64,000 bases of DNA. It comes from an uncultured Desulfobacteraceae bacterium (lineage in GTDB: Bacteria; Desulfobacterota; Desulfobacteria; Desulfobacterales; JALSRD01). The stretch covers positions 4,512 through 68,511 of the forward strand of contig CAYUAQ010000004.1 of the NCBI GenBank assembly GCA_964442705.1. The letters run 5' to 3'. Made by a program: the position numbers and the translations under genes. The notes under the pieces were generated by a model that worked only from the letters and a program-made list of their open reading frames with translations, was not told the DNA's origin and made no database searches. Shown here one piece after another: positions 1 to 64,000 of the stretch. Position 1 is the first letter of the stretch. Every line of letters starts with the position of its first letter.

Positions 1-156
1 GAACGCATCAATCTGCACGAACACAGGCGTTTCACCGATGCCGTCAGGGCAGGCAACCGCGAGGCGGCGGTCAGCATTATTCGAAACGAACACTGGTCTT
101 TTGACCACCATCGGGAGTATTTGGTCGAGGTGTACGGCCTGCACGAGGGGAGCTGA
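1..156 (+). CDS. GntR/FCD-family transcriptional regulator, C-terminal fragment (5' end outside window)
   Basis: Frame 1 is open from the window edge and ends at TGA 154-156. The tail ...INLHEHRRFTDAVRAGNREAAVSIIRNEHWSFDHHREYLVEVYG aligns by eye with the C-terminus of the GntR/FCD protein at 16302-17054 (...INCDEHDRLIHFIREGRREEAARLWRESHWSFEAHEQYIREFYA). Confidence 0.5.
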   Translation, partial: ERINLHEHRRFTDAVRAGNREAAVSIIRNEHWSFDHHREYLVEVYGLHEGS

Positions 157-216
157 TCGGATGAGATCGCGTGGGCTCTAAACCCACGTAGCCGGGTGCG
201 ACTCCCGGGCTTCCCA
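147..216 (+). tRNA. pylT: tRNA-Pyl (anticodon CUA)
   Basis: Hand fold: acceptor GGGGAGC/GCTTCCC (7 bp, one G-T), a single nt, D stem GATC/GATC with a small loop, a single nt, 6-bp anticodon stem CGTGGG/CCCACG, loop CTCTAAA (CTA anticodon), 3-nt variable loop TAG, T arm CCGGG-TGCGACT-CCCGG, discriminator A. CCA is not encoded. This is the atypical tRNA-Pyl geometry, and it sits directly upstream of pylS. Confidence 0.85.
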
Positions 217-269
217 CGGTTAAAGGTGTTCAGGTATCAGGTGTCAGCGGTCAGGGGGTGAGGACGGCA

Positions 270-1112
270 ATGGGTCTGGGGTGGAGTGAGATACAGCGGC
301 GGCGGCTGCAGGAACTGGAGGCGGACGCGGAAGCCCTGGATAGCCGTTTCGAAGATGCCGGACGGCGCAACCGGGCCTTTCAGCACCTGGAAAAGCGGCT
401 GGTGCGCCGGCAGCGGGCGGCCCTGCGGGATTTCCTGGTCCGCCGGATGCGGCCGCGGCTGGCGCTCTTGGAAAGCCGCCTGGTAGAGGCCTTAAACAAG
501 CGGGGCTTTTCCCAGATGGTAACGCCGACGCTCATCTCCCGTGATGATCTCGCCCGTATGTCCATCGGCCGCGACCATGCCTTCAACGAGCAGATCTTCT
601 GGGTGGATTCCCGGCGGTGCCTGCGACCCATGCTGGCGCCCAACCTCTACCGTTTGATGCGGCACCTGGCGCGGCTGCAGCCCGGGCCGGTCCGGATCTT
701 CGAGGTGGGCAGCTGTTTCCGCAAAGAGGCCGGTGGCGCCCGGCACACCAGCGAATTCACCATGCTCAACCTGGTCGAAATGCGGGTGCCCGAGGGCCGG
801 CGCCGGGCCAGGCTGGAAGAACTGGCCGCGGTGGTGATGCAGGCTGCCGGCATCACGGGCCATCGACTGGAGACGGAGTCTTCCGAGGTGTACGGCCGCA
901 CAACGGATATCGTCAGCGGCCCCGACAACCTGGAGGTGGCCTCCTGCGCCGTGGGGCCGCACCCCCTGGACGGCGCCTGGGGCATCGTGGACACCTGGGT
1001 GGGCCTGGGGTTCGGTCTGGAGCGGCTGCTCATGGTGCGCGAAGGCGGTTCCGGCATCGGCAGGTGGTGCCGCAGCAATGCTTACCTGGACGGTGTCCGC
1101 CTCACACTGTGA
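270..1112 (+). CDS. pylS: Pyrrolysyl-tRNA synthetase, catalytic (C-terminal) subunit PylSc
   Basis: Class II aaRS core that aligns along its length with remembered PylS sequences: CLRPMLAPNLY, IFEVGSCFRKE, EFTMLNL, VGPHPLD..WGI, GLGFGLERLLMV, YLDGVRL. ATG 270 has GAGGA 6 nt upstream; the ORF track starts at GTG 258. Confidence 0.9.
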   Translation: MGLGWSEIQRRRLQELEADAEALDSRFEDAGRRNRAFQHLEKRLVRRQRAALRDFLVRRMRPRLALLESRLVEALNKRGFSQMVTPTLISRDDLARMSIGRDHAFNEQIFWVDSRRCLRPMLAPNLYRLMRHLARLQPGPVRIFEVGSCFRKEAGGARHTSEFTMLNLVEMRVPEGRRRARLEELAAVVMQAAGITGHRLETESSEVYGRTTDIVSGPDNLEVASCAVGPHPLDGAWGIVDTWVGLGFGLERLLMVREGGSGIGRWCRSNAYLDGVRLTL

Positions 1113-1173
1113 CTTTAAGGTTTACGCTTACCGATTGTCGGTTGAAAAGGTATCGCGGCGTCGGGAAACGGCC

Positions 1174-2295
1174 ATGGCAGATGACATGAAGCTCCCTGAG
1201 ATGATGGCAGGCATCCTTGACGGCCGCAAGCCGGATGCGGTTGAGATCCGCCGACTGCTGTCACTGCGTGCCTCCCCTGCCGTGGATCTGCTGTTCGAGG
1301 CTGCCCGGCAGGTGCGCCGGCGCCACTTCGCAAACCGTGTGTTTCTCTACGGCTTCATCTATTTCAGCACATACTGCCGCAACAACTGCCGTTTCTGCTA
1401 CTACCGCCGGGCTAACCAGAGGCTGGTGCGTTACCGGCGGTCGAACGTACAGATCCTGGAAGCCGCCGGGCACCTGGCCGACGCCGGCGTGCACCTCATC
1501 GATCTCACCATGGGCGAGGATCCCCTGTTTTTCGATGACGGCGGTGCGTCTTTTGAAAAACTGGGCGCGGTGATCGGTGCGGTGCGGGCGCAGACCGGAC
1601 TGCCCGTCATGATTTCGCCGGGCGTCATCGACCGGGACACGGCCGCCCGGCTGGCGGCGGCGGGGGCGGACTGGTACGCCTGTTACCAGGAAACCCACAA
1701 CCGGCGCCTGTACGCCCGGCTGCGGCCCGCCCAGGATTACGATGTCCGCTGGCAGGCCAAGGAAGGCGCCCGGCGGGCGGGCCTGCTGGTCGAAGACGGT
1801 ATCCTGGCGGGTGTGGGCGAAAGCCTGTCCGATCTGGCCGATTCCATCGAAGCCATGGACCGTCTGGAGGCCGACCAGGTGCGGGTGATGTCTTTCGTGC
1901 CCCGCGACGGGATACCGCTGGCGCCTCCTCCCACGCGTGACCCGCTGAGGGAGCCGGTGACCATCGCCGTCCTGCGGCTGGCTTTTCCGGACCGCCTGAT
2001 TCCGGCCTCCTTGGACGTCGACGGCCTGGCCGGCCTGCAGCAGCGGCTGGAGGCCGGGGCCAATGTGGTCACCTCGCTGATTCCGCCGGAGGGGGGCCTG
2101 GCCGGGGTGGCCAACCGCCGCCTCGACATCGCGGAGGCCCTGCGCACGCCCGCCGCCGTGGCACCGGTGCTGGCCCGCTGCGGGCTCAAGATCGCCTCCC
2201 CGGACGCCTACCGCCGGTGGATGGCGCAGCGCCGCCGGGCGGTTTGCGTGTCACACCGGGTAGCGGCGGCCCAAACGGCTGTCGGAGAGGGGTAA
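1174..2295 (+). CDS. pylB: Radical-SAM methylornithine synthase PylB
   Basis: CRNNCRFCYY radical-SAM cysteine triad and a BioB-like TIM barrel. Its position is right after pylS. ATG 1174 was chosen because the longer ORF (1078) overlaps the pylS end. Confidence 0.9.
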   Translation: MADDMKLPEMMAGILDGRKPDAVEIRRLLSLRASPAVDLLFEAARQVRRRHFANRVFLYGFIYFSTYCRNNCRFCYYRRANQRLVRYRRSNVQILEAAGHLADAGVHLIDLTMGEDPLFFDDGGASFEKLGAVIGAVRAQTGLPVMISPGVIDRDTAARLAAAGADWYACYQETHNRRLYARLRPAQDYDVRWQAKEGARRAGLLVEDGILAGVGESLSDLADSIEAMDRLEADQVRVMSFVPRDGIPLAPPPTRDPLREPVTIAVLRLAFPDRLIPASLDVDGLAGLQQRLEAGANVVTSLIPPEGGLAGVANRRLDIAEALRTPAAVAPVLARCGLKIASPDAYRRWMAQRRRAVCVSHRVAAAQTAVGEG

Positions 2296-3474
2296 ATGCC
2301 CATGCGGGTTGCCATCGTGGGCGGCAAGCTGCAGGGGGTCGAGGCCGCCTATCTGGCGGCCAAGGCCGGCTGGGAGGTCCTGCTGCTGGACCGCCGGGAG
2401 GCGGTGCCGGCGGCCGGCCTCTGCGACCGCTTTCTGCCTTTCGACGTCACCTCGGAGAGCGAGACGGCCGGCGCGCTGGCGGCCGTGGACCTGGTGATCC
2501 CGGCGCTGGAAGACCTCGACGCCCTGAAGGTGCTGAACGCCTGCGCCCATGCCGGCGACATCCGCCTGGCCTTCGACCTGGATGCCTTTTTGCTGACGAC
2601 TTCCAAGGTCCGCTGCAACACCCTGTTTGAACGGATGCACGTTGCCGTCCCGGGCAAGTGGCCCCACTGCCGCCTGCCGGTGATCGTCAAGCCTGACAGC
2701 GCCAGCGGCAGCCGGGGAGTGCGCCTGGTCGCCGATGCCGAAAAGCTGCCGCCTTACGCAAGCCGGCCGGCCGAATACGTGATCGAAGAATTTACGCCCG
2801 GGCCATCCTATTCCGTCGAGGTCCTGGGCGCACCCGGGCGCTATCACGCACTGCAGGTCACGGCGCTCGAGATGGACGCCGGCTTCGACTGCAAACGCGT
2901 CACGGCGCCTGCCGAACTGGAAGACGACCTGGTGCGGCGATTTCAAAGCCTGGCCGTGCGCCTGGCCGCCGCCGTATCCCTGACAGGCGTGATGGACGTC
3001 GAAGCCGTGCTCAACGGGGGGGAACTGAAGGTCCTGGAGATCGACGCCCGCCTGCCCAGCCAGACCCCTACGACGGTCTACTGGTCCACGGGCGTCAACA
3101 TGGTGGCGCTGCTGGGCCGGCTGTTCGGGGGGAGGGAGATCCCCCCGTCTTGCGGTGCGGTCGGCCGGGAACGGGCGGTCATCTACGAACACATCCGCGT
3201 CAACGGCACGCAATTGGAAACGGTCGGCGAGCACATCATGGCCGGCCGCGGACCGCTGCAGGTCGTAGAGGACTTCTTCGGCGCCGACGAGGCCCTCACC
3301 AGTTACCGTCCGGGCCGGAACAAGTGGGTGGCCACCCTGGTTTTTGCGGACAGCGGCCGGCAGACCGCGAGGTGCCGACGGGATGCGGCCCTGGCCGCCA
3401 TCAGCCGGCATTTCGGCCTGCACACGCGCATCGATGAGGAGCCGACATTTTTCACCAGCCCGCAAAAAGTCTGA
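2296..3474 (+). CDS. pylC: ATP-grasp ligase PylC (3-methylornithine--lysine ligase)
   Basis: N-terminal MRVAIVGGKLQGVEAAYLAKKAGWEV-type Rossmann region followed by an ATP-grasp body. It starts immediately after the pylB TAA (TAAATG). Confidence 0.9.
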   Translation: MPMRVAIVGGKLQGVEAAYLAAKAGWEVLLLDRREAVPAAGLCDRFLPFDVTSESETAGALAAVDLVIPALEDLDALKVLNACAHAGDIRLAFDLDAFLLTTSKVRCNTLFERMHVAVPGKWPHCRLPVIVKPDSASGSRGVRLVADAEKLPPYASRPAEYVIEEFTPGPSYSVEVLGAPGRYHALQVTALEMDAGFDCKRVTAPAELEDDLVRRFQSLAVRLAAAVSLTGVMDVEAVLNGGELKVLEIDARLPSQTPTTVYWSTGVNMVALLGRLFGGREIPPSCGAVGRERAVIYEHIRVNGTQLETVGEHIMAGRGPLQVVEDFFGADEALTSYRPGRNKWVATLVFADSGRQTARCRRDAALAAISRHFGLHTRIDEEPTFFTSPQKV

Positions 3475-3490
3475 GTTTATAGCGACGATC

Positions 3491-4312
3491 GTGACACGCC
3501 TGACCACCGATGACATCGCCGGGATTGGCCCTGGTCTTGCCCGATACGACCGCCGCCTCCAAGCCCAGACCGGCCGAACCCTGGCCGGCATCGCCTGCCA
3601 CGCCGCCGGCCTGGGGGAAGATGTTTTCGAGTCGCTGCGGGGGGGCATACGCGTGGCCGTGGTGCCGCTGACCTGCGGAAGAGGGGCCATCGGGGGGTTT
3701 GGCGAGGCCGTGGCGGCGATCGCCGCTCATCTGGGCTTCGCGTCCTTTGTCACATGTGCCACCGACGCCGCCGGCCTGGCCGAGGCCTGTGAGCGCAAGG
3801 CGGACATCCTGCTGTCGGCGGACGACGATCGTTTTGCGGCCATGGACTTTTTCACCGGGAGGGTGTCGGACAACAGCGTGATGACGGCCCGGGGGTTTGT
3901 GGCCGGCCTGGATCTCATGGCCGGCAGGCTGCAGGGGCGGCGGGTGCTGGTCATCGGTTGCGGGCCGGTGGGCGCCGCGGCTGTCGACGCGCTGCTGCAG
4001 GGCGGCGCCCGGGTAAGTGTTCATGATGTGAACGCTTGTCGCATGGAAGCACTGGCGCGCCGGGCACGGGCGCAGATCACCGTTGAAACGGCACCGGCCA
4101 TGGGGGACTGGCAGTTGTTTTTCGACGCTTCCAATGGTACGGACATCATCAGGGGCGAACATGTCCGGGAAGAGACCCTGGTGGCGGCACCGGGTCTGCC
4201 CTGCGGGGTGACGGCCGCCGCGGCCAGGAAACTGGGCCTGCGGCTGCTGCACGACCCCTTGCAGATCGGCGTGGCCGCCATGCTGGCCGACACCTTGGCG
4301 GCGCGTCTGTGA
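3491..4312 (+). CDS. pylD: Pyrrolysine synthase (dehydrogenase) PylD
   Basis: Alignable with remembered PylD: LTTDDIAGI.., VVPLTCGRGAIGGF, ADILLSADDDRF, VLVIGCGPVG, PGLPCGV, DPLQIGVAAML. GTG 3491 is the first start after the pylC stop; the exact start is uncertain. Confidence 0.85.
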   Translation: MTRLTTDDIAGIGPGLARYDRRLQAQTGRTLAGIACHAAGLGEDVFESLRGGIRVAVVPLTCGRGAIGGFGEAVAAIAAHLGFASFVTCATDAAGLAEACERKADILLSADDDRFAAMDFFTGRVSDNSVMTARGFVAGLDLMAGRLQGRRVLVIGCGPVGAAAVDALLQGGARVSVHDVNACRMEALARRARAQITVETAPAMGDWQLFFDASNGTDIIRGEHVREETLVAAPGLPCGVTAAAARKLGLRLLHDPLQIGVAAMLADTLAARL

Positions 4313-4369
4313 AATGGCAACGAAATGACGAGGTTTGCGCTTGTCACAGGAGATTGTTTAGGAGATACC

Positions 4370-4696
4370 GTGAGCCAGAAACCGCCGGCCAAACGCTTCT
4401 ACCGCAAACGCATCGAACTCTTGCGCCTGATCGACAAGATCAAGCTCTGGCCCTCGCGCACCGGCGTGCTGCACGGCATCCGCACCGTCGACGAGCGCGG
4501 TGAAATCGCCGTCATCACCACCCACTGCGGCAAAACCTTCGTGGTGCGCAATTCGCGCAACAGTCGGGCGGCCCGCTGGCTGCGCAACAAGTGGTTCCAG
4601 TCGGTGTGCCCGGTGTGCCGGGTGCCGGACTGGAAACTGGAGAAATACGACAGCACCCGTTTCCGGCGCCACCACGGTTCGTTTCTGAAAAAATAA
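4370..4696 (+). CDS. pylSn: PylS N-terminal tRNA-binding domain protein PylSn
   Basis: LWPSRTGVLHGIR...THCG...VVRNSRNSRAARWLRNKW...CPVCRV matches the N-terminal Zn-binding domain of archaeal PylS (LWMSRTGTLHKIK...NNSRSCRTARAF...CKRCRV). GTG 4370 has AGGAGA 5 nt upstream; ATG 4325 is the alternative start. Confidence 0.8.
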   Translation: MSQKPPAKRFYRKRIELLRLIDKIKLWPSRTGVLHGIRTVDERGEIAVITTHCGKTFVVRNSRNSRAARWLRNKWFQSVCPVCRVPDWKLEKYDSTRFRRHHGSFLKK

Positions 4697-4866
4697 AGCA
4701 CCGCCCCTTCGGTCAAATCCAGCGGACGGCGCATTCCCCCCAGGATAGTCGTTTCCGATCCCCTTCCCAAGCCTGTGCGAGCGCATGCAGTAAGGGCTCG
4801 CTCAAAAATAACTTCCCATTTCTGATGTCGATCCATCCCGCCTGGCTACGTTCCATGGCGCCGGGA

Positions 4867-5097
4867 TTATCCGGGTGATGACTTCTGCAGCCGCTCTGCG
4901 AGCCAGATCTTGATGATGGATTGCCGGGGAACGCCCAGCCGTTTGGCCTCCTTGTCCAGAGATCGGATCATCCAGAGCGGGAAATCAACATTGACTCTTT
5001 TCTGCTCCTGATTGGGCCTTCTGGCCTTTGAAAGATCCAGGTGCTTCACAAGACGCTCGCCCGCATCGAATTTCTTGTCAAAAACTTTAGCTTTCAT
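4867..5097 (-). CDS. brnA: BrnA-type antitoxin (ribbon-helix-helix)
   Basis: MKAKVFDKKFDAGE...VNVDFPLWMIRSLDKEAKRLGVPRQSIIKIWLAERL is the BrnA pattern. The start overlaps the brnT stop (ATGAAAGCTAA). Confidence 0.7.
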   Translation of the reverse strand: MKAKVFDKKFDAGERLVKHLDLSKARRPNQEQKRVNVDFPLWMIRSLDKEAKRLGVPRQSIIKIWLAERLQKSSPG

Positions 5098-5347
5098 AAA
5101 GCTCAATTTCCTCATTTCTTGCGCGACGCACGGATATGATCCGGATGTTTCCGTCACGGTACGTGATGACCGCGGACCAGTGTTTTTGCGCTATCTTGCC
5201 AATAACCATGAATCTCGGTTCGTCTATTGTTCTTGCCGGAATCTCCAGTAAATCGGGATCATCCCAAAGCAGCTGGGCTTCAATGAAATCGATACCATGT
5301 TTTTCTCCGTTGGTTTCCGATTTTCCCGAATCGAATTCAAAACTCAT
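5087..5347 (-). CDS. brnT: BrnT-type toxin (DUF497)
   Basis: FEFDSGKSETNGEKHGIDFIEAQLLWDDP...RFMVIGKI....AVITYRDGNIRIISVRRA matches the DUF497/BrnT pattern. It sits upstream of and overlaps its antitoxin gene. Confidence 0.75.
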   Translation of the reverse strand: MSFEFDSGKSETNGEKHGIDFIEAQLLWDDPDLLEIPARTIDEPRFMVIGKIAQKHWSAVITYRDGNIRIISVRRARNEEIELYES

Positions 5348-5386
5348 GGTATATAGAATATATTTATTTGGTATATTTTGTCAACC

Positions 5387-8197
5387 TCAAGTATACTTTT
5401 TCCAGGCTTTTTCCGCTCTTGTGGGCGGTCCCGTCAGCCGTCCCGTGACGGTGCGGCCCAGGAAAACCGTTTCTCCCCCCGCCGTGGCGGCGGTGCGATC
5501 CTCGGTGTCGAGGGTGACGGTCTGCCGGTGTGTGCCGGCCCGGCGGGCGGCGGCGCGAATGCGGTCGACCAGCCGTTGCCGGGCGTGGGAATCGGCTTGT
5601 TCGAGTTCCTGAAATACGGGACTGCCGGGGAGCCCCTCTATGCGGTAGCCGTCGTCATCGGGGACGATGCGCAGGTGCGTTTCCACGGCCACTTGGCTGG
5701 TGACGGCGCCGATGGCATTGGCCACATCGGCGTGTTCCGGGAGGATGGCCCGCGTGTGGAGCCGCCGGACGGCCGGCGGCAGGAAGTGCCCGATGGGAGC
5801 GCCGATGCCGATGACGGGCCGCTGCAGCTGGAAATCGATGCCGTAGCCCTCTCCGCCCTCACCGGTCATGCGGTCCATCAAAAAGGCGCTGAGGCCGTGG
5901 TGATCCAGACCATCGGCCTCGATTTCGCCGTCCAGCTGGTGTTTGACGAGTTCGGCGGTCAGCAGCTGCACTACCTTTGTCAACAGTATTTTTACGAGGG
6001 CCTCGTTCGTCATACCGGCCATTGCCGCCAGCAGGTTGGTCATGGCCACCGGCGCTTCGGAATCCCAGCAGGCCAGTTCGCCCTTGACGTGCAGCAGATC
6101 CGTGGGGGTCAGTCCGCAGCACTGCACGACGGCGTGCCGTTCCAGGCGCGCCATGGGCAGCAGGCCGCCGTGCAGGGCGCCCGTGCGGTCCACCAGCTCT
6201 TTGCGGCTGCGCGGCCGTTCCCCTAGCAATTGCGCGATACGGCTTTCCGCCGGGGACAATTCCAGGGGGTTGTCGTGGGTCGTCAGGGTGTAAATGCAGG
6301 CGTCTTCGGAAGAAGCCATGGCCGCTGCCTGGTGGGCAAGATAGTCGATGGCGGCTTTTGTCCCGGCATGTCGGCTCGCCAGCCAAGCCAGGGGCGCCAC
6401 CCGGCGGGGGCCGATGGCAAATTCGCCCCGGCTGAACACGATCTCACTGTCGCCGCCCAGGCCGCGGGTGCGGACCTTAAGGGCCCGGACGTGGGTACGG
6501 TGTCCCCCCAGGTTGGCGCCTTCGCGGCAGAGCTGAACACGGCCGTCTACCAGGGCGGCCGTATCGGTGGTGGTGCCGCCCATGTCCACCACCAGGGCAT
6601 TCCGGCGGCCGGTCAGGAGGCGGGCGCCGGCGATGCTGGCGGCCGGCCCGGATAAAACGGTTTCCACCGGCCGCTGTAGTGCCAGATCGCGTTTCATCAG
6701 AGAGCCGTCGCCCTTTACGACCATCACGGGCGCTTTGATGTCGAAATCCGCGAGCACTTGCCGCAGATCCCCCAGCAGGCGGATCAGCAGGGGCACGATG
6801 CGGGCGTTGAGAACGGCGGTGCGGGCGCGCACGTTGAAATCCAGCAGGCTGGAGAGCTCGTGTCCGCAGGTGACCCCGCAGCCGGTTTCGTCGGCGATGA
6901 TGTCTTTGACCCGCAGTTCGTGTTCCGGATTGATAGAACCGGCGAAACCGGACACCGCAAAGGCGCTGACCTTCTGTTGTGCGATCATCCGGCGGGCGAT
7001 GCCGCGGACCTGATGTTCGTCGACAGGCTCGATGACGCGGCCGGATATTTCCAGCCGCCCGCGGATGACTTCCCGCGGCGTGTGCGTGATGTCGAACATG
7101 TCCGTCCGCCCGCCGGGCGGCATGAGCAGCAGTCCCACCGGCTGCCCGCGGTTCTCCACCACGGCGTTGGTGGCCAGGGTGGTGGAAACGGCGGTCAGTT
7201 CCACGCCGGCGAGCCGCTTCCGGTCGAGCCCGGCCAGGGCCCCCCGGATGCCCACGGTATAGTCCCAGGGGGTCGTCAGGGCCTTGCTTTTGCCGATCAG
7301 GCGCCGGTGTCGCAGGTCGAATATGACGGCGTCGGTGTAAGTGCCGCCGGCGTCGATGCCCAGCCCGAACCGGATGGGCGGTTCGCCTGCCGGCCGTTTT
7401 GCCCCCACGACTTCGGTGGCCAGGCCACTGCCGGCCCCGGGGGCCAGCACTTTGCCGGCGGACAGCCTGCCGCGAGCGGCATCGAAGGTGATGACCTCAC
7501 CGGGCGGTACCACCAGGATGTCCGCGGTGCTTTGCGAAGCCGTGAGTAGGTCCCTGAGCAGAGACAGATCGCCCGGCAGCCGCTCGTATTTCCAGCCATG
7601 CTTGTCGGCCATGTCGCGGGCGTAGCGGGCGTAACGCTGCGTCGCCCCCCGGCCGGTGTCGATGAAGGCAGCCCGCTGGTAGTTTTTTTGCCACTGGTTC
7701 AGGAATGCGACGGTGCTGCGGGCATGCTCCCGGCCGTATTTTGCCACCAGTTCATCGACGTGCACGCGGGTGGAGCCCATGTAGACATAGGGCCGTTCCG
7801 GGGACAGGGGTTCGGCTTTTTCGTCGTGCCAGCCGGCCGAAATGTAATAGGTTCCCGGGTAGTGCCTGCACTGGCGGCGGTAGGCCCCGTCGCCACCCAG
7901 CAGCAGGGCGATGCAGTCGTGCACCCGGGCGATCACCAGTGGAACGGAGCGGGCCCTGATGTCCACCGTTCCCCGGCCGCAGACACCGTAGCCGATGACG
8001 ATGCGCCGGTATCTCCCGCTGGCCGAGGCTTCATCGATGGCGACCTGCAGGCGGCGGTTCAGCTCGGCCGGGTTTTCATGCAGGCCGCCCGGGAGGCTGC
8101 GCAGCTGGACGGGCAGGCTGTTTTCCCGGGCGACCTGACGGATGTCGCCGGCCAGCACGGCGCAGGCGATGACCAGGATGGCGGGCCGCTTTGCCAT
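5387..8197 (-). CDS. Fusion protein: N-terminal DUF1638 domain + hydantoinase/oxoprolinase-type (ASKHA) ATPase
   Basis: Residues ~1-215: ILVIACAVL..GGLHENPAELNRRLQVAID..IVIGYGVCG..LVIARVHDCIALLLG (DUF1638-like). Residues ~275-936: GIDAGGTYTDAVIFD and VVDMGGTTTDTA phosphate-binding loops typical of hydantoinase A family proteins. The ATG lies 3 nt after the upstream mttB-like stop. Confidence 0.7.
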   Translation of the reverse strand: MAKRPAILVIACAVLAGDIRQVARENSLPVQLRSLPGGLHENPAELNRRLQVAIDEASASGRYRRIVIGYGVCGRGTVDIRARSVPLVIARVHDCIALLLGGDGAYRRQCRHYPGTYYISAGWHDEKAEPLSPERPYVYMGSTRVHVDELVAKYGREHARSTVAFLNQWQKNYQRAAFIDTGRGATQRYARYARDMADKHGWKYERLPGDLSLLRDLLTASQSTADILVVPPGEVITFDAARGRLSAGKVLAPGAGSGLATEVVGAKRPAGEPPIRFGLGIDAGGTYTDAVIFDLRHRRLIGKSKALTTPWDYTVGIRGALAGLDRKRLAGVELTAVSTTLATNAVVENRGQPVGLLLMPPGGRTDMFDITHTPREVIRGRLEISGRVIEPVDEHQVRGIARRMIAQQKVSAFAVSGFAGSINPEHELRVKDIIADETGCGVTCGHELSSLLDFNVRARTAVLNARIVPLLIRLLGDLRQVLADFDIKAPVMVVKGDGSLMKRDLALQRPVETVLSGPAASIAGARLLTGRRNALVVDMGGTTTDTAALVDGRVQLCREGANLGGHRTHVRALKVRTRGLGGDSEIVFSRGEFAIGPRRVAPLAWLASRHAGTKAAIDYLAHQAAAMASSEDACIYTLTTHDNPLELSPAESRIAQLLGERPRSRKELVDRTGALHGGLLPMARLERHAVVQCCGLTPTDLLHVKGELACWDSEAPVAMTNLLAAMAGMTNEALVKILLTKVVQLLTAELVKHQLDGEIEADGLDHHGLSAFLMDRMTGEGGEGYGIDFQLQRPVIGIGAPIGHFLPPAVRRLHTRAILPEHADVANAIGAVTSQVAVETHLRIVPDDDGYRIEGLPGSPVFQELEQADSHARQRLVDRIRAAARRAGTHRQTVTLDTEDRTAATAGGETVFLGRTVTGRLTGPPTRAEKAWKKYT

Positions 8198-8200
8198 GGG

Positions 8201-9625
8201 TCATGCCCTGCGCGCCCGTTGCACATACGCCTTGAGTTCGGCGTCCAGGGCTGGATCGAGCATGGTTTCCGGAACTTGGGACAGGATTTCTTTGTAGCGG
8301 CGGTTGGCCCGCGAGAGGGCATCCTGGCGGCCCTCTTTTTCCCAGGTGCCGAAGGGTTCCCACACCGACACGCTGGGCGCCCAGAAATCCCGGGCGTGGG
8401 CGAAGGTGCTGTCGTGCAGCAGGTAGTCGCCGCCGTGGCCCACCTCCTGGATGATGTCCAGCGACAGGGCTTCGGGAGAAAATTCCAGCCCCCGGCTGAT
8501 GCGCATCACCCGGCTGATGAGCTCCTCGTCGATGACGAATTTCTCGTAGGAGGTGCACATGATGGAGTCCAACACCCCCAGGCACTCGTGGATGATGTGC
8601 GCGCCCGAGAGCATGCCCATCATCAGGTTCTGCATGGTCTCGTAGCCGGCCTGGCAGTCCACCTGCTTGGCATCGGTCATGCCGCACATGGTGCGGGTGG
8701 GCAGATGGTACAGGTTCAGGGCCAGCTGCAGGTTGGCGGTGTTGATGAGAAAGGCCTCGGGCGGCCCGGTGACGTAGCTGGCGATCTTCATGTTGGCGGT
8801 CGTGGAAGCCGGGCTGTAGACCACGGGGTTTCCCGGGGTGATGAGCTGTATCAGGGTCAGGCCGGCCAGGATCTCGGCGTTTTGTTGTACCACCACCCCC
8901 AGGGGGTTGATGGGGCCGGAAACCCCGGCCATGACACAAGCCAACACCAACACGGGCTGGTGCCGCCGGGCAAAGGCGATCATGGTTTCGGCGGCATCGG
9001 TGGAAAACTTCAGCGGGCTCAAGGGGTTGATACTGACAGCCACGGCGTAGTGGTCTTCGAGATAATTTTTTCCTCCCATGGCGATTTCCACCATGTCCAT
9101 CATCTGATTTACCTGGGGCGCATAGCCGCAATAGCTGATGATGGGCTTGTCGGTGTGTTTGAGAATGGTGTAGGTCACATGCAGGTGTTTATCTTCCGGG
9201 GTTACGTCCCGAGGTTCCACCGGAAAAGAGCCTACCAGCGAGACCACATCACTGGCCTGGCAAAGCTTCTGGATGTTGGCAAAATCGTCCAGAAGTGCCG
9301 GCCGTCGTCCCTGATCTTCGTTCTGGATATCAACCACCCCCCCGTTGGGCTGCACTGCAAACCCTTCACCCAGGGTGACCGAGCGCTCGCGGTTGCGGGC
9401 CTCCCAGCGAAAAGTGGGTGGTGTCTGCTCGATGGCCTTTTCCACCATTTTGGCATCGAGGTAGACCGTTTCGCCCTCGACCCGGGCGCCGTGCTGTTTG
9501 AAGATACCCAGGGCCTCCGGGCACTTGAAGACAACGCCGGTTTCTTTCAGGATTTTAAGGGATGCCTCGTGAACCCGGGTCAGGTTCTCCGGCGACAGGA
9601 TTTGCAGTTTCGTGTGTAAAGCCAT
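8201..9625 (-). CDS. MttB-superfamily (trimethylamine methyltransferase-like) protein, non-pyrrolysine member
   Basis: Full-length alignment by eye with Methanosarcina MttB. The segment LPTRTMCGMTDAKQVDCQAGYE aligns with LPSYVAGSOSDAKVPDDQAGHE, so the Pyl position is ATG (Met316, nt 8678-8680). The ORF has no internal stop. Confidence 0.85.
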   Translation of the reverse strand: MALHTKLQILSPENLTRVHEASLKILKETGVVFKCPEALGIFKQHGARVEGETVYLDAKMVEKAIEQTPPTFRWEARNRERSVTLGEGFAVQPNGGVVDIQNEDQGRRPALLDDFANIQKLCQASDVVSLVGSFPVEPRDVTPEDKHLHVTYTILKHTDKPIISYCGYAPQVNQMMDMVEIAMGGKNYLEDHYAVAVSINPLSPLKFSTDAAETMIAFARRHQPVLVLACVMAGVSGPINPLGVVVQQNAEILAGLTLIQLITPGNPVVYSPASTTANMKIASYVTGPPEAFLINTANLQLALNLYHLPTRTMCGMTDAKQVDCQAGYETMQNLMMGMLSGAHIIHECLGVLDSIMCTSYEKFVIDEELISRVMRISRGLEFSPEALSLDIIQEVGHGGDYLLHDSTFAHARDFWAPSVSVWEPFGTWEKEGRQDALSRANRRYKEILSQVPETMLDPALDAELKAYVQRARRA

Positions 9626-9728
9626 GACAGGAACCTTTCATAGATAATGGTATCCGGGAAAAAGGCCAGCGCCTCCAATGTTCTGGATGACATTCAGGAA
9701 CGGAACTTGTTTGTGATGGGCAGCGTGT

Positions 9729-10334
9729 CTATTTCTCGATGGGGGTGGCGGGCAGCGCCTTAACCTCTTTTTTCGTCAGTTTCAGCTGAATAACCTCTTC
9801 GTCGAAGGTTTCGATAGCCTCGATGGGGATAGAAACCTGTTTTTTGTCCCAGGGCAGGCCTTCACGGATCACCAGGTGGGTGATCTGCCAGCTCTCCGGG
9901 TTTACAAAAAATTCATCCACCTGGCCGATTCGTCCGTCCCGGGCCCTCACCCGGGTACCCGTGGACAGGGCCGTCTGCAGGGATGAGATCTGGCGTCGCC
10001 GCTCCGAGACGACTTTCTTTATTTCCACCATCTGCGGCCACAGCTCGGTGATTTTGGGATCGGCAGCAAACTGGCGGATCTTCTGCCGGGTGTGATCGGT
10101 CTGCTCGAAAAGATCCAGGTTGCGGACTTCCCTTTTGGTGCGGTTCAGCAGAATCAGTTCCGGCGTGGTCTCCTTGATCCAGCGGGCCGGTACGAGATAC
10201 TTGTTGCGCGGCGGGCGGTCGCTCTTTACCACCACGTGGGAAACCGTCTCGGTGCGGGAGTTGATAATGATGTGGGTGGATTTCCCGAATCGTCCGTCGG
10301 TGCAGTGTACGTAGGCGCTGAAGGGGTATTTCAC
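9729..10334 (-). CDS. PRC-barrel domain protein (two barrels)
   Basis: Two repeats of the PRC-barrel pattern: ..HCTDGRFGKSTHIIINSRTETVSHVVV.. and ..VRARDGRIGQVDEFFVNPESWQITHLVI... Confidence 0.55.
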   Translation of the reverse strand: MKYPFSAYVHCTDGRFGKSTHIIINSRTETVSHVVVKSDRPPRNKYLVPARWIKETTPELILLNRTKREVRNLDLFEQTDHTRQKIRQFAADPKITELWPQMVEIKKVVSERRRQISSLQTALSTGTRVRARDGRIGQVDEFFVNPESWQITHLVIREGLPWDKKQVSIPIEAIETFDEEVIQLKLTKKEVKALPATPIEK

Positions 10335-10351
10335 GGCCGCCTCCTTTTGGT

Positions 10352-11389
10352 CTAGTTTACGGCGATTTTGCTGCCGCCCCGGTCGTCGGCCAGGTGGCAG
10401 GCCACGTGATGGTCGGGCAGCACCTCCCGGTAGGCGGGCGGCGCTTCTTCGCAGATGTCCCGGGCCAGGGGGCAGCGCGTGTGAAACACGCAGCCGGCCG
10501 GGGGGTTGGCCGGGCTGGGCACTTCGCCCTCCAGGGGAATACGCTTTCGCCGGCGCTCCAGCCGCGGTTCGGGGATAGGCACGGCGGACATCAGGGATTG
10601 GGTGTAGGGGTGCAGCGGGTCGTGGAACAGCTTGTCGCGCCGGGTCAGTTCCACCAGGTTTCCCAGGTACATGACGGCCACCCGGTGGGAAATGTGCTGC
10701 ACCATGCTCAGGTCGTGGGCGATGAACATGTAGGTCAGCCCCAGCTGCTTCTGCAGGTCCTCGAACAGGTTGACCACCTGGGCCTGGATGGATACGTCCA
10801 GCGCCGAAATGGGTTCGTCGCAGACCACGAAATCCGGGTTCAGGGCCAAGGCCCGGGCGATGTTGATGCGCTGGCGCTGGCCACCGGAAAACTCGTGGGG
10901 AAAGCGCACCATGTGGGAGGCCTGGAGCCCCACCAGTTCCAGCAGTTCCACGACGCGGTCGCGAATCTTGTCGGCCGGCATGGTGCCCTGGACCACCAGC
11001 GGTTCGGCAATGATTTTGCGGACCGAGTGACGCGGGTTGAGCGAATCGTAGGAGTCCTGGAAGATCATCTGCATGCGCGGCCGCAGCCGGCGGATTTCCG
11101 CCGCTGGAAGCGCCGTGAGTTCTATATCTTCCAAAAAGACCTTGCCGGAAGTCGGCTTCTGCAGCTGCAGTACCGCCCGCCCCGTGGTGGACTTGCCGCA
11201 GCCGCTTTCGCCCACCACTCCCAGGGTTTCCCCGCGCCGGATTTCGAAGGAGACGTCATCCACGGCTTTGACGTTGCCCACCAGGCGGCTGATGATGGCC
11301 CCCTTGCGAATGGGGAAATATTTTTTCAGATGCTCTACCCGCAGGAGAACACCGTCGCCGTCGGCCTCATGGGGTCTGTGCTCAGACAT
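10352..11389 (-). CDS. ABC transporter ATP-binding protein (Opp/Dpp F-type)
   Basis: Walker A GESGCGKST, signature FSGGQRQR, Walker B VVCDEP and a C-terminal oligopeptide-type extension. ATG 11389 overlaps the upstream stop by 8 nt. Confidence 0.85.
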   Translation of the reverse strand: MSEHRPHEADGDGVLLRVEHLKKYFPIRKGAIISRLVGNVKAVDDVSFEIRRGETLGVVGESGCGKSTTGRAVLQLQKPTSGKVFLEDIELTALPAAEIRRLRPRMQMIFQDSYDSLNPRHSVRKIIAEPLVVQGTMPADKIRDRVVELLELVGLQASHMVRFPHEFSGGQRQRINIARALALNPDFVVCDEPISALDVSIQAQVVNLFEDLQKQLGLTYMFIAHDLSMVQHISHRVAVMYLGNLVELTRRDKLFHDPLHPYTQSLMSAVPIPEPRLERRRKRIPLEGEVPSPANPPAGCVFHTRCPLARDICEEAPPAYREVLPDHHVACHLADDRGGSKIAVN

Positions 11390-12389
11390 TTTCTCTGGGT
11401 TTCTCCTCGTTGACATCGTAAAAGCAGGTGATCTGGTGTTGTTCCCCCACCGACACCTGCGGCGGCACTTCGTGCCAACAGCGCTCGAAAGCGTGGGGGC
11501 AGCGCCACACAAACTGGCAATGCGCCGGCGGGGCCATCAAGTCCGGAGGGGAGCCCTCGATGCTGACCAGGCGCTTGCTGCCGGCGGCGTCCAGCCGCGG
11601 CAGGGCTTCCAGAAGGCCGATGGTGTAGGGGTGGCAGGGGTGGTCGTAAAGGTCGTCCACCGGTGCGATCTCCACCGGCCGGCCGGCATACATCACCAGG
11701 ACCCGGTCGGCGATGCCGGCCACCACGCCCAGGTCGTGGGTGATCCAGATGACGGCGACGTTCAGTTCCTTTTGCAGCTTCTGGGTCAGTTCCACGATCT
11801 GGGCCTGCACGGTGACGTCCAGGGCCGTGGTGGGCTCGTCGGCGATGACGATCTTGGGGTTGCAGGCCATGGCCACGGCGATCATGACCCGCTGGCGCAT
11901 ACCGCCGGAAAACTGGTGGGGGTAATTGCGGTAGCGCTGTTTGGCGCCCGGAATGCCCACCCGCTCCAGCAGTTCTATCACCCGCCGGTGGCAGGCGTCC
12001 TGTCCCAGATCCAGATGCCGGGTGAGTGACTCGGCGATCTGCTGCCCCACCGTCATCACCGGGTTCAGGGCGCTCAAGGCGTCTTGAAAGATGAAGCCGA
12101 TCTTGCCCCCGCGCACCTTGGATATTTCGGCCTTGCTCAGTTTCAGTAGGTCGATGGTCCCGTCCTCATCATAGAAAAGGGCCTGGCCGCCCTCGATGCG
12201 TGCCGGCGGCATGGGCAGCAGGTGCAGCAGGGACATCATGGTCACACTTTTACCGCTGCCGCTCTCGCCCACGATGGCCAGGGTCTCGCCGGCTTCCAGA
12301 TCGAAGGTGACGCCGTTCAAGGCGTGGACGACACCGTCGAAGGTGTAAAAGCGGGTGACCAGATCAGTAACTTCCAGGATTGTGGGCAT
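11382..12389 (-). CDS. ABC transporter ATP-binding protein (Opp/Dpp D-type)
   Basis: Walker A GESGSGKS, signature FSGGMRQR, Walker B IIADEPTTALD. Confidence 0.85.
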   Translation of the reverse strand: MPTILEVTDLVTRFYTFDGVVHALNGVTFDLEAGETLAIVGESGSGKSVTMMSLLHLLPMPPARIEGGQALFYDEDGTIDLLKLSKAEISKVRGGKIGFIFQDALSALNPVMTVGQQIAESLTRHLDLGQDACHRRVIELLERVGIPGAKQRYRNYPHQFSGGMRQRVMIAVAMACNPKIVIADEPTTALDVTVQAQIVELTQKLQKELNVAVIWITHDLGVVAGIADRVLVMYAGRPVEIAPVDDLYDHPCHPYTIGLLEALPRLDAAGSKRLVSIEGSPPDLMAPPAHCQFVWRCPHAFERCWHEVPPQVSVGEQHQITCFYDVNEEKPRENV

Positions 12390-12405
12390 GGCGGTTCCTC
12401 GTGCG

Positions 12406-13338
12406 TTATCGTTTCATTCTCCGCATGCGGGGATCCAGGGCATCCCGCAGCCAGTCGCCGAACAGGTTCATGCCCAGGCCGGTGAACACGATGGCCAGCC
12501 CCGGGAACGTGGCGATCCAGGGATAGATGGTCAGATACTTGCGACCGGTGGCCAGCATGTTGCCCCAACTGGGCACGCTGGGCGGCACGCTCAAGCCCAG
12601 GAAGCCCAGGCCGGCTTCGTAGAAAATCATGGCGGACATCTCGAAGGTGGCGATGGTGATCAGGGGGCCCAGCAGGTTGGGCAGGATGTGGTCGAAAATG
12701 ATGCGCAGTTTTCCGGCCCCGATGCTCCTGGCGGATTCCACGAACCCGGATTCGCGCAGCCGCAGCACCTCTCCCCGCGTGATGCGGACGAAAATGGGGA
12801 TATCGGTGAAGCCGAAAATCAGGATGACGTTGAGCAGGCTTCTCCCCAGGATGGCGGCGATAAAGACGACAAATACCAGATACGGCAGGGCCAGAATCAG
12901 GTTGACCCCACCCATGATGATGTTGTCCGTACGACCCCCGGCGTACCCGGCCACCAGTCCGATGATCAGCCCCAGGGAGCCGGCGATGAGCACGCCGAAA
13001 AACCCCACCGTGAGCGACACCCGGCTGCCGTAAATGATGCGGCTGAGCAGATCGCGGCCCAGGTTGTCGGTGCCCAGGGGATGGGAGATGTCCCCCTTGG
13101 CGGCCCATATGGGCGGGCGTTTGGCGGCACGCAGGTCCTGCTTCAGCGGCGGGTGCGGTGCGATCCAGGGGGCCAGCAAGGCGCTGGCCACCACCATGAG
13201 GAACATGATCAGGCCCAGCAGCCCGGGCTTGTCGCGCCAGAGCAGCCGGCCCACGTAGCCCAACTTCGGTCCTATGCCCTGCTCGGCCTCCTGGTCCACC
13301 AGCAGGCCGGTTTCTTTGGTTTCCACCGCATCTGCCAT
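12406..13338 (-). CDS. ABC transporter permease (DppC/OppC-type)
   Basis: Multi-TM protein with the BPD-transporter EAA-like loop (ESARSIGAGKLRIIFDHILPN). Confidence 0.85.
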   Translation of the reverse strand: MADAVETKETGLLVDQEAEQGIGPKLGYVGRLLWRDKPGLLGLIMFLMVVASALLAPWIAPHPPLKQDLRAAKRPPIWAAKGDISHPLGTDNLGRDLLSRIIYGSRVSLTVGFFGVLIAGSLGLIIGLVAGYAGGRTDNIIMGGVNLILALPYLVFVVFIAAILGRSLLNVILIFGFTDIPIFVRITRGEVLRLRESGFVESARSIGAGKLRIIFDHILPNLLGPLITIATFEMSAMIFYEAGLGFLGLSVPPSVPSWGNMLATGRKYLTIYPWIATFPGLAIVFTGLGMNLFGDWLRDALDPRMRRMKR

Positions 13339-13342
13339 GGGT

Positions 13343-14290
13343 CTAATCTCCGTATCTGATTCTAGGGTCCGCCAGGCCGTAAGCGATATCCGTCAACAGG
13401 TTGAGGACCACCACCACCAGGCTGGTGAAAAACGCAATGGCCTGCACCAGGGCGAAATCCCGGTTGCCGATGGACTCGGCCAGCAGATTTCCCAGGCCGG
13501 GCCACGAGCAGATGGTCTCGATGTAGATGGAACCGCTGAGCAGGTACCCGAACTGCACGCCGATGATGCTGATCAGGGGAATGGCGGCGTTTCGCAGGAT
13601 GTGCCGGATGTAGATCTGCCGGTCGGACAATCCCTTGCTGTAAGCGGTGCGCACGAAGTCTTCGTTGCGGATCTCCATCACCGCCGAACGGGTGAAGCGC
13701 ACCAGCTGTCCCATGGTGAACAGGCCCAGGGCGAAGGCCGGCAGGATCACGGAGCGGGTGGGCAGGGTGATCCCCAGGAACTGCCAGGTTTCCCGGCCGA
13801 AAGCCGGCAACCACCCCAGCTTGACGGCAAAAATGATGATCAGGATAAGCGCCAGCCAGAAATTGGGGATGGTCTGCCCTATGAGCCCCGCGCCGCGGGC
13901 CAGGGAGTCCCAAACGCTGCGGGGGTTGGAGCCCCCCAGCAGACCCAGCGGTATGCCGATGAGCATGGCCATCACCAGCGCGGTGCTGGCCAGTTCCACC
14001 GTGGCCGGCAGCCGTTCGAGAATGAGATCCATGGCCGGCTGCTTGTGCCGCAGGGAATCGCCGAAATCACCGACCACGGCGCCGGCGATGAAGTCGCCGA
14101 ACTGCACGATCAGCGGGCGGTTGAAGCCCAGTTCTTCCCGCACGGCCTCGATCTCTTCGGGCGAAGCGTTGCGCGAAACCATCAGGGAAACCGGGTCTCC
14201 GGTGGCCTGCAGCATGAAAAAGATGATGAACAGGACGCCGAAGAGGATCAGGATCGACTGGAAAAGACGGGAGAGAATGTATCGTTGCAT
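13343..14290 (-). CDS. ABC transporter permease (DppB/OppB-type)
   Basis: MQRYILSRLFQSILILFGV N-terminus typical of DppB/OppB. EAA loop: RTAYSKGLSDRQIYIRHILRNA. Confidence 0.85.
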   Translation of the reverse strand: MQRYILSRLFQSILILFGVLFIIFFMLQATGDPVSLMVSRNASPEEIEAVREELGFNRPLIVQFGDFIAGAVVGDFGDSLRHKQPAMDLILERLPATVELASTALVMAMLIGIPLGLLGGSNPRSVWDSLARGAGLIGQTIPNFWLALILIIIFAVKLGWLPAFGRETWQFLGITLPTRSVILPAFALGLFTMGQLVRFTRSAVMEIRNEDFVRTAYSKGLSDRQIYIRHILRNAAIPLISIIGVQFGYLLSGSIYIETICSWPGLGNLLAESIGNRDFALVQAIAFFTSLVVVVLNLLTDIAYGLADPRIRYGD

Positions 14291-14418
14291 GGGTGCCGCC
14301 TTATCAGAAATTCTGGCCCGCCCCGGAAGGCACACGATGCCCGGGAGCGGGGGCAGGGTCTGGGAACCGCAGGGAAAGAGGTTCCGGGCGGCGCCTGTGG
14401 CGGCCGCCCGGGAAGTGG

Positions 14419-15945
14419 TTATTCCTCAATCCAGGTGTCTTTCAGGAAGTAATTTTCCGGCGGACGCGGCTTGTAATCTTTTACCTTGACGCTGATGGCT
14501 TCGAAGGCCACGGGTTGGTACAGATAGATGAACGGCGGGTTTTCGTACATGTAGCGCTGCAGTTCCACGTACAGCTTGGCGCGGGCCGCATCGTCCACGG
14601 TGGTGCCGATCCTCTTCAGGTAATCCAGGATTTTGGGGTCTTCCCAGGCCGAGAAGCTGGCGCTCTTGCCGCCCAGGGCGCCCTGCAGCCGGGGCAGTGA
14701 CTCGCCGCTGGACTCGGACCAGCTGTCGCCGAACATGGGCGGCAGCTCCTTCTTGGCCTCCAGGTCCCAGTACTTGCCGGACTCCATGATCTTGAGATCG
14801 GCCTCGACGCCGATATCCCCCAGGTAGCCCTGGATGGCCTGGCAGACCTGCTCGAAGTTGGTGTAGGCCCCGGCCGGGCAGGCGAAGTCGATCTTGAACC
14901 CCTTTTCGTATCCGGCTTTTTTCATCAGCTCTTTGGCCTTTTTAACGTCATAGCCGTAGGGCTTGAGGTCCTTGTCGTATCCCAGGTTTTTGTAGGTCAC
15001 AAAGCCCGTGAGGGGACGTCCGTGGCCCTCGAACAGGGCGTCCAGAATGGCATCCACGTCCACGGCGTAGTTCATGGCCAGGCGCACCTCCCGCTTTTCC
15101 ACCGGTGTTCCCTTGCCGCTGGTCATGTTGTTGAAGGCGATGTAGTACACGCGGTCCACCGGGTAGGTGATGACCTTGATGTTTTTGGCTCCTTTGAGCG
15201 TGTTGGCCTCTTCGGAGCTCAGGCGCCCCACGATGTCCACCTCGCCGGTTTTGATGGCCGCAACCCGGGTGGAGGATTCCGGGATGGGGCGGAAAACCAG
15301 CTTTTTTACCTTGGGCAGACCCTTTTCCCAGTAGTCGGGGTTGGCCTCGAAGACGATGCGGTCGCCCTTTTTCCACTCCACGAACTTAAAGGGTCCAGTG
15401 CCCACCGGGTGCTTGGCAAATCCCTTCTCGCCCACCTCGGCGATGTATTTGGGCGGCACCATGGCCCAGTAGTCGGCGATGACGCGCAGCAGAAGGGGGT
15501 TGGGGCCGTCGGTGGTCACCTTGACGGTGTAGTCGTCGACTTTTTCCACCGACTTGGCCATGGCCCATTTTTTCTTCCACTGCATCTTGTTGCCCTTGCC
15601 CCGTTTCCAGGAAAACACCACGGCATCGGCGGTAAAGGGTTCGCCGTTGTGGAACTTGACGCCCTTGCGGAGCTTGAAGGTAAAAGTCGTGCCGTCTTCG
15701 GAAGCCGTCCAGCTTTCGGCCAGTGCCGGTACCGGCTTGCCGGTGTCGTCCAGCCAGGTCAGTGAGTTGTACAGGTGCCATGCCGTGGTGGTGGCCTGCC
15801 GCTCGGCGGCCACCGGAACATCCAGCGAGTTGGGCATGGTCGCGATGGCCACCTTCAATGTCCCCTTGGGCTCTGCGGTTGCCACGGTCGACAGGAAACC
15901 GATCACTGTGAGTATGGCCAGGGCCACGGTCAACGTTTTTCTCAT
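14419..15945 (-). CDS. ABC transporter substrate-binding protein, family 5 (peptide/nickel/opine type)
   Basis: Signal peptide MRKTLTVALAILTVIGFLSTVATA followed by a typical SBP_bac_5 body (LVEWKKGDRIVFEANPDYW, YYIAFN). Confidence 0.85.
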   Translation of the reverse strand: MRKTLTVALAILTVIGFLSTVATAEPKGTLKVAIATMPNSLDVPVAAERQATTTAWHLYNSLTWLDDTGKPVPALAESWTASEDGTTFTFKLRKGVKFHNGEPFTADAVVFSWKRGKGNKMQWKKKWAMAKSVEKVDDYTVKVTTDGPNPLLLRVIADYWAMVPPKYIAEVGEKGFAKHPVGTGPFKFVEWKKGDRIVFEANPDYWEKGLPKVKKLVFRPIPESSTRVAAIKTGEVDIVGRLSSEEANTLKGAKNIKVITYPVDRVYYIAFNNMTSGKGTPVEKREVRLAMNYAVDVDAILDALFEGHGRPLTGFVTYKNLGYDKDLKPYGYDVKKAKELMKKAGYEKGFKIDFACPAGAYTNFEQVCQAIQGYLGDIGVEADLKIMESGKYWDLEAKKELPPMFGDSWSESSGESLPRLQGALGGKSASFSAWEDPKILDYLKRIGTTVDDAARAKLYVELQRYMYENPPFIYLYQPVAFEAISVKVKDYKPRPPENYFLKDTWIEE

Positions 15946-16259
15946 TGCTTCCTCCTTTCAGGTCGAGCTGTTTTGAGTGAACACTATTTATCAAATAGTG
16001 GCCCCTAACTGATATATCAACAGCCTTGGGGTGTCAAGAAATTACTAAGGTTTATGTGACACAATTAAGTTCAGGCGCTTCTCATTCAAAACGACAGGGC
16101 AAAGCCCCATGACCGGAAAACAGGCATAAAATCATATATCTCATTGAAATTTATGCCATTTAATTTGCGGTTGGTAGCATATTAGCTGCTGGTAAAGAAA
16201 AAGTGAATCAGTTGCGCATGTACGCGGTGGCAATACAGGCATTTTATCTAAAATATCAG

Positions 16260-16276
16260 AAGGGGTTCAGCCCCTT
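16260..16276 (-). terminator. Weak candidate intrinsic terminator after the GntR gene
   Basis: On the minus strand: AAGGGG-CTGAA-CCCCTT followed by CTGATATTTT. The U-tract is not contiguous with the stem. Confidence 0.3.
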
Positions 16277-16301
16277 TCCCACCGGCTGTACATGAAAGAT
16301 T

Positions 16302-17054
16302 TTACTGCTCGTCGCTGCTGCGATTCAGCTGCTCCTGGATTTCCCGGTTGCCCTGGGCATAAAATTCACGGATATACTGTTCGTGCGCTTCGAAAGACCA
16401 GTGGCTCTCGCGCCACAGGCGCGCCGCTTCTTCACGCCGTCCCTCGCGAATAAAGTGAATCAGCCGATCGTGCTCGTCGCAGTTGATCAGTTCCCACTGC
16501 CGGATATAACCGGGCCTGGGAAAGTCATACAGGCGCTGTTTGATCGGCAGGATGATTCTACGCAGCGATGTGTTGCTGGAAAGATTGAGGAAGACATCAT
16601 GAAAGGCGTTGTTGAGTTGATAATAACGGTAGTCGAATCCCCTGGTCTTCCGGGATCCCATTATTCTGCGCATATCGGCATTTATGCGCTCCATTTTCCG
16701 CAGGTCTTCAGGGGTGATCTTGTCGAAAACCGACAGTATGACCGCGCTCTCCAGCGCTCCCACTATTTCCAGGACGTTTTGTATTTCCTCCAGGGTCAGC
16801 CGGTTGACGATCACCCCGCGTCGGGGCAGAATCGTAACGAATCCCTCGCATTCCAGCTGGATGATGGCATCCCGCAGGGGCGTTCTGCTGATGCCCAGCT
16901 GGTTGCTGATATCGTTCAGCTTGATAAAGGTGCCGGGAACGAGTCGGCCGGCCTGCATTTCCCCCCGCAGGTATTCGTATACCTGTTCCCGCAGTGAACG
17001 GACTTCCAGCAGTCCGCCACCAGCGCCTGTCACAGTGGCGTCATTTGGTGTCAT
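16302..17054 (-). CDS. GntR-family transcriptional regulator with FCD ligand-binding domain
   Basis: N-terminal winged HTH (LNDISNQLGISRTPLRDAIIQLECEGFV) plus a C-terminal helical FCD-type domain. Confidence 0.8.
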   Translation of the reverse strand: MTPNDATVTGAGGGLLEVRSLREQVYEYLRGEMQAGRLVPGTFIKLNDISNQLGISRTPLRDAIIQLECEGFVTILPRRGVIVNRLTLEEIQNVLEIVGALESAVILSVFDKITPEDLRKMERINADMRRIMGSRKTRGFDYRYYQLNNAFHDVFLNLSSNTSLRRIILPIKQRLYDFPRPGYIRQWELINCDEHDRLIHFIREGRREEAARLWRESHWSFEAHEQYIREFYAQGNREIQEQLNRSSDEQ

Positions 17055-17242
17055 GGGGCATATCCGGCTGTCATTGGTCTATGGTCTGGGCGGTGCTTCG
17101 TATATTAACCTTGTATCACTGGTGCCTGTCAATAAGGAATAGGCGGTTGGTCAATGTCCACGGAAAAGCGACTTTTCAAGGAGGACATCCACATGATATG
17201 TTTTTCAGTGGAATCTGAAACAACGATTGGGGCGGCAATGCG

Positions 17243-18184
17243 ATGAAATGGATCGAAGCCAGCGTCTTTTTCAGTCCGGACCGGCAGGGCCTGGCGCCGG
17301 ACCTGATTACCGATATTTTCCTGGGTTTGGGCGCCAAGGGGGTAGTGATCGAGGACCCGGACCTCGAGCCTTCGGACGTCTGGGCCGAAGAGGCCGTCCA
17401 CCGGCCCGACCGCCACGCCGTGGGCGCCTACTTCCCGGTGGACAGCCAACTGGCCAGACGGCGCATGATGCTTGAAGAAAGGCTCCGCCGGCTGCGCCTG
17501 CGTCACGGCATAGACTGGCAGGTGGCGTATCGACAGATAGATGAACAGGACTGGGCCGAGTCGTGGAAAGCCTATTTCGGGCCCCAGCGCATTTCCGACC
17601 GCCTGGTGATCAAGCCCACCTGGCGCCATTTTCAAGCCGGACCCCAGGATATCGTGCTGGAAATCGACCCCGGCATGGCTTTCGGCACCGGCACACACCC
17701 TACCACGGCCCTGTGCCTGCGTATGATCGAAAAGCACCTGATCCCGGGCCAGTGCCTGCTGGACGTGGGCACCGGTTCAGGCATTCTGATGGTGGCCGCC
17801 GCCAAGCTGGGTGGCGCTTACCTGGTGGGCGTAGACAGTGATCTGCTGGCTGTGGAAACGGCCCGCCGCAACCTGGTCCAGAACCGCGTTGAAGCCGGCC
17901 GTTTTGCGCTGGTGGCCGGCAGCCTGATGACCCCGTTTTCCGGCAGGGCCAGATTCGACATGGTGGTGGCCAATATCCTGTCCGATGTGATCCTGAAACT
18001 GCTGGACGATGTCGGCCGACACCTGTCACCCCGGGGTCTGTTCATATGTTCGGGCATTATCGAAGATCATCGGGAGGCGGTCATGGCTAAAATGAAAAGC
18101 GTGCGGCTTCAGCCGGTGGATCTGGCGCATCAGGAATCATGGGTGTGTATCGCCGGCAGCTTGCCGGGAGGCACCGCCGGGTGA
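17243..18184 (+). CDS. prmA: Ribosomal protein L11 methyltransferase
   Basis: PrmA pattern: W.E.W..YF.P, DPGMAFGTGTHPTT, LDVGTGSGIL, ANIL. Confidence 0.85.
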   Translation: MKWIEASVFFSPDRQGLAPDLITDIFLGLGAKGVVIEDPDLEPSDVWAEEAVHRPDRHAVGAYFPVDSQLARRRMMLEERLRRLRLRHGIDWQVAYRQIDEQDWAESWKAYFGPQRISDRLVIKPTWRHFQAGPQDIVLEIDPGMAFGTGTHPTTALCLRMIEKHLIPGQCLLDVGTGSGILMVAAAKLGGAYLVGVDSDLLAVETARRNLVQNRVEAGRFALVAGSLMTPFSGRARFDMVVANILSDVILKLLDDVGRHLSPRGLFICSGIIEDHREAVMAKMKSVRLQPVDLAHQESWVCIAGSLPGGTAG

Positions 18185-18192
18185 CTCTGGAG

Positions 18193-20526
18193 ATGCGCAT
18201 CGCCGTGCGGGACCTGGTGGCGTTCGTCCTGCGCCGGGGGAATCTGCGGCGTGAGTTTTCAGGGCCCTCGCGGGCCGTGGAGGCCATCCGCGCCCACCAG
18301 CGTATTCAGCAATCGCGCCCCCCCGGCTACTGTGCCGAGGTGCCGGTGGGCCTGGAAGTGGCCCGGGATGACGTGCTGCTGACAATAGGCGGGCGCATCG
18401 ACGGGGTTTTCAAGCGCAAAGGGACGGTGGTGATCGAGGAAATCAAGACCACCACCGGGAACCTGACTGAATTGAACCAGGAAGGTGATGCCCTCCACTG
18501 GGGCCAGTTGAAAAGCTACGGCTATCTGTACGGCAGCCAATTCGAGCTTTCCGAGGTGGTCCTCCAGCTGACTTACTGCCACCTGGATACGCGAAAAACC
18601 CGGCAGCTTCAAAAGACCTGCTCCCTGGACCAGCTGGCGTTTTTTTTCGAGGAGCTGGTGACCTGCTACCTGAAGTGGGCGGGTACCATCGCCGACTGGC
18701 ACCGCTGCCGGAATGAATCCATTTCCCGGCTGGATTTTCCTTACGCGCGCTACCGCGCCGGCCAGCGCGATATGGCGGTTCACACCTACCGCGCCATCCG
18801 CGACCGGACGCAGCTGATGATCCAGGCGGCCACCGGCATCGGCAAGACCATGGGGGTGCTCTTTCCGGCGGTAAAGGCGCTGGGCGAGGGGCTGTGCCGC
18901 AGAATTTTCTTTCTGACGGCCCGCACCACGGGAAGGCAGGCGGCCGAAAGCGCCCTCGATGACCTGCGGGCCGGGGGGCTGCGCCTGAAGTCGGTGACGC
19001 TCACGGCCCGGGAGAAGATCTGTTTCCATCCGGAGGGCGAATGCACGGCCGAGGCCTGTCAGTTCGCCCGCGGGTACTACGACCGGCTGACGCCGGCCCT
19101 GGAGGCCGCATTCCGCCAGGATGCCTTCAGCCGGAAAACGCTGGAAGATCTCTGTCGGGAGCACCGCTTGTGCCCCTTTTTCTTTTCCCTGGAGCTTTCC
19201 CCGTGGTGCGACGCCGTCATTTGCGACTACAACTATGCCTTCGATCCACGGGTCTATCTGCGCAACTTTTTTCTGGAGGGCAGCGGCGACAACCTGCTGC
19301 TCATCGACGAAGCCCACAACCTGGCCGAGCGTTCCCGCGACATGTTCTCGGCCGCCCTGTCCAAACAGGCCTTTCTGGATGTCCGCCGCCCGCTTCGGCA
19401 GGCACAGCCTCGGCTTTACCGCACCCTGGGCCGCATCAACACGCTCCTGGTGCAGTACCGACGCCGCTGCCAGGCGGCCGGCGGTGCCCTGGCCGAGCCT
19501 GAACCGCCGTCAGACCTGGTGTTGCTGCTGGCCGGTTTTTTGCGGCAGGCCGAAAGTGTACTGGTCGGCGCGACCACAGCCGCCGCGCGGGAAGCCCTGC
19601 TGGAGCTCTACTTCTCTGTTTGCGGTTTTCTGCGGGTGGCCGAACAGTTCGACGAATCCTACAGTACCTGCCTGCAAACGAATGGCCGGGATCTGGTGGT
19701 GCGGCTGTTCTGCCTGGACCCTTCGCGGCAGCTGGCCGGAGCCTTGGCCCGAGGCTGCGCGGCCGTCTTTTTCTCGGCCACCCTGACACCCCGGCACTAC
19801 TTCGGACGCATTTTCGGCTGCGGGGAGGATACACCCCTGCTGGACCTGCCGTCGCCGTTTCCCCCGGAAAACCTGGGTGTGTTTATCGCCGACCGAATCT
19901 CTACGCTCTATCGGCAGCGCAGCAGCACGGCAGCTGCCGTCGCCGAGGTGATCACCACCCTGGTGTCCGCCCGCCGGGGAAACTACCTGGTCTTTTTCCC
20001 ATCCTATGAATACCTGGAACTGGTTCACGCAGCCTGCCTGCCGGGACTTTCAGAGGCGCGGGTGATGGTTCAGCATCTCGGCATGCATGAAGATGAACGG
20101 GAGGCTTTCGTAGACGGCTTCAGACACGGAGGTGAAGGCACCCTGGTGGGCTTTGCCGTTCTGGGAGGTGTTTTCGGAGAGGGAATCGATCTGGTCGGCG
20201 ATCGGCTCAGCGGGGTGGCTATCGTGGGGGTAGGACTGCCCGGCATCTGCCAGGAGCGCGAATTGATACGGACCTGTTTTGAGGAAAAGGCGCGTCGCGG
20301 GTTTGAATTCGCCTACCTCTATCCCGGTATCAACCGTGTGCTTCAGGCTGCCGGCCGGGTGATCCGCACGGCGGCCGACCGCGGCGTGGTGCTGCTCATC
20401 GACCGGCGCTACGCAACCCATCGCTACCGCGCCCTGTTGCCGGCCGCCTGGAGACCCCGGGGCGTGGCCGATACGCCGGCACTGGCCGGCGCCCTGAAGA
20501 CATTCTGGGGGCCTTCGACCTCCTGA
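18193..20526 (+). CDS. PD-(D/E)xK nuclease domain fused to an XPD/DinG-family (Rad3-like) Fe-S helicase
   Basis: N-terminus GRIDGV...VIEEIKT (D...ExK nuclease motif). Walker A AATGIGKT. Cys cluster ICFHPEGECTAEAC...LCPFF. DEAH box IDEAHNL. C-terminal GVFGEGIDL helicase domain. Confidence 0.7.
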   Translation: MRIAVRDLVAFVLRRGNLRREFSGPSRAVEAIRAHQRIQQSRPPGYCAEVPVGLEVARDDVLLTIGGRIDGVFKRKGTVVIEEIKTTTGNLTELNQEGDALHWGQLKSYGYLYGSQFELSEVVLQLTYCHLDTRKTRQLQKTCSLDQLAFFFEELVTCYLKWAGTIADWHRCRNESISRLDFPYARYRAGQRDMAVHTYRAIRDRTQLMIQAATGIGKTMGVLFPAVKALGEGLCRRIFFLTARTTGRQAAESALDDLRAGGLRLKSVTLTAREKICFHPEGECTAEACQFARGYYDRLTPALEAAFRQDAFSRKTLEDLCREHRLCPFFFSLELSPWCDAVICDYNYAFDPRVYLRNFFLEGSGDNLLLIDEAHNLAERSRDMFSAALSKQAFLDVRRPLRQAQPRLYRTLGRINTLLVQYRRRCQAAGGALAEPEPPSDLVLLLAGFLRQAESVLVGATTAAAREALLELYFSVCGFLRVAEQFDESYSTCLQTNGRDLVVRLFCLDPSRQLAGALARGCAAVFFSATLTPRHYFGRIFGCGEDTPLLDLPSPFPPENLGVFIADRISTLYRQRSSTAAAVAEVITTLVSARRGNYLVFFPSYEYLELVHAACLPGLSEARVMVQHLGMHEDEREAFVDGFRHGGEGTLVGFAVLGGVFGEGIDLVGDRLSGVAIVGVGLPGICQERELIRTCFEEKARRGFEFAYLYPGINRVLQAAGRVIRTAADRGVVLLIDRRYATHRYRALLPAAWRPRGVADTPALAGALKTFWGPSTS

Positions 20527-20670
20527 ACTCCCGGCGAGCGTGGGCCTGACGGCATGTGTGCCGGCCGGTTCAGCAGAAACGGCGGCGCCGGTCCCCTCCG
20601 GCTTCACGTACCTGCAAGTTTACATAATGCCTGAGATTTGAAAATTCACTATCATTAAATGCAATAAATG

Positions 20671-20699
20671 TTGACATTTATAGGCTAAACCCTTATATG
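20671..20699 (+). promoter_or_regulatory. Candidate sigma-70 promoter for the OMP gene
   Basis: TTGACA (20671-20676), a 17-nt spacer, then TATATG (20694-20699), inside an AT-rich gap. This favours ATG 20757 (RBS GGGGG) as the start rather than 20697. Confidence 0.4.
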
Positions 20700-20756
20700 A
20701 TGCCTTCTTTTTTGTTGGCGATTTTTTTTCACTATTCCAAAAATACAGGGGGTGTC

Positions 20757-21428
20757 ATGGGAAAACGTCTGGCGGGGTGCCTGGTTGTAGCGGCGATGCT
20801 AATCATCGGACTGGGCGGCGGCAACGCCCAGGCCGGGAGCGGTTTCTACCTTGGGGTGGGCGGATCTTACGCCTTCAGCGAAATCGACAACGATACGTTA
20901 TCCGACCTCACGGGCATCTCCGATCTGGAAGACCTGGACATCAACATTGATTTCGGCGATACGTACGGTTTCAACGCTCGTCTGGGCTGGCGGCCGCTGA
21001 ATTTTTTCGCCCTGGAGCTGAACTTCGATTATCTGCCGGGCTTTGATGCCGGAAACACCCTGACGCTTTTCGACCTGCCGGTCTCGGTGGACACCAGTAT
21101 AGACATCATGACACTCATGCTGGACGCCAAGCTGATTCCCCTGCGGCTGGGACCCGTCGAGTTCAGCATCTTCGGCGGTGTCGGCGCCATGAAGGCCGAC
21201 TTGGACCTCACCGCCTCGTCGGCTTGGCGTGGCGAACGTGTCGCGGCCTCAACAAGCGACACCCTGGTGTGCGGAGAGCTGGGAATCGGTGTCGGCGTGG
21301 CGCTGGGGCGGCACATCAACCTGGGTGTCGAGGGCAGCTACGTGGGCGGCTTCGGCGATGTCGGCGATTACAACTACGGTATCGGCTACTTCCTGATCAC
21401 CGGCGGAATCGATTTTTATTTCAAATAG
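20757..21428 (+). CDS. Outer-membrane beta-barrel protein (OmpA-like/OMP_b-brl family)
   Basis: Signal peptide ...IGLGGGNAQA, alternating aromatic/Gly beta-strand pattern, and a C-terminal ...GIDFYFK ending in Phe-x typical of OMPs. Confidence 0.6.
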   Translation: MGKRLAGCLVVAAMLIIGLGGGNAQAGSGFYLGVGGSYAFSEIDNDTLSDLTGISDLEDLDINIDFGDTYGFNARLGWRPLNFFALELNFDYLPGFDAGNTLTLFDLPVSVDTSIDIMTLMLDAKLIPLRLGPVEFSIFGGVGAMKADLDLTASSAWRGERVAASTSDTLVCGELGIGVGVALGRHINLGVEGSYVGGFGDVGDYNYGIGYFLITGGIDFYFK

Positions 21429-21488
21429 CATCCCTCTGCGGGGCGGCCGCGGGATATGTTCTCCGGCGGTCCGGCGTTTTCGGCAAGG

Positions 21489-21896
21489 CTATTCCATGGC
21501 CAGCAGTTGGCGGATTTCGGTGACCTCGAAGACCACGGCCGCCTGAATCATTTTGGCGGCGTCGCTGCCGGCAAGCTGGGCGATTTTTCCCCTTATGCCG
21601 TCCAGGAGAGGGCCCTCTTTGCGCAGTTCCCTGACGTTCAGATACAGCCGGTAGCCGGCGGTCGTGAAGGTAACCGGACTTTCGGCGATGGCCAGAAAGA
21701 CGGCTTTGGGGTTCTGCTCGAGATTTTTCAGGCTGCGGTTGCTGCCCAGCCCCATGACCAGGGTGCCGTTTTCCATCAGGCGGGGGCTTCCGAAATAGGC
21801 CACGTTGGGCTGGCCCTGACTGTCGGCGGTGCCCAGAATGCCTATGCGTCCGGGTTTGTTGACGGTTTCCAGCAGTTCCTTGGTGATTTCGGTCAT
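21489..21896 (-). CDS. Pyridoxamine 5'-phosphate oxidase-like FMN-binding split-barrel protein
   Basis: Size and pattern (..GILGTADSQGQPNVAYFGS...LVMGLG.NRSLKNLEQNPKAVF) fit the PNPOx-like family. Confidence 0.55.
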   Translation of the reverse strand: MTEITKELLETVNKPGRIGILGTADSQGQPNVAYFGSPRLMENGTLVMGLGSNRSLKNLEQNPKAVFLAIAESPVTFTTAGYRLYLNVRELRKEGPLLDGIRGKIAQLAGSDAAKMIQAAVVFEVTEIRQLLAME

Positions 21897-21957
21897 CTTT
21901 TCCTCCTCATGGTTTATTAAAAGCCGGTGGCATCCCTGTACTGGAACCAGGGGGTTT

Positions 21958-22857
21958 TCACGCTCTCTTGATGATGATCTCCCGGCCCTCTTTCCGCCAC
22001 TCGGCGAATTCGGCTACGGCTGTAAACAAGGCGTCGGTGGAAGAGTTGAGACCGGTTTCAACCGAATCCTGAACCACGCCGATAACGAATCCTATGCCGA
22101 CTACCTTCATTGCCACATCATTGGGAATGCCGAACAAGCTGCAGGCCAGCGGAATAAGGAGCAATGAACCGCCCGCCACACCCGAGGCGCCACAGGCGCT
22201 CACCGCGGCTAGAATACTCAAGAGAAGCGCCGTGCCGATGTCCACTTTAATGCCCAGTGTGTGGACGGCTGCCAGGGTGAACACGGAAATTGTAATGGCG
22301 GCGCCGGCCATGTTTATTGTGGCGCCTAGAGGAATTGAAACAGAGTACATGTCTTTTTCCAATCCCAAATCTTCACACAGCTCCATGTTTACGGGGATAT
22401 TGGCAGCCGAACTTCTGGTAAAGAACGCTGTGATGCCGCTGTCCTTCAGGCACCTGAATACCAAGGGGTAAGGGTTTTTCCTGATCATGACGAATGCGAT
22501 GATCGGGTTTACGACAAGCGCCATAAAGGCCATGCATCCAAGCAACAGCCCCAATAGACGTCCGTAGTCGAGCAGTGCCCCGATGCCATGTTCGGAAATG
22601 GAAGTATACACCAGCCCCATGATGCCAAGGGGTGCCAGGTCGATCACCCATCTGACTACCTGGGATAATGCATCCGACATGTTGCTGATCACGTCTTTAG
22701 TGGCCGGCAAGGCGGCCTTCAGCGCTATGCCCAACAGCAATGCCCAGGCCAGGACACCGATATAATTTGCCTGCACAATAGCGTTGAGGGGATTGTCTAC
22801 CACGTTCATCAGCAGCGCTTTCAAAACGTCAACCACTCCGCTAAAAATCACTTTCAT
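21958..22857 (-). pseudogene. sstT: SstT-like serine/threonine:Na+ symporter lacking the N-terminal ~120 residues (gene remnant or truncated variant)
   Basis: The 299-aa ORF aligns with E. coli SstT from about residue 125 to the end (NPL.A...[61 protein letters not shown]). The glyA stop lies only 23 nt upstream of its first ATG, so there is no room for the missing TM1-3. Confidence 0.5.
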
Positions 22858-22880
22858 CCGCCCGGAATACAGATTCTTGA

Positions 22881-24128
22881 CTACTGGCGAAGCAAAGGGT
22901 GTTGTTCACAAAGATTGCGCATCTCGCCACGCACACGTTCCAGCAGTGCCGCGTCACCGGGCGCTTTCATGACAGCCACAATGGCCCGGCCGATATGTGC
23001 CATTTCGGTTTCACCCATGCCCCGCGAGGTCACTGCCGGGGTGCCTATGCGCACGCCGCTGGTCACGGTGGGACCCTGGCGATCGAAGGGGATGGCGTTC
23101 TTGTTGACGGTGATGCCGGCCTCCCCCAGGGCTTCTTCGGCATCCCGGCCCGTGATGCCCAGGGCGGTGAGATCCGTGAGCATCATGTGGTTGTCGGTGC
23201 CGCCGGCCACCAGGCGCACACCGCCGGCGGTCAGCGCCTGCCCCAGGGTCTTGGCGTTCTTGATCACCCGTGTCTGGTATGCTTTGAAATCATCGGTGAG
23301 TGCTTCGGCCAGGGCCAGTGCTTTGGCCCCGATGACATGCATCAGCGGTCCTCCCTGGATGCCCGGAAAGATCTGCTTGTCGATGCGCCGCCCTATATCT
23401 TCGGAGCGTGACAGAATCATGCCCCCCCGGGGGCCCCGCAAGGTCTTGTGCGTGGTGGTGGTGACCACGTCGGCGAAGGGCAGGGGCGAGGGATGCAGAC
23501 CGGCTGCCACCAGGCCCGCGATGTGGGCCATGTCCACCATCAGCAGCGCATCCACCTCGGCGGCGATGCCGGCGAAGGCCTCAAAGTCGATGTACCGCGG
23601 GTAGGCACTGGCGCCGGCGATGATCATTCTGGGGCGGTGCTTCAATGCCAGCTGACGGACTTCATCGGAGTCGATGGTTTCCCTCTCTCGGTGTACGCCG
23701 TAGTGCACGAAGTCGAAAAAACGGCCGGAGAAGTTTACCGGGCTGCCGTGGGTCAGGTGGCCACCGCAGGAAAGATCCATGCCCAGCACCTTGTCGCCGG
23801 CCTCCAGCAGGGCGAAAAGCACGGCCATGTTGGCCTGGGAGCCCGAGTGCGGCTGGACGTTGACCCAGGTGGCTTGAAAAAGCTTCCTGGCCCGCTCGAT
23901 GGCCAGGGTCTCCACCTCGTCAACGTACTCGCAGCCGCCGTAGTACCGCCGACGGGGATAGCCCTCCGCGTACTTGTTGGTCAGAACACTGCCCTGGACC
24001 GCCATGGCGGCTTGGCTGGCGATGTTCTCCGAAGCAATCAGTTCAATGGTTTCCTGCTGTCTCTTGATTTCCCGGCCGATGGCGGAGGCCATGGCCGGAT
24101 CGACTTTATTGATGATTTCCAGCTCCAT
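22881..24128 (-). CDS. glyA: Serine hydroxymethyltransferase
   Basis: Canonical SHMT sequence ([33 protein letters not shown]). Confidence 0.95.
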
Positions 24129-24181
24129 TCGGGTTTCCTGTAAACGCTGTCGCCGCCGCCGCGCAGGCCGGCGGTCCGGTT

Positions 24182-25366
24182 TCAGATATTCAGTTCGCTT
24201 TTCACCGCGCTGAACTGGTCCATGGCGAAATCGAGGTCCTCGCGGGTGTGCAGGGCGCTGATTTGAGTCCGGATGCGTGCCTTGCCCATGGGGACCACCG
24301 GGTAGAAAAACCCGATGACGTAGACGCCCCTTTCCAGCATGCGGGCGGCCATCTTCTGGGCCAGTACGGCGTCTCCCAGCATGATGGGGGCAATGGGGTG
24401 GTCGCCGGGCCGGATATCGAAGCCGCGGGCGGTCATCTCACGCCGGAAATAATCGGTGTTTTCAGCCAGCCGGTCCCGCAGCTCGGTGGTAGTCGACAGC
24501 AACTCGATGGCCTTCAGGGATGCCGCCGCGATGGAGGGTGCCATGGTGTTGGAGAAAAGATAGGGTCGCGAGCGCTGGCGCAGCAGCTCCACGATCTCTT
24601 TGCGGGCGGCGGTGTAGCCGCCGCTGGCGCCCCCCAGGGCCTTGCCGAAGGTGCCGGTGAGGATGTCCACACGGTCCATGACACCGCAGTGCTCGTGGGT
24701 GCCGCGGCCGTGGGCCCCCACGAACCCGACGGCATGGGAGTCGTCGACCATGACCATGGCGTCGTATTTCTCCGCCAGGTCGCAGATCTCATCGAGGGGG
24801 GCGTAGTCACCGTCCATGGAAAAGACGCCGTCGGTGGCGATCATCCGTTTGCGGCAGTCGGCCGCCTGGGCCAGCTGCTTTTCCAGATCCTGCATGTCGT
24901 TGTGTTTGTAGCGCAGGCGCCGGGCTTTGCACAGGCGAATGCCGTCGATGATGGAAGCATGGTTGAGTTCGTCGCTGATGACGGCATCCTCCTTGGTCAG
25001 CAGGGTTTCAAAGAGTCCCCCGTTGGCATCGAAACACGACGTATACAGGATGGTGTCCTCGGTGCCCAGAAACGCCGAAACCGCGTCTTCGAGCTGTTTG
25101 TGAATCTGCTGGGTGCCGCAGATGAAGCGCACCGACGAAAGGCCGTAGCCCCACCGGTCCAGGGCCTCTCTGGCGGCCGCCAGCACCTCCGGATGGGTGG
25201 ACAGGCCCAGGTAGTTGTTGGCGCACATGTTCAGCACGCTGGTTTCCCCTCCCACTTTCACGTGGGCGGACTGAGGGGATGTCAGGATGCGCTCCTCTTT
25301 GAACAGACCGCTCTTACGGATCTCCTCAAGCTGGCCGATGAATTGCTCCCTTGCGTTTGCGTACAT
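24182..25366 (-). CDS. kbl: 2-amino-3-ketobutyrate CoA ligase (glycine C-acetyltransferase)
   Basis: Class-II aminotransferase/AONS family with [22 protein letters not shown] (PLP lysine) and a KBL-type N-terminus. Confidence 0.9.
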
Positions 25367-25455
25367 GGCGGTCTCCTTCGGTATTTATCGGTTAAGCCCG
25401 GTGGAAATGGGTCTCGGTTCCACACGGGCACGCACGGGGCGTTCGTGGGTGGCGG

Positions 25456-26496
25456 CTATTCGTTTTCCCAGCCCAGGATCACCTTGCCGCTGTTTCCCGA
25501 GCGCATGACGTCAAAAGCCTCCTGAAAATCGGTGTAGTGGAAGTGATGGGTGATGACGGGGCGGATGTCCAGGCCGGTCTGAATCATGGAGGTCATCTTG
25601 TACCAGGTCTCGTACATCTCGCGGCCGTAAATCCCCTTGATGGTCAGGCCGTTGAAGACCACGAGGTCCCAGTCGATGGCGGTGTTTGCCGGCAGGATTC
25701 CCAGCAGCGCGATTTTGCCGCCGTGGCACATGTTGGACAGCATCGAGTTCAGGGCCGCCGGGTTGCCGGACATCTCCATGCCCACGTCGAAACCCTCTTT
25801 CATGCCCAGTTCCTGCTGGGCTTTTTCGATACGCTGGGTGCGCACATCCAGGGCCATGGTGGCGCCCAGCTTCTTGGCCAGTTCCAGCCGATAGGGGTTG
25901 ACGTCGGTGACCACCACGTAACGCGCGCCGGCGTGTCTGGCGATGGCCGCCGCCATGCACCCGATGGGACCGGCGCCGGTAATCAGGACGTCTTCACCCA
26001 GCACGTCGAAAGACAGTGCCGTGTGGGTGGCGTTTCCCAGGGGGTCGAAACAGGCCAGGATGTCGGTGGGAATGCGGGTGTCGCAGTACCACACGTTGGT
26101 CACCGGGAGGCTGAGATATTCGGCAAAGCAGCCCTGGCGGTTGACCCCCACACCGCTGGTGTGGTTGCACAGATGGCGGCGGCCGGCCAGGCAGTTGCGG
26201 CAGCGGCCGCAGACCACGTGGCCTTCGCCGGAAACCAGGTCGCCGGGCTTGAAGTCGTGCACGTTGCTGCCGATCTCGGCCACCTGGCCCACGAATTCGT
26301 GGCCGACGGGCATGGGCACCGGAATGGTTTTCCGGGCCCACTCGTCCCAGTTGTATATATGCACATCAGTGCCGCAAATGGCGGTTTTCTTTATTTTAAT
26401 CAGCACATCGTTGATACCGATTTCGGGAACCGGTACTTCCTCGAGCCACAGCCCCTCCTCGGCTTTTGCCTTGACCAGTGCTTTCATACCAGCCAT
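25456..26496 (-). CDS. tdh: L-threonine 3-dehydrogenase
   Basis: Zn-ADH fold ([29 protein letters not shown]) closely like E. coli Tdh. ATG 26496 is preceded by GGAAGGGGGG. Confidence 0.9.
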
Positions 26497-26838
26497 GTTT
26501 CCCCCCTTCCGTGGGTATCTGAACGCTTCGAGAGGCCGGCGGAAGCCAGCCGTGAACGCCTGCACTGCTCATCAGCAGTGACGCTGTACCTCTCTAATAA
26601 AGGCCGCAACAGACCCTAAAGTCAACCCATTTTATGGGCAGGGATGCCGTCTACAGGGATGCAAGGCCTGCGGGTGCGGTTTTGCATTTGAATTCGGGCG
26701 GTATCTTGTGTAAACTGGTGCGCGGAATTTATGATTTCAAACATTGAGAGAACAGCAACGAGGACTCCCGGGGCCTGTTCATGGCAGGCAGTGGAAGCCG
26801 GGAATTCCCCCTTCATCTCCGATCAACAGGAGGCCAAA

Positions 26839-27165
26839 ATGAAAACTGTCGGGCGCCTGTTCGCTATCTTGCTGCCGGCCATCGGGTTTTTGGGTGCCGC
26901 GGCACCCGCAGTGGCATTCAGAACGGACCTTACCAATTACCGCTGCTCCGGCAGTCTCGTTTTCATCGGGGACTCCGAACGCCGGCTCGCCGACCGGTGC
27001 GGCGACCCGGATGACTCCTTTGTGGACAACAACAGCGATGTGTGGGTGTACAATTTCGGCGAGTCGCGGTTCGTCTACTATTTTACCTTCACCAACGGGC
27101 GGCTTCAGCGCATTCAGCAGGTAGCCTGTGATGTAGACAATCCGGACTGTCCCTACTTCCGCTGA
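26839..27165 (+). CDS. Small secreted Cys-containing protein (DUF2845-like)
   Basis: AGGAGG RBS, signal peptide MKTVGRLFAILLPAIGFLGAAAPAVA, then the C..G.....G....V...CG.P....W.Y pattern. Confidence 0.5.
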   Translation: MKTVGRLFAILLPAIGFLGAAAPAVAFRTDLTNYRCSGSLVFIGDSERRLADRCGDPDDSFVDNNSDVWVYNFGESRFVYYFTFTNGRLQRIQQVACDVDNPDCPYFR

Positions 27166-27304
27166 AAGCCGATCTTCAGGTAAAAGCCCGCCTCAGCAGA
27201 CCACTTCTGCGGTCCCACACGGTGGCCGAGGGTGCCTTTAAAGAAAAGTCAGGCGCTGGCCGATAACCTTCCTACGGCGATTACATCGTCGCGAATCAAC
27301 CGAT

Positions 27305-27332
27305 CCGCCTGTGCAGGCGGTTCATGATTTTT
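27305..27332 (+). terminator. Candidate intrinsic terminator
   Basis: CCGCCTG-TG-CAGGCGG stem followed by TTCATGATTTTT. Confidence 0.45.
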
Positions 27333-27380
27333 ACTTTATTCGGATGACGGTAAGCCCGGGCCGACCGGGGAAAGGCCGCC

Positions 27381-28559
27381 ATGCTCATCATTCCGCTCAC
27401 CGGAAAAGGCTTTCGTCAGAACCTGCCGGTTGTCACCATCGCCATCATTCTGGTCAACTGCCTGGTGTACTTCGTCTTGCAGGCCGGCGATCCCGGGAGC
27501 CTCCGCTACGGCCTCACGCCGGCACGGCCCAGTGCCGCCACCGTTATCAGCTACATGTTTTTGCACGGCAGCCTCTCCCATTTGCTGGGCAACATGATTT
27601 TCCTGTGGATCATGGGCTGCCTCATCGAAGCCGGCTGCGGACGGGCGGTCTTTGTGCTGGAATACCTGCTCGGCGGGGTCCTCTCGGCCGGGCTCTATTG
27701 CCTGGTATATTCCTACAGCCGCGTGCCACTGGTGGGCGCTTCGGGCGCCATCGCAGCCCTCATGGGAATCTTCACGGTGCTGTATGGCCGCCGCAGGATA
27801 AAAATTTTCTATTCCCTGGGGGTCTATTTCAGCACGGTCACTATTCCGGCCATCGTGGTGCTTCCCCTCTGGATCGGCAACGAAGTGTTCCAGCTCTTCT
27901 TCAGCGGCACGAGCCATGTGGCCTACGTGGCCCACCTGGGCGGCCTGCTCAGCGGTGCTCTCATGGGCGCCGCCAACCGCCTGCTGCCCACGCCGGCCGC
28001 CGTGAAGGTGCCCGATGCGGGCGCCGAACCGCAAGACCGCGTTTCTCCACTGATGGAGCAGGCCCTGGATAAAATCACCGACCTGGAACTGCCGGCGGCC
28101 GAAAAACTGCTCGAAGAAGTGTTGCTTCTGGATGCACGCCACCCCGATGCCCTGCGGCATCTTTTCCACATACGCAAACTGGAACCGCAGACAAGGCGTT
28201 TTCAATCCACCGCCGGCCGGTTGATTGCTCTGCTGTTAAAAAACCCCGCCACCCAGAAAGAAGCCCTCGCGATCTACGGGGAATACCGCGACCTTCCCGG
28301 GCGGCCGCCCCTGCCGGCCGCCCTCTACCTGCAGATTACCCTGGCTTTTATCGGCCGGGGGCGGGTGGACGAAGCCGAAAAGCTCCTGGCCGCTCTCATC
28401 CGCAAACGGCCGGATTTTCCGGGTATTTCAACAGCCCTGTTCAAGCTGGCCGCGGCCTGCCGGGACCGGGGGCTCAAAGACCGCTGGCAGCGGTACCGCC
28501 GAGTCCTCTGCACCCGTTTCCCGGAATCCGACGAGGCCCGCATGTTGCGGCAGCGATGA
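27381..28559 (+). CDS. Rhomboid-family intramembrane serine protease with C-terminal TPR-like region
   Basis: HLLGNMIFLW, catalytic GASGAIAALMG and AHLGG motifs in a 6-TM core, plus a soluble helical-repeat C-terminus. Confidence 0.75.
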   Translation: MLIIPLTGKGFRQNLPVVTIAIILVNCLVYFVLQAGDPGSLRYGLTPARPSAATVISYMFLHGSLSHLLGNMIFLWIMGCLIEAGCGRAVFVLEYLLGGVLSAGLYCLVYSYSRVPLVGASGAIAALMGIFTVLYGRRRIKIFYSLGVYFSTVTIPAIVVLPLWIGNEVFQLFFSGTSHVAYVAHLGGLLSGALMGAANRLLPTPAAVKVPDAGAEPQDRVSPLMEQALDKITDLELPAAEKLLEEVLLLDARHPDALRHLFHIRKLEPQTRRFQSTAGRLIALLLKNPATQKEALAIYGEYRDLPGRPPLPAALYLQITLAFIGRGRVDEAEKLLAALIRKRPDFPGISTALFKLAAACRDRGLKDRWQRYRRVLCTRFPESDEARMLRQR

Positions 28560-28931
28560 TCCTGATGGTCGGCGGCAGGATCCGGGGTGTGTTGCAAGGA
28601 AATATATTCCCCATGCATTTTCGTGCCTGCTGGTGCAAACCCACTGCCGGCTGATACTACAGCGCCCGCATTGTTGAGAGCGCCTTAAGATTCTCCCATA
28701 GCCTCTAGAATGAATCGACCCTGAAGTAAGCCCCCCAGAGAGATATAGCGCAATGAGCCAGGATTACCCATGGGCGCCAAGGCATCGTCGACAGCGGATA
28801 TTTGACATCATTGCATTCGGATTTACGTTATGGGTACAAGTTCCTGACGCTGCCCTGAACCACAGACTGCGCGGAACCTCCAGTCCACTTTCTGCCACGG
28901 CATCTTGTTTTCTGCTCACGATCAACCGGTC

Positions 28932-28947
28932 CACATGACGTCATGTG
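28932..28947. repeat. Perfect 16-bp palindrome CACATGACGTCATGTG in a long non-coding gap
   Basis: Read directly from the sequence. It lies about 240 nt upstream of the cNMP-binding protein gene. Confidence 0.6.
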
Positions 28948-29185
28948 TAGCATCGGCCATTTGGTCATTTCCCCTGATCCGGCGTCACAAGGGCGGGCGC
29001 GACAGGCGCTTGTGTGCATCTGGGAACGGCGGTGTCTGATGGAAAAGCGGCTAATGGCGTTCGGGGCCGAGGGGTGCGTGAAGCCGTTGCGGCGGCAGGA
29101 AGCCGGGCGGCGTTCAGGCACCGGCTCGGAGAAAGCAGCAGGCCCCTGTGATAAACCTTCAGACGTTCACGGGGAGGGCTGACGC

Positions 29186-29674
29186 ATGTATTTCAAACAG
29201 GCAGATATTCTCAAAGGACTGGAAAGGGATTTTCTGAAAAAACTCATGAATATCGCGGTCAAGGAATCTTATGAGAAAGATGAGTTTCTTTTTCATGCCG
29301 GAGATCCGGCCGCCGATTTTTATGTCCTGCTGACGGGCTGTGTGAAGATACGCCTGGAAGAACCCCGCCGGTCCGTTTATACCGTCAACAGTGCCGGCGA
29401 AGCCTTCGGGTGGTCGAGCCTGATCATGGGGGATACCTACTCGGCTTCAGCCGTTTGCAGTGAGCCTGCCAAGCTCCTCAGGTTCGACAGGGATCTGCTG
29501 CTGAAAATGGTTGACGAAAACCCGGTAAACGGGCTGCGGTTTTTCAAACAACTTGCAGCCGTATTGGGGAATCGGCTGATTAAAAGCTATGAAATGATAA
29601 CTTCCCTCACCGATGTGCAAACGCAGCCGTCGTTCGGCACCGGTCAGGTGATGGACGTTTCAGAGGCCCGTTAG
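29186..29674 (+). CDS. Stand-alone cyclic-nucleotide-binding domain protein (no DNA-binding domain)
   Basis: cNMP-binding beta-barrel pattern (FLFHAGDPAADFYVLLTG.VKI.....GEAFGWSSL....YSASA). The 162 aa leave no room for an HTH. Confidence 0.7.
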   Translation: MYFKQADILKGLERDFLKKLMNIAVKESYEKDEFLFHAGDPAADFYVLLTGCVKIRLEEPRRSVYTVNSAGEAFGWSSLIMGDTYSASAVCSEPAKLLRFDRDLLLKMVDENPVNGLRFFKQLAAVLGNRLIKSYEMITSLTDVQTQPSFGTGQVMDVSEAR

Positions 29675-29753
29675 CCTCAGCGGGTGCGGGTCGGATTCAG
29701 TCGGGTGGCCGCTTGTCGATGGGCCACATCAGCAGAGGAAAGGATGTTCAGCC

Positions 29754-30500
29754 ATGCATTACGTCAAAGTGGGGGTGGGGGGCGGACTGCTTTGCCTGCT
29801 CGTTTTTTCCTCAGTTTGTTTTTCTGCCAGGGCTGACAAGACCATGTCTTCTGGAAAAGATGCTTATGCCGGTCTCCGGGCCCGTATGGTGGAGCGGCAG
29901 ATTGCCGGCCGGGGGATAAAAAATCCCAGAGTGCTGGCAGCCCTTCGCAAGGTGGAGCGGCACCGTTTCGTGCCGGAACGCTACCGGTCCCGGGCCTACG
30001 ATGACACCCCGCTGCCCATCGGAGAAGGGCAGACCATTTCGCAGCCTTACATCGTTGCCTACATGACGGAGGCCCTCGACCCCAAACCTTCCGACCGGGT
30101 GCTGGAAATCGGCACCGGCTCCGGGTACCAGGCCGCCATCCTGGCGGAACTGTGCCACCACGTATACACCATTGAAATCGTTGCATCTCTGGGGAAAAGG
30201 GCCGCAGCGCTGCTTGCGGATCTGGGCTACCGCAATATATCCGTCAAAATCGGTGACGGCTACCAGGGATGGGAGGAACACGCACCGTTTGATGCCATCA
30301 TCGTCACCTGTGCACCCACGGACGTGCCGGCACCTCTCAAGCGCCAGCTCAAAGAGGGCGGGCTCATGGTCATTCCCGTGGGCTCAGGCTTCTCCCAGGA
30401 CCTGCTGCTGCTGCGGAAAAAGGGGGGAAAGCTGCAGGTCGAGTCCACCCTGCCGGTGCGCTTCGTTCCCATGGTGAACGATTCCGGCAAAACATATTGA
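29754..30500 (+). CDS. pcm: Protein-L-isoaspartate O-methyltransferase with N-terminal signal/anchor sequence
   Basis: RH.FVP......AY.D.PLPIGEGQTISQPY.VA.M.E.L, LEIGTGSGYQAAILAEL, IIVT.A. An N-terminal hydrophobic stretch (GGGLLCLLVFSSVCFSARA) precedes the catalytic domain. Confidence 0.85.
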   Translation: MHYVKVGVGGGLLCLLVFSSVCFSARADKTMSSGKDAYAGLRARMVERQIAGRGIKNPRVLAALRKVERHRFVPERYRSRAYDDTPLPIGEGQTISQPYIVAYMTEALDPKPSDRVLEIGTGSGYQAAILAELCHHVYTIEIVASLGKRAAALLADLGYRNISVKIGDGYQGWEEHAPFDAIIVTCAPTDVPAPLKRQLKEGGLMVIPVGSGFSQDLLLLRKKGGKLQVESTLPVRFVPMVNDSGKTY

Positions 30501-30550
30501 TGCATGTGGTTATTTGGGTCAGGCTTTTCCCCCGCGGCTGTGTCCACTGG

Positions 30551-31999
30551 TCACGCCGGTGTCGTCCGGGCCAGATGCGACAGGTAGGTTTCCGCCTGGG
30601 GGGCGATCTCGTGATGGGGATACTTGCTGACCAAACCCCGCAGAATCTTGCGGGCCCGCTCGGGGTTCATCAGGCGGTCGTGGAAGATCTGGGCGGCCCG
30701 GAAATAGGCTTTGGGCACCAGGGGATCATCCGGATGGGACTTGACCAGGCGGTTGAAGGCAGCGATGGCGGCCTTGCTCTTGCCGCTTTCATTGAACCAG
30801 CTTCCCAGATGAAACAGGGTCTTGGCCGGCGGGATAAAGGTGCCGTCGTCGGCCATGCATTCACCATAGAGCTGCAGGGCCTCCTGTTTCCTGCCGGCGC
30901 CCGCCAGCAGATCCAGGTGGCGGACGCGGTGTTTCTTCAGCAGATCGTCGCGTTTTTTTAACTTGAGCAGGGTGTAGTACCGTTCGGACAGTTCCACGTC
31001 TTCTATCCCGTCCCTGACGGCGGCCGCCTCCAGTGCCGCCACGGCTTCGTCATGTCGGCCCTCTTTTATCAGCAGGTTGACCCGATTGAGCAGCAGGGTG
31101 TTCTCGTCCGTTTCCTCGGACGGTCCCTGGGCCTCGGGGTCCCTGAAATCTTCGTAGTTGACCTCGTATCCGATCTGGCGATGATACTGCAGAATGACGT
31201 ATCCCATCAGGTGGTAGGAGATGATGGCGTAATACACTTTGGCCAGACCGAACAGGAAAACGGCCAGGGGAACGGGCAGGTACTGGATGAAATGACGCCC
31301 CAGGACCATGGGGGCGCTGCCCAGTAGTGACAGGAAGAAATACAGCAGCAGGTAGCTCCAGCCGATACGCAGCGCCAGTCCGATGAACAGCACGGGATTG
31401 AGGGCGCCGACAAGCGAATTGGTGGTCGCCAGCAGGATGATCATGGCCGGTGCCATCAGCATGGCCAGCAGATAGAACACGATGGCCAGGAAACGCCCGC
31501 CCCCGGCGGCGGCCATGACCAGTCCGATACCGATGACGGCGAACAGCACAATCTGCTTGAACACCTGGTGGAAGTCGTCCGACAGGGTGCGTGCGTCCAG
31601 GGGCGGCGGCTTGAGATCACCGGAAGCCGTGGACGTAAGGGCGGCGTAGCTGTACTTGAGGGTCACTCCCCACAGTAGAATGCGCGCGATGGCGGCAAAC
31701 AGGCCCCGCGCGGAAAAAGCCGTTCCGAGCGCCGCGACCACCACCATCAGGATGAGGGGCCAGCGGCTCAGCGGGTAGAGAAAAAACCGCGGCAGCCGCT
31801 GCCAGAAGGGAGCGATGACATTTTCGACCCCCAGCCAGCGGGCCGGTATGCGGCAGGTGGGACACAGGTGCAGGGTTTCCGGGTTCAGTCCCGTGTCGTG
31901 GGTGCGCACCAGGATGCAGTCCGGGCAGAAAGCGGCGCCGCAGGTGTCGCAGACCCACTGCGCCGGCCGTGTGGGGTGGTAACGGCACGACTGTCTCAT
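30551..31999 (-). CDS. Membrane protein: N-terminal double zinc-ribbon, multi-TM core, C-terminal TPR repeats
   Basis: CRYHP....WVCDTCGAAFCPDC....LCPTC Cys pairs, about 6-7 hydrophobic helices, then TPR-like helical repeats. I cannot assign a family. Confidence 0.5.
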   Translation of the reverse strand: MRQSCRYHPTRPAQWVCDTCGAAFCPDCILVRTHDTGLNPETLHLCPTCRIPARWLGVENVIAPFWQRLPRFFLYPLSRWPLILMVVVAALGTAFSARGLFAAIARILLWGVTLKYSYAALTSTASGDLKPPPLDARTLSDDFHQVFKQIVLFAVIGIGLVMAAAGGGRFLAIVFYLLAMLMAPAMIILLATTNSLVGALNPVLFIGLALRIGWSYLLLYFFLSLLGSAPMVLGRHFIQYLPVPLAVFLFGLAKVYYAIISYHLMGYVILQYHRQIGYEVNYEDFRDPEAQGPSEETDENTLLLNRVNLLIKEGRHDEAVAALEAAAVRDGIEDVELSERYYTLLKLKKRDDLLKKHRVRHLDLLAGAGRKQEALQLYGECMADDGTFIPPAKTLFHLGSWFNESGKSKAAIAAFNRLVKSHPDDPLVPKAYFRAAQIFHDRLMNPERARKILRGLVSKYPHHEIAPQAETYLSHLARTTPA

Positions 32000-32106
32000 T
32001 CTTCAGCCTTCCTCCAGAAAATATGCGCGGTTGCCGCCGGCCGACCGCAGGTCTGCCATCAGTCCGGGGCTCGATGCCCGCCGAAGCCTTTATCGGCAGG
32101 CAGCAG

Positions 32107-32122
32107 GCAAAAGTTGAGCCCC
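32107..32122 (-). promoter_or_regulatory. Candidate sigma-54 (-24/-12) promoter for the zinc-ribbon/TPR membrane gene
   Basis: The minus strand reads GGGGCTCAACTTTTGC. GGC and TTGC have the consensus 12-nt G-to-G spacing, about 110 nt upstream of ATG 31999. Confidence 0.35.
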
Positions 32123-32182
32123 GTGGCAGGATTGCGGTTTGTGGAAGGGGGGCGTCTTCGGTCTGTATCGGCGAAGGAGGTG

Positions 32183-33673
32183 TCAGCCGGCGCCGGTTTG
32201 GAGCCACCGGTCCACGTATTTTCTGACGGTGCGCCGGTCCAAGCCGCAGCGGCGAGCGGCCGCCTCATAGGTGCCGCAGCGGCGGTACATCAGGAAGCAG
32301 TAGCCGTCCAGCAGGCGCTGGGCTTCGATGCTGCCGTTTTCAATGCCCGCTGTGAGCCGTGAGGCGAGGTCCGGTGCCCTGCTCTCGGAGGGGACTCCGC
32401 GGCAGTGCCGATTGAGCAGTATGCTGCGCACACACTGCTCCAGTTCCCGTACGTTGCCGGGCCAGGGGTACTCCTTTCCCAGGTCGCGCATGATGGCCTC
32501 GTGCACCATCCGCGTGATGCCCGGCAGCCGGCTGCCCAGCATGCGCTCCACCAGCAGACTGGTGAGATCCTCCAGCTCGGCCGGGTCTTCGGCCATGCGC
32601 TGCCGCAGGGGCGGGACGGTTATGATGTCCGAGCACAGGCGGTAGTAAAAGTCATCGCGCATCCGTCCCTGGCGGCGCAACGTGTCCATGGGCCGGTTGG
32701 TGGCGGCGATCACCCGGCCCTGGAAACGGTGCTCGCGGTGGCTGCCCACCGGCGAAAACACCCGTTCCTGCAGCACCCGCAGCAGTTTTATCTGTACCGG
32801 GATGGCGACGTCGCCGATTTCATCCAGGAAGATGGCCCCGTGGGGACTGCAGCGGTCGAAGATTCCCTGGTAGTCGTCCACCGCTCCGGTAAAGGCGCCT
32901 CTCCGGTGTCCGAACAGTTCGGATTCGATCAGGTTTTCGGGAAACTGGGACAGGTTCAGGGAGATGAAGGAGCGGGTGAAACTCTCCACGAAACGGCGGT
33001 ATTTCTCGTCGTAGGGGATGAAGCCGGATCGGCCGATGGCCGCCGCGGCCGTGCCCTTGCCCGTGCCGGTCTCTCCCAGGATGAGGGTCGAGAAATCCTC
33101 CATGCGGTCCCACAGGTAGCGGTTGTACAGGTCCAGGTCATGGGTGAAGACGTCGTTCCAGAGCTTGCGCCGCAGCGCCTGCATACAGGCGCTGCGGCCC
33201 ACCAGGCTGGAGGCGATGAAAAAGTAGGCCCGTCGCAGTTGAAAGACCACCTCGAAATAGCGGCACATATCCGCGATCTCAAAACCTCTTTCCCCCAGAT
33301 AGGAAAATGCCTGGCGGGCGAAGGGCACCTCCAACGGCCGGTTCCCGGCTTCGATCTGGTCCAGGATGAAACGGTCGAAGCGGTCGATGAAACGGTGGAA
33401 AAAGTCAAACAGCAGGGAAGTCTCCAGCAGCCGGCGGTCCTCTCCCCCGTAGCTGCGGATGTTCCCGCCGCCTCTGTGCTCCAGGCGCTGGAGGTATGCC
33501 CCGATTTTGCCCGTCAGGGCCTCCATCCGTCGCGGCTCGGGGACGTCAGCGGGCAGGCCGGTGATCTGCAGGTCCAGGGCGGTGCGTTCGTCACTGAACG
33601 GATTCGTAAAGACCGCCCGGCTGACCAGGGTGAAGAACCGGCGTTCTTCAGGTGTGAGATGGTGTCTTTGCAT
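32183..33673 (-). CDS. Sigma-54-dependent transcriptional activator (bEBP) with non-canonical N-terminal domain
   Basis: AAA+ core GETGTGKG, ESELFGHRRGAFTGA (GAFTGA loop), FLDEIGD, RVIAATN, and a C-terminal HTH (YEAAARRCGLDRRTVRKYV). The first ~190 aa are not a receiver, PAS or GAF domain as far as I can recognise. Confidence 0.85.
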   Translation of the reverse strand: MQRHHLTPEERRFFTLVSRAVFTNPFSDERTALDLQITGLPADVPEPRRMEALTGKIGAYLQRLEHRGGGNIRSYGGEDRRLLETSLLFDFFHRFIDRFDRFILDQIEAGNRPLEVPFARQAFSYLGERGFEIADMCRYFEVVFQLRRAYFFIASSLVGRSACMQALRRKLWNDVFTHDLDLYNRYLWDRMEDFSTLILGETGTGKGTAAAAIGRSGFIPYDEKYRRFVESFTRSFISLNLSQFPENLIESELFGHRRGAFTGAVDDYQGIFDRCSPHGAIFLDEIGDVAIPVQIKLLRVLQERVFSPVGSHREHRFQGRVIAATNRPMDTLRRQGRMRDDFYYRLCSDIITVPPLRQRMAEDPAELEDLTSLLVERMLGSRLPGITRMVHEAIMRDLGKEYPWPGNVRELEQCVRSILLNRHCRGVPSESRAPDLASRLTAGIENGSIEAQRLLDGYCFLMYRRCGTYEAAARRCGLDRRTVRKYVDRWLQTGAG

Positions 33674-33805
33674 TCATGGCTCCACGGTCGGGCCGGCGGC
33701 GGCACGACCGTGCCGGGAGCCAGCCGGGACTTCGGGTTGGTCTGGCATCGATGCGCATTCCGAATATCTGGAAGGCATTTCGGCCGTAAAAATAAAGTAC
33801 ATAAT

Positions 33806-33824
33806 ATGTATACCATATATACAT
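33806..33824. promoter_or_regulatory. Inverted repeat ATGTATA-N5-TATACAT, candidate activator binding site
   Basis: Read directly. It lies about 100 bp upstream of the candidate -24/-12 element at 33923, in the divergent intergenic region. Confidence 0.25.
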
Positions 33825-33922
33825 TTTGTGGACATAAGGCGACCATAGCATAAGATCGTATTTTGGGCAACCACGCATTATTAGCTATAAAATACAATAT
33901 GTTATATCGACGCAGTGAAGCC

Positions 33923-33938
33923 TGGCATGTTTCTTGGT
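33923..33938 (+). promoter_or_regulatory. Candidate sigma-54 (-24/-12) promoter for the VIT-vWA/rhombosortase pair
   Basis: TGGCATGTTTCTTGGT compared with consensus TGGCACG-N4-TTGCW. The -24 half is good; the -12 reads TTGG instead of TTGC. It lies 77 nt upstream of ATG 34015. Confidence 0.4.
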
Positions 33939-34014
33939 AATCTGCCGAGGCAGAAGCGCGCCCCACGGTACTCCAGGCACAGGGGCCGCAATGCCAACGG
34001 AAAGGAGATGCCTC

Positions 34015-36108
34015 ATGGAAAAGTCGATCTTTGGGAACATGCTCAAAAAAAGCAGGTTGGTGCTGACCGTCCTCGCCCTGGTGGTTTTGGGCGGCGTTTT
34101 CGCCGGCCGCGGCCAGGCGGCCGGGCTGCTCATCGCCGACGGCGGCTTCGGCGGCGTGCTGGAAATCGAGGCGCACACCGTCCAGGTGACCATCAACAAC
34201 GGTGTGGCCGTCACCCGGGTGAGCCAGGTGTTTCGCAACACGGAAAAGCGGCAGGTGGAGGCCCTGTATACGTTTCCGGTGCCCAGGGGCGCTTCGGTGG
34301 CCAGTTTTTCCATGTGGATCAACGGCAAGGAAATGGTGGGCGAAGTGGTGGAAAAAAAGCGTGCCCGCCAGATTTACGACAGCTACAAGCGTAAACGGCG
34401 CGATCCGGGATTGTTGGAGCAGGTGGACTACAAGACCTTCGAGATGCGCATTTTCCCCATCGCGGCCGCCGCCCGCCAGAAGGTGCAGATCGTCTACTAC
34501 CAGGAACTGGCGGTGGACAACGACCAGGTGACCTACGTCTACCCCCTGGCCACGGCCACGCGCCGCGACGTGGACGCCCGCACGGCGGCAAAATTCGCCA
34601 TCAACGTGGACATCAAGTCCGCCGTTCCCATTACGACCGTGGACAGCCCCAGCCACCCCGACGCCTTCGTGGTGGCCCGGCACGCGGACACCCTGGTGCA
34701 GGCCAGCCTCGAAAGCGCCGGCGGCAGCCTGGCTTCGGACGTGGTGGTGCACTACGCCCTGGCGCGCCCCCGCACAGGTCTCGACCTCATCACCTCGCGT
34801 ACCGCCGGGCAGGACGGCTACTTCATGCTGACCCTGACGGCCGGCCAGGAACTGGCCCTGAAAAACGCCGGCATGGACTATGTTTTCCTGCTGGATATCT
34901 CCGGCAGCATGGCGCACGACGGCAAGCTGGTGACCTCCAAGCACTCCATCGACGCCTTCATCGATGCGCTGGACGAGGGCGACCGTTTCGAAGTCATGAC
35001 CTTCAATGTCAGTCCCCGCACCCTGTTCGGCAGCCTGCAGCCGGCTGCCGCCGAGACGAAAAAACAGGCCCGAACCTTCATGGGTTCCCAGCAGGCCAGG
35101 GGCGGCACCGTGCTGGCGCCGGCCATGACCACGGCTTACAGGTACGGCGACCCCGACCGCACCTTGAACGTGGTGATCCTCAGCGACGGCATGACCGAGC
35201 AGAAGGAGCGGCGGGAGTTGCTGGGGCTCATCGGTTCCCGGCCGCGCAACGCGCGGGTGTTCTGTATCGGCGTGGGCAACGAGGTCAACCGCCCGCTTTT
35301 GGAGCAGCTGGCCGAAGACTCCGGCGGGCTGGCGGCCTTCATCTCGCAGGGCGACGACTTCAAGCGCCAGGCGCAGGCTTTTCGCCGCAAGCTGACGCAC
35401 CCCGTGGCCACCGATCTTGACATCGGCTTCGACGGCGTCCAGGTCTACGACGTGGAGCCGCGCATCCTGCCCAACCTGTACCACGGCGCACCGGTGCGCA
35501 TTTACGGCCGCTACAGGGGCAGCGGTACGGCCCGCGTGTCTCTCAAGGCCAGCGTCCGCGGCGTGGAACTCAGCCAGACCACCGCGCTGCCGTTTCCGGC
35601 GGAAGACGCCGGCAATCCGGAGATCGAACGCATGTGGGCCAGCAAGCGCGTGGACCGGCTGCTCAAAAAGGCCGACCGCACCGGAACCCGCCAGCAGGTG
35701 GCCGACGAGGTCATCCGGCTGGCCGAGGCATACGCCATCGTCACCGAGTACACCTCGTTTCTGGTGCTGGAAAATGACGCCGAGTACAAGCGCTGGAAGA
35801 TCCAGCGGCGCAGCGCCGCGCGCATGGCCCGCGACCGCCGCGCCCAGGCCGCCCGTCAGGAGGCGCTGGCGGACATTCGGCGCAGGGCCGTGGCCGACCT
35901 GGGTCCCCACGCGGTTCGAGGTTCCGGAAACAGCGTACCGACCCGGCCGGCATCCGGAAAGTCACCGGTCCCGGCAGCACAACCTTCTCCGGCACCCGCG
36001 ACCCGTCCCCAGAGCCGCAACATCGATTTGGGCGTGGGAACGGGACCGGTGGGACCGCTGTTCGTGGCCGCCGCCTGCTGGCTGAGGCGGCGAAAGAAGA
36101 AGAGGTAA
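34015..36108 (+). CDS. Secreted VIT + von Willebrand factor A domain protein with C-terminal Gly-rich/TM/poly-basic sorting-like tail
   Basis: RBS GGAAAGGAG. Signal peptide ...LALVVLGGVFAGRGQAA. VIT-like N-terminus. vWA MIDAS motif VFLLDISGSM. Pro/Ser-rich linker, then the tail GVGTGPVGPLFVAAACWLRRRKKKR (nt 36031-36105). Confidence 0.8.
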   Translation: MEKSIFGNMLKKSRLVLTVLALVVLGGVFAGRGQAAGLLIADGGFGGVLEIEAHTVQVTINNGVAVTRVSQVFRNTEKRQVEALYTFPVPRGASVASFSMWINGKEMVGEVVEKKRARQIYDSYKRKRRDPGLLEQVDYKTFEMRIFPIAAAARQKVQIVYYQELAVDNDQVTYVYPLATATRRDVDARTAAKFAINVDIKSAVPITTVDSPSHPDAFVVARHADTLVQASLESAGGSLASDVVVHYALARPRTGLDLITSRTAGQDGYFMLTLTAGQELALKNAGMDYVFLLDISGSMAHDGKLVTSKHSIDAFIDALDEGDRFEVMTFNVSPRTLFGSLQPAAAETKKQARTFMGSQQARGGTVLAPAMTTAYRYGDPDRTLNVVILSDGMTEQKERRELLGLIGSRPRNARVFCIGVGNEVNRPLLEQLAEDSGGLAAFISQGDDFKRQAQAFRRKLTHPVATDLDIGFDGVQVYDVEPRILPNLYHGAPVRIYGRYRGSGTARVSLKASVRGVELSQTTALPFPAEDAGNPEIERMWASKRVDRLLKKADRTGTRQQVADEVIRLAEAYAIVTEYTSFLVLENDAEYKRWKIQRRSAARMARDRRAQAARQEALADIRRRAVADLGPHAVRGSGNSVPTRPASGKSPVPAAQPSPAPATRPQSRNIDLGVGTGPVGPLFVAAACWLRRRKKKR

Positions 36109-36202
36109 CCCATGATCCGTTGGGGGGAGCCGGTCTCCCCCTCCGTTCCCTGACAGGTCTGTGTTGGGGATGATGCTACTTTGAAAAAAATGAGGACCAC
36201 CC

Positions 36203-36907
36203 ATGCTGACTACGCCAACCGACTGCCGCGGGAATTGTGCCTTGCCCGACCGTAAAGTGCCGGCGGCTCACTGCCGGGTGTGGAAGCTGCTAAGAACACG
36301 GCTGGACATGCTGATGCTGCTGGCGGCCGTCGTGGTTTTCAACGCCCACCTGGCCGGCCTGGGATCCGGCGGCTGGGCCCTTTTCGTGCCGGCGGCCGTC
36401 AAAGGCGGCCAGTGGTGGCGGGTATTTACGCACCCCTTTGTGCACGTCAGCTGGTATCACCTGCTGCTGGATGCCGGCGCATTTTTCCTGCTCTACGACG
36501 GCTTGGAAGAGAAGCGCAGGACCCGAAAACTACTACTCCTGCCCTTTTGCGCAGCCGGGGGGCTGCTGGCGGCCGTGACCTTCTCACCGCTCACCGAAAC
36601 GGCTGGCCTGTGCGGGCTTTCGGGCACGGCCCATGGCCTGATGGCCTTTTCAGGCCTGGAGATGATGCGCACGCCCGGCAGGCGGGGCACGGGTACAGCC
36701 CTCTTCATCCTGGTGGCCGTCAAGAGCCTCTACGAGCTGGCCACCGGCAGGGTGTTTTTCGATTTCCTGCACATGGGGCTGTGCGGCGCGCCCGTGGCCG
36801 CCTGCCACCTCGGTGGCGTGGCCGCCGGCACGGCCGCCTTCGTACTGTTCAGTGTGCTGCCCCACCGCAGCGCAACAGCGCGTCACAGGCATTTCGTCGG
36901 GGCGTGA
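36203..36907 (+). CDS. rrtA: Rhombosortase-like rhomboid-family intramembrane protease
   Basis: Short (234 aa) rhomboid with GGQWWRVFTHPFVHVSWYHLLLDAGAFF, catalytic GLSGTAHGL and ..VAACHLGGVAAG. This pattern and size fit what I remember of rhombosortase rather than a generic GlpG. GAGGA RBS sits 6 nt upstream. Confidence 0.6.
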   Translation: MLTTPTDCRGNCALPDRKVPAAHCRVWKLLRTRLDMLMLLAAVVVFNAHLAGLGSGGWALFVPAAVKGGQWWRVFTHPFVHVSWYHLLLDAGAFFLLYDGLEEKRRTRKLLLLPFCAAGGLLAAVTFSPLTETAGLCGLSGTAHGLMAFSGLEMMRTPGRRGTGTALFILVAVKSLYELATGRVFFDFLHMGLCGAPVAACHLGGVAAGTAAFVLFSVLPHRSATARHRHFVGA

Positions 36908-36913
36908 TGGAGG

Positions 36914-37543
36914 TCATACGGCCTGCGTGATGTCTGCCACGCTTTTGCGCCACTTGGGTGGTGCCAGCTCGGCCTGGGGATCCCGGTAGCCCACCGCCAG
37001 CAGCAGCGAAAGCCAGTAGTCGTCGGAGATGCCGAAGGCCTGGCGCACGCCCTCGTGGTCGAAGCCGTCCATGGGATGCGTATCCAGCCCCAGGCTGGTG
37101 GCGGCGTACATCAGGCCCATGGCGAAAAAAGCCGCGTTCTTGACGGCGAAGGCCAGGCTGGCTTCGGGACTCCACCCGTAAAGGGATTTGGCGGCAGCCA
37201 GAAACCAGTCCCGCTGCCCCTCTTCCATGACGCCGCTTTTGACCATCTCCTGCCAGTTTTTCTCCAGGGTGGGATGGCCCGCCTGCCAGCCCGTCTTGTC
37301 GGCCAGCACGATGAGCACCACCGGCGCCTCGGTGACCTTGGGCTGGTCCCAGGCCAGCTGGCGCAGGCGTGCTTTTTCCTCGGGATCTTTCAGTACCATC
37401 AGGCGCCAGGGCTGCAGGTTGAAGCTGGAAGGCGCCCGTGCCGCCAGTTGGATCATCTGGTCGAGCAGCTCTTGGGGGACTTCCCGGTTTTTGTCGAAAA
37501 AATTAACGGCCCGCCGTTGGCGGGTAATTTCGTCGTAATTCAT
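36914..37543 (-). CDS. Nitroreductase-family flavoprotein
   Basis: RRAVNFF, APSSFNLQPW and a nitroreductase-fold pattern. ATG 37543 has an AGGAG RBS. Confidence 0.75.
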   Translation of the reverse strand: MNYDEITRQRRAVNFFDKNREVPQELLDQMIQLAARAPSSFNLQPWRLMVLKDPEEKARLRQLAWDQPKVTEAPVVLIVLADKTGWQAGHPTLEKNWQEMVKSGVMEEGQRDWFLAAAKSLYGWSPEASLAFAVKNAAFFAMGLMYAATSLGLDTHPMDGFDHEGVRQAFGISDDYWLSLLLAVGYRDPQAELAPPKWRKSVADITQAV

Positions 37544-37643
37544 GGCGCACTCCTTTCCGGTTGGCGGACAGAAGGGCACTATCAGCGCCGCCTACCTGCC
37601 CGGCGATTTGAGAAGACGGCCGGGTTTTCCCGGCCCACCCTTA

Positions 37644-38390
37644 CTAGTGGATCACGTCTTCGCGGTAAAAGTCCTGGCGCAGATCGCCGCGGCTCTCGTA
37701 ATTTTCCCTCCAGCGGGCGATGCGATCCGGGCCGTAGATGCGTTTCCAGGCGGCGACGATGTCCTCCAGCGGCACGTCGTTACAGGTGCCGTGGTCCTCT
37801 ATATATTCCATGAAGCGTTTCTGCTCGAGGTTGAACGGCTGAAAGAGGGAGTCCTCGCGACCGTTGAATTCCAGTGGCGCGACACCGTGGCGCCGGCACA
37901 GTTCGATGTTGAAGGCCGGGGTAGCCTTGACCCAGCGATCCTCCAGATAAAATTCCACGAACCCGTGGTATACGAACCGGTCGCAGCCGAGAAATTCAAT
38001 GAGTTGCCGGGTGGCCAGGTGATTCCTGACCGTGGCAAAACCCAGTCGCGCGGGAATTCTCAACGCGCGGCCCAGTGCGCACAGTAGCGCCGCCTTGGGG
38101 ATGCAGAAGGCACGTCCTCTGGCGAGGACATTACTGGCCCGGTAGTGTTCGGGCAGATAAAAAGGCGTGTACGGATCGTACCAGATGGTGTCGCGCACAA
38201 AATAATACAGCGCGATGGCCCGCTTGACGGGGTCGCTACTGACCTGGCCAGCCGTCTTGGCGGCGATCCCTGCCACGGCGGGATGGTCGCAGTCGATGAT
38301 GGCGGTGGGTTCCAGGCAGGCCTCGGGCGGCGGATCGATGCGCAGATCGGTTTTCATGGTGCCTTTTCCAGCGGGTTCGTTGGTTGACAT
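37644..38390 (-). CDS. Transglutaminase-like cysteine protease superfamily protein
   Basis: RGRAFCIPKAALLCALGRALRIPAR (catalytic Cys context) followed by H...VEFYLEDRWV..TP (His/Asp region). Confidence 0.65.
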   Translation of the reverse strand: MSTNEPAGKGTMKTDLRIDPPPEACLEPTAIIDCDHPAVAGIAAKTAGQVSSDPVKRAIALYYFVRDTIWYDPYTPFYLPEHYRASNVLARGRAFCIPKAALLCALGRALRIPARLGFATVRNHLATRQLIEFLGCDRFVYHGFVEFYLEDRWVKATPAFNIELCRRHGVAPLEFNGREDSLFQPFNLEQKRFMEYIEDHGTCNDVPLEDIVAAWKRIYGPDRIARWRENYESRGDLRQDFYREDVIH

Positions 38391-38462
38391 GCCCCGGGGA
38401 ACATGTGATATTCACGACCAATACCACAACCATAAGCAGTAACCTCCTCGAAAGCAACTTGT

Positions 38463-39584
38463 TTGAAGAGACAAACCATGCAGCTTTTCGACATCGCCAT
38501 CGTGGGGGCCGGCCCGGGTGGGCTGGCTTGCGCCATCAAGGCGCGGGAGCTGGGACTGAGCTACGTGCTGCTGGAAAAGGGCGGGCGCGTGTTTCAAGGC
38601 ATCATCGACTCCTACCCCCGGGGCAAGAAGGTCTATCCCACCATTCCCCGGGGCGAGTCAGGCCCCTTTCCCATCCCTGAACTGGAGCCCAGCCCGGACA
38701 ACGAACCGGTGGAAGAGTACATCGCCAAGATAGAGGCCTGCGTGGAACAGTTGGGCATCGAGATCCGCTTCAACGAGGACTTCCAGGACATCGCCAGAGA
38801 AAAAGACGGTTTCCAGGTGGTCACGCGCACCAGCCGGTATGCGGCCAGCAACGTGGTGCTGGCCTTCGGCAGCAACATCCCCATCGACCTGGGCGTTTAC
38901 GGTGAGGCCAAGACGGTGGCCCGCAAGCTGGACAAAACCGAGGAGCACATCGGCGCTCCCACCCTGGTGCTGGGCGGCGGCAACGCCGCGGCCGACGTGG
39001 TTTCCACCCTGTCGAAGGCCAAGCGTGCCGCCGGCGACAGTACCCCCATCTACTGGGGCCACCGCAAGGAGCAGTTCAAGGTCAACAAGGAGGTGGCCCG
39101 CGACCTGGGCGAAGAGATCCTGCTGGGCGGCAACATCAAGATCCTGGTGGGCGCCGTTCCCAAGATCGGCGAAGTGGACGAAGAAGGGGTCGAGCGGTTG
39201 ATCATCCACACCCGCAACATCCACATCGGCAAGGGGGTCGAACTGCAGCAGGGCATGAGCTTTCCCATGAAGCACGTCATCGCCTGCATCGGCACCCAGG
39301 GACCGGCCCCGGTCTTCGAGCGCTTGGGGCTGCAGCAGATCACCTGCACCGAGGGCATCTGCCGCATCGGAAAAGAAGGCGCCCGGCTGATCCTGCTGAC
39401 CGCCGCCTGCCAAACCACCACCCACGGGGTCTACACCATCGGCGGTGCCATCAGCCCCGTGCACATCGTGGTCAAGGACGAGGGCAGCTTCCGCGAGACC
39501 AAGCACTCCAATCTCATTTTTACCGCCGTCCGCGACGGTGTCACGGCCGTCGAAGACATCGCCCGGCGAATGGCGCAACCGTAA
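38463..39584 (+). CDS. FAD-dependent pyridine-nucleotide-disulfide-type oxidoreductase
   Basis: DIAIVGAGPGGLACA dinucleotide fold, a second GGGNAAADV fold, and C-terminal GVYTIGG. Confidence 0.7.
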   Translation: MKRQTMQLFDIAIVGAGPGGLACAIKARELGLSYVLLEKGGRVFQGIIDSYPRGKKVYPTIPRGESGPFPIPELEPSPDNEPVEEYIAKIEACVEQLGIEIRFNEDFQDIAREKDGFQVVTRTSRYAASNVVLAFGSNIPIDLGVYGEAKTVARKLDKTEEHIGAPTLVLGGGNAAADVVSTLSKAKRAAGDSTPIYWGHRKEQFKVNKEVARDLGEEILLGGNIKILVGAVPKIGEVDEEGVERLIIHTRNIHIGKGVELQQGMSFPMKHVIACIGTQGPAPVFERLGLQQITCTEGICRIGKEGARLILLTAACQTTTHGVYTIGGAISPVHIVVKDEGSFRETKHSNLIFTAVRDGVTAVEDIARRMAQP

Positions 39585-39690
39585 AATACGTTCTCCTGCT
39601 TTGCTGCGGCTACTTCCCCTTTCCCTGTGAATATGGGCATATTGCCGGATCTGACGACTTCAGCCGGGATGGGCGGCAGGGACTCCGGTT

Positions 39691-40995
39691 TCACTGCTTC
39701 GGGCGCAGTTCGAGGGGAGGCGTCCAGTCCTGGCTGGCGACCCCCGGCGCCGGGCGGCCCCAGGTGTTCTGGTACTTGTCGGGCTGATCGGTAAAGAAAC
39801 GCACGATCAGGCGATGGAGCATGTTCATGTTCGGCAGCATGCCGTGGAAGCCGGCCGTCTCTTTCAGAATACGGTCGCGCACCTCCCAGTAGCCGAAATC
39901 GTCCGGGACTATCAGCACCAGATTCTTTTCGGACAAAAACGGCGGCACGGCGCCTTCATAGGGCACCGTGCCGTCGCCGGTCAGACGTCGCTGCAGCGGA
40001 TCCTCGTCTTCCCAGGCATTGGCGCGGTCTTCGCTCCGCAGATCGAAATAGGGCTGGTTGCCGCGCTTGATGATCCTGAGCTTCACACGCGTCTCGGTGT
40101 CGACACCCACCACGGCCAGCCAGCGCGCCGCTTCCATTCCCGCACTGGCCAGCGCGAAGTCCTGCAGGCGGTCCCAGTGGGCCCTGGCCTGATCCAGCAG
40201 GGATTGGAACAGGACGCGTGCCTGGGCCATGCGGGTTCTCGCCGGCGTGATGCCGTGCTTGCGGATAAATTCGGCGATGGAGGCCACCACGCTGGGTTGC
40301 CACACGCCGGCATCGAAAAGCGAGTCGGGCAGCGACGGGTCGACCTCGATGCCCCGGGAGAAGCTCGGCACCAGGTGATACAGCGCCGGCGTCATGCGCG
40401 CGGCTTCGCGCTCGCGGGAACTCGGCGCGGCCAGGCCCAGGCTGGCGGTGCCGGTGGTCACCTTGATGACGGCTTCAAAGGATCCCCGGAAGGGCGCTGC
40501 CAGGGTCACCACTTTGTGAACCGGTGCCCGCTCGCGTTCCATGGCCAGATACCCGGCCACCACCAGCCCGCCCATGGAGTGTCCCACCAGGTTGACCTTG
40601 GGGTCATCCTGGTAGTTGTCCTGGTGGTAGTGCTTCAGCAGACTGGTCCGGTCGATCACCTCGGCCACAAAAGCGGCCAGCTTTTTTTCAGTGGCTTCCA
40701 GCGGCATGCGCCAGTCATAGCTGAAGGCATAGACCGGCACCGGCCTGTCCGCCCGCGGCGAAAGGTTGTAGCGCAGCTCTTCGATCAGGTCTGCATAGAC
40801 GATCTCGAAGACCTCCCCGGCCCTGACCCGGGCCGGCTCCTGCGCTTCGTAACGCAGGTCGTTGGGGTGCAGGGCGAATCGCTCGTAGCCCCTGGTGGTG
40901 ATCTTCCAGATATCCTCGGACGGAAGCGGGTATTCATCCCGCAGGCAGGTGGCCGTGATGCCGGGCACGACGATGACCGGGTGCGGCAGTGGCAT
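39691..40995 (-). CDS. Alpha/beta hydrolase, LCAT/PGAP1-like lipase/esterase
   Basis: VVPGI..T.L, YDWR, and nucleophile elbow LVGHSMGGLV. Confidence 0.6.
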   Translation of the reverse strand: MPLPHPVIVVPGITATCLRDEYPLPSEDIWKITTRGYERFALHPNDLRYEAQEPARVRAGEVFEIVYADLIEELRYNLSPRADRPVPVYAFSYDWRMPLEATEKKLAAFVAEVIDRTSLLKHYHQDNYQDDPKVNLVGHSMGGLVVAGYLAMERERAPVHKVVTLAAPFRGSFEAVIKVTTGTASLGLAAPSSREREAARMTPALYHLVPSFSRGIEVDPSLPDSLFDAGVWQPSVVASIAEFIRKHGITPARTRMAQARVLFQSLLDQARAHWDRLQDFALASAGMEAARWLAVVGVDTETRVKLRIIKRGNQPYFDLRSEDRANAWEDEDPLQRRLTGDGTVPYEGAVPPFLSEKNLVLIVPDDFGYWEVRDRILKETAGFHGMLPNMNMLHRLIVRFFTDQPDKYQNTWGRPAPGVASQDWTPPLELRPKQ

Positions 40996-41277
40996 GGCAC
41001 TTCTCCCCTCTCTGGTAAGAGCTTGAAAATGTTATTGCAATATGGCTATTTCTGGCAACACGAGTTAATGACGGTCATATCCTTTCTCCTTTGTTTGATT
41101 CATAGCGCAGCAATATGCATACAGGCAACCGATTTCGATTTCCCTGAATCTCGAGACATATTACTTCTAGCTTGCGATGCTCGGCTCTGGCGGCATTAAT
41201 TGAGCCACACCCTTATTACCGAAATATGGTTCTCCCAAAGGGCATATCAAAATTTTACGTGGTGAATGGAAAAGATT

Positions 41278-42369
41278 TCAACCGTCCTGGTCCAGCTTTT
41301 TCCAGGCGGTGAAGGCGGTATCGAGAAAAAAGGATGCGGCGGCCTCGAAAACCCGGGAGACGGGGATCTGTCGCATGCAGTCGCCGGTGCCCAGGGGGCA
41401 GGTGCGCTTGAAGCAAGGGCTGCAGGCGATGCCGGTGCGGATGACGCGGTGTTGGGTGCCGTAGGGGCCGGTGCGCCAGGGCGCCGTGGGGCCGAAAAGG
41501 GCGACGACCGGGGTGTCCACCGCGCAGGCCAGGTGCATGGGGCCGGTGTCGGTGGAGACCAGCAGTCGGCAGCGCCGGTAGAGGGCCGCCAGGGTCTTGA
41601 GGGAAGTTTCGCCGGCCAGGCTGACGGCCGGGAAGGCCATGCGCGACAGGATGTCGGCGATGACGGGGCGGTCCTGGGCGCTGCCGGTGAACACCACCCG
41701 GGCGCCGCAGCGGTGGATCAGCCGGTCGGCCAGCCGGGCGAAGGCCGACGGCGACCAGAGCTTGGTCTCCCACTTGGCCACGGGATTGACGGCCACTAGG
41801 GGCCTGGAGGCGTCGATGCCGTGGCGTCCGAGCAGTTCGTCCACGGCGCGCCGTTCGCTTTTGCCCACCGGCAGGTCGTAGGTGAACAGCCCGCGGGGGA
41901 TGCCCAGGGCCTCGAGCAGCATCAGGCCGCGGTCCAGGGCGTGGATTTCCATGTCCACGGCCGGGATGCGCTCATTCAAGAACAGGTAGCTGTGCTCCAT
42001 GTGCGTAAGGCCCGGTCCGAACCCTACCTTGCGCCGGCCCCGGGCCAGGGCGATGAGCACGGCGCTTTTCAGCAGGGCCTGGAAATCGATGATCAGGTCG
42101 TAGCGCGTGTCGCGCAGCGCCCGGATGAAAGCGCGCATTTCCTGCAGGCTCCTGGTGCGTCCGGGGCCTTTCAGTTCCCTGAGCCAGTGCTGGCGCCGCG
42201 AGACCAGCACGCGGTCCAGGGCCCGGTGGCCCCGCACCAGGTCGGCGGCGGCTTCCTCCACCAGCCAGGTGATGCGGGCCCCGGGGTGGCGCCGCCGCAG
42301 GGCATTGAGGGCCGGCAGGGTGTGGATCACGTCGCCGATGGCGCTCAGCTTGACGATCAGGATGTTCAC
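41278..42369 (-). CDS. Glycosyltransferase family 9 (LPS heptosyltransferase, WaaC-like)
   Basis: NILIVKLSAIGDVIHTLPAL N-terminus and the STDTGPMHLA motif. GTG 42369 overlaps the upstream stop (GTGA). The longer 507-aa ORF is an overextension. Confidence 0.8.
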   Translation of the reverse strand: MNILIVKLSAIGDVIHTLPALNALRRRHPGARITWLVEEAAADLVRGHRALDRVLVSRRQHWLRELKGPGRTRSLQEMRAFIRALRDTRYDLIIDFQALLKSAVLIALARGRRKVGFGPGLTHMEHSYLFLNERIPAVDMEIHALDRGLMLLEALGIPRGLFTYDLPVGKSERRAVDELLGRHGIDASRPLVAVNPVAKWETKLWSPSAFARLADRLIHRCGARVVFTGSAQDRPVIADILSRMAFPAVSLAGETSLKTLAALYRRCRLLVSTDTGPMHLACAVDTPVVALFGPTAPWRTGPYGTQHRVIRTGIACSPCFKRTCPLGTGDCMRQIPVSRVFEAAASFFLDTAFTAWKKLDQDG

Positions 42370-43412
42370 AGCATTTCCTCGGCGGCGGCAAATACCATGT
42401 CCACGGTGATGTCGCGCATACAGTTCATGTGGCCCAGGGGGCACTGGGGCTTGAGGCAAGGGGCGCAGTCGACAGCGCTTTTGACCACCCGGCTGTTGGT
42501 GCTGAAGGGGCCCGTGGTCACAGGGTTGGTGGACCCGAAGATGGCGACCAGGGGCACGTCCAGGGCCGCGGCCACGTGCATCAGCCCGGAGTCGTTGGTG
42601 ATGAACAGGTGGCAGGCCGCGATCAGGGCCATGGCCTCGCCCAGGCCGGTGCGGCCGCACAGGTCGATGGGCGGCCGTCGCATGGCAGCGGCGATGCGGT
42701 CGCCCAGCACCCGGTCGCCGGGACCGCCGAAGATGGCGACGACGGCGTCGTATGTTGCCTGCAGACGGTCGGCCAGGGCGGCAAAGCGCTCCGGGAACCA
42801 CTGCTTGGTGGGTCCGAAAGTGGCGCTGGGGTTGATGCCGATCAGTTTTTTGTTTTTACTGATGTCCCACTGCGCCAGGCGCCTGGCGGCGCGCCGGCGA
42901 TCGTCGGCGCCCAGTTGGAGGAAGAGTTCCGCGCTGCCGATATGCAGGCCGGCGCCTGCCAGCATGGCCAGATAGTAGCCGGTCTGGTGGATGGTCTTCA
43001 CCTGTCGCGTGCGGTGGACCGGGTGGGTCAGCAGCAGGCGCCGGCCGTCGGTGTCGAAGCCCACGCGCAGCGGGATGCCGGCCAGCCAGGTGATCAGGGC
43101 GGCCTCGATGGCGTTCTGCAGCAGGATGGCGGCATCGAAGCGGTGGCGCCGCAGGTCCCGCGCCAGGCGCAGCCTGCCGCCCGTGCCCCGGTGGCGGCCC
43201 TTGGCCTCGTAGACCACGATGCGGTCCACGTGGGGGCTGTTTTGGAAAACCGGTACCACCCAGGGTTTGGCCAGCAGGCTGATCTCGGCCCGGGGGAAGT
43301 TTTCGCGGATGGCGCGCACGGCCGGCGTGGTCATGACGGCGTCGCCGATCCAGTTGGTGGCCCGGACCAGGAGCCGCTTGACGCCATGCGTGTCGATGGG
43401 TGCAGGAGACAT
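42366..43412 (-). CDS. Glycosyltransferase family 9 (LPS heptosyltransferase II, WaaF-like)
   Basis: RLLVRATNWIGDAVMTTPAVRAI, TNDSGLMHVAAAL. ATG 43412 lies 1 nt after the waaA stop. Confidence 0.8.
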   Translation of the reverse strand: MSPAPIDTHGVKRLLVRATNWIGDAVMTTPAVRAIRENFPRAEISLLAKPWVVPVFQNSPHVDRIVVYEAKGRHRGTGGRLRLARDLRRHRFDAAILLQNAIEAALITWLAGIPLRVGFDTDGRRLLLTHPVHRTRQVKTIHQTGYYLAMLAGAGLHIGSAELFLQLGADDRRRAARRLAQWDISKNKKLIGINPSATFGPTKQWFPERFAALADRLQATYDAVVAIFGGPGDRVLGDRIAAAMRRPPIDLCGRTGLGEAMALIAACHLFITNDSGLMHVAAALDVPLVAIFGSTNPVTTGPFSTNSRVVKSAVDCAPCLKPQCPLGHMNCMRDITVDMVFAAAEEML

Positions 43413-43413
43413 A

Positions 43414-44736
43414 TCAGGACAGCAGGCCTCGAATGATGGCAACGGTTTTTTCCACGGCGCCGCCGGAAGTTTCACACACGCGGCGGGCAGCCTCTCCGGC
43501 AGCGGCGGCCTTGGCCGGATCTTCCAGCAGCGCGGCGGCGGCTTCGGCCAATTGGATGCCGTCTCGGACTTCCACGGCACCGCCCGCGGTTTTGAGCTTG
43601 TCGGCGATGTGGGCGAAATCGCTCATGTGCGGCCCGAAGATCACCGGCCGGGCGTGGGCGGCCGGTTCCAGGGGGTTGTGCCCCCCCAGCGGTGCCAGGC
43701 TGCCGCCCACAATAGCCACTGCCGCCAACGCATAGAGGTCCCGCAGCAGGCCCATGCGGTCGAACACCAGGACATCGGCTCCCAGGTCCCCGCTGTTTGC
43801 GGCCATGTCTCCGAAGATGCGGCAAGTCAGCTTGGCGTTTTCCAGCTGCCGGCGGAAAGCGGCGCTTCTGCGGGGATCGCGGGGTACGACCACGAAGAGC
43901 ACGTTGTCGAAGCGGTTTTTGAGTTTGACGAAGGCATCGGCCAGCGGGGGGGCCTCGGCGCGGTGCACGCTGCCGGCCACCACCACATGCCGGGCGGCCC
44001 GGCGGCGGATGAGGTTTTCAACGTGTGCCAGCGCCGGATCGGGTCTCGGGGGCGCTGTCGCATCGGACTTGAGGTTGCCGGTGAAGACGATTTTTCCCGG
44101 TGGAATCCCCAGGTCGGCGAAGCGCCGGCCGTCCCGGGGCGACTGGGTGCAGAGGGCCGCAAAGGACGAGAAAAGGGGCACGCTCAGGGACGGCACCCGG
44201 CGGTAGCCGGACAGGGATCTGGAGGACAGGCGGGCGTTGACCAGGATGGAAGGAACGCGGCGCCGGTGAAGCTCCCAGAGAAAATTAGGCCAGATGTCCG
44301 ACTCCACCAGCACGAACAGCGCGGGATTGACCCGCCCCACGACGAACCGCACGCAGGGCGGCAGGTCATAGGGATAGTAAAAAACGGCATGGGCAGTGGT
44401 GTCCAGGCGCCGGACAGCCATCTCGAACCCGGTGTAGGTGGATGCCGAGAAAAAAAGAGGCCGCGGCGCCAGCACGTCCCGCAGACGCTTTGCCAGGGGC
44501 ACGGCCGAGAGCACTTCCCCCACGGACAGGGCGTGCATCCACACCGGGCGCGGACCGCCGATTTGCGCCGGCGGCCGGCGCACCAGGCCCAGGCGGGGCA
44601 ATACCGTGCGGCGGCGCTTTTCGCTGGCCACCGCCGCTGGCAGCAGCAGGGGCCACAGCAGGGTCGTGCCGGCGGCCATCAGCAGGTTGTACAGGCGCAT
44701 CCAGCGGCGCCAGCGTAGCTGTTCCACGGATTCCAT
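43414..44736 (-). CDS. waaA: 3-deoxy-D-manno-octulosonic acid (Kdo) transferase
   Basis: WMHALSVGEV, N-terminal anchor helix, GGS....GGHNPLEPAA motif. The start is uncertain (ATG 44736 or 44700). Confidence 0.8.
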   Translation of the reverse strand: MESVEQLRWRRWMRLYNLLMAAGTTLLWPLLLPAAVASEKRRRTVLPRLGLVRRPPAQIGGPRPVWMHALSVGEVLSAVPLAKRLRDVLAPRPLFFSASTYTGFEMAVRRLDTTAHAVFYYPYDLPPCVRFVVGRVNPALFVLVESDIWPNFLWELHRRRVPSILVNARLSSRSLSGYRRVPSLSVPLFSSFAALCTQSPRDGRRFADLGIPPGKIVFTGNLKSDATAPPRPDPALAHVENLIRRRAARHVVVAGSVHRAEAPPLADAFVKLKNRFDNVLFVVVPRDPRRSAAFRRQLENAKLTCRIFGDMAANSGDLGADVLVFDRMGLLRDLYALAAVAIVGGSLAPLGGHNPLEPAAHARPVIFGPHMSDFAHIADKLKTAGGAVEVRDGIQLAEAAAALLEDPAKAAAAGEAARRVCETSGGAVEKTVAIIRGLLS

Positions 44737-44914
44737 GGGGGCAGGGTAGTATAAATGCGGTTTGATTGCAACTTTCGGGAGGGGATCGCCGGTCGGTCGG
44801 TTTCGGCCGGGGGGCGCAGGGCACCGGGAAAAAATTGTTTTGACTTTTGGCATGATTGAGACTAATTTTATAAATTACGAGCAGGTGGATTGTTAACAAT
44901 ATCGGGAGCTAAAT

Positions 44915-45961
44915 ATGGCCAAAGCGCTTACCTACAAAGATGCCGGTGTCGATATCGACAAAGCCGATCGGTTTGTGGGAGAGATCAAGGAAATCGCCCG
45001 CCAGACCTTCATTCCCGGGGTGATGGGGGAGCTGGGTGGTTTCGGAGGACTCTTTTCGTTGAATACCGAGGGCATGGAGACCCCGGTGCTGGTAAGCTCC
45101 ACCGACGGCGTGGGCACCAAGCTCAAGATCGCTTTTGCCATGGACCGGCATGACACGGTGGGCATCGACCTGGTGGGCATGTGCGTCAACGATATCGCCG
45201 TCCAGGGGGCCAGACCGTTGTTTTTTCTGGATTATCTGGCCATGGGCCAGCTGGACACGCGGGTGGCCACCGAGGTGCTCGAGGGCATCGCCGAGGGTTG
45301 CCGCCAGGCCAAATGTGCGCTCATCGGCGGCGAAACGGCCGAGATGCCCGGCATTTACAACCCCGGCGAGTATGATCTGGCCGGTTTTGCGGTAGGGGTG
45401 GTTGACAATACCGATATCGTGGACGGTTCGGAAATCGGCGTGGGGCACAGGCTGGTGGGCGTGGCCTCCAACGGGCTTCACAGCAACGGGTACTCCCTGG
45501 TTCGTAAGATCTGTTTCGATATTTTGAAACTGCGCCTGGACATGCAGGTGCCCGAGCTGGGCTGCACCCTGGGTGAAGAGCTGCTCAAACCGACGCGTAT
45601 TTACACCCAGACCATTCGTCGCCTGATGCGCGACTTTCCGATCCATGGGCTGGCCCACATCACCGGCGGCGGCATCGCCGACAACGTGGTGCGCATCCTG
45701 CCCAACGCCTGCGGCGTGGTGCTGCGCAGGGGCAGCTGGGACGTCCCGCCCATATTTTCATTCCTTCAGCAAGCCGGCCGGGTATCCGACGTGGAGATGA
45801 TGCGTACCTTCAACAACGGCCTGGGCCTCATCGTGGTGGCACCACACCGTGCCGTTCAAGAGATCCTGGAGCGACTCCGCGCCATGGGGGAAACCGCTTT
45901 TGTCATTGGAGAGGTGGTGGAGCGTCAGGGCGATGAGCGCATTGAGTGGGAGGACGCATGA
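44915..45961 (+). CDS. purM: Phosphoribosylformylglycinamidine cyclo-ligase (AIR synthetase)
   Basis: YKDAGVDID, DGVGTK, DLVGMCVNDI, GGETAEMPG and HITGGG are canonical PurM motifs. Confidence 0.95.
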   Translation: MAKALTYKDAGVDIDKADRFVGEIKEIARQTFIPGVMGELGGFGGLFSLNTEGMETPVLVSSTDGVGTKLKIAFAMDRHDTVGIDLVGMCVNDIAVQGARPLFFLDYLAMGQLDTRVATEVLEGIAEGCRQAKCALIGGETAEMPGIYNPGEYDLAGFAVGVVDNTDIVDGSEIGVGHRLVGVASNGLHSNGYSLVRKICFDILKLRLDMQVPELGCTLGEELLKPTRIYTQTIRRLMRDFPIHGLAHITGGGIADNVVRILPNACGVVLRRGSWDVPPIFSFLQQAGRVSDVEMMRTFNNGLGLIVVAPHRAVQEILERLRAMGETAFVIGEVVERQGDERIEWEDA

Positions 45962-46157
45962 AAAAAACGGAAACAGCGCCATCTGGCGACGGCCGGGGGC
46001 AGGCGCGCGGCTCCCTTTTTATCCGGTTTCTGAAGTGGATTGAAAAGGGGCGCCGGGAAGCGCCGCTGTGTTCCAGTTGAGCGGTGCGCAGCAGCGGCAC
46101 AGGTTGGGTGCCGCCTGACAACCGCAACACCGGTCGGAAGAAGTAACCCGGGAAATC

Positions 46158-47981
46158 ATGCCGGTCATTCCTGTTCTACTCTCCTTTTTGCTGTGCCTGG
46201 TGCTGACGCCGGTGGTGAAATATGCCGCCATCCGCCGAGGCTGGATGGCGTACCCCCGCAAGGACCGCTGGCACCAGACGCCCACGGCCCTGCTGGGCGG
46301 CATCGCCATTTACGGCGGTGTCTCCGCCGCGTTTTTCCTGATCATCGATTTCGGCGCCCTGCCCCTGCCCATGGGCGGCGGCGCCTTCCTGCACCCCTCC
46401 CTGCTGGCGGCCGTCACCTGGGCGGGGATGACCTTCCTGTTCCTGCTGGGGCTGCTGGACGATTTCATCAATTTCAAGCCTCACACCAAGCTGGTTGGAC
46501 AGATCCTGACAGCCTCGCTGGTGTCCTTGGTGGGCTTCCGGCTGCACTGGTTCACCTCGCTCACCCTGGACACCATGTTCACGATTTTCTGGATCGTGGG
46601 CATCACCAACGCCTTCAATCTGCTGGACAACATGGACGGCCTGTGCGCCGGTATCGGGTGCGTGGCGGCCGTGTCCCTGGCCACGGTGTTCTGGCCCGCA
46701 CAGCCCCAGGCGGCCGTGATGTGCCTTTCCCTGGCGGGTGCCCTGCTGGCCTTTCTGGTGTACAATTTCAACCCGGCCTCCATTTTCATGGGGGACTGCG
46801 GCAGCATGCCCATCGGCTTTGCCCTGGCGGTGCTGAGCCTCTTTTATTCCGAAACCGCCTCCAGCAACCTGATGGCGTCGCTGGCGGTGCCCATCCTGGT
46901 GATGCTGGTGCCGGTGCTGGACACCAGCCTGGTCACCTTCATCCGCCTGCTCAGTGGACGGGGAGCCTTTGCCGGGGGCCGTGACCACACCTCCCACCGG
47001 CTGGTGCTGATGGGGCTCAGCGAGCGCAGTGCGGTACTGTTTCTCTACCTCATCGGGGCGGTGTCGGGACTGGCGGCCCGCTTCGTCAGCACCAGCGACA
47101 CGCTGACTTCGCCCACGGTGATCATCCCCATTCTGGCGGCCGTGATCCTGATGGCCATCTACCTGGCGCAGCTGCGCGTCTACCCCGAAAAGGAATTTTC
47201 GGTGCTGCGCGACCGCACCTTCACGCCGGTGCTCATCGAGCTGACTTACAAACGGCAGCTGCTGATGGTGATCCTCGACCTGGGCATGGTGGCCTTCGCC
47301 TACTACCTGTCCTATCGGCTGCGCTTCGCCGGCGATGAGTTCGCGATCTTTTTCAAGGTTTTCCTGCGTTCCCTGCCGGCGGTGATCGCCTGCAAGCTGG
47401 CGGCGTTCTTCATCATCGGGGCCTACCGCGGTATCTGGGGCTACATGAGTTCCAACGACGTCATGGTCTACATCAAGGCCTCCACGGTGGGCTCCCTGCT
47501 GTCCATCGTCACGGTGACCTACCTGTTCCGCTTCGAACATTTCTCCAAGGGCATCTTCGTCATCGACTGGCTGCTGACCTCGGCGGCCCTGTTGGGGTCG
47601 CGCGGTTTTTTCCGCCTGACGTCTGATTTCATGAAGCGCAAGACCCTGGGCGGCGAGCGTGTGCTGATTTACGGCGCCGGCCGCGGCGGCGAGATCCTGC
47701 TGCGCGAGGTGCTCAACAACCGCCGGCTGGCGGTGGAGCCGGTGGGGTTCATCGACGACGATCCGGTCAAGACGGGCAAGAAGCTGCAGGGCTTTCCGGT
47801 GCTGGGCACTTTCGAAGATCTAGAACCCCTCGTGGAAAAGCACCATGTCACCGGCCTGGTGGTCTCCTTTGCCGACGCGCCACCGGAGCGCCTGGAAAAG
47901 CTGCGCAGATTCTGCCGGCGCAGGGAGATGCATTTGAAACGCTTCCGCATCACGCTGGAGGACCTGGACACCATCGCATGA
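46158..47981 (+). CDS. WecA/MraY-family polyprenyl-phosphate sugar-phosphate transferase fused to a C-terminal 4-TM + CoA-binding/Rossmann-like domain
   Basis: N-terminal ~330 aa: GT4 signatures (DD.INFKP, NAFNLLDNMDGL, MGDCGS). C-terminus: extra TM helices, then VLIYGAGRGGEILLREV...VGFIDDDP.K.GKK..G.PVLG, as found at the N-terminus of CapD/WbaP-type enzymes. Confidence 0.75.
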   Translation: MPVIPVLLSFLLCLVLTPVVKYAAIRRGWMAYPRKDRWHQTPTALLGGIAIYGGVSAAFFLIIDFGALPLPMGGGAFLHPSLLAAVTWAGMTFLFLLGLLDDFINFKPHTKLVGQILTASLVSLVGFRLHWFTSLTLDTMFTIFWIVGITNAFNLLDNMDGLCAGIGCVAAVSLATVFWPAQPQAAVMCLSLAGALLAFLVYNFNPASIFMGDCGSMPIGFALAVLSLFYSETASSNLMASLAVPILVMLVPVLDTSLVTFIRLLSGRGAFAGGRDHTSHRLVLMGLSERSAVLFLYLIGAVSGLAARFVSTSDTLTSPTVIIPILAAVILMAIYLAQLRVYPEKEFSVLRDRTFTPVLIELTYKRQLLMVILDLGMVAFAYYLSYRLRFAGDEFAIFFKVFLRSLPAVIACKLAAFFIIGAYRGIWGYMSSNDVMVYIKASTVGSLLSIVTVTYLFRFEHFSKGIFVIDWLLTSAALLGSRGFFRLTSDFMKRKTLGGERVLIYGAGRGGEILLREVLNNRRLAVEPVGFIDDDPVKTGKKLQGFPVLGTFEDLEPLVEKHHVTGLVVSFADAPPERLEKLRRFCRRREMHLKRFRITLEDLDTIA

Positions 47982-48979
47982 ATATCCTGGCCATAGAAAC
48001 CTCCTGCGATGAAACCGCCGCCGCCGTGGTGGCCAACGGCCGCCGCGTGCTCTCTTCGGTGGTGGCTTCCCAAGTCGACGTGCACCACCGTTACGGCGGC
48101 GTGGTGCCCGAACTGGCCTCGCGCAAACACATCGAAGCCATCGTGCCGGTGGTGCGCGAAGCACTGGAGCACAGCGGTATCGGTCCGGACAAGCTGGATG
48201 CCGTGGCCGCCACCCGCGGGCCGGGCTTGGTGGGCGCTCTGCTGGTGGGTTTTTCCTTTGCCAAGGCCTATGCCTACGGGCGCCAGCTGCCCTTCGTGGG
48301 AGTCAATCACCTGGCCGGCCACATCAACGCCGTTTTTCTCACCGACGATCCGCCGGTCTTTCCCTTCGTGGCCCTGCTGGTCTCGGGGGGTCATACCGCC
48401 CTGTACCGGGTGTCTTCCCACACGCGCATGCAGCTGATGGGCCAGACCCGCGACGACGCCGCCGGCGAAGCCTTCGACAAGGTGGCCAAGATGATGGGGC
48501 TGGGCTATCCCGGCGGGCACGTCATCGGCGAGATGGCCGCCCGGGGCAACCCGGATGCCATCGCCTTTCCGCGTTCCTACCTGGACAGGAAGGGTTTCGA
48601 CTTCAGCTTCAGCGGTTTGAAGACCGCGGTGCGGCGCTACCTGCAGCTGCACGCGGACACCTTCCGCGACCACATGGACGACATTGCTGCCGGGTTCCAG
48701 GAGTCCGTGGTGGACGTGCTCAGCTTCAAGCTCATGCAGGCCGCCCGGCACACCGGTTGCCCGCGCGTGGTGCTGGCAGGGGGGGTGGCCGCCAACCGGC
48801 GGCTGCGCGAAAGGGTCACCGCCGAGGCGGCGCAACAGGGCCTTGAGGTGCACCTTACGCCCGTTTCCCTGTGCGGGGACAACGCCGCCATGATCGCCGC
48901 GGCCGCCTTCCACGAACTGCGGGCCGGCACCGACACCCCCCTAGGCGCCGACGTTTTTTCCAGGGCCCGGCTCGGCTAG
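47978..48979 (+). CDS. tsaD: tRNA N6-adenosine threonylcarbamoyltransferase
   Basis: ILAIETSCDETAAAV, HH.YGGVVPELASR.H, GGHT and GGVAAN are canonical TsaD/Kae1 motifs. The start overlaps the upstream stop (ATGA). Confidence 0.95.
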   Translation: MNILAIETSCDETAAAVVANGRRVLSSVVASQVDVHHRYGGVVPELASRKHIEAIVPVVREALEHSGIGPDKLDAVAATRGPGLVGALLVGFSFAKAYAYGRQLPFVGVNHLAGHINAVFLTDDPPVFPFVALLVSGGHTALYRVSSHTRMQLMGQTRDDAAGEAFDKVAKMMGLGYPGGHVIGEMAARGNPDAIAFPRSYLDRKGFDFSFSGLKTAVRRYLQLHADTFRDHMDDIAAGFQESVVDVLSFKLMQAARHTGCPRVVLAGGVAANRRLRERVTAEAAQQGLEVHLTPVSLCGDNAAMIAAAAFHELRAGTDTPLGADVFSRARLG

Positions 48980-49557
48980 TTTTTCGTATAGTATGAACTT
49001 TTTGTAACAAATTATTGCTTTCTTACCATACTTCTATTACCTTCTTTACATAGTTTTTTTGAAAAACCATAAGTATAGTGTGTCACATTGTACTTATACA
49101 ATATATTGATTTGCACATTTATTGCATATCATATTGTATGGTTAGGTTAAACTTCTTCACCCGTTTACTGGTTTATCTAAATTTACCTCGAGGAGGACAA
49201 CCTTACCCCGAATTTGGGGCTTGCTGCCGAATCGAATCAGATAGCGTGGCAATATGTACGGAGCATCTAAAATAAAAAATACCAATTTTCTGGACGTATT
49301 CTGAGCGCAAACTCTCCCTCCCGGCTTAAACCGATTTTCTGAATCATCCATGGGCAAGGCTTTTCCCTCCTGATCTGATAAATGCCACGCTTTTTCACGG
49401 TGGATTTCCTCCTTAATTTTCAATGGTGGCCGGAAATACATAGACGGATAGACCTACGAGGGACACCCCGCAGGGTCACGCGTCTCCCCGACATTTGTAT
49501 CTCCGAATGTAACAGATGTTACCGTAGATACTGATTGATACTCCAAAGGGGGCCTTT

Positions 49558-50454
49558 ATGAGACGTTCTCCCATAATCAGCCAACTCATTGTTATTTTGA
49601 TTCTTGGGCTATGGTCTTTACAGAGTGAGCATGTTCATGCGCAGTCGGTTGAGAAGCCGCGCATCGCTATAAAAACACCACTTTTGGGGGAAGGTGTAAG
49701 TAAGAATACCCGCAAGCACCTCAATATTTCACAGCTCCTTGCGGAAATGGAAGCTTCCCTGCGAGCAACAAGAAAATTTGAAGTCCTCACTCGGCAGGAA
49801 AAGACCCTTGAAACGATTCGTGAGGAGCAAAAGTTTGCGGAGTCTGATTTCGCCAAAGGGAACGCAGCCCACCGGGGACAATTAGAGAATGCCAACTTCT
49901 TTGTCATCCCCACCGTTCAAAATTTTAAATTCTACCGTTCTATAAGACCAGTTCCAAACATTGCCAACAAGTTTATACGCCGGGATTCAGGATTGCTCGA
50001 GATTACTGTTCAGACAGTGGATACGACGACAGGAGCGATCAAGGCGACATTTTATTTGAAAAGTTCCTTTGCCACTAAAGACATGGTCGTCAACAGCAGG
50101 GGCGGATCCCCAAGCTCCGTTCACTTTGTAAAGATGGCGAAGACAGTATCTGCACAGATGGCAGACCAGTTGATTGACACGGTATTTCCCATGCGGGTGC
50201 TGAACAGAACGGCAAATCAGGTGTGGATAAACCGGGGGAAGGATGGAGGCTTAAAAGCTGGTGATATCCTGAACGTCTATCGTCCCGGTGAGGAACTGAT
50301 CGACCCCGACACGGGTGAAAGGCTGGGTTCGGCTGAAGTACTGGTTGGCAAAATTAAAGTGACGCGAGTTAATCCTAAATTTACCGTGGCTGAAATCCAG
50401 TCTAAAGATACCCAGGGGTCAATAGAAAAGGGCGACATAGTCCGAAAACCCTAG
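49558..50454 (+). CDS. Secreted protein: LpoB/CsgG/TolB-N-like alpha/beta domain + C-terminal small beta-barrel (FlgT-C-like) domain
   Basis: RBS AAAGGGGG. Sec signal ...LWSLQSEHVHAQS. Motifs RIAIKTP..., RKFEVLTRQE, ANFFVIPTVQNF, LLEITVQTVDTTTGAIKAT. The barrel is VWINRGKDGGLKAGDILNVYRPGEELIDPDTGERLGSAEVLVGKIKV...GDIVRK. Confidence 0.6.
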   Translation: MRRSPIISQLIVILILGLWSLQSEHVHAQSVEKPRIAIKTPLLGEGVSKNTRKHLNISQLLAEMEASLRATRKFEVLTRQEKTLETIREEQKFAESDFAKGNAAHRGQLENANFFVIPTVQNFKFYRSIRPVPNIANKFIRRDSGLLEITVQTVDTTTGAIKATFYLKSSFATKDMVVNSRGGSPSSVHFVKMAKTVSAQMADQLIDTVFPMRVLNRTANQVWINRGKDGGLKAGDILNVYRPGEELIDPDTGERLGSAEVLVGKIKVTRVNPKFTVAEIQSKDTQGSIEKGDIVRKP

Positions 50455-50492
50455 TGGCATCCAACGGCATAATTCTGAGAATGGAGCGTGCC

Positions 50493-53390
50493 ATGAAAAT
50501 CCATACCCAAACGATTATTGCACTGTCGTTTACGGTTTTTCTTTTTGCCAGCATTACCGGTACCAGCCGGTCGAAAGCCGAGACTTCCAAACCCAGTGCA
50601 TTGTCTTCTCATGAAAAAAAATTAAGGATTGCCGTTATCGGACACTCGGACTTTCTCCCGGACCGGACCGGGATACATAACAGGTGTGTCATCGGGCTTC
50701 CCGATGTTCTTGCAGCACGAATCCTTGAACATCTTACCAACAGCAAGCGCTTCGTTCCGGTGGAAAGAAAAGCGCTCCGCAAGGTTGTATTGGAACAGCG
50801 TTTCGGACAGGACCTGCGAAAAACTTATCTTGACCGCACCTTGGATAAGGCCATCGTAGAAATGGAAGAGATGGCCGGTGGAATGGTGAAGGGGACCGCA
50901 AGTGAAATCCAGGCAAAGACAGGGTCTATAGGTATCGGCGTTAAAAAGACATCGCCGGTCGAACCGAGGCCTGTCGGGGGCGGAATCGCAAAAGGGACCG
51001 GGGATGTCGGCACAACGGGAACGCTGGCCAATTATAACGACATCCTGAAGGATTTTCAGGATCTCGGCACTGCGGTCGGTGCTGATTATCTCGTTTTGGG
51101 TAATCTCGAAAAACTCACCCGGAAAACAAGGGAGATTGCCGTACCGTACAGCAGTGAAGGGCGAAAAGTCCGTAAAAACATCGTTGACGCCCGTCTGCGT
51201 TTGCGCGTCATCGAAGTCAACTCTGGGATGATAGTGGGCGCCACCAGCCTTCGCACCAAGATGGCTGAAACAATATTTGAGGGCAGGGAGACCGACACGG
51301 ACGCGTATTCAATTTTCGACCATTTGGGCCGGTTGGCGGCAGTCAACATCCTGGATGCAACCTTCCCGGCCAGAATCGTGAGCGTGGAACCGCTGATCTT
51401 GTCCCGAGGAACGAACGACGGCGCCAGAGTAGGAGACGTTTATGTGATTCAACATGAGGGCAAAGAGATCAGGGATGATTCCGGCGTGGTCATCGGCCGA
51501 CTGAAGATCGATGTCGGCAGGGTGGAAATCCAGGCTCCGCAAAATACATTGTCTGTCCTCAAACCGATCACCAAGGGGAATTTCGCCAAGGGGGATCTTG
51601 CCGTTCTTGATGTCAAGGCCACCGAAGCGAAACCCGCAGATGTCCCCTCATCGTCGACCGTTCCCCTGACCGGACGTAATGCCGGAATGCGTTCATCTGA
51701 AAAACGACTTCCCCGCGTGGCCGTCGGTTTGATCAAATCCGGATCCACGGAACGGCCAACCAAGGGTAAAGAGCGACATGTCGTCATATTTACCGACACC
51801 ATCATTTCACGCCTGGCTCAGACCAAGCGCTTTCAACTAATCGACCGCCAGGAAGTTGACCAGCTTCTCACCGAGCAACTGGCCCAGGCATTGGCCGAAA
51901 ACCGCGACATGGCCAGCGCCATGGGAACCCTGAGAGGAGCGGATTATTTCGTGTACGGCAGTTTGGCAGATATTGATATCAGAGAATCAAGCACCAGATT
52001 GCCGGGATCTTCCCGCATTTTCAAAAGAAAAATCGGTTATGCCGAGGGAAACATGCGTATCGTGGATGTCCGCAGCGGCGATGTTTTGGAATCGCGCAAG
52101 GTATCCGTTAAAGAAATCCTTGAGCCCGGGGCGAAGGGCAGCCGGAATCTCGCCCTGCTTGCCGATGCCTATGCCGAACAGGTTGTTTTGAACTTGATGA
52201 ATGCGGTTTATCCCATCAAGGTTGCCGCCGTGGGTGAGGATGGAAGCGTATACATCAACCGCGGAGATGATGGCGGTCTCTTTGTCGGTGAGCACTTGGA
52301 CGTCTTCAGACCCGGACCGCCGGTAATAGACCCTGACACCGGTGTCCAGCTGGGCGTTGAAGAGACCCTGGTCGGACAGGTTGAGCTTAGCGATGTCGAA
52401 GATGCCAGGAGCAAAGGATTTCTTGTCGCGGGTGGTGGAATCCTCGCCGGCGATATTCTGAAACGCACAGCAAATAATCGGGAGAAACGCGCCGCCCAGG
52501 CAAAGAGCCCTGCACCATCTACAAGTGGAGCGACACTGCCCGGCGTTTCAAGGCCTCCCGGTGAAAAAAAGAAGAGCGGTAAAGCAACGCTGGCTGTGGG
52601 GATGCTCAGATTTAACAAAACCGCCCGAAAAGATGGATTGGGTCAGGGACACATCGAACGCATGACAGACGACTTGATTGTCAAGCTCACAAACACAAAC
52701 CGGTTTTTGTTGTTGGAGCGGCAGGAGGTCGATCAGGTACTGGATGAAAAGGCTTTCGATGCGGTTGTATCCGGAGGCGATATTCATGATCGGCTCCAGG
52801 AACTGGTTGGAGCGGATTATTTGATTCATGGCGAGATCTCAAATCTGTACACAACCACGCAAAGAAAAAGGGTGCCCTATTTGAATGAAGAACAAATCCT
52901 TGTCCACGGTATTGCCGAAGGCACCTTTCGAATCGTTGACGTGCATACCGGAGGTGTTGTCGCCGCGGACAAGGTGCGGATCGATAAACGGATAAAATCG
53001 GGTCGTGACACTACCCGGGTGATCAGTGATCTGATGGACGACTTTACAACCAAGGCTGTCAGCCTGATCGTGGAACGGCTTTACCCGATCAGGGTATTGG
53101 GGGTGACCGCCGACGGCAGCGTGTATCTGAACCGGGGTGCGGACGGCGGCTTGAAGAAAGGAGCCATATTCGCGGTGATGCGGCCGGGGAAAGAATTGGT
53201 GGATATGGACACCGGCCTTTCATTCGGAAAAGCCGAGATAAAGGTTGCTTCGGTGAAAATAGTGGCCGTGGAGGCGTCTCGCGCAAAGGCAGCGGTTGTC
53301 AGCCTCGGAAGTGATGTAAGGGCCGGCGATATTCTGCGAAAGATGCAGACAGCTGTCGAGAAGAAACCCGTTTTAAGCCCTTCATGGTAG
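50493..53390 (+). CDS. Large secreted protein made of three tandem [LpoB/CsgG-like domain + beta-barrel] modules
   Basis: Signal-like N-terminus MKIHTQTIIALSFTVFLFASITG, then three copies of the module seen in the preceding gene (see the repeat feature). The start could be 50454, 50481 or 50493. Confidence 0.6.
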   Translation: MKIHTQTIIALSFTVFLFASITGTSRSKAETSKPSALSSHEKKLRIAVIGHSDFLPDRTGIHNRCVIGLPDVLAARILEHLTNSKRFVPVERKALRKVVLEQRFGQDLRKTYLDRTLDKAIVEMEEMAGGMVKGTASEIQAKTGSIGIGVKKTSPVEPRPVGGGIAKGTGDVGTTGTLANYNDILKDFQDLGTAVGADYLVLGNLEKLTRKTREIAVPYSSEGRKVRKNIVDARLRLRVIEVNSGMIVGATSLRTKMAETIFEGRETDTDAYSIFDHLGRLAAVNILDATFPARIVSVEPLILSRGTNDGARVGDVYVIQHEGKEIRDDSGVVIGRLKIDVGRVEIQAPQNTLSVLKPITKGNFAKGDLAVLDVKATEAKPADVPSSSTVPLTGRNAGMRSSEKRLPRVAVGLIKSGSTERPTKGKERHVVIFTDTIISRLAQTKRFQLIDRQEVDQLLTEQLAQALAENRDMASAMGTLRGADYFVYGSLADIDIRESSTRLPGSSRIFKRKIGYAEGNMRIVDVRSGDVLESRKVSVKEILEPGAKGSRNLALLADAYAEQVVLNLMNAVYPIKVAAVGEDGSVYINRGDDGGLFVGEHLDVFRPGPPVIDPDTGVQLGVEETLVGQVELSDVEDARSKGFLVAGGGILAGDILKRTANNREKRAAQAKSPAPSTSGATLPGVSRPPGEKKKSGKATLAVGMLRFNKTARKDGLGQGHIERMTDDLIVKLTNTNRFLLLERQEVDQVLDEKAFDAVVSGGDIHDRLQELVGADYLIHGEISNLYTTTQRKRVPYLNEEQILVHGIAEGTFRIVDVHTGGVVAADKVRIDKRIKSGRDTTRVISDLMDDFTTKAVSLIVERLYPIRVLGVTADGSVYLNRGADGGLKKGAIFAVMRPGKELVDMDTGLSFGKAEIKVASVKIVAVEASRAKAAVVSLGSDVRAGDILRKMQTAVEKKPVLSPSW
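50619..53342 (+). repeat. Three tandem protein-level modules (approx. nt 50619-51611, 51708-52463, 52578-53342)
   Basis: Recurrent motifs per module: KRFVPVERKALRKVVLEQ / KRFQLIDRQEVDQLLTEQ / NRFLLLERQEVDQVLDEK; ADYLVLGNLEKL / ADYFVYGSLADI / ADYLIHGEISNL; RLRVIEVNSGMIVGA / NMRIVDVRSGDVLES / TFRIVDVHTGGVVAA. Barrels: VYINRGDDGGLFVGEHLDVFRPGPPVIDPDTGVQLG / VYLNRGADGGLKKGAIFAVMRPGKELVDMDTGLSFG; module 1 is more diverged. Confidence 0.7.
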
Positions 53391-53441
53391 GCGGCGGGTA
53401 AGTCGCACTGTTTGGATCTGGCGCGTTCGGGTTTGGCGGAT

Positions 53442-55292
53442 ATGAAAAGCAGAAGAGCTGCACTCACATTGGTCTGTTTCGTCACTTTTCTATTCACGGG
53501 CTGCCTGACCACTCGCCGGGTGGGCAATCCAGGTAGCAGTGGTTTCTATCAATTCATCAGGCCCTTCCCGGCACCCCGGCAACCGATAGCGAAGAGCCCA
53601 ATACCCGGCACAGGATATCATACGCCTTCGACAGTCAGCGACCCAACGAGGAAGCAGGTGATTTATTCCGGCTATTCCAGAGCATTTATACCTGTAAAAA
53701 AATTAATTGTATCGGGGAAGATCGAAGAGGCTGCCGGAATTTATTCCCAAAAAAACAAAAAGAGTCCATTCACCTTTGGCATCGAGAACTTAAAAAAGGG
53801 AATGAAGGGCCCCAGGGTTGCTGAAGTGCAGAACTGCCTGAAAGTCAAGGGGTTCGACGTAGGATCCGTCGATGGTGTGTATGGGCCTGCCACGAAAGCG
53901 GCGGTCATGCGGTTTCAACGTAAAAACGGGTTGAAGGCGAGTGGCATTGTCGATCCGGCCACATGGAACATTCTTCACAGGGACCTCCCACCAAGCTTCG
54001 CGGTAGAAGAGTTTCCCGGAACTGCGAGAATATGTCTTTTAAGATCAAAAGAGCTGGCTAATTTGGAGGGGGGAACCCTGGCGCTTGATTGTGGTGCTTT
54101 TGACGAGGCGGTGGAGAGATTTTCGGATGCAGAGGATCTGTTCGCAAGACAAGAGAGAGGGGGTAAAGTCTGGTCGTGGTTAAAAAAGTGGTTAACTTTT
54201 TTAGGGGAAACCGTATCGGGCGACGAAGAATTTCAGCCTTATGCAGGCGAAGGGTATGAGAGGGTGCTCATGCTCAACTATAAGAGCATTGCCTATCTGC
54301 TGCAGGGGGACCGAAAAGCGTATAATGTTACTCGGCGTGCCATCAACTGGCAGAACATTGAGAAAAAGCGTTTTGAAAAACAACTGAGGGAAGTCAAGAG
54401 GAAACTGGCCGAAAAAGAAGCCGAGGAAAAATCAAAGGACAAAGACTTCGATGTGTTCAATATCCGGAAGGTTGTGGCAGAGGAATATACCGCCACGGAC
54501 TCCCGGGCGATTTCTGTACCCAATGCATATGTCAATCCTTTCGGGTTTTATGTCGCCGGTATGATACAGGAATTCGAAAGCCGGGACGATATCAACCTGC
54601 GCGACAATGCGAGGATTTCATACAGGAAAGCACTCGAGTTGAATCCTGCCAGCAGAGTGATCAAAAAAGCCGTGCAGGAACTCCAAAAACCCTCTGCACC
54701 AATGAAAAAACGGCTGGTGCATGTGGTATTGGCGGACGGGTTCGTTCCGGAAAAAAAACTCCTGATTCTGCCACTCCCCTTAAGAATCGCTCCAATCCCA
54801 ATTAAATTGCCGATCTATCAACCGGTCCCCTCACGGGTCCACCGTGCCGTGGTTTACGACGGAAGGGGAAGAAAATTGGCCACTCTGTCAGCCGTCGCGG
54901 ACATAGAGGCCATTTGTCTTCGACATCAGAAAGATTCCGAACCCTTTCGTTACTTCCGGACGTTGCTGGCCACGGGCCGTTCGTATCTGATTTCAGGTTT
55001 TCTGAGCCAAGTAGGTGCTTTCGGTAACCACGCGGCAAAGGCCATCGTGGAAATGGCAACACCGGACATGCGGTCATGGATGTCCCTGCCGGCAACGATT
55101 CAGGCGGCACGGTTTTATATTCCGAAAAATGAGAAAAAAATAAGGATCACGACCTATGACGCCAAGGGAAAACGCCTGGCATCCAAAAGCGTTGTCCTCG
55201 ACACCTCGGGTGATAATTTTGTCTATGTGCGAAGCCTGGATAACATTTTATATGCACACGCCAATCGGAGAATGTGGCTGGCATCGAAATAG
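53442..55292 (+). CDS. Lipoprotein with peptidoglycan-binding (PG_binding_1) domain and large helical C-terminal region (COG3014-like, tentative)
   Basis: Lipobox LFTGC. PG-binding repeat GPRVAEVQNCLKVKGFDVGSVDGVYGPATKAAVMRFQRKNGLKASGIVDPATW. The helical/TPR-like body has EGYERVLMLNYKSIAYLLQGD.KAYNVTRRA, which I associate with the uncharacterised COG3014 family. Confidence 0.55.
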   Translation: MKSRRAALTLVCFVTFLFTGCLTTRRVGNPGSSGFYQFIRPFPAPRQPIAKSPIPGTGYHTPSTVSDPTRKQVIYSGYSRAFIPVKKLIVSGKIEEAAGIYSQKNKKSPFTFGIENLKKGMKGPRVAEVQNCLKVKGFDVGSVDGVYGPATKAAVMRFQRKNGLKASGIVDPATWNILHRDLPPSFAVEEFPGTARICLLRSKELANLEGGTLALDCGAFDEAVERFSDAEDLFARQERGGKVWSWLKKWLTFLGETVSGDEEFQPYAGEGYERVLMLNYKSIAYLLQGDRKAYNVTRRAINWQNIEKKRFEKQLREVKRKLAEKEAEEKSKDKDFDVFNIRKVVAEEYTATDSRAISVPNAYVNPFGFYVAGMIQEFESRDDINLRDNARISYRKALELNPASRVIKKAVQELQKPSAPMKKRLVHVVLADGFVPEKKLLILPLPLRIAPIPIKLPIYQPVPSRVHRAVVYDGRGRKLATLSAVADIEAICLRHQKDSEPFRYFRTLLATGRSYLISGFLSQVGAFGNHAAKAIVEMATPDMRSWMSLPATIQAARFYIPKNEKKIRITTYDAKGKRLASKSVVLDTSGDNFVYVRSLDNILYAHANRRMWLASK

Positions 55293-55309
55293 GAGGGAGA
55301 GGGAAGACC

Positions 55310-55801
55310 ATGAAACTGGGGAAACTCATCATACGGGCTGGCGGGTTGTTGGTAATCGCAGTTGTTTTTGGATGTACCCCGGCAGTCAAGCCGGCGGCAG
55401 AACAGCGGGTAGTGCCTCCAGCGCCGGCCAAACAGCAGCCGGTTGCTCCGGTTGCTCCGGCGACGACGGACACCAGTCACCCGCGCGCCAAGTTGATTGT
55501 CGGTTCCGGGCAGCTTGCGGGCAAGGTCGTAATCACCGATCCCAGGTTTCGGTCTGTGGGCCGGCTCAACCAGGCCGAAGTCACGGTAAAAAATTTAACG
55601 GAAACCCGCTATGCCTTGGAGTACAAATTCGAATGGCAAGACAAGCAGGGCTTTTCCATAGACAGCGGTAACGTTTGGCATCCTTTTACACTCACTCCGC
55701 TGCAAACCCGGCGATTTCAGTCAACCGGTAAAACACCGCAGGCGTCGGCGATCATTTTCATGATCCGTTTTCCCGACGATGCGTTCAGTGAATCGTATTG
55801 A
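55310..55801 (+). CDS. YcfL-family (DUF1425) lipoprotein
   Basis: RBS GGAGGGAGAGGGAAG. Lipobox VVFGC. Pro/Ala linker. Then ..VVITDPRFRSVGRLNQAEVTVKNLTETRYALEYKFEWQDKQGFSID, the typical YcfL pattern. Confidence 0.6.
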   Translation: MKLGKLIIRAGGLLVIAVVFGCTPAVKPAAEQRVVPPAPAKQQPVAPVAPATTDTSHPRAKLIVGSGQLAGKVVITDPRFRSVGRLNQAEVTVKNLTETRYALEYKFEWQDKQGFSIDSGNVWHPFTLTPLQTRRFQSTGKTPQASAIIFMIRFPDDAFSESY

Positions 55802-55825
55802 GGTCAAGCCAAAGGAGAGTTGGAG

Positions 55826-56422
55826 ATGAACAGAAATCAGTGCTTTATCATTCCAGGAGTTTTTGTTGCGCTTGTTTTCTGCCTGGGTGCCTGCAGCACC
55901 ACAACACATGGACGGCAGAGCAGTGCTGTCCCCCCCGATTCGGCGGCCTATGGAGGGCAGGGACCCGGACAGGGAAGCGGCGTTGTGGTGCTGGACCCAG
56001 ACAACCGTGCTCACCTGCAGACCGAGCTCACCATGGGGGATTATCTGGCATTTGCCGAGAAGGTGACCAACAAGATGCTCATATCCCCGGTGGTCCAGAG
56101 CTGGGGAGACAAGCGACCCCGGCTCATCGTCGGCCGGCTCGTCAACAACACGGATAATGAAAACATCCGAATGGCAGACATCCAAGACCGGATTCAGGAG
56201 ACCATCTTCAATTCCGGCCTTGTCCGCGTGGTGGACAAGTCGGCAACCCGCTTCGACTATATTGTGAAAACGGAGTTGACCTCCACACGCCAGTACGGGG
56301 AAGACGGCCAGGAACTGGCCTATTTTACCATACAGTTGAAACTGTTTAAGCTCGATGGGGAACTGATGGGCCAGTGGTCGGATGTGCTGCCCCTGGGGAA
56401 GTCGAAAAGAAGATTGTTTTGA
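55826..56422 (+). CDS. LpoB-like (COG3417) lipoprotein, penicillin-binding-protein-activator family
   Basis: RBS AAAGGAGAG. Lipobox CLGAC. A disordered linker is followed by ...KVTNKMLISP.....GDKRPRLIVGRLVNNTDNENI....IQDRIQETIFNSGLVRVVD......FDYIVKTELTS....YFTIQLKLFKLDGELMGQW, as in LpoB. Confidence 0.65.
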   Translation: MNRNQCFIIPGVFVALVFCLGACSTTTHGRQSSAVPPDSAAYGGQGPGQGSGVVVLDPDNRAHLQTELTMGDYLAFAEKVTNKMLISPVVQSWGDKRPRLIVGRLVNNTDNENIRMADIQDRIQETIFNSGLVRVVDKSATRFDYIVKTELTSTRQYGEDGQELAYFTIQLKLFKLDGELMGQWSDVLPLGKSKRRLF

Positions 56423-56603
56423 ATAAGACTTCCAATTAAAGATGGAATAATTACCATAAAAACAAGTTCGTTATTTTATCCTAGATACCTGCTTTTACTT
56501 CAAGGGTATACTATGGCTGTGAGAGAGCGCTTCTATAAAGCAGTTTGCTATACCTTTTCGAAACGGCACCGTTTATATCGAGATACAGAAGCCGGGCCGC
56601 CAG

Positions 56604-57056
56604 ATGATACGACTTGTGCAGGCGCAAAGTGAGAACTGGGCGATGTACAGGGATGTCCTGATCGATACGACAAGAAACCTGTCGCTTTTCGATGATTGGG
56701 CGCTCGATGATTACAGAGCCAGGGACGGTATTTTCGCCAACACATTCAACGAAACCGACAAGAACGGTGTTTACCTGGTTACAGCCGGGGTGAGAGGACA
56801 AAAGCAAAACGGACAACCCGTCGAAAGATCCGTGAAAGGGTCTTTCCAGGTGGGCTCTATTGAGCGGAATCCTGTGACGACAAGCCAGATACGCCAGTAC
56901 ATGGGATACGCAGAATCTCAAATGAATCAGACTCAGACCAGGAGGCATAAACCGGCCCCTCAACATGATACCGAATCCGGTCCGGCCCAAAAAATTGAGC
57001 AACTACAGGGGGGCAGCCCTTTAGACACGATCAACGAGCTTTTGAAAGAACAGTAA
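56604..57056 (+). CDS. Hypothetical protein (no recognisable family)
   Basis: The 150-aa ORF has unbiased, protein-like composition. There is no clear RBS and no signal peptide. The antisense ORF 56511-57002 looks less protein-like. Confidence 0.3.
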   Translation: MIRLVQAQSENWAMYRDVLIDTTRNLSLFDDWALDDYRARDGIFANTFNETDKNGVYLVTAGVRGQKQNGQPVERSVKGSFQVGSIERNPVTTSQIRQYMGYAESQMNQTQTRRHKPAPQHDTESGPAQKIEQLQGGSPLDTINELLKEQ

Positions 57057-57059
57057 GTA

Positions 57060-58163
57060 TCATCCCAAGCCGCCGCTATTCATGCCCCTCGGGAACGGCT
57101 GCAGATATTTCCGTTTTGCCGCCAGAATACGCCCTGCCGCTTCGATCCCCCTTTTCCTCATGACGACGGATTTTGTGAGCCGGTCTACCAGAACTTCGTA
57201 GGCCCTTGCGATGTCCGGGCCGCGGTGGCAGATGAGTGCCAGGTCGATGTCGGCTGCCAGTACGCGCTGCATGACGGTGTCGATGTCGTAGTACTTTTTG
57301 ATGGCGCCCATGTCCAGGTCGTCGGTCATCACCAGGCCGCTGTATCCCAGCTGACCGCGCAGGACACCGCGGGCGATCTTCTCCGACAGGCTGGCCGGCC
57401 AGTGGGGGTCCTTGTCACGGTACACGATGTGCGACAGCATGACCCCGCTGACCCCGCGGCGCACGGCGGCTTCGAAGGGCAGCAGGTCGCTGGCGGCCAG
57501 TTCCCGCCAGGATGTGTCCAGAACCGGCCGGTCCAGGTGCGAGTCCAGGGTGGTGCGCCCGATGCCCGGGAAGTGCTTGGCCACCGCCATGACGCCATGC
57601 TGCTGCAGGGTGTCGATGACGGCGGCGCCCATCTCGGCCACCCGGGCGGGGCCGCCTGCGAAGGCGCGCCGGTCCATGACGCTGTCGGCCGCGAAGGCCA
57701 CGTCCACCACCGGCGCCATGTTCATGTTGATGCCCAGGCCCGAGAGTTCGGTGGCCGTCACGCGGCCGAAGTGCTCGGCGTCGGTGACGTCGCACATGGC
57801 GGCGTTGCCGTCGAAGACGGTGAACGGCTCCTTGAGGCGCGCCACCTGGCCGCCCTCCTGGTCGATGGCCACGAACAGCGGCGGCAGGCCGCAGGCCGCG
57901 GCCTGCTCCTGGGCCGCCCGGCACAGACGCGCGATCTGTTCGGGGGTGCCCAGGTTCTGCGAGAAGAGGATGATGCCGCCGATGTGCAGGTCGGCGATCA
58001 GGGCCCTGGTTTCGGCACCCAGTTCGGTGCCGTCGAAACCGATCATCAGCCGCTGTCCGGCCAGTTGTTCGATGGAGAGGTCTGCAGGCGTCACGGGTCT
58101 TTTTCCGGGTGCGCGCGAGGCGCGGGTCGAAGGATTGTCGTCGATGCCGCAGGGTAGTACCAA
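57060..58163 (-). CDS. nagZ: Beta-N-acetylhexosaminidase (GH3, peptidoglycan recycling)
   Basis: GH3 NagZ signatures: GGIILF, IDQEGG.V.R, KHFPGIG, D.H, and SHIVY......PA. It carries a ~30-aa N-terminal extension. Confidence 0.85.
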   Translation of the reverse strand: MVLPCGIDDNPSTRASRAPGKRPVTPADLSIEQLAGQRLMIGFDGTELGAETRALIADLHIGGIILFSQNLGTPEQIARLCRAAQEQAAACGLPPLFVAIDQEGGQVARLKEPFTVFDGNAAMCDVTDAEHFGRVTATELSGLGINMNMAPVVDVAFAADSVMDRRAFAGGPARVAEMGAAVIDTLQQHGVMAVAKHFPGIGRTTLDSHLDRPVLDTSWRELAASDLLPFEAAVRRGVSGVMLSHIVYRDKDPHWPASLSEKIARGVLRGQLGYSGLVMTDDLDMGAIKKYYDIDTVMQRVLAADIDLALICHRGPDIARAYEVLVDRLTKSVVMRKRGIEAAGRILAAKRKYLQPFPRGMNSGGLG

Positions 58164-58272
58164 ACCGCTTTGCGATCAAGCCATTATTTTACAAGTTGTG
58201 CGGGCTTGCAAACCCCCCGCCGGCCGGCTATAAATGACGAGAACGGCACTTTTCCGCAAAGGGAGGGAATCC

Positions 58273-59826
58273 ATGAGCCGACTTTCTATCCTGTGCATCT
58301 GTCTCGCCGTGTTGGCAGGGGGAGCTGGTCGCGCCGGAGCGGCGCCGCCGCTGAGCGACGCCACCCAGGAATGCCTGGACTGCCATGCTTCCATCACCCC
58401 CGGTATCGTGGCCGACTGGCAGTCCGGCCGCCATGCCGCCATGACGGTCAAACGGTCCCTGGCCGCCGAGAGGGCAGGCCGCCGCATCACCGGCGCCGCT
58501 GTTCCGGAAAACCTGCAGGGCGTGGCCGTGGGCTGCGCCGAGTGCCACACCCTGCGCCCGGACAAGCATACCGACACCTTCGAGCACAACGGCTACCGGG
58601 TGCACGTGGTCGTCAGTCCCAAGGACTGTGCTGTCTGCCACACCGAAGAAGCGGCGCAGTATGCCGACAACCTCATGTCGCGGGCCTACGGGAACCTGAA
58701 GGACAATCCCCTCTATGCCGAGCTGCAGGTGTCCATCATCGGAAAGACCGGCCAGAAGGACGGAAAGATCACCTTTGCGCCGGCCGACGAAAAGTCCCGG
58801 GCCGTGGGCTGCTACTACTGCCACGGCACCCGCCTGGCGTTCAAGGGCCTCGCGACCCGCGAAACCGACGTGGGCGAACTGGAATTCCCCGTGATCGACG
58901 GCTGGCCCAGCCAGGGCGTGGGGCGCGTCAACCTGGACGGCAGCCTGGGGGCCTGCACCGCCTGTCACGGCCGCCACAGCTTTTCCATCGAGGTGGCCCG
59001 CAAGCCCGGGACCTGCAAGCAGTGCCACGTGGGGCCCGACGTACCGGCCTACCGGGTGTACGCTGCCAGCAAGCACGCCGGCATCTATACGTCCCTGGGA
59101 GCCCATTGGAATTTCCAGGCGGTGCCCTGGACCGTGGGCAGGGACTTCACGGCGCCCACCTGCGCCGTCTGCCACGCCAGCCGGCTGGTCAACGGTGACG
59201 GCGAAGTGCTGGCCGAACGCACCCACCGCATGAACGACCGCCTGCCCATACGGCTCTACGGACTGATCTACACCCACGCGCACCCCAAATCGGCGGACAC
59301 CAGCATCATCCGCAATGCCGACGGCCTACCCCTGCCCACCACCTTGGACGGCCGTGCGGCGAGCTCTTTCCTCATCGATGCAGAGGAGCAGGGGCGGCGG
59401 CTGAAAAACATGCAGGCCGTCTGCCGGGGCTGCCACAGCACCTCCTGGGTCCGGGGGCACTGGGCCCGACTGAATCACACCGTCGCGGTCACCGACGGCG
59501 CCGTGAAACAGGCCACCAGCATCATGCAGCGCATCTGGCAGGCCGGTTATGCCCGGGGACCGGCGGCCGGCGGCAACCCCTTCGACGAGAACATCGAGAG
59601 GACCTGGACCGAACTGTGGCTGTTCTACGCCAACTCCACGCGTTTTGCCGCCGCCATGGCCGGGGGCGGCGACTACGGCGTGTTCGCCGAAGGCCGCTTC
59701 AACCTGTCCCAGAACATGGTGGAGCTGGCCGAGTGGCTCCAGCAGCAGGACAAATCGGCCGAAATGGAAAGGATCTCGCGTGAACCGCAAAGAAGCACCG
59801 CTGCCGTGGCACCGGCTGGGCAATGA
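58273..59826 (+). CDS. HAO-family octahaem c-type cytochrome (hydroxylamine oxidoreductase-like)
   Basis: RBS GGGAGGGA. Signal peptide ...LAGGAGRAGAAPP. Eight CxxCH motifs: CLDCH, CAECH, CAVCH, CYYCH, CTACH, CKQCH, CAVCH, CRGCH. The CTACHGRHSFS..ARKPGTCKQCHVGPD..Y..Y..SKH block resembles the HAO core. Confidence 0.8.
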   Translation: MSRLSILCICLAVLAGGAGRAGAAPPLSDATQECLDCHASITPGIVADWQSGRHAAMTVKRSLAAERAGRRITGAAVPENLQGVAVGCAECHTLRPDKHTDTFEHNGYRVHVVVSPKDCAVCHTEEAAQYADNLMSRAYGNLKDNPLYAELQVSIIGKTGQKDGKITFAPADEKSRAVGCYYCHGTRLAFKGLATRETDVGELEFPVIDGWPSQGVGRVNLDGSLGACTACHGRHSFSIEVARKPGTCKQCHVGPDVPAYRVYAASKHAGIYTSLGAHWNFQAVPWTVGRDFTAPTCAVCHASRLVNGDGEVLAERTHRMNDRLPIRLYGLIYTHAHPKSADTSIIRNADGLPLPTTLDGRAASSFLIDAEEQGRRLKNMQAVCRGCHSTSWVRGHWARLNHTVAVTDGAVKQATSIMQRIWQAGYARGPAAGGNPFDENIERTWTELWLFYANSTRFAAAMAGGGDYGVFAEGRFNLSQNMVELAEWLQQQDKSAEMERISREPQRSTAAVAPAGQ

Positions 59827-60406
59827 GCGCCTGGCGGCGCAGATCGACTTCATCGTGCGCATCGACCGGCTTAAGAGCGTCGCCCGCCAGACCCTGCTGA
59901 CGGACCGCTCGCGGCGGGAGAATTCGGCCGAGCACTCCTGGCACCTGGCGCTCATGGCCATGCTGCTGGCGGAATACGCGCGGGAGCGGGTAGATGCCGG
60001 GCGCGTCATGAAGATGGTGCTGGTGCACGATCTGGTGGAAGTCGAGGCCGGGGACACTTTCTGCTACGACGAAGGCGCCAAAGAGGGGCAGCACGCACGC
60101 GAGCTGGCTGCCGCCAAGCGCGTCTTCTCGCTGCTGCCGGAAGACCAGGCCGCCGAGCTGCGGGCCCTGTGGGACGAGTTCGAGGCGCGCCGGACACCCG
60201 AGGCCCGGTTCGCGGCCGCCCTGGACCGGCTGCAGCCCCTGTTTAACAACTACCTCACCCGCGGCGGCACCTGGCAGGAACACGACGTGGCGCGCCGCCA
60301 GGTGCGCCGTCGCACCGCTCCCATCGCCGACGGTTCGCCCCAGCTGGGCGAGGTGGCCGCGGCCATCATCGCCGCGGCTGTCGACAAGGGCTATCTCAAG
60401 GCCTGA
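59780..60406 (+). CDS. HD-domain phosphohydrolase (YfbR-like 5'-nucleotidase family)
   Basis: ENSAEHSWHLALMA...VLVHDLVEVEAGD (H...HD...D metal ligands). GTG 59780 is the first plausible start and overlaps the cytochrome gene by 47 nt. Confidence 0.65.
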   Translation: MNRKEAPLPWHRLGNERLAAQIDFIVRIDRLKSVARQTLLTDRSRRENSAEHSWHLALMAMLLAEYARERVDAGRVMKMVLVHDLVEVEAGDTFCYDEGAKEGQHARELAAAKRVFSLLPEDQAAELRALWDEFEARRTPEARFAAALDRLQPLFNNYLTRGGTWQEHDVARRQVRRRTAPIADGSPQLGEVAAAIIAAAVDKGYLKA

Positions 60407-60424
60407 TGCACAGGGCCGCCCCCC

Positions 60425-62791
60425 TCAGGGCAGCAGCCGCGAGGATTGGTTGTTGTTTTCGTCTGTTTCGGCGACGGCGTTCTCGGTGTCCACTTCCAGG
60501 ATCAGGTACTGGCCCGCGGGGTCGTGGTCGACCTTGGCCTTGAATCCTGCCGTGACCGTTTTGCCCCCCGTGACCTTTTTGATGTTTTTCGGTTTTTTCA
60601 GCAGGGGCGTGTCCCCGGGGTCCAGCACATCGTCCGCCGAAAGGTAAACCTGCACCCGGAACGTACCCGTGGGCACGTCCGATGTGATGCCGTATTTGCC
60701 CTTGAGCGTGTAGCGGCCCTTTTTGGGCCCCTTGACCGTGGCCTGCAGCCATTGGCCGGTGAGATCCACGCCCTGGATCTGCCGGGTGGCGGTGTTGTTG
60801 GTCTCGTCGGTTTCGGCCACCAAGTCGTCCATGTCCACCACGGCACTGATCATGCTGGCGGCGTCGGTCACCAGGTCCACGGCCTTGGCCTTGAACCCGA
60901 CGGTAGTGCGCTGGGAAGGTTTGAGGGCCTTGACCTTGCGGCCTTTTTCCAGGATCATGGGCCCGCCCGCCGGATAGGTGATGCCCAGGCTGCATCTTTC
61001 GGATGTGCGGTTGCCAGTATTGGTGACCGCGACCTTTCCCTTGAGGCTGTGGCGGCCGTTTTTGTCCGGGCCCGCGATGTCCAGCCGGCTCCAGGCCACG
61101 TTCAGCTCGGGACCGATGACGATGGGCGCCAGTTTGCCGGGCGAACCGGTGCGCCGGTAGGAGCCGCGGCCGGTTCCCCACAGGATGCGGGCGTCGGCGG
61201 TTCCCGGCAGGTCGTAGGCCGCAAAACCCGCATGGGCGGTGTTGACCACGATCTCCAGATCGGGGTCGTCGTCGATGTCCGCCAGGGTGGGGGCGGGCAG
61301 GGCGCCGTTCCAGCCGAGGCTGCCGTAGGCCGGCGGCAGGTCGACGGAGTGCAGGACCTTGCCCTGGTAGCTGAGGATGTAGAGTTTTCCCGTACCGTTC
61401 GAGCCCTTCTGCACCCAGGTGGTGAAGATAACCTCGGCGTAGCCGTCGATATCCAGGTCCGCAACGGCCGGTTCCGAGGCGAAGCGGGTGACCTTGTCGC
61501 CGGATTTGGTGACGGCAAAGGGCCAGCTGTGGTGCTCGCTCTTGTCCAGCCAGAAGGCGTGCAGGCGACCGTCGTAGGAAGGGTACAGGATTTCCAGGCG
61601 GCCGTCGCCGTCCAGGTCGGCGGTCACCGTGTTGGGCTGGCAGCTTTCGATGATGTTGTAGTTCTGGATGAGGGGCTCCCCGGTGTTCTGCGGGACCGTG
61701 CGCCAGTCGAATCCGTCACGGTCGAACCGGCTGCGGTCGGCGTTGAAGATGTAAGGGCCGTTGAAGTGGTCGGTGTAGGGATCGGTGTGGCAGTCGTGCA
61801 CGTCGCCCACCACGACGACTTCGTTGACGCCGTCGCCGTCCACGTCCGCCACGTTGGCGGGGCCGTTGGCGAAATTGGCCCGCAAGGTATACTGGTCGTA
61901 GCAGGGACCCCAGCCGCGGGTTTCGTACGCGAGATCGACATAGGCCGGCACCTCGCCCCAGTGATCCATGTCGTGGCCGGCGTGGCCGTGGTACATGCTG
62001 TTGGTGCCCAGCTGCTGTCCGTCCGCCCGGTAGGCGCAGACGGTGATGGTGTCCGAAGGCACGATCACCTCGGGTAGCCCGTCGCCGTCCAGATCCCCGA
62101 TGCCGATGTTGTCGTTGTACAGGCCGGCGGCCGAGCCCTCGCCGCCTGCCAACCGCGGCCATCCCCGGCGCACCTTGCCGGTGTGCTCCAGCACCCACAC
62201 GTTGTTCTTGTTGAGCTGGGCGCGGCCCACGATGATTTCAAGGTCGCCGTTGCCGTCCAGGTCGGCCACGGCGAGGCTGCGGAATTCCCGGCCGCTGGGG
62301 TTTTTCCAGGGCCAGCCGCCGTTGTCGAAATATCCGTCGGTATTGTAAACCGACACCCATCCGCCACCGTGGGCGGTGACGATCTCCAGCTCTCCGTCGT
62401 TGTCCACGTCGGCCACCACAATACCGGGCCAGGTGCGGCCCACGTTGCTCGATCCGTCGGAGTCGTTTCGGTCGTGGCCGGCCTTGACACGCCACAGCAG
62501 GTCACCGGTGGCACCATCGAGCGCCACGATGGAATAGGCCGAGGCGATCACTTCGGGCCGGCCGTCACCGTCCAGGTCCGCCACCGCCGGCGAGGAGTAC
62601 CATCCGGTTTCGCACCACGAGCTGTAGCAGCCGGCGTTCTGCCACTTGAGCTGCGGTGCGGGAATGTCGCCGGCCAGGGCGGGCGACACGCCTGCCGGCA
62701 GCAGACAGGACGCCAAATGGGCGGGTGAGCACAAAAAACCACCCGAAAAAAGGATCCAGCACAGTCGCAAAGCCAGCCGTCGGTACTTCAT
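60425..62791 (-). CDS. Secreted FG-GAP/VCBS-repeat beta-propeller protein with two C-terminal CARDB-like domains
   Basis: RBS GGGGGAGG. Signal peptide. At least 7 repeats of [VA]ADLDGDG..E[VI] spaced ~60 aa apart. C-terminal VTNTGN...ETDETNNT and ...ETDENNNQ CARDB signatures. Confidence 0.75.
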   Translation of the reverse strand: MKYRRLALRLCWILFSGGFLCSPAHLASCLLPAGVSPALAGDIPAPQLKWQNAGCYSSWCETGWYSSPAVADLDGDGRPEVIASAYSIVALDGATGDLLWRVKAGHDRNDSDGSSNVGRTWPGIVVADVDNDGELEIVTAHGGGWVSVYNTDGYFDNGGWPWKNPSGREFRSLAVADLDGNGDLEIIVGRAQLNKNNVWVLEHTGKVRRGWPRLAGGEGSAAGLYNDNIGIGDLDGDGLPEVIVPSDTITVCAYRADGQQLGTNSMYHGHAGHDMDHWGEVPAYVDLAYETRGWGPCYDQYTLRANFANGPANVADVDGDGVNEVVVVGDVHDCHTDPYTDHFNGPYIFNADRSRFDRDGFDWRTVPQNTGEPLIQNYNIIESCQPNTVTADLDGDGRLEILYPSYDGRLHAFWLDKSEHHSWPFAVTKSGDKVTRFASEPAVADLDIDGYAEVIFTTWVQKGSNGTGKLYILSYQGKVLHSVDLPPAYGSLGWNGALPAPTLADIDDDPDLEIVVNTAHAGFAAYDLPGTADARILWGTGRGSYRRTGSPGKLAPIVIGPELNVAWSRLDIAGPDKNGRHSLKGKVAVTNTGNRTSERCSLGITYPAGGPMILEKGRKVKALKPSQRTTVGFKAKAVDLVTDAASMISAVVDMDDLVAETDETNNTATRQIQGVDLTGQWLQATVKGPKKGRYTLKGKYGITSDVPTGTFRVQVYLSADDVLDPGDTPLLKKPKNIKKVTGGKTVTAGFKAKVDHDPAGQYLILEVDTENAVAETDENNNQSSRLLP

Positions 62792-62998
62792 GGAGACACC
62801 TCCCCCGGTTTCATGGGTGCAGCATGTTTTTTGGCATGTTCTCAAACCGTTTGAAATGCTTGACGCCGGACGACCGGATGGCTTTTCACCCCGGATGTAC
62901 GCTGTCGCTCCACCGAAACACGATCGGCGCTCCCTGGGCAATCCGTTGCCGGAGATTATTGAGAAGATACCGTTTTTTCACGCAACCACCGGTATTCA

Positions 62999-63015
62999 TG
63001 CAAGAATCGTTCCGG
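62999..63015 (-). promoter_or_regulatory. Candidate sigma-54 (-24/-12) promoter upstream of the FG-GAP gene
   Basis: The minus strand reads CCGGAACGATTCTTGCA. GGAACG-N4-TTGCA has consensus spacing, about 210 nt upstream of ATG 62791. Confidence 0.3.
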
Positions 63016-63168
63016 TGATACGGTTGCGGGAAGAGACGGTGGCCGATGCGGCGTGGGCGGGAGCCTGGCGCGCACGGGTCGCAACGGGCTTCCCGTAAAC
63101 AGGAGGGCCCAAGTGCAATTCTGGTAGGTGGACGGAAGCTTTCGAACCTGACGGCGGACGGTATGCGG

Positions 63169-64000
63169 CTAGAAGTCGCAGATGCCGGTGTAGTTTTCCG
63201 GCGTGATGCGCAGCAGTTCTTCTTTGACGCTCCGGGATACGTCCAGTGATCGGATAAAGGCGGCGATGTCCTGTCGGTCGATGGGTTTGTTGGTGCGGGT
63301 GAGGGCTTTCAGCGCCTCGTAGGGCCGGTCGTAGCCCTCGCGGCGCAGCACGGTCTGGATGGCCTCGGCCACCACGGCCCAGTTGCGCACCAGGTCGGCA
63401 CGGATGGCCTCGGCGTTGAGGATCAGCTTGCCCAGCCCCCGCTGCAGGGACCTGATGCCGATCAGCGTGTGGGCCATGGGCACGCCCAGGTTGCGGCTGA
63501 CCGTGGAGTCGGTCAAGTCGCGCTGCAGGCGCGAAATGGGCAGCTTGGCGGCCAGGTGTTCGAAGATGGCGTTGGCCACGCCCAGGTTGCCCTCGGAATT
63601 TTCGAAATCGATGGGGTTGACCTTGTGGGGCATGGCCGAGGAGCCCACTTCCCCGCTGCGGATCTTCTGTTTGAAGTAGTCCAGGGAGATGTAGCTCCAG
63701 ATGTCGCGGTCCAGGTCGATGAGGATGGTGTTGATGCGCCGCAGGTTGTCGCAGAAGGCGGCCAGGTTGTCGTAGTGCTCGATCTGCGTGGTGACCTGCG
63801 AGCGCGCAAGGCCCAGTGTGTCGTTGACGAAGCGGTTGGCGAAGGCGATCCAGTCGATGTCGGGGTAGGCCACTGCGTGGGCGTTGAAGTTGCCGGTGGC
63901 CCCGCCGAACTTGGCCGAGAAAGGAATCGTCCGCAGCAGGTCCAGCTGTGTCTTCAAGCGCTCCACGAACACGTAGATTTCCTTGCCCAGCCGGGTGGGA
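63169..64000 (-). CDS. purB: Adenylosuccinate lyase, C-terminal part (5' end beyond window)
   Basis: SSAMPHKVNPIDFENSEGN (fumarate-lyase signature), LQRDLTDST and the E. coli-type PurB C-terminus. The frame stays open to the window edge. Confidence 0.9.
   Translation of the reverse strand, partial: PTRLGKEIYVFVERLKTQLDLLRTIPFSAKFGGATGNFNAHAVAYPDIDWIAFANRFVNDTLGLARSQVTTQIEHYDNLAAFCDNLRRINTILIDLDRDIWSYISLDYFKQKIRSGEVGSSAMPHKVNPIDFENSEGNLGVANAIFEHLAAKLPISRLQRDLTDSTVSRNLGVPMAHTLIGIRSLQRGLGKLILNAEAIRADLVRNWAVVAEAIQTVLRREGYDRPYEALKALTRTNKPIDRQDIAAFIRSLDVSRSVKEELLRITPENYTGICDF

Follow-up and report, generated by a model that had tools for sequence, protein, structure and literature searches.

A complete and probably functional split-PylRS pyrrolysine operon with an A73 tRNA-Pyl in an uncultured Desulfobacteraceae-like bacterium

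The 64 kb stretch of DNA analysed here (the window) opens with a complete and intact pyrrolysine (Pyl) operon of the bacterial split pyrrolysyl-tRNA synthetase (PylRS) type, probably a functional one, and the cassette relatives and general gene content point to an uncultured, Gram-negative, Desulfobacteraceae-like host. Its genes run in the order pylT-pylSc-pylB-pylC-pylD-pylSn and consist of a tRNA gene and five co-directional open reading frames (ORFs) whose translations contain no internal stop codon. The initial annotation had proposed just such a complete cassette at positions 147–4696 and had likened the split pylS with pylSn in last place to the Desulfitobacterium arrangement; all six parts are now identified and intact, and the order is the same. 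It had further described the system as not new and as rare. The second of these was an overstatement, since 212 PylSc relatives were confirmed in one scan of species-representative genomes and at least 335 were found in one metagenome scan. From these hundreds of related loci and their shared gene order it follows that the system itself was already known, and it is common in sulfate-reducer relatives. What is unusual is its A73 tRNA.

The cassette is bordered on its 5′ edge by the 3′ end of a gene for a GntR/FCD-family regulator (1–156, + strand), which is truncated by the window edge and is found entire on the Logan contig L081 (295–963), where it encodes 222 aa with Pfam GntR and FCD domains. 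Its TGA stop codon (154–156) falls within pylT (147–217, + strand), giving a 10-nt overlap. The five protein genes follow on the same + strand. The gene for the catalytic subunit, pylSc (270–1112), starts at ATG 270 with GAGGA 5 nt upstream, in an ORF open from GTG 258, and was also called on L081; its product scores 302 bits against the NCBIfam equivalog PylS_Cterm (TIGR02367, cut-off 178) and its best solved structure is D. hafniense PylSc (3DSQ/2ZNI, E 4e-89). The radical-SAM methylornithine synthase with cluster motif CRNNCRFC is encoded by pylB (1174–2295; TIGR03910, 458.5 bits, cut-off 348; 3T7V, E 3e-82); an alternative start at ATG 1078 would overlap pylSc, and homology to the PylB of the related locus L002 begins at the 1174 start. 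Immediately after the pylB stop comes the ATG of pylC (2296–3474), encoding the ATP-grasp 3-methylornithine–L-lysine ligase (TIGR03909, 399 bits, cut-off 248; 4FFL, E 4e-48), followed by pylD (3491–4312), which begins with GTG, was likewise called on L081 and encodes the NAD-dependent 3-methylornithyl-N6-lysine dehydrogenase (TIGR03911, 240 bits, cut-off 150; Pfam PylD_N; 4J43, E 2e-29). The last gene, pylSn (4325–4696, with a start at either ATG 4325 or GTG 4370), encodes the small tRNA-binding subunit (PylS_Nterm, TIGR03912, 128 bits, cut-off 51), and its best solved structure is the N-domain of M. mazei PylRS (5UD5, E 1e-11). The His, Cys and CxxC residues of the two align, and we take these to be the zinc ligands of 5UD5. 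Every motif string quoted in the initial annotation is present in the five translations. When the Pyl-specific models were set against those of generic aminoacyl-tRNA synthetases, BioB/HydE and ATP-grasp proteins, all five ORFs scored far better on the former and above every cut-off; generic families (HydE 116, BioB 91, SrmL 39 bits, and others) remained far under their own cut-offs.

ARAGORN finds a single tRNA in the 64 kb window, a tRNA-Pyl with anticodon cta at 147–217 on the + strand. Its geometry, as read from the sequence, comprises a 7-bp acceptor stem (GGGGAGC/GCUUCCC) with G1:C72 present, one nucleotide (U8, which is U154) before a 4-bp D stem (GAUC/GAUC) with a 6-nt D loop, one nucleotide (G) between the D arm and a 6-bp anticodon stem (CGUGGG/CCCACG), an anticodon loop CUCUAAA, a variable loop of 3 nt (UAG) and a T stem CCGGG/CCCGG. 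The length to the discriminator, A216 (A73), is 70 nt and CCA is not encoded. The geometry first described (length, CUA anticodon, 1-nt spacer, anticodon stem, variable loop and T stem) can thus be seen in every particular. The minimum free energy fold is the cloverleaf (−36.7 kcal/mol, z = −3.8; equalled by none of 200 shuffles), and in an alignment with 22 relatives 99.2% of the cells are paired and 10 of the 22 pairs show compensatory changes, a result matched by none of 500 shuffles and set against slid controls with at most 59% paired. A tRNA-Pyl covariance model built from G73-type relatives only, with the window's own clade left out, has its sole match in the window at 147–219 (79.8 bits, E~1e-18). 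The general Rfam models alone miss the gene: none reached its gathering score, the best being tRNA-Sec at 26 bits versus a cut-off of 47. Because the core of tRNA-Pyl is atypical, this shortfall is uninformative and does not count as evidence against a tRNA that both ARAGORN and the independent model call.

Among the identity elements of tRNA-Pyl, G73 is considered both major and conserved. The initial annotation overlooked that the identity elements G73 and G8 are here replaced by A73 and U8. This difference leaves the locus within the split Pyl family, since the compact tRNA core, PylSc, a separate pylSn and intact pylB, pylC and pylD are all present. In D. hafniense the acceptor-end identity elements are G1:C72 and G73, plus G8, and for its PylSc the change G73A costs about 100-fold and G8U 4.6-fold (PMC1851642). 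If A73 came without adaptation, charging could therefore be poor, given how strongly detrimental it is in this one tested bacterial enzyme.

From these costs one might argue that the two replacements crippled charging and left the operon a decaying or silent relic, out of use for UAG decoding, and the window does hold features in keeping with this: it contains no UAG client, the adjacent MttB homolog dispenses with Pyl, and TAG is frequent as an ordinary stop. We consider such a relic very improbable, however. The five proteins are full length and above their equivalog cut-offs, and comparison with the A73 relative L002 gives dN/dS values of 0.19 for pylSc, 0.29 for pylB, 0.31 for pylC, 0.22 for pylD and 0.14 for pylSn at a dS of 0.5–0.8, a divergence over which the 71-nt tRNA is identical. 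Purifying selection has thus continued within the A73 clade, so the cassette is probably functional. Moreover, the A73 relatives L001 and L002 retain an mttB whose reading frame contains a TAG and stays intact beyond it, and discriminators other than G73 occur in six independent PylSc lineages, which is hard to square with a lethal change.

How A73 might be read by an otherwise regular enzyme is of particular interest. In the searchable literature A73 tRNA-Pyl is described only from the archaea HMET1 and MSBL1, whose synthetases have a motif-2 loop one residue shorter (PMC9071458, PMC9630628). None of the 89 non-redundant bacterial PylSc sequences compared departs from the canonical length of the motif-2 region; 16 of the 89 pairs are non-G73 (8 A73, 8 U73), and none of these 16 has the archaeal-type deletion. 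The A73/U8 state is common to the window (and L081), L001/L082 and L002/L083, a clade of which only three distinct members were found in two large collections. Its sister group is a U73 clade (L003/L085, L004, L087/L088), and both lie within one of the non-G73 PylSc lineages. The combination of an A73/U8 tRNA with a full-length PylSc motif-2 loop implies that recognition of the discriminator has been relaxed or re-specified, and we infer that A73 is read in this clade by some route other than the solution of archaeal HMET1 PylRS2. It is a tentative proposal, which we rate at somewhat below an even chance, that the clade represents a natural bacterial PylSn+PylSc/tRNA-Pyl pair whose preference has shifted from G73 to A73 (with U8) by a mechanism unlike the shortened loop. 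Contributors could include Arg or Lys in place of an acidic residue at PylSc position 105 (SIG-R-DH), as well as the Gly that occupies position 159 in the motif-2 loop.

The initial annotation called the cassette the most consequential locus in the window, a judgement that presumes UAG clients, and within the 64 kb we found neither a UAG-containing methylamine methyltransferase nor any other convincing read-through gene. Over 47 window genes the stop codons are 13 TAG, 24 TGA and 10 TAA. The only same-frame TAG junction, at 53388, was considered as read-through and rejected, as it parts two separate genes, the second with its own lipoprotein signal peptide. The neighbouring MttB homolog (8201–9625) was likewise rejected as a Pyl-type MttB: its ORF contains no TAG, Met aligns at the Pyl position, and its TIGR02369 score of 338 bits lies under the cut-off of 525, placing it by sequence in the non-Pyl branch of the MttB superfamily.

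Relatives offer a more specific indication of the client. Cassettes in Desulfobacteraceae metagenome-assembled genomes share the gene order at 83–86% PylSc identity, with the six-gene order of L002 identical to that of the window. An mttB with in-frame TAG in the context ...VAGG-O-GDSK... is present in L001–L004, L012 and L025, and in L001 and L002, the two closest relatives, it lies 3–5 kb upstream of a conserved gntR-pylT junction: the C-terminal 50 aa of GntR are 92% identical, its placement relative to pylT is the same, and the overlap of the two genes is conserved. Near it in L002 lie mttC and genes for a pterin-binding methyltransferase and a DAO/GcvT-type oxidase. Judging from synteny alone, the client is likely an mttB (UAG near codon 334) with its corrinoid partner, upstream of gntR and outside the window; an exact-pattern metagenome scan for the window's upstream DNA returned nothing, the sole exact contig extending 807 bp upstream. 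It could be objected that the cassette is functional and serves different clients, for instance methylamine methyltransferases of another kind or ordinary TAG-ended genes read through at a low level, the relatives' adjacency to mttB not being conserved here. No client is visible within the window, the methyl-transfer cluster 3′ of the cassette (the non-Pyl MttB, a DUF1638-hydantoinase fusion and an Opp-type transporter) is unlike that of the relatives, and large pyrroproteomes are reported for deltaproteobacterial symbionts (PMC1976440). We nevertheless regard this as unlikely, given the conserved gntR-pylT junction with its TAG-mttB in both relatives, the Pfam coverage by which TAG-ended window genes are already complete at their TAG, and the two genes parted at 53388.

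Established knowledge of these families suggests how the operon would act in vivo. PylB, a radical-SAM mutase, would convert L-lysine into (3R)-3-methyl-D-ornithine, which PylC, at the expense of ATP, would ligate to a second lysine at its epsilon-amine; PylD would oxidise the product, and cyclisation would then give pyrrolysine. PylSc together with the tRNA-binding PylSn would load it on the CUA-anticodon tRNA-Pyl, which would decode in-frame UAG. UAG ends about a quarter of the ordinary genes, and conditional expression of the cassette is therefore probable; the GntR/FCD regulator at its 5′ edge would be the likely control. The cassette marks its sulfate-reducer-like host as a probable UAG-recoding organism and a probable user of trimethylamine, whose Pyl genes are expected to be mis-annotated as truncated by gene callers. 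The discriminator base by itself has been shown to suffice for the mutual orthogonality of two PylRS/tRNA pairs. Non-G73 bacterial pairs are natural material for studies of N73 recognition by class-S PylRS and for the design of additional orthogonal pairs. Should the shift to A73 prove true, the present pair could show natural orthogonality towards class-S and class-N pairs of the G73 type and provide a new start for mutually orthogonal genetic-code-expansion systems.

Among known systems, the locus resembles that of D. hafniense (class “PylSn+PylSc”, or “S”) in that its synthetase is split and pylSn is a gene of its own at the end of the operon, in a PylSc that aligns end to end (E 4e-89) with no motif-2 indels, and in a tRNA with the 1-nt acceptor/D spacer, 6-bp anticodon stem, 3-nt variable loop and G1:C72. 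It differs in A73 and U8 versus G73 and G8, in the CCA that is not encoded, in Arg for Glu in MTIG-E-DH and Gly for Gln at the second variable position of the motif-2 loop, and in its Gram-negative, Desulfobacterota-like host, D. hafniense being a Firmicute. The same six components are found in the cassettes of Desulfobacterales and Deltaproteobacteria (for example the Olavius Delta-1 symbiont, Desulfobacterium, Desulfobacula and Desulfospira; L006–L080), usually with the order and TAG-mttB neighbourhood of the window's relatives and at 49–86% PylSc identity, whereas nearly all of these have a G73/G8 tRNA with CCA encoded. The A73 discriminator is shared with PylRS2/tRNA-Pyl2 of Candidatus Methanohalarchaeum thermophilum HMET1 and with the MSBL1 archaeon, but those archaeal systems are without PylSn and read A73 via a motif-2 loop short by one residue, unlike the PylSn-containing locus of canonical motif-2 length described here. 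Bacterial U73 tRNA-Pyl (“pylTU”) is known from a Phycisphaeraceae bacterium, Guaymas Basin Sediment 11 and H. silvermanii (Guo et al., 2022); these systems are likewise of the bacterial split type and have likewise abandoned G73, in their case for U73 and in that of the window for A73.

The cassette opens with pylT, a tRNA-Pyl gene with anticodon CUA at 147-217 (+), which ARAGORN reports as the sole tRNA in the 64-kb window. Direct reading gives an acceptor stem of 7 bp (GGGGAGC/GCUUCCC), U8 as the single nucleotide ahead of a 4-bp D stem, a D loop of 6 nt, one nucleotide before a 6-bp anticodon stem (CGUGGG/CCCACG) that closes the anticodon loop CUCUAAA, a variable loop of 3 nt, the T stem CCGGG/CCCGG and the discriminator base A216; the CCA end is not encoded. 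The minimum-free-energy fold is the cloverleaf (z = -3.8). In an alignment of the gene and 21 relatives, pairing is standard in 99.2% of the cells across the 22 proposed pairs, of which 10 carry compensatory double changes; slid controls are paired to 59% at most. The tRNA-Pyl proposed in the initial annotation found no backing from Rfam, where no model, general tRNA models included, matched anywhere in the window at the gathering threshold, and where a permissive E-value brought up nothing beyond tRNA-Sec, the best match at 26 bits, and a tymovirus tRNA-like element. Rfam is uninformative for tRNA-Pyl, and we therefore built a dedicated covariance model from 22 relatives of the G73 type, leaving out the window's own clade. 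This independent model upheld the assignment with one match in the window, at 147-219 (79.8 bits, E about 1e-18). The window tRNA is thus real, and it is a tRNA-Pyl.

The tRNA gene overlaps a regulator gene, gntR, whose TGA stop (154-156) lies within pylT, so that 10 nt (147-156) are shared; the overlap is kept in the two closest relatives of the window, locus L001 (9894-9897) and locus L002 (9847-9850). Speculatively, were pylT processed from a gntR read-through transcript, RNase P cleavage would remove the stop codon of the regulator, and could couple expression of regulator and tRNA.

The five ORFs that follow are co-directional and tightly packed, and each scores above the cut-off of its Pyl-specific NCBIfam equivalog: 302 bits for PylS_Cterm (cut-off 178), 458.5 for PylB (348), 399 for PylC (248), 240 for PylD (150) and 128 for PylS_Nterm (51). 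On the HydE, BioB, PheS-like, D-Ala-D-Ala ligase and dehydrogenase models they stay far under those models' own cut-offs, and Pfam agrees at the superfamily level, with PylD_N in addition. The best solved-structure relative of PylSc is D. hafniense PylSc (3DSQ/2ZNI, E 4e-89); those of PylB, PylC and PylD are likewise the corresponding Pyl proteins (3T7V, 4FFL and 4J43), and that of PylSn is the M. mazei PylRS N-domain (5UD5), with His, Cys and CxxC conserved in the alignment. PylB carries a CxxxCxxC motif and PylD the Rossmann motif GCGPVG. Because equivalog scores, solved-structure matches and motifs agree, the complete split-pylS cassette that had been read from the sequence is confirmed, together with its tRNA. 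Gene calls on L081, an identical Logan contig, give likely starts at ATG 270 for pylSc, GTG 3491 for pylD and GTG 4370 for pylSn; for pylB they give ATG 1078, as against ATG 1174, where homology to L002 PylB begins.

A PylSc scan of species-representative genomes yielded 212 confirmed relatives. The top ones belong to uncultured Desulfobacteraceae MAGs (86% and 83% identity); members of Desulfobacterales, Aminicenantes, Planctomycetota, Bacillota and other groups follow in large number at about 50-65%, and a metagenome scan added at least 335 more. The order pylT-Sc-B-C-D-Sn also occurs in L002, L004, L011 and L012. The system is a further member of a well-populated kind, here from an uncultured lineage, and although uncommon in biology at large it is not so among Desulfobacterales. 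Apart from the cassette, the window is ordinary Gram-negative chromosome of about 62% G+C, with genes for, among others, a Kdo transferase, heptosyltransferases, an OMP beta-barrel, multihaem cytochromes, a sigma-54 activator, SHMT and TsaD.

Between pylSn and the DUF1638 gene lies a BrnT/BrnA type II toxin-antitoxin pair (4867-5347, -; BrnT PF04365 1.5e-25, BrnA NF047399 120 bits), with a near-consensus sigma-70-like promoter (TTGACA-16-TATATT, 5384-5357) and a local dip in G+C to 0.59. Adjoining the cassette is a methyl-transfer-like cluster (5387-17054, -), for which the candidate substrate is possibly a quaternary amine and in which no corrinoid-protein gene was recognised. It comprises a 936-aa fusion of DUF1638 with a hydantoinase/oxoprolinase-type protein (5387-8197), a non-Pyl MttB-superfamily methyltransferase (8201-9625), a weak PRC-barrel/DUF2171 ORF of 201 aa (9729-10334), an Opp/Dpp-type ABC transporter of five genes (10352-15945) and a second GntR/FCD regulator (16302-17054), all on the minus strand. 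An SDF (sodium:dicarboxylate symporter) ORF at 21958-22857 (-) matches its profile only from position 113 to position 384 of 387 and lies directly against the stop of the upstream SHMT gene; either the gene is truncated at its N-terminal end or a remnant, or its start was mis-called. A low-G+C island at 49558-56422 (0.52-0.55 against about 0.62 elsewhere in the window) may have been horizontally acquired; its genes code for proteins resembling FlgT_C, CsgG and LpoB and for a peptidoglycan-binding putative lipoprotein.

Which protein does the cassette serve? With TAG read as sense in all six frames, the 64-kb window holds no Pyl-type methylamine methyltransferase, and the read-through extensions of its 13 TAG-terminated genes yield no convincing UAG client. 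TAG is the stop of 13 of the 47 genes scored, so UAG still functions as a stop codon. Such retained use would suit a cassette that is expressed conditionally, plausibly under the control of the GntR/FCD regulator that abuts it. One apparent candidate was a 1600-aa TAG-interrupted gene composed of the same-frame ORFs 50454-53390 and 53412-55292; it was rejected, as the second ORF has its own lipoprotein signal peptide (ATG 53442), and the TAG at 53388-53390, in frame with that ORF, is an ordinary stop. The adjoining MttB homolog (8201-9625, -) was likewise rejected as a client. The gene is full length without any TAG, its product aligns as TMCG-M-TDAK with VAGG-O-GDSK of true MttBs and thus has Met in place of Pyl, and its 338 bits on the Pyl-MttB equivalog fall short of the 525-bit cut-off; its place is in the non-Pyl branch of the MttB superfamily.

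The related loci L001-L004, L012 and L025 do carry a genuine mttB, interrupted in frame by TAG near codon 334; in L002 its neighbours are mttC and genes for a pterin-binding methyltransferase and a DAO/GcvT-type oxidase. In L001 and L002 the TAG-mttB cluster lies 3-5 kb upstream of gntR, the gntR stop codon falls inside pylT exactly as in the window, and the ORF fragment at the left edge of the window is 92% identical to the last 50 codons of their gntR. Since these two loci share the gntR-pylT junction and carry the upstream TAG-mttB, the client of the cassette most likely lies just outside the window, upstream of gntR. An exact protein look-up for this upstream DNA recovered nothing beyond a Logan contig of 5.3 kb, which extends 807 bp upstream, and a 50-nt exact pattern had zero matches in the metagenome collection. 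Within the super-clade of the window, Pyl-type mttB shows TAG twice, at the Pyl position (about codon 334) and as the apparent stop (L001 4802-6169, L002 4041-6146, L003 8230-9558, L004 1044-2441; - in each locus). The terminal TAG of L002 shares its frame with mttC, the corrinoid-protein gene downstream, and reading through it would yield an MttB-MttC fusion; in L001 and L004 no more than 7-13 residues would be added.

The unusual part of the system is the tRNA itself. The majority of tRNA-Pyl genes in Desulfobacterales encode G8, G73 and the CCA end. In the window and its two closest relatives G8 and G73 are replaced by U8 and A73 and CCA is not encoded, and a sister clade has U73. Among 89 non-redundant PylSc/pylT pairs the discriminator is G73 in 73, A73 in 8 and U73 in 8, and the non-G73 pairs are spread over six separate clades of PylSc. 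Further independent A73 lineages in bacteria are L016 and L034 (Aminicenantes MAGs), L059/L146 (an Acidimicrobiia MAG) and L071 (Desulfobacteraceae UBA2156), and further U73 lineages are L091, L112, L119 and L130; in L091, L112, L119 and L071 pylT is not next to pylSc but 3-8.6 kb away. The A73 system looks functional, because all five pyl genes have low dN/dS (0.14-0.31 at dS 0.5-0.8, window against L002), the tRNA is identical between the two over the same divergence, and TAG is kept in mttB of the A73 relatives.

How PylSc accommodates this change may be reflected in its sequence. No column perfectly separates A73 from G73 across all lineages, and residue 105 comes closest (89 pairs). In the window it is Arg (570-572, SIG-R-DH), aligned with Glu in D. 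hafniense (MTIG-E-DH). Asp or Glu occupies this site in 46/73 G73 and 0/16 non-G73 pairs, Lys or Arg in 1/73 and 10/16, the latter in four of the six independent non-G73 lineages; a naive Fisher test that ignores phylogeny gives p about 1e-6 to 1e-8. At residue 159 in the motif-2 loop (732-734), aligned with Gln in D. hafniense (KES-Q-GA), the clade of the window has Gly, and L059/L146 and some of the U73 sister clade have Ser; neither Gly nor Ser occurs there with G73 among the 89 pairs. Both residues are, on these sequence patterns, candidate determinants of N73 recognition.

In D. hafniense, the major identity elements for PylSc are G73 and G1:C72, and efficiency falls about 100-fold with G73A, 30-fold with G73U and 4.6-fold with G8U (PMC1851642), whereas the window tRNA combines A73 with U8. 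A73 tRNA-Pyl has been described only from the archaea HMET1 (Candidatus Methanohalarchaeum thermophilum) and MSBL1, and U73 from three bacteria only (Zhang et al., 2022; Guo et al., 2022; PMC9071458, PMC9630628); later papers in the searchable literature add no bacterial A73 tRNA-Pyl. Non-G73 discriminators are recurrent in bacterial Pyl systems, and this, together with a natural bacterial A73/U8 tRNA-Pyl paired with a canonical-length PylSc, lends the locus modest extra interest. A shortened motif-2 loop, as in HMET1, was considered as the basis of A73 reading and rejected: the region is of equal, canonical length in 89/89 PylSc, so the archaeal solution is not used. The HMET1 and MSBL1 reader is a PylRS without PylSn whose motif-2 loop is one residue shorter (PMC9071458, PMC9630628), whereas the window PylSc retains the canonical-length loop.

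Follow-up and report, generated by a model that had tools for sequence, protein, structure and literature searches.

Genes and features of the locus

The DNA analysed here, a stretch of 64 kb referred to as the window, carries a VIT-vWA protein gene, a downstream gene for a rhomboid-family protease and a divergently oriented gene for a sigma-54 activator. The VIT-vWA gene (34015..36108, + strand) encodes an ITIH-like precursor, recognised by Pfam, hydropathy and motif scanning. Its length of 697 aa is reckoned from an ATG preceded by an AAGGAG Shine-Dalgarno sequence; the mechanical ORF starts upstream of this ATG, at TTG 33934. The only N-terminal hydrophobic segment detected in a hydropathy scan (aa 9-25) fits a signal peptide, placed at about 34015-34116, and the same scan revealed just one other segment, a short one at the C-terminus. 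The VIT domain extends over 34168-34497 (aa 52-161; 108.3 bits in Pfam) and the vWA domain over 34882-35364 (Pfam VWA_3, 74.8 bits, aa 290-442), with an intact MIDAS motif, DISGS, at aa 294-298. A Pro/Ser linker (35902-36018) precedes the C-terminal tail. Closest among solved structures are ITIH4, ITIH1 and PARP4, the best relative over VIT plus vWA being ITIH4 (E=6e-28).

Beginning 94 nt past the stop codon of this gene is an ORF of 234 aa on the same strand (36203..36907). The first-pass annotation had placed it correctly downstream, with a spacing of 95 nt which measurement corrects by one nucleotide. The protein scores 106.5 bits with the rhombosortase (RrtA family) model TIGR03902, above its cutoff of 84, while GlpG models give 35.9 and 32.2 bits. 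Five orthologues from other clades were scored as well: four pass this cutoff, and the fifth (L031) reaches 79.1 bits. The rhomboid motifs quoted in the first-pass annotation are present: W72-R73 in loop L1, H86LLLD90, G138-L-S140-G, and H202LGGVAAG, which is the TM6 motif. Alignment with GlpG superimposes S140 on S201 and H202 on H254, predicting Ser140 (36620-36622) and His202 (36806-36808) as the catalytic residues. The dyad, the WR motif, H86xxxD90 and H202xxGxxxG are conserved across 65 orthologues. His at position Ser+4, which replaces GlpG Tyr205 in virtually all rhombosortases and sets them apart from other rhomboids (Haft and Varghese 2011, PMC3237569), is represented by H144 (S140-G-T-A-H144) and is kept in at least 80% of the orthologues (n=65). 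Judged by family model and active-site signature, the 234-aa protein is a rhombosortase, as had been proposed.

Upstream, on the opposite strand (32183..33673), a 496-aa protein was identified as a sigma-54 enhancer-binding activator (Pfam Sigma54_activat, PF00158, 145.8 bits). In this protein an all-alpha N-terminal domain (aa 1 to ~190) is followed by an AAA+ domain for sigma-54 interaction, which contains GAFTGA (aa 259-264), and by an HTH at the C-terminus. The N-terminal domain appears novel: it has no match in Pfam or NCBIfam, and a Foldseek search with its AlphaFold model (pLDDT 89.7) returned no fold match in the PDB (best E=1.2, TM<=0.28).

A conserved C-terminal tail missed by the curated model

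The 697-aa protein ends with NIDLGVGTGPVGPLFVAAACWLRRRKKKR, a putative tripartite sorting signal encoded at 36019..36105 (+ strand). It is made up of the motif G675-T-G-P-V-G-P-L-F683, a short hydrophobic segment and RRRKKKR. Divided at the extreme C-terminus as GVGTGPVGP / LFVAAACWL / RRRKKKR, it has the three-part layout required of a GlyGly-CTERM signal. The hydrophobic part is only ~12-13 residues long and is missed with a 17-residue hydropathy window. Together with the signal peptide, the VIT and vWA (DISGS) domains and the Pro/Ser linker, this tail had been described in the first-pass annotation, and ORF positions, Pfam and hydropathy confirm that description for both ORFs.

A matching tail is found on the 120 best homologues, with the motif G-[ST]-G-P-V-G-P-L-F…W-L-R-R-R-K and, in many relatives, a poly-Gly run upstream of S/T-G-P. 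In the tail alignment of the family, G675, P678 and G680 are invariant, and G677, P681 and L682 are nearly so. Searching 1.84 billion protein representatives with a tail profile gave 48 matches, of which 33 have homology to the VIT-vWA core and the rest are short fragments; the tail was thus met only on VIT-vWA proteins or fragments. Three global tail matches (P0123, P0145 and P0151) are joined to unrelated N-terminal pieces, and these short sequences look like fragments or chimeric gene calls. No second protein with a tail of the GPVGPLF type was found in the window or in the flanks of the loci.

The GlyGly-CTERM model TIGR03501 (cutoff 15.5 bits) gave no match at E<=10 with the window tail or with the GPVGPLF tails of two relatives, while a classical tail used as a positive control scored 27.4 bits. 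The first-pass annotation had named failure to recognise the tail as grounds for refuting its reading, and in formal terms this is the result obtained. It is outweighed by the comparative evidence, because the tail is conserved, is restricted to VIT-vWA proteins and is nearly always accompanied by a rhombosortase gene immediately downstream. The same features bear out the earlier suggestion of a variant sorting signal to which TIGR03501 is blind. Our alignments thus support the view that the GPVGPLF tail is a family-specific dialect of GlyGly-CTERM missed by the curated model. Since a proline comes after both conserved glycines, and proline is unusual at P1' of a serine protease site, the cut site or the attachment chemistry may differ from that of classical GlyGly-CTERM.

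Gene linkage and predicted sigma-54 control

Linkage was examined in 80 related loci from five phyla, 69 of which had enough downstream sequence. A same-strand rhombosortase gene lies directly 3' of the cargo gene in 64 of these 69 loci, spanning Desulfobacterota, Nitrospirota, Verrucomicrobiota, Planctomycetota and Kiritimatiellia. The arrangement recurs in 4/4 loci of another VIT-vWA subfamily, which has less than 50% identity but ends in this tail too. By these counts, pairing of the two genes is far beyond chance. In the five remaining loci the downstream ORFs are unrelated and an alternative protease was not evident. The cassette recurs in relatives from 399 GTDB species; complete genomes with it include CP070692.1, CP070697.1, OY969763.1, OY771506.1 and that of Desulfonema ishimotonii. 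Clustering all ORFs of 81 loci yielded only three recurring gene families, plus shadow ORFs, and disclosed no recurring type II secretion, MoxR or additional protease partner. A B-box/TPR membrane protein (30551..31999) is kept in close relatives only.

Two flavours of the tail could be distinguished, one of them Planctomycete. Protease identity has a median of 21% between the flavours as opposed to about 39-40% within them, while the cargo core is 62% identical between and 65-70% within. According to these identities, tail flavour and protease clade co-vary and the cargo core does not. In all five phyla the core retains about 60-70% identity, which may indicate that it has a conserved and inducible molecular function and is not a fast-evolving adhesin.

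Of 64 loci, 41 contain a full-length activator orthologue divergently upstream of the cargo gene, and in 23 an adjacent activator is missing. A predicted -24/-12 element of sigma-54 type, TGGCATGTTTCTTGG, is located at 33923..33937 (+ strand), 78 nt before the ATG; its -12 box reads TTGG, where the consensus is TTGC. Counted in the window by itself, the promoter pattern does not exceed its chance frequency. Across the loci, 45 of 79 have TGGCA[CT]-N6-TG[CGA] in the 250 nt that precede the cargo gene, compared with about 0.6 expected from a background of 0.007 per 250 nt. The palindrome TACATAATATGTA (33798..33810), 125 nt upstream of the -24 element, is a candidate upstream activating sequence. 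In 20 of 77 loci its pattern, TACA-N5-TGTA, lies 91-127 nt ahead of the -24 element; all 878 kb of locus DNA contain just 25 occurrences. The conserved activator, the conserved putative -24/-12 element and the candidate enhancer support predicted sigma-54 control of the cassette, which the first-pass annotation had raised as a possibility.

The 94-nt gap was also inspected for an attenuator or terminator; its predicted fold is not better than that of shuffled sequences (z=0.68) and no terminator-like site was detected. The cargo and rhombosortase genes are probably co-transcribed.

A proposed dedicated sorting cassette and its alternatives

We interpret the three genes, with a probability of roughly 0.78, as a dedicated protein-sorting system composed of an activator, a VIT-vWA cargo and a rhombosortase. 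As the conserved sequence elements suggest, the activator with its putative N-terminal sensory domain would bind the TACA-N5-TGTA enhancer and open the -24/-12 promoter, from which cargo and protease genes, probably a single operon, would be transcribed. In the predicted topology, the cargo with its intact MIDAS would be exported by Sec and then retained in the inner membrane by the Gly/Pro-rich helix and the basic cluster. The rhombosortase, an intramembrane Ser/His protease, would cut within or beside G-x-G-P-V-G-P and thereby remove the anchor, a step suggested by the family of the protease, by the conserved adjacency of the genes and by co-variation. If the parallel with VesB of Vibrio cholerae (PMC6219818) holds, a glycerophosphoethanolamine lipid may then be attached to the newly exposed C-terminus of the cargo, and surface display may follow.

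Removal of the anchor could also serve regulated shedding, in which the rhombosortase frees the VIT-vWA ectodomain into the periplasm or medium, with no lipid and no surface display. Ectodomain release is general rhomboid behaviour, VesB itself is partly released in V. cholerae, a scan of ORFs in the window gave no type II secretion genes, and the tail motif is unlike the classical GG that takes lipid in VesB. We nevertheless consider this outcome unlikely, as the protease is a member of the rhombosortase subfamily with the active-site His specific to it, and the sole characterised rhombosortase yields a lipid-linked surface protein. Far less probable is a tail that acts as a permanent C-terminal membrane anchor, leaving the rhomboid some other role, be it quality control or the processing of another substrate. 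The blindness of TIGR03501 to the tail and the 5/69 loci without an adjacent protease would be compatible with this, but it is opposed by adjacency of the pair in 64/69 loci of five phyla and in the second cargo subfamily, and by a tail flavour that tracks the protease clade while the cargo core does not. Moreover, the invariant motif abutting the membrane segment is rich in Gly and Pro and helix-destabilising, an arrangement typical of rhomboid substrates.

Recognition of the tail as a MYXO-CTERM-type signal, cut by a CPBP-family myxosortase instead of a rhomboid, would find some encouragement in the marginal score of the isolated tail with TIGR03382 (16.1 bits, cutoff 15.85). In longer context, however, the score falls to 13.9 bits, under the cutoff, and scanning the full-length protein gave no match. 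The signature motif that precedes the transmembrane segment in MYXO-CTERM must include an invariant Cys, and the motif here has none; the only Cys, C688, lies among the hydrophobic residues, at a position where relatives have Y, W, A or L. A CPBP protease does not recur in the neighbourhoods either. Without the invariant Cys and a CPBP partner, this reading (TIGR03382 / TIGR03901) is effectively refuted.

The dedicated sorting system preferred here has clear precedents. Haft and Varghese (2011; PMC3237569) described VIT/vWA homologues that alternate between GlyGly-CTERM, LPXTG and PEP-CTERM tails (Fig. 3C), and dedicated adjacent pairs in Syntrophobacter, Desulfuromonas and Rhodopirellula in which the VIT/vWA protein is the sole target. 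Going by their published description, those pairs share with the GPVGPLF cassette the protease subfamily, the tripartite C-terminal tail of the target and the position of the target gene beside the protease gene. One-to-one re-pairing of the same cargo with another sorting enzyme is therefore already contained in that paper (Fig. 3C, Table 3, Table S1). Our data support this part of the first-pass annotation, and the locus is thus a well-supported added member of a known system rather than a new one. The 2011 paper, based on 108 genomes, makes no link to a sigma-54 activator, promoter or enhancer and does not separate tail dialects; it was the only one found in the literature on VIT-vWA proteins combined with rhombosortase or sigma-54. 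What is new here, at the level of sequence comparison, is that the regulatory cassette is conserved, that the tail dialect has no model yet and that tail and protease co-vary.

The RssP/RrtA-VesB system of V. cholerae, like the cassette, combines a rhombosortase with a Sec-exported substrate whose tail runs from a Gly-rich motif through a transmembrane segment to a basic end. For VesB, cleavage after the second Gly, the glycerophosphoethanolamine adduct and dependence on type II secretion have been demonstrated (PMC6219818). In Vibrio six targets share the enzyme (many-to-one), the genes are unlinked and the motif is the classical SGG, whereas the GPVGPLF family has G-x-G-P-V-G-P and is known from sequence alone. 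The marine proteobacterial sortase target (TIGR03788) resembles the cargo in its homologous VIT-vWA architecture and in one-enzyme/one-substrate logic. Its partner is a sortase, a cysteine transpeptidase, while the partner here is a rhomboid-family serine protease and the neighbours are the sigma-54 activator and the rhombosortase. The 697-aa protein scores 248.5 bits with TIGR03788, under the cutoff of 551.65, and contains no LPxTG anywhere along its length.

ITIH1, ITIH4 and the VIT-vWA module of PARP4 are the closest solved structures over both domains. Those proteins are eukaryotic and secreted or cytoplasmic, and they have no rhomboid partner. In ITIH heavy chains a propeptide is removed from the C-terminus, and the end so exposed forms a covalent attachment, by a different chemistry, an ester to chondroitin sulfate. 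More speculatively, recurrent pairing of VIT-vWA proteins with enzymes that cleave and attach at the C-terminus (sortase, exosortase and two rhombosortase clades) may reflect the same need. We also put forward, tentatively and with more doubt than conviction, that the GPVGPLF tail together with its clade of rhombosortases may amount to a separate sorting-signal dialect, which a laterally mobile cassette of three genes would carry.

Experiments on rhombosortase have so far been confined to the Vibrio enzyme, whose substrates are numerous and scattered. A cassette that pairs one enzyme with one substrate under a predicted inducible promoter of its own would be a cleaner model in which to study the cut site and the attachment. 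The conserved sigma-54 activator, together with the candidate enhancer, would offer a route to the inducing condition. Because the curated GlyGly-CTERM model misses this widespread form of the tail, proteins which carry it are annotated merely as “VWA domain-containing protein”; a model built for this tail would make for better annotation in Desulfobacterota, Nitrospirota, Verrucomicrobiota and Planctomycetota.

Cargo and protease genes

Two consecutive + strand ORFs had been placed here by the first-pass annotation, which took the second for a rhombosortase-like protein, and both are present in the window. The cargo ORF (34015..36108) encodes a 697-aa VIT-vWA protein from an ATG preceded by AAGGAG; the longest mechanical ORF starts at TTG 33934. 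Pfam detects VIT at aa 52-161 (108.3 bits) and vWA at aa 290-442 (VWA_3, 74.8 bits), with the MIDAS motif DISGS at aa 294-298. A hydropathy scan revealed one hydrophobic segment at the N-terminus, which fits a signal peptide, and the C-terminus consists of a Pro/Ser-rich linker followed by a tripartite tail, NIDLGVGTGPVGPLFVAAACWLRRRKKKR. Neither an LPXTG nor a PEP motif was found in the cargo sequence. The cargo family has no NCBIfam model of its own: the best match, TIGR03788, scores 248.5 bits, below its cutoff of 551.65, and source records label the relatives “VWA domain-containing protein”.

The protease ORF (36203..36907, +; 234 aa) begins 94 nt 3' of the cargo ORF, and its product falls in the rhomboid family (Pfam Rhomboid, 43.8 bits). 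No terminator or unusual structure was found in the intergenic gap. Among NCBIfam models, TIGR03902 (rhombosortase) scores 106.5 bits, above its cutoff of 84, and GlpG models just 32-36 bits, in agreement with the earlier assignment. In alignment with E. coli GlpG structures, S140 corresponds to the catalytic S201 and H202 to H254; W72-R73, the WR motif of L1, and H86 likewise have GlpG counterparts, and D90 occupies the position of GlpG N154. At Ser+4 relative to S140 the protease carries H144, a His that takes the place of GlpG Tyr205 “in virtually all rhombosortases” (Haft and Varghese, PMC3237569). These active-site and motif residues are kept across 65 orthologues. Because of the TIGR03902 score, the GlpG-aligned residues and the Ser+4 His, the protein belongs to the rhombosortase family on every sequence criterion tested, with its predicted catalytic residues intact.

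Tail dialects and their protease

With the classical GlyGly-CTERM model TIGR03501, neither the window tail nor the tails of two relatives gave a match at E ≤ 10; as a positive control, a classical tail written to the consensus scored 27.4 bits (cutoff 15.5). The sole match of the window tail was marginal, to MYXO-CTERM TIGR03382 (16.1 bits vs 15.85), and this reading was dropped, the defining invariant Cys being missing. The C-termini of all 120 best homologues, from a family of at least 2,911, nevertheless follow the pattern G-[ST]-G-P-V-G-P-L-F…W-L-x-R-R-K, and an alignment of 29 sequences shows no variation at G675, P678 or G680. Since the tail is strongly conserved although TIGR03501 misses it, the earlier proposal that it may be a variant sorting signal is supported.

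Planctomycete loci and one Desulfobulbaceae locus carry another flavour, GGGG-A-[IF]-D-P-[IL]-T-G…RRRR at the end; the Planctomycete-type tail matches the GlyGly-CTERM subtype TIGR03867 (23.1 bits vs 19.7). Protease identity across the two flavours has a median of 21% and a maximum of 27%, compared with about 39-40% within a flavour, while the cargo core is 62% identical across flavours and 65-70% within. Because protease identity drops between flavours while the cargo core holds, tail and protease are, by these identities, changing jointly and independently of the core, a pattern that an enzyme and the signal it recognizes would be expected to show.

Searching 1.84 billion representative proteins with a profile of the C-terminal 36 residues gave 48 matches at E ≤ 1e-3. 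VIT-vWA C-terminal core homology of either of two subfamilies was found in 33 of them, the remaining 15 being short fragments, and no full-length protein of another family with this tail was among them. The cargo's own is the one tripartite Gly-rich tail in the 64-kb window, and no further such tails were found in the inspected flanks of related loci. Confinement of the tail to VIT-vWA proteins or fragments, in the global search, window and locus flanks, supports a one-enzyme/one-substrate system.

Conservation and probable regulation of the cassette

Among the candidates scored, the cargo family comprises at least 2,911 proteins at E ≤ 1e-10, and the 120th best homologue is still 63% identical. 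Relatives sought in one genome per GTDB species were found in 399 stretches; the best 80 of these are at least 59% identical to the cargo and belong to Desulfobacterota, Nitrospirota, Verrucomicrobiota, Planctomycetota and Kiritimatiellia. Identity of the cargo core over five phyla (59-70%) is unusually high for a presumed surface protein.

Downstream sequence of 1 kb or more is available for 69 loci. In 64 of them a rhombosortase ORF, recognized with a profile from the window protease, lies immediately 3' of the cargo on the same strand. Five orthologous proteases tested from other clades score 79-119 bits with TIGR03902, one (L031) slightly under the cutoff. The second VIT-vWA subfamily (represented by P0150) is more divergent and has the same tail; in its metagenome loci the protease is downstream in 4/4 and the activator upstream in 2/2. 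Cargo, protease and sigma-54 activator are the only recurrent families among all clustered locus ORFs. A gene adjoining that of the activator (30551..31999, -) encodes a 482-aa protein that has a B-box-type zinc finger at its N-terminus, TPR repeats at its C-terminus and about four transmembrane segments. It is kept in close relatives only (L001, L003) and is therefore placed outside the core cassette. Two Planctomycete loci have a ~1,040-aa ORF straight after the rhombosortase (L058, 3434-6556; L075, 8830-11967), and locus L007 has a second rhomboid-like ORF (9953-10678) about 1 kb downstream of the cassette rhombosortase.

The 496-aa activator (32183..33673, -; Sigma54_activat, 145.8 bits) is divergent and upstream of the cargo, with GAFTGA at aa 259-264 and an HTH at the C-terminus; a full-length orthologue occupies the equivalent position in 41/64 loci. 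Its N-terminal domain (aa 1 to ~190) has no match in Pfam or NCBIfam. It is confidently modelled as a nine-helix all-alpha bundle (pLDDT 89.7, pTM 0.83), for which a PDB fold search gave nothing significant (best Foldseek E = 1.2). A -24/-12-like element, TGGCATGTTTCTTGG (33923-33937), is located 78 nt upstream of the cargo ATG. Inside the window alone this pattern is no commoner than chance; across loci, 45/79 carry TGGCA[CT]-N6-TG[CGA] in the 250 nt preceding the cargo gene, the background rate being 0.007 per 250 nt. The palindrome TACA-N5-TGTA (33798-33810 in the window), which across loci precedes the -24 element by 91-127 nt, is present in 20/77 loci across phyla, with just 25 occurrences in 878 kb of total locus DNA, and is probably the enhancer bound by the activator. 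Gene order is conserved together with putative promoter and enhancer elements.

Other features of the surroundings were recorded. In the close relatives L001 and L002, M4 metallopeptidase and emfourin (protease-inhibitor) genes (L001, 15745-17125) lie between an FAD oxidoreductase and an LCAT-like lipase; the window counterpart is a 106-nt gap only (39585..39690). The stretch 48000..56000 is low in GC (about 52-55% vs about 62% elsewhere) and may be an acquired envelope-associated cluster; a 978-aa ORF with CsgG, LpoB and FlgT_C-like regions (50454..53390, +) is followed there by a 626-aa ORF with a peptidoglycan-binding domain (53412..55292, +). The 838-aa product of 60425..62941 (-), in which FG-GAP repeats and a CARDB domain were recognized, is probably another secreted or surface protein. 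Within 5387..9625 (-), a 936-aa DUF1638-hydantoinase/oxoprolinase fusion adjoins an MttB-family (trimethylamine methyltransferase-like) gene.

Proposed processing and relation to published work

In the proposed pathway, cargo and protease genes would be co-transcribed in a sigma-54-dependent manner, the cargo would be exported via Sec, and its tail would anchor it transiently in the inner membrane until it is cut inside the membrane near G-x-G-P-V-G-P; where exactly the cut would fall is uncertain, since Pro follows both of the conserved Gly. AlphaFold models of VIT and vWA (ITIH-type) proteins are reported to contain a 6_3 knot (preprint 10.1101/2023.06.16.545156); if this holds for the window cargo, knot folding would have to come after Sec export. 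By analogy only with V. cholerae VesB, the new C-terminus might be transferred to a glycerophosphoethanolamine lipid and the cargo displayed on the surface via type II secretion. The main rival is simple shedding of the cargo.

The overall interpretation of the first-pass annotation, a VIT-vWA cargo paired with a rhombosortase, is supported, and its central inference is already in print, since Haft and Varghese reported it in 2011 (PMC3237569). They found that in genomes with one GlyGly-CTERM protein it is usually encoded beside rhombosortase (Table 3), and that tails on VIT/vWA “vault protein” homologues are GlyGly-CTERM, LPXTG (with a dedicated sortase) or PEP-CTERM (Fig. 3C). In Syntrophobacter fumaroxidans, Desulfuromonas acetoxidans and Rhodopirellula baltica the only target bears a vault/inter-alpha-trypsin/vWA annotation (Table S1), and where the HMM failed, rhombosortase-adjacent genes were examined manually (PMC3237569). 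In the literature searched, we found no other paper connecting rhombosortase with vWA proteins. The following appear to be new: the conservation of a sigma-54 activator with promoter and enhancer; the GPVGPLF dialect, here explicitly defined and missed by TIGR03501; the tail/protease co-variation; and how widespread and how very highly conserved the cargo family is. Novelty is low and these additions are incremental; the cassette is a clean candidate model system.
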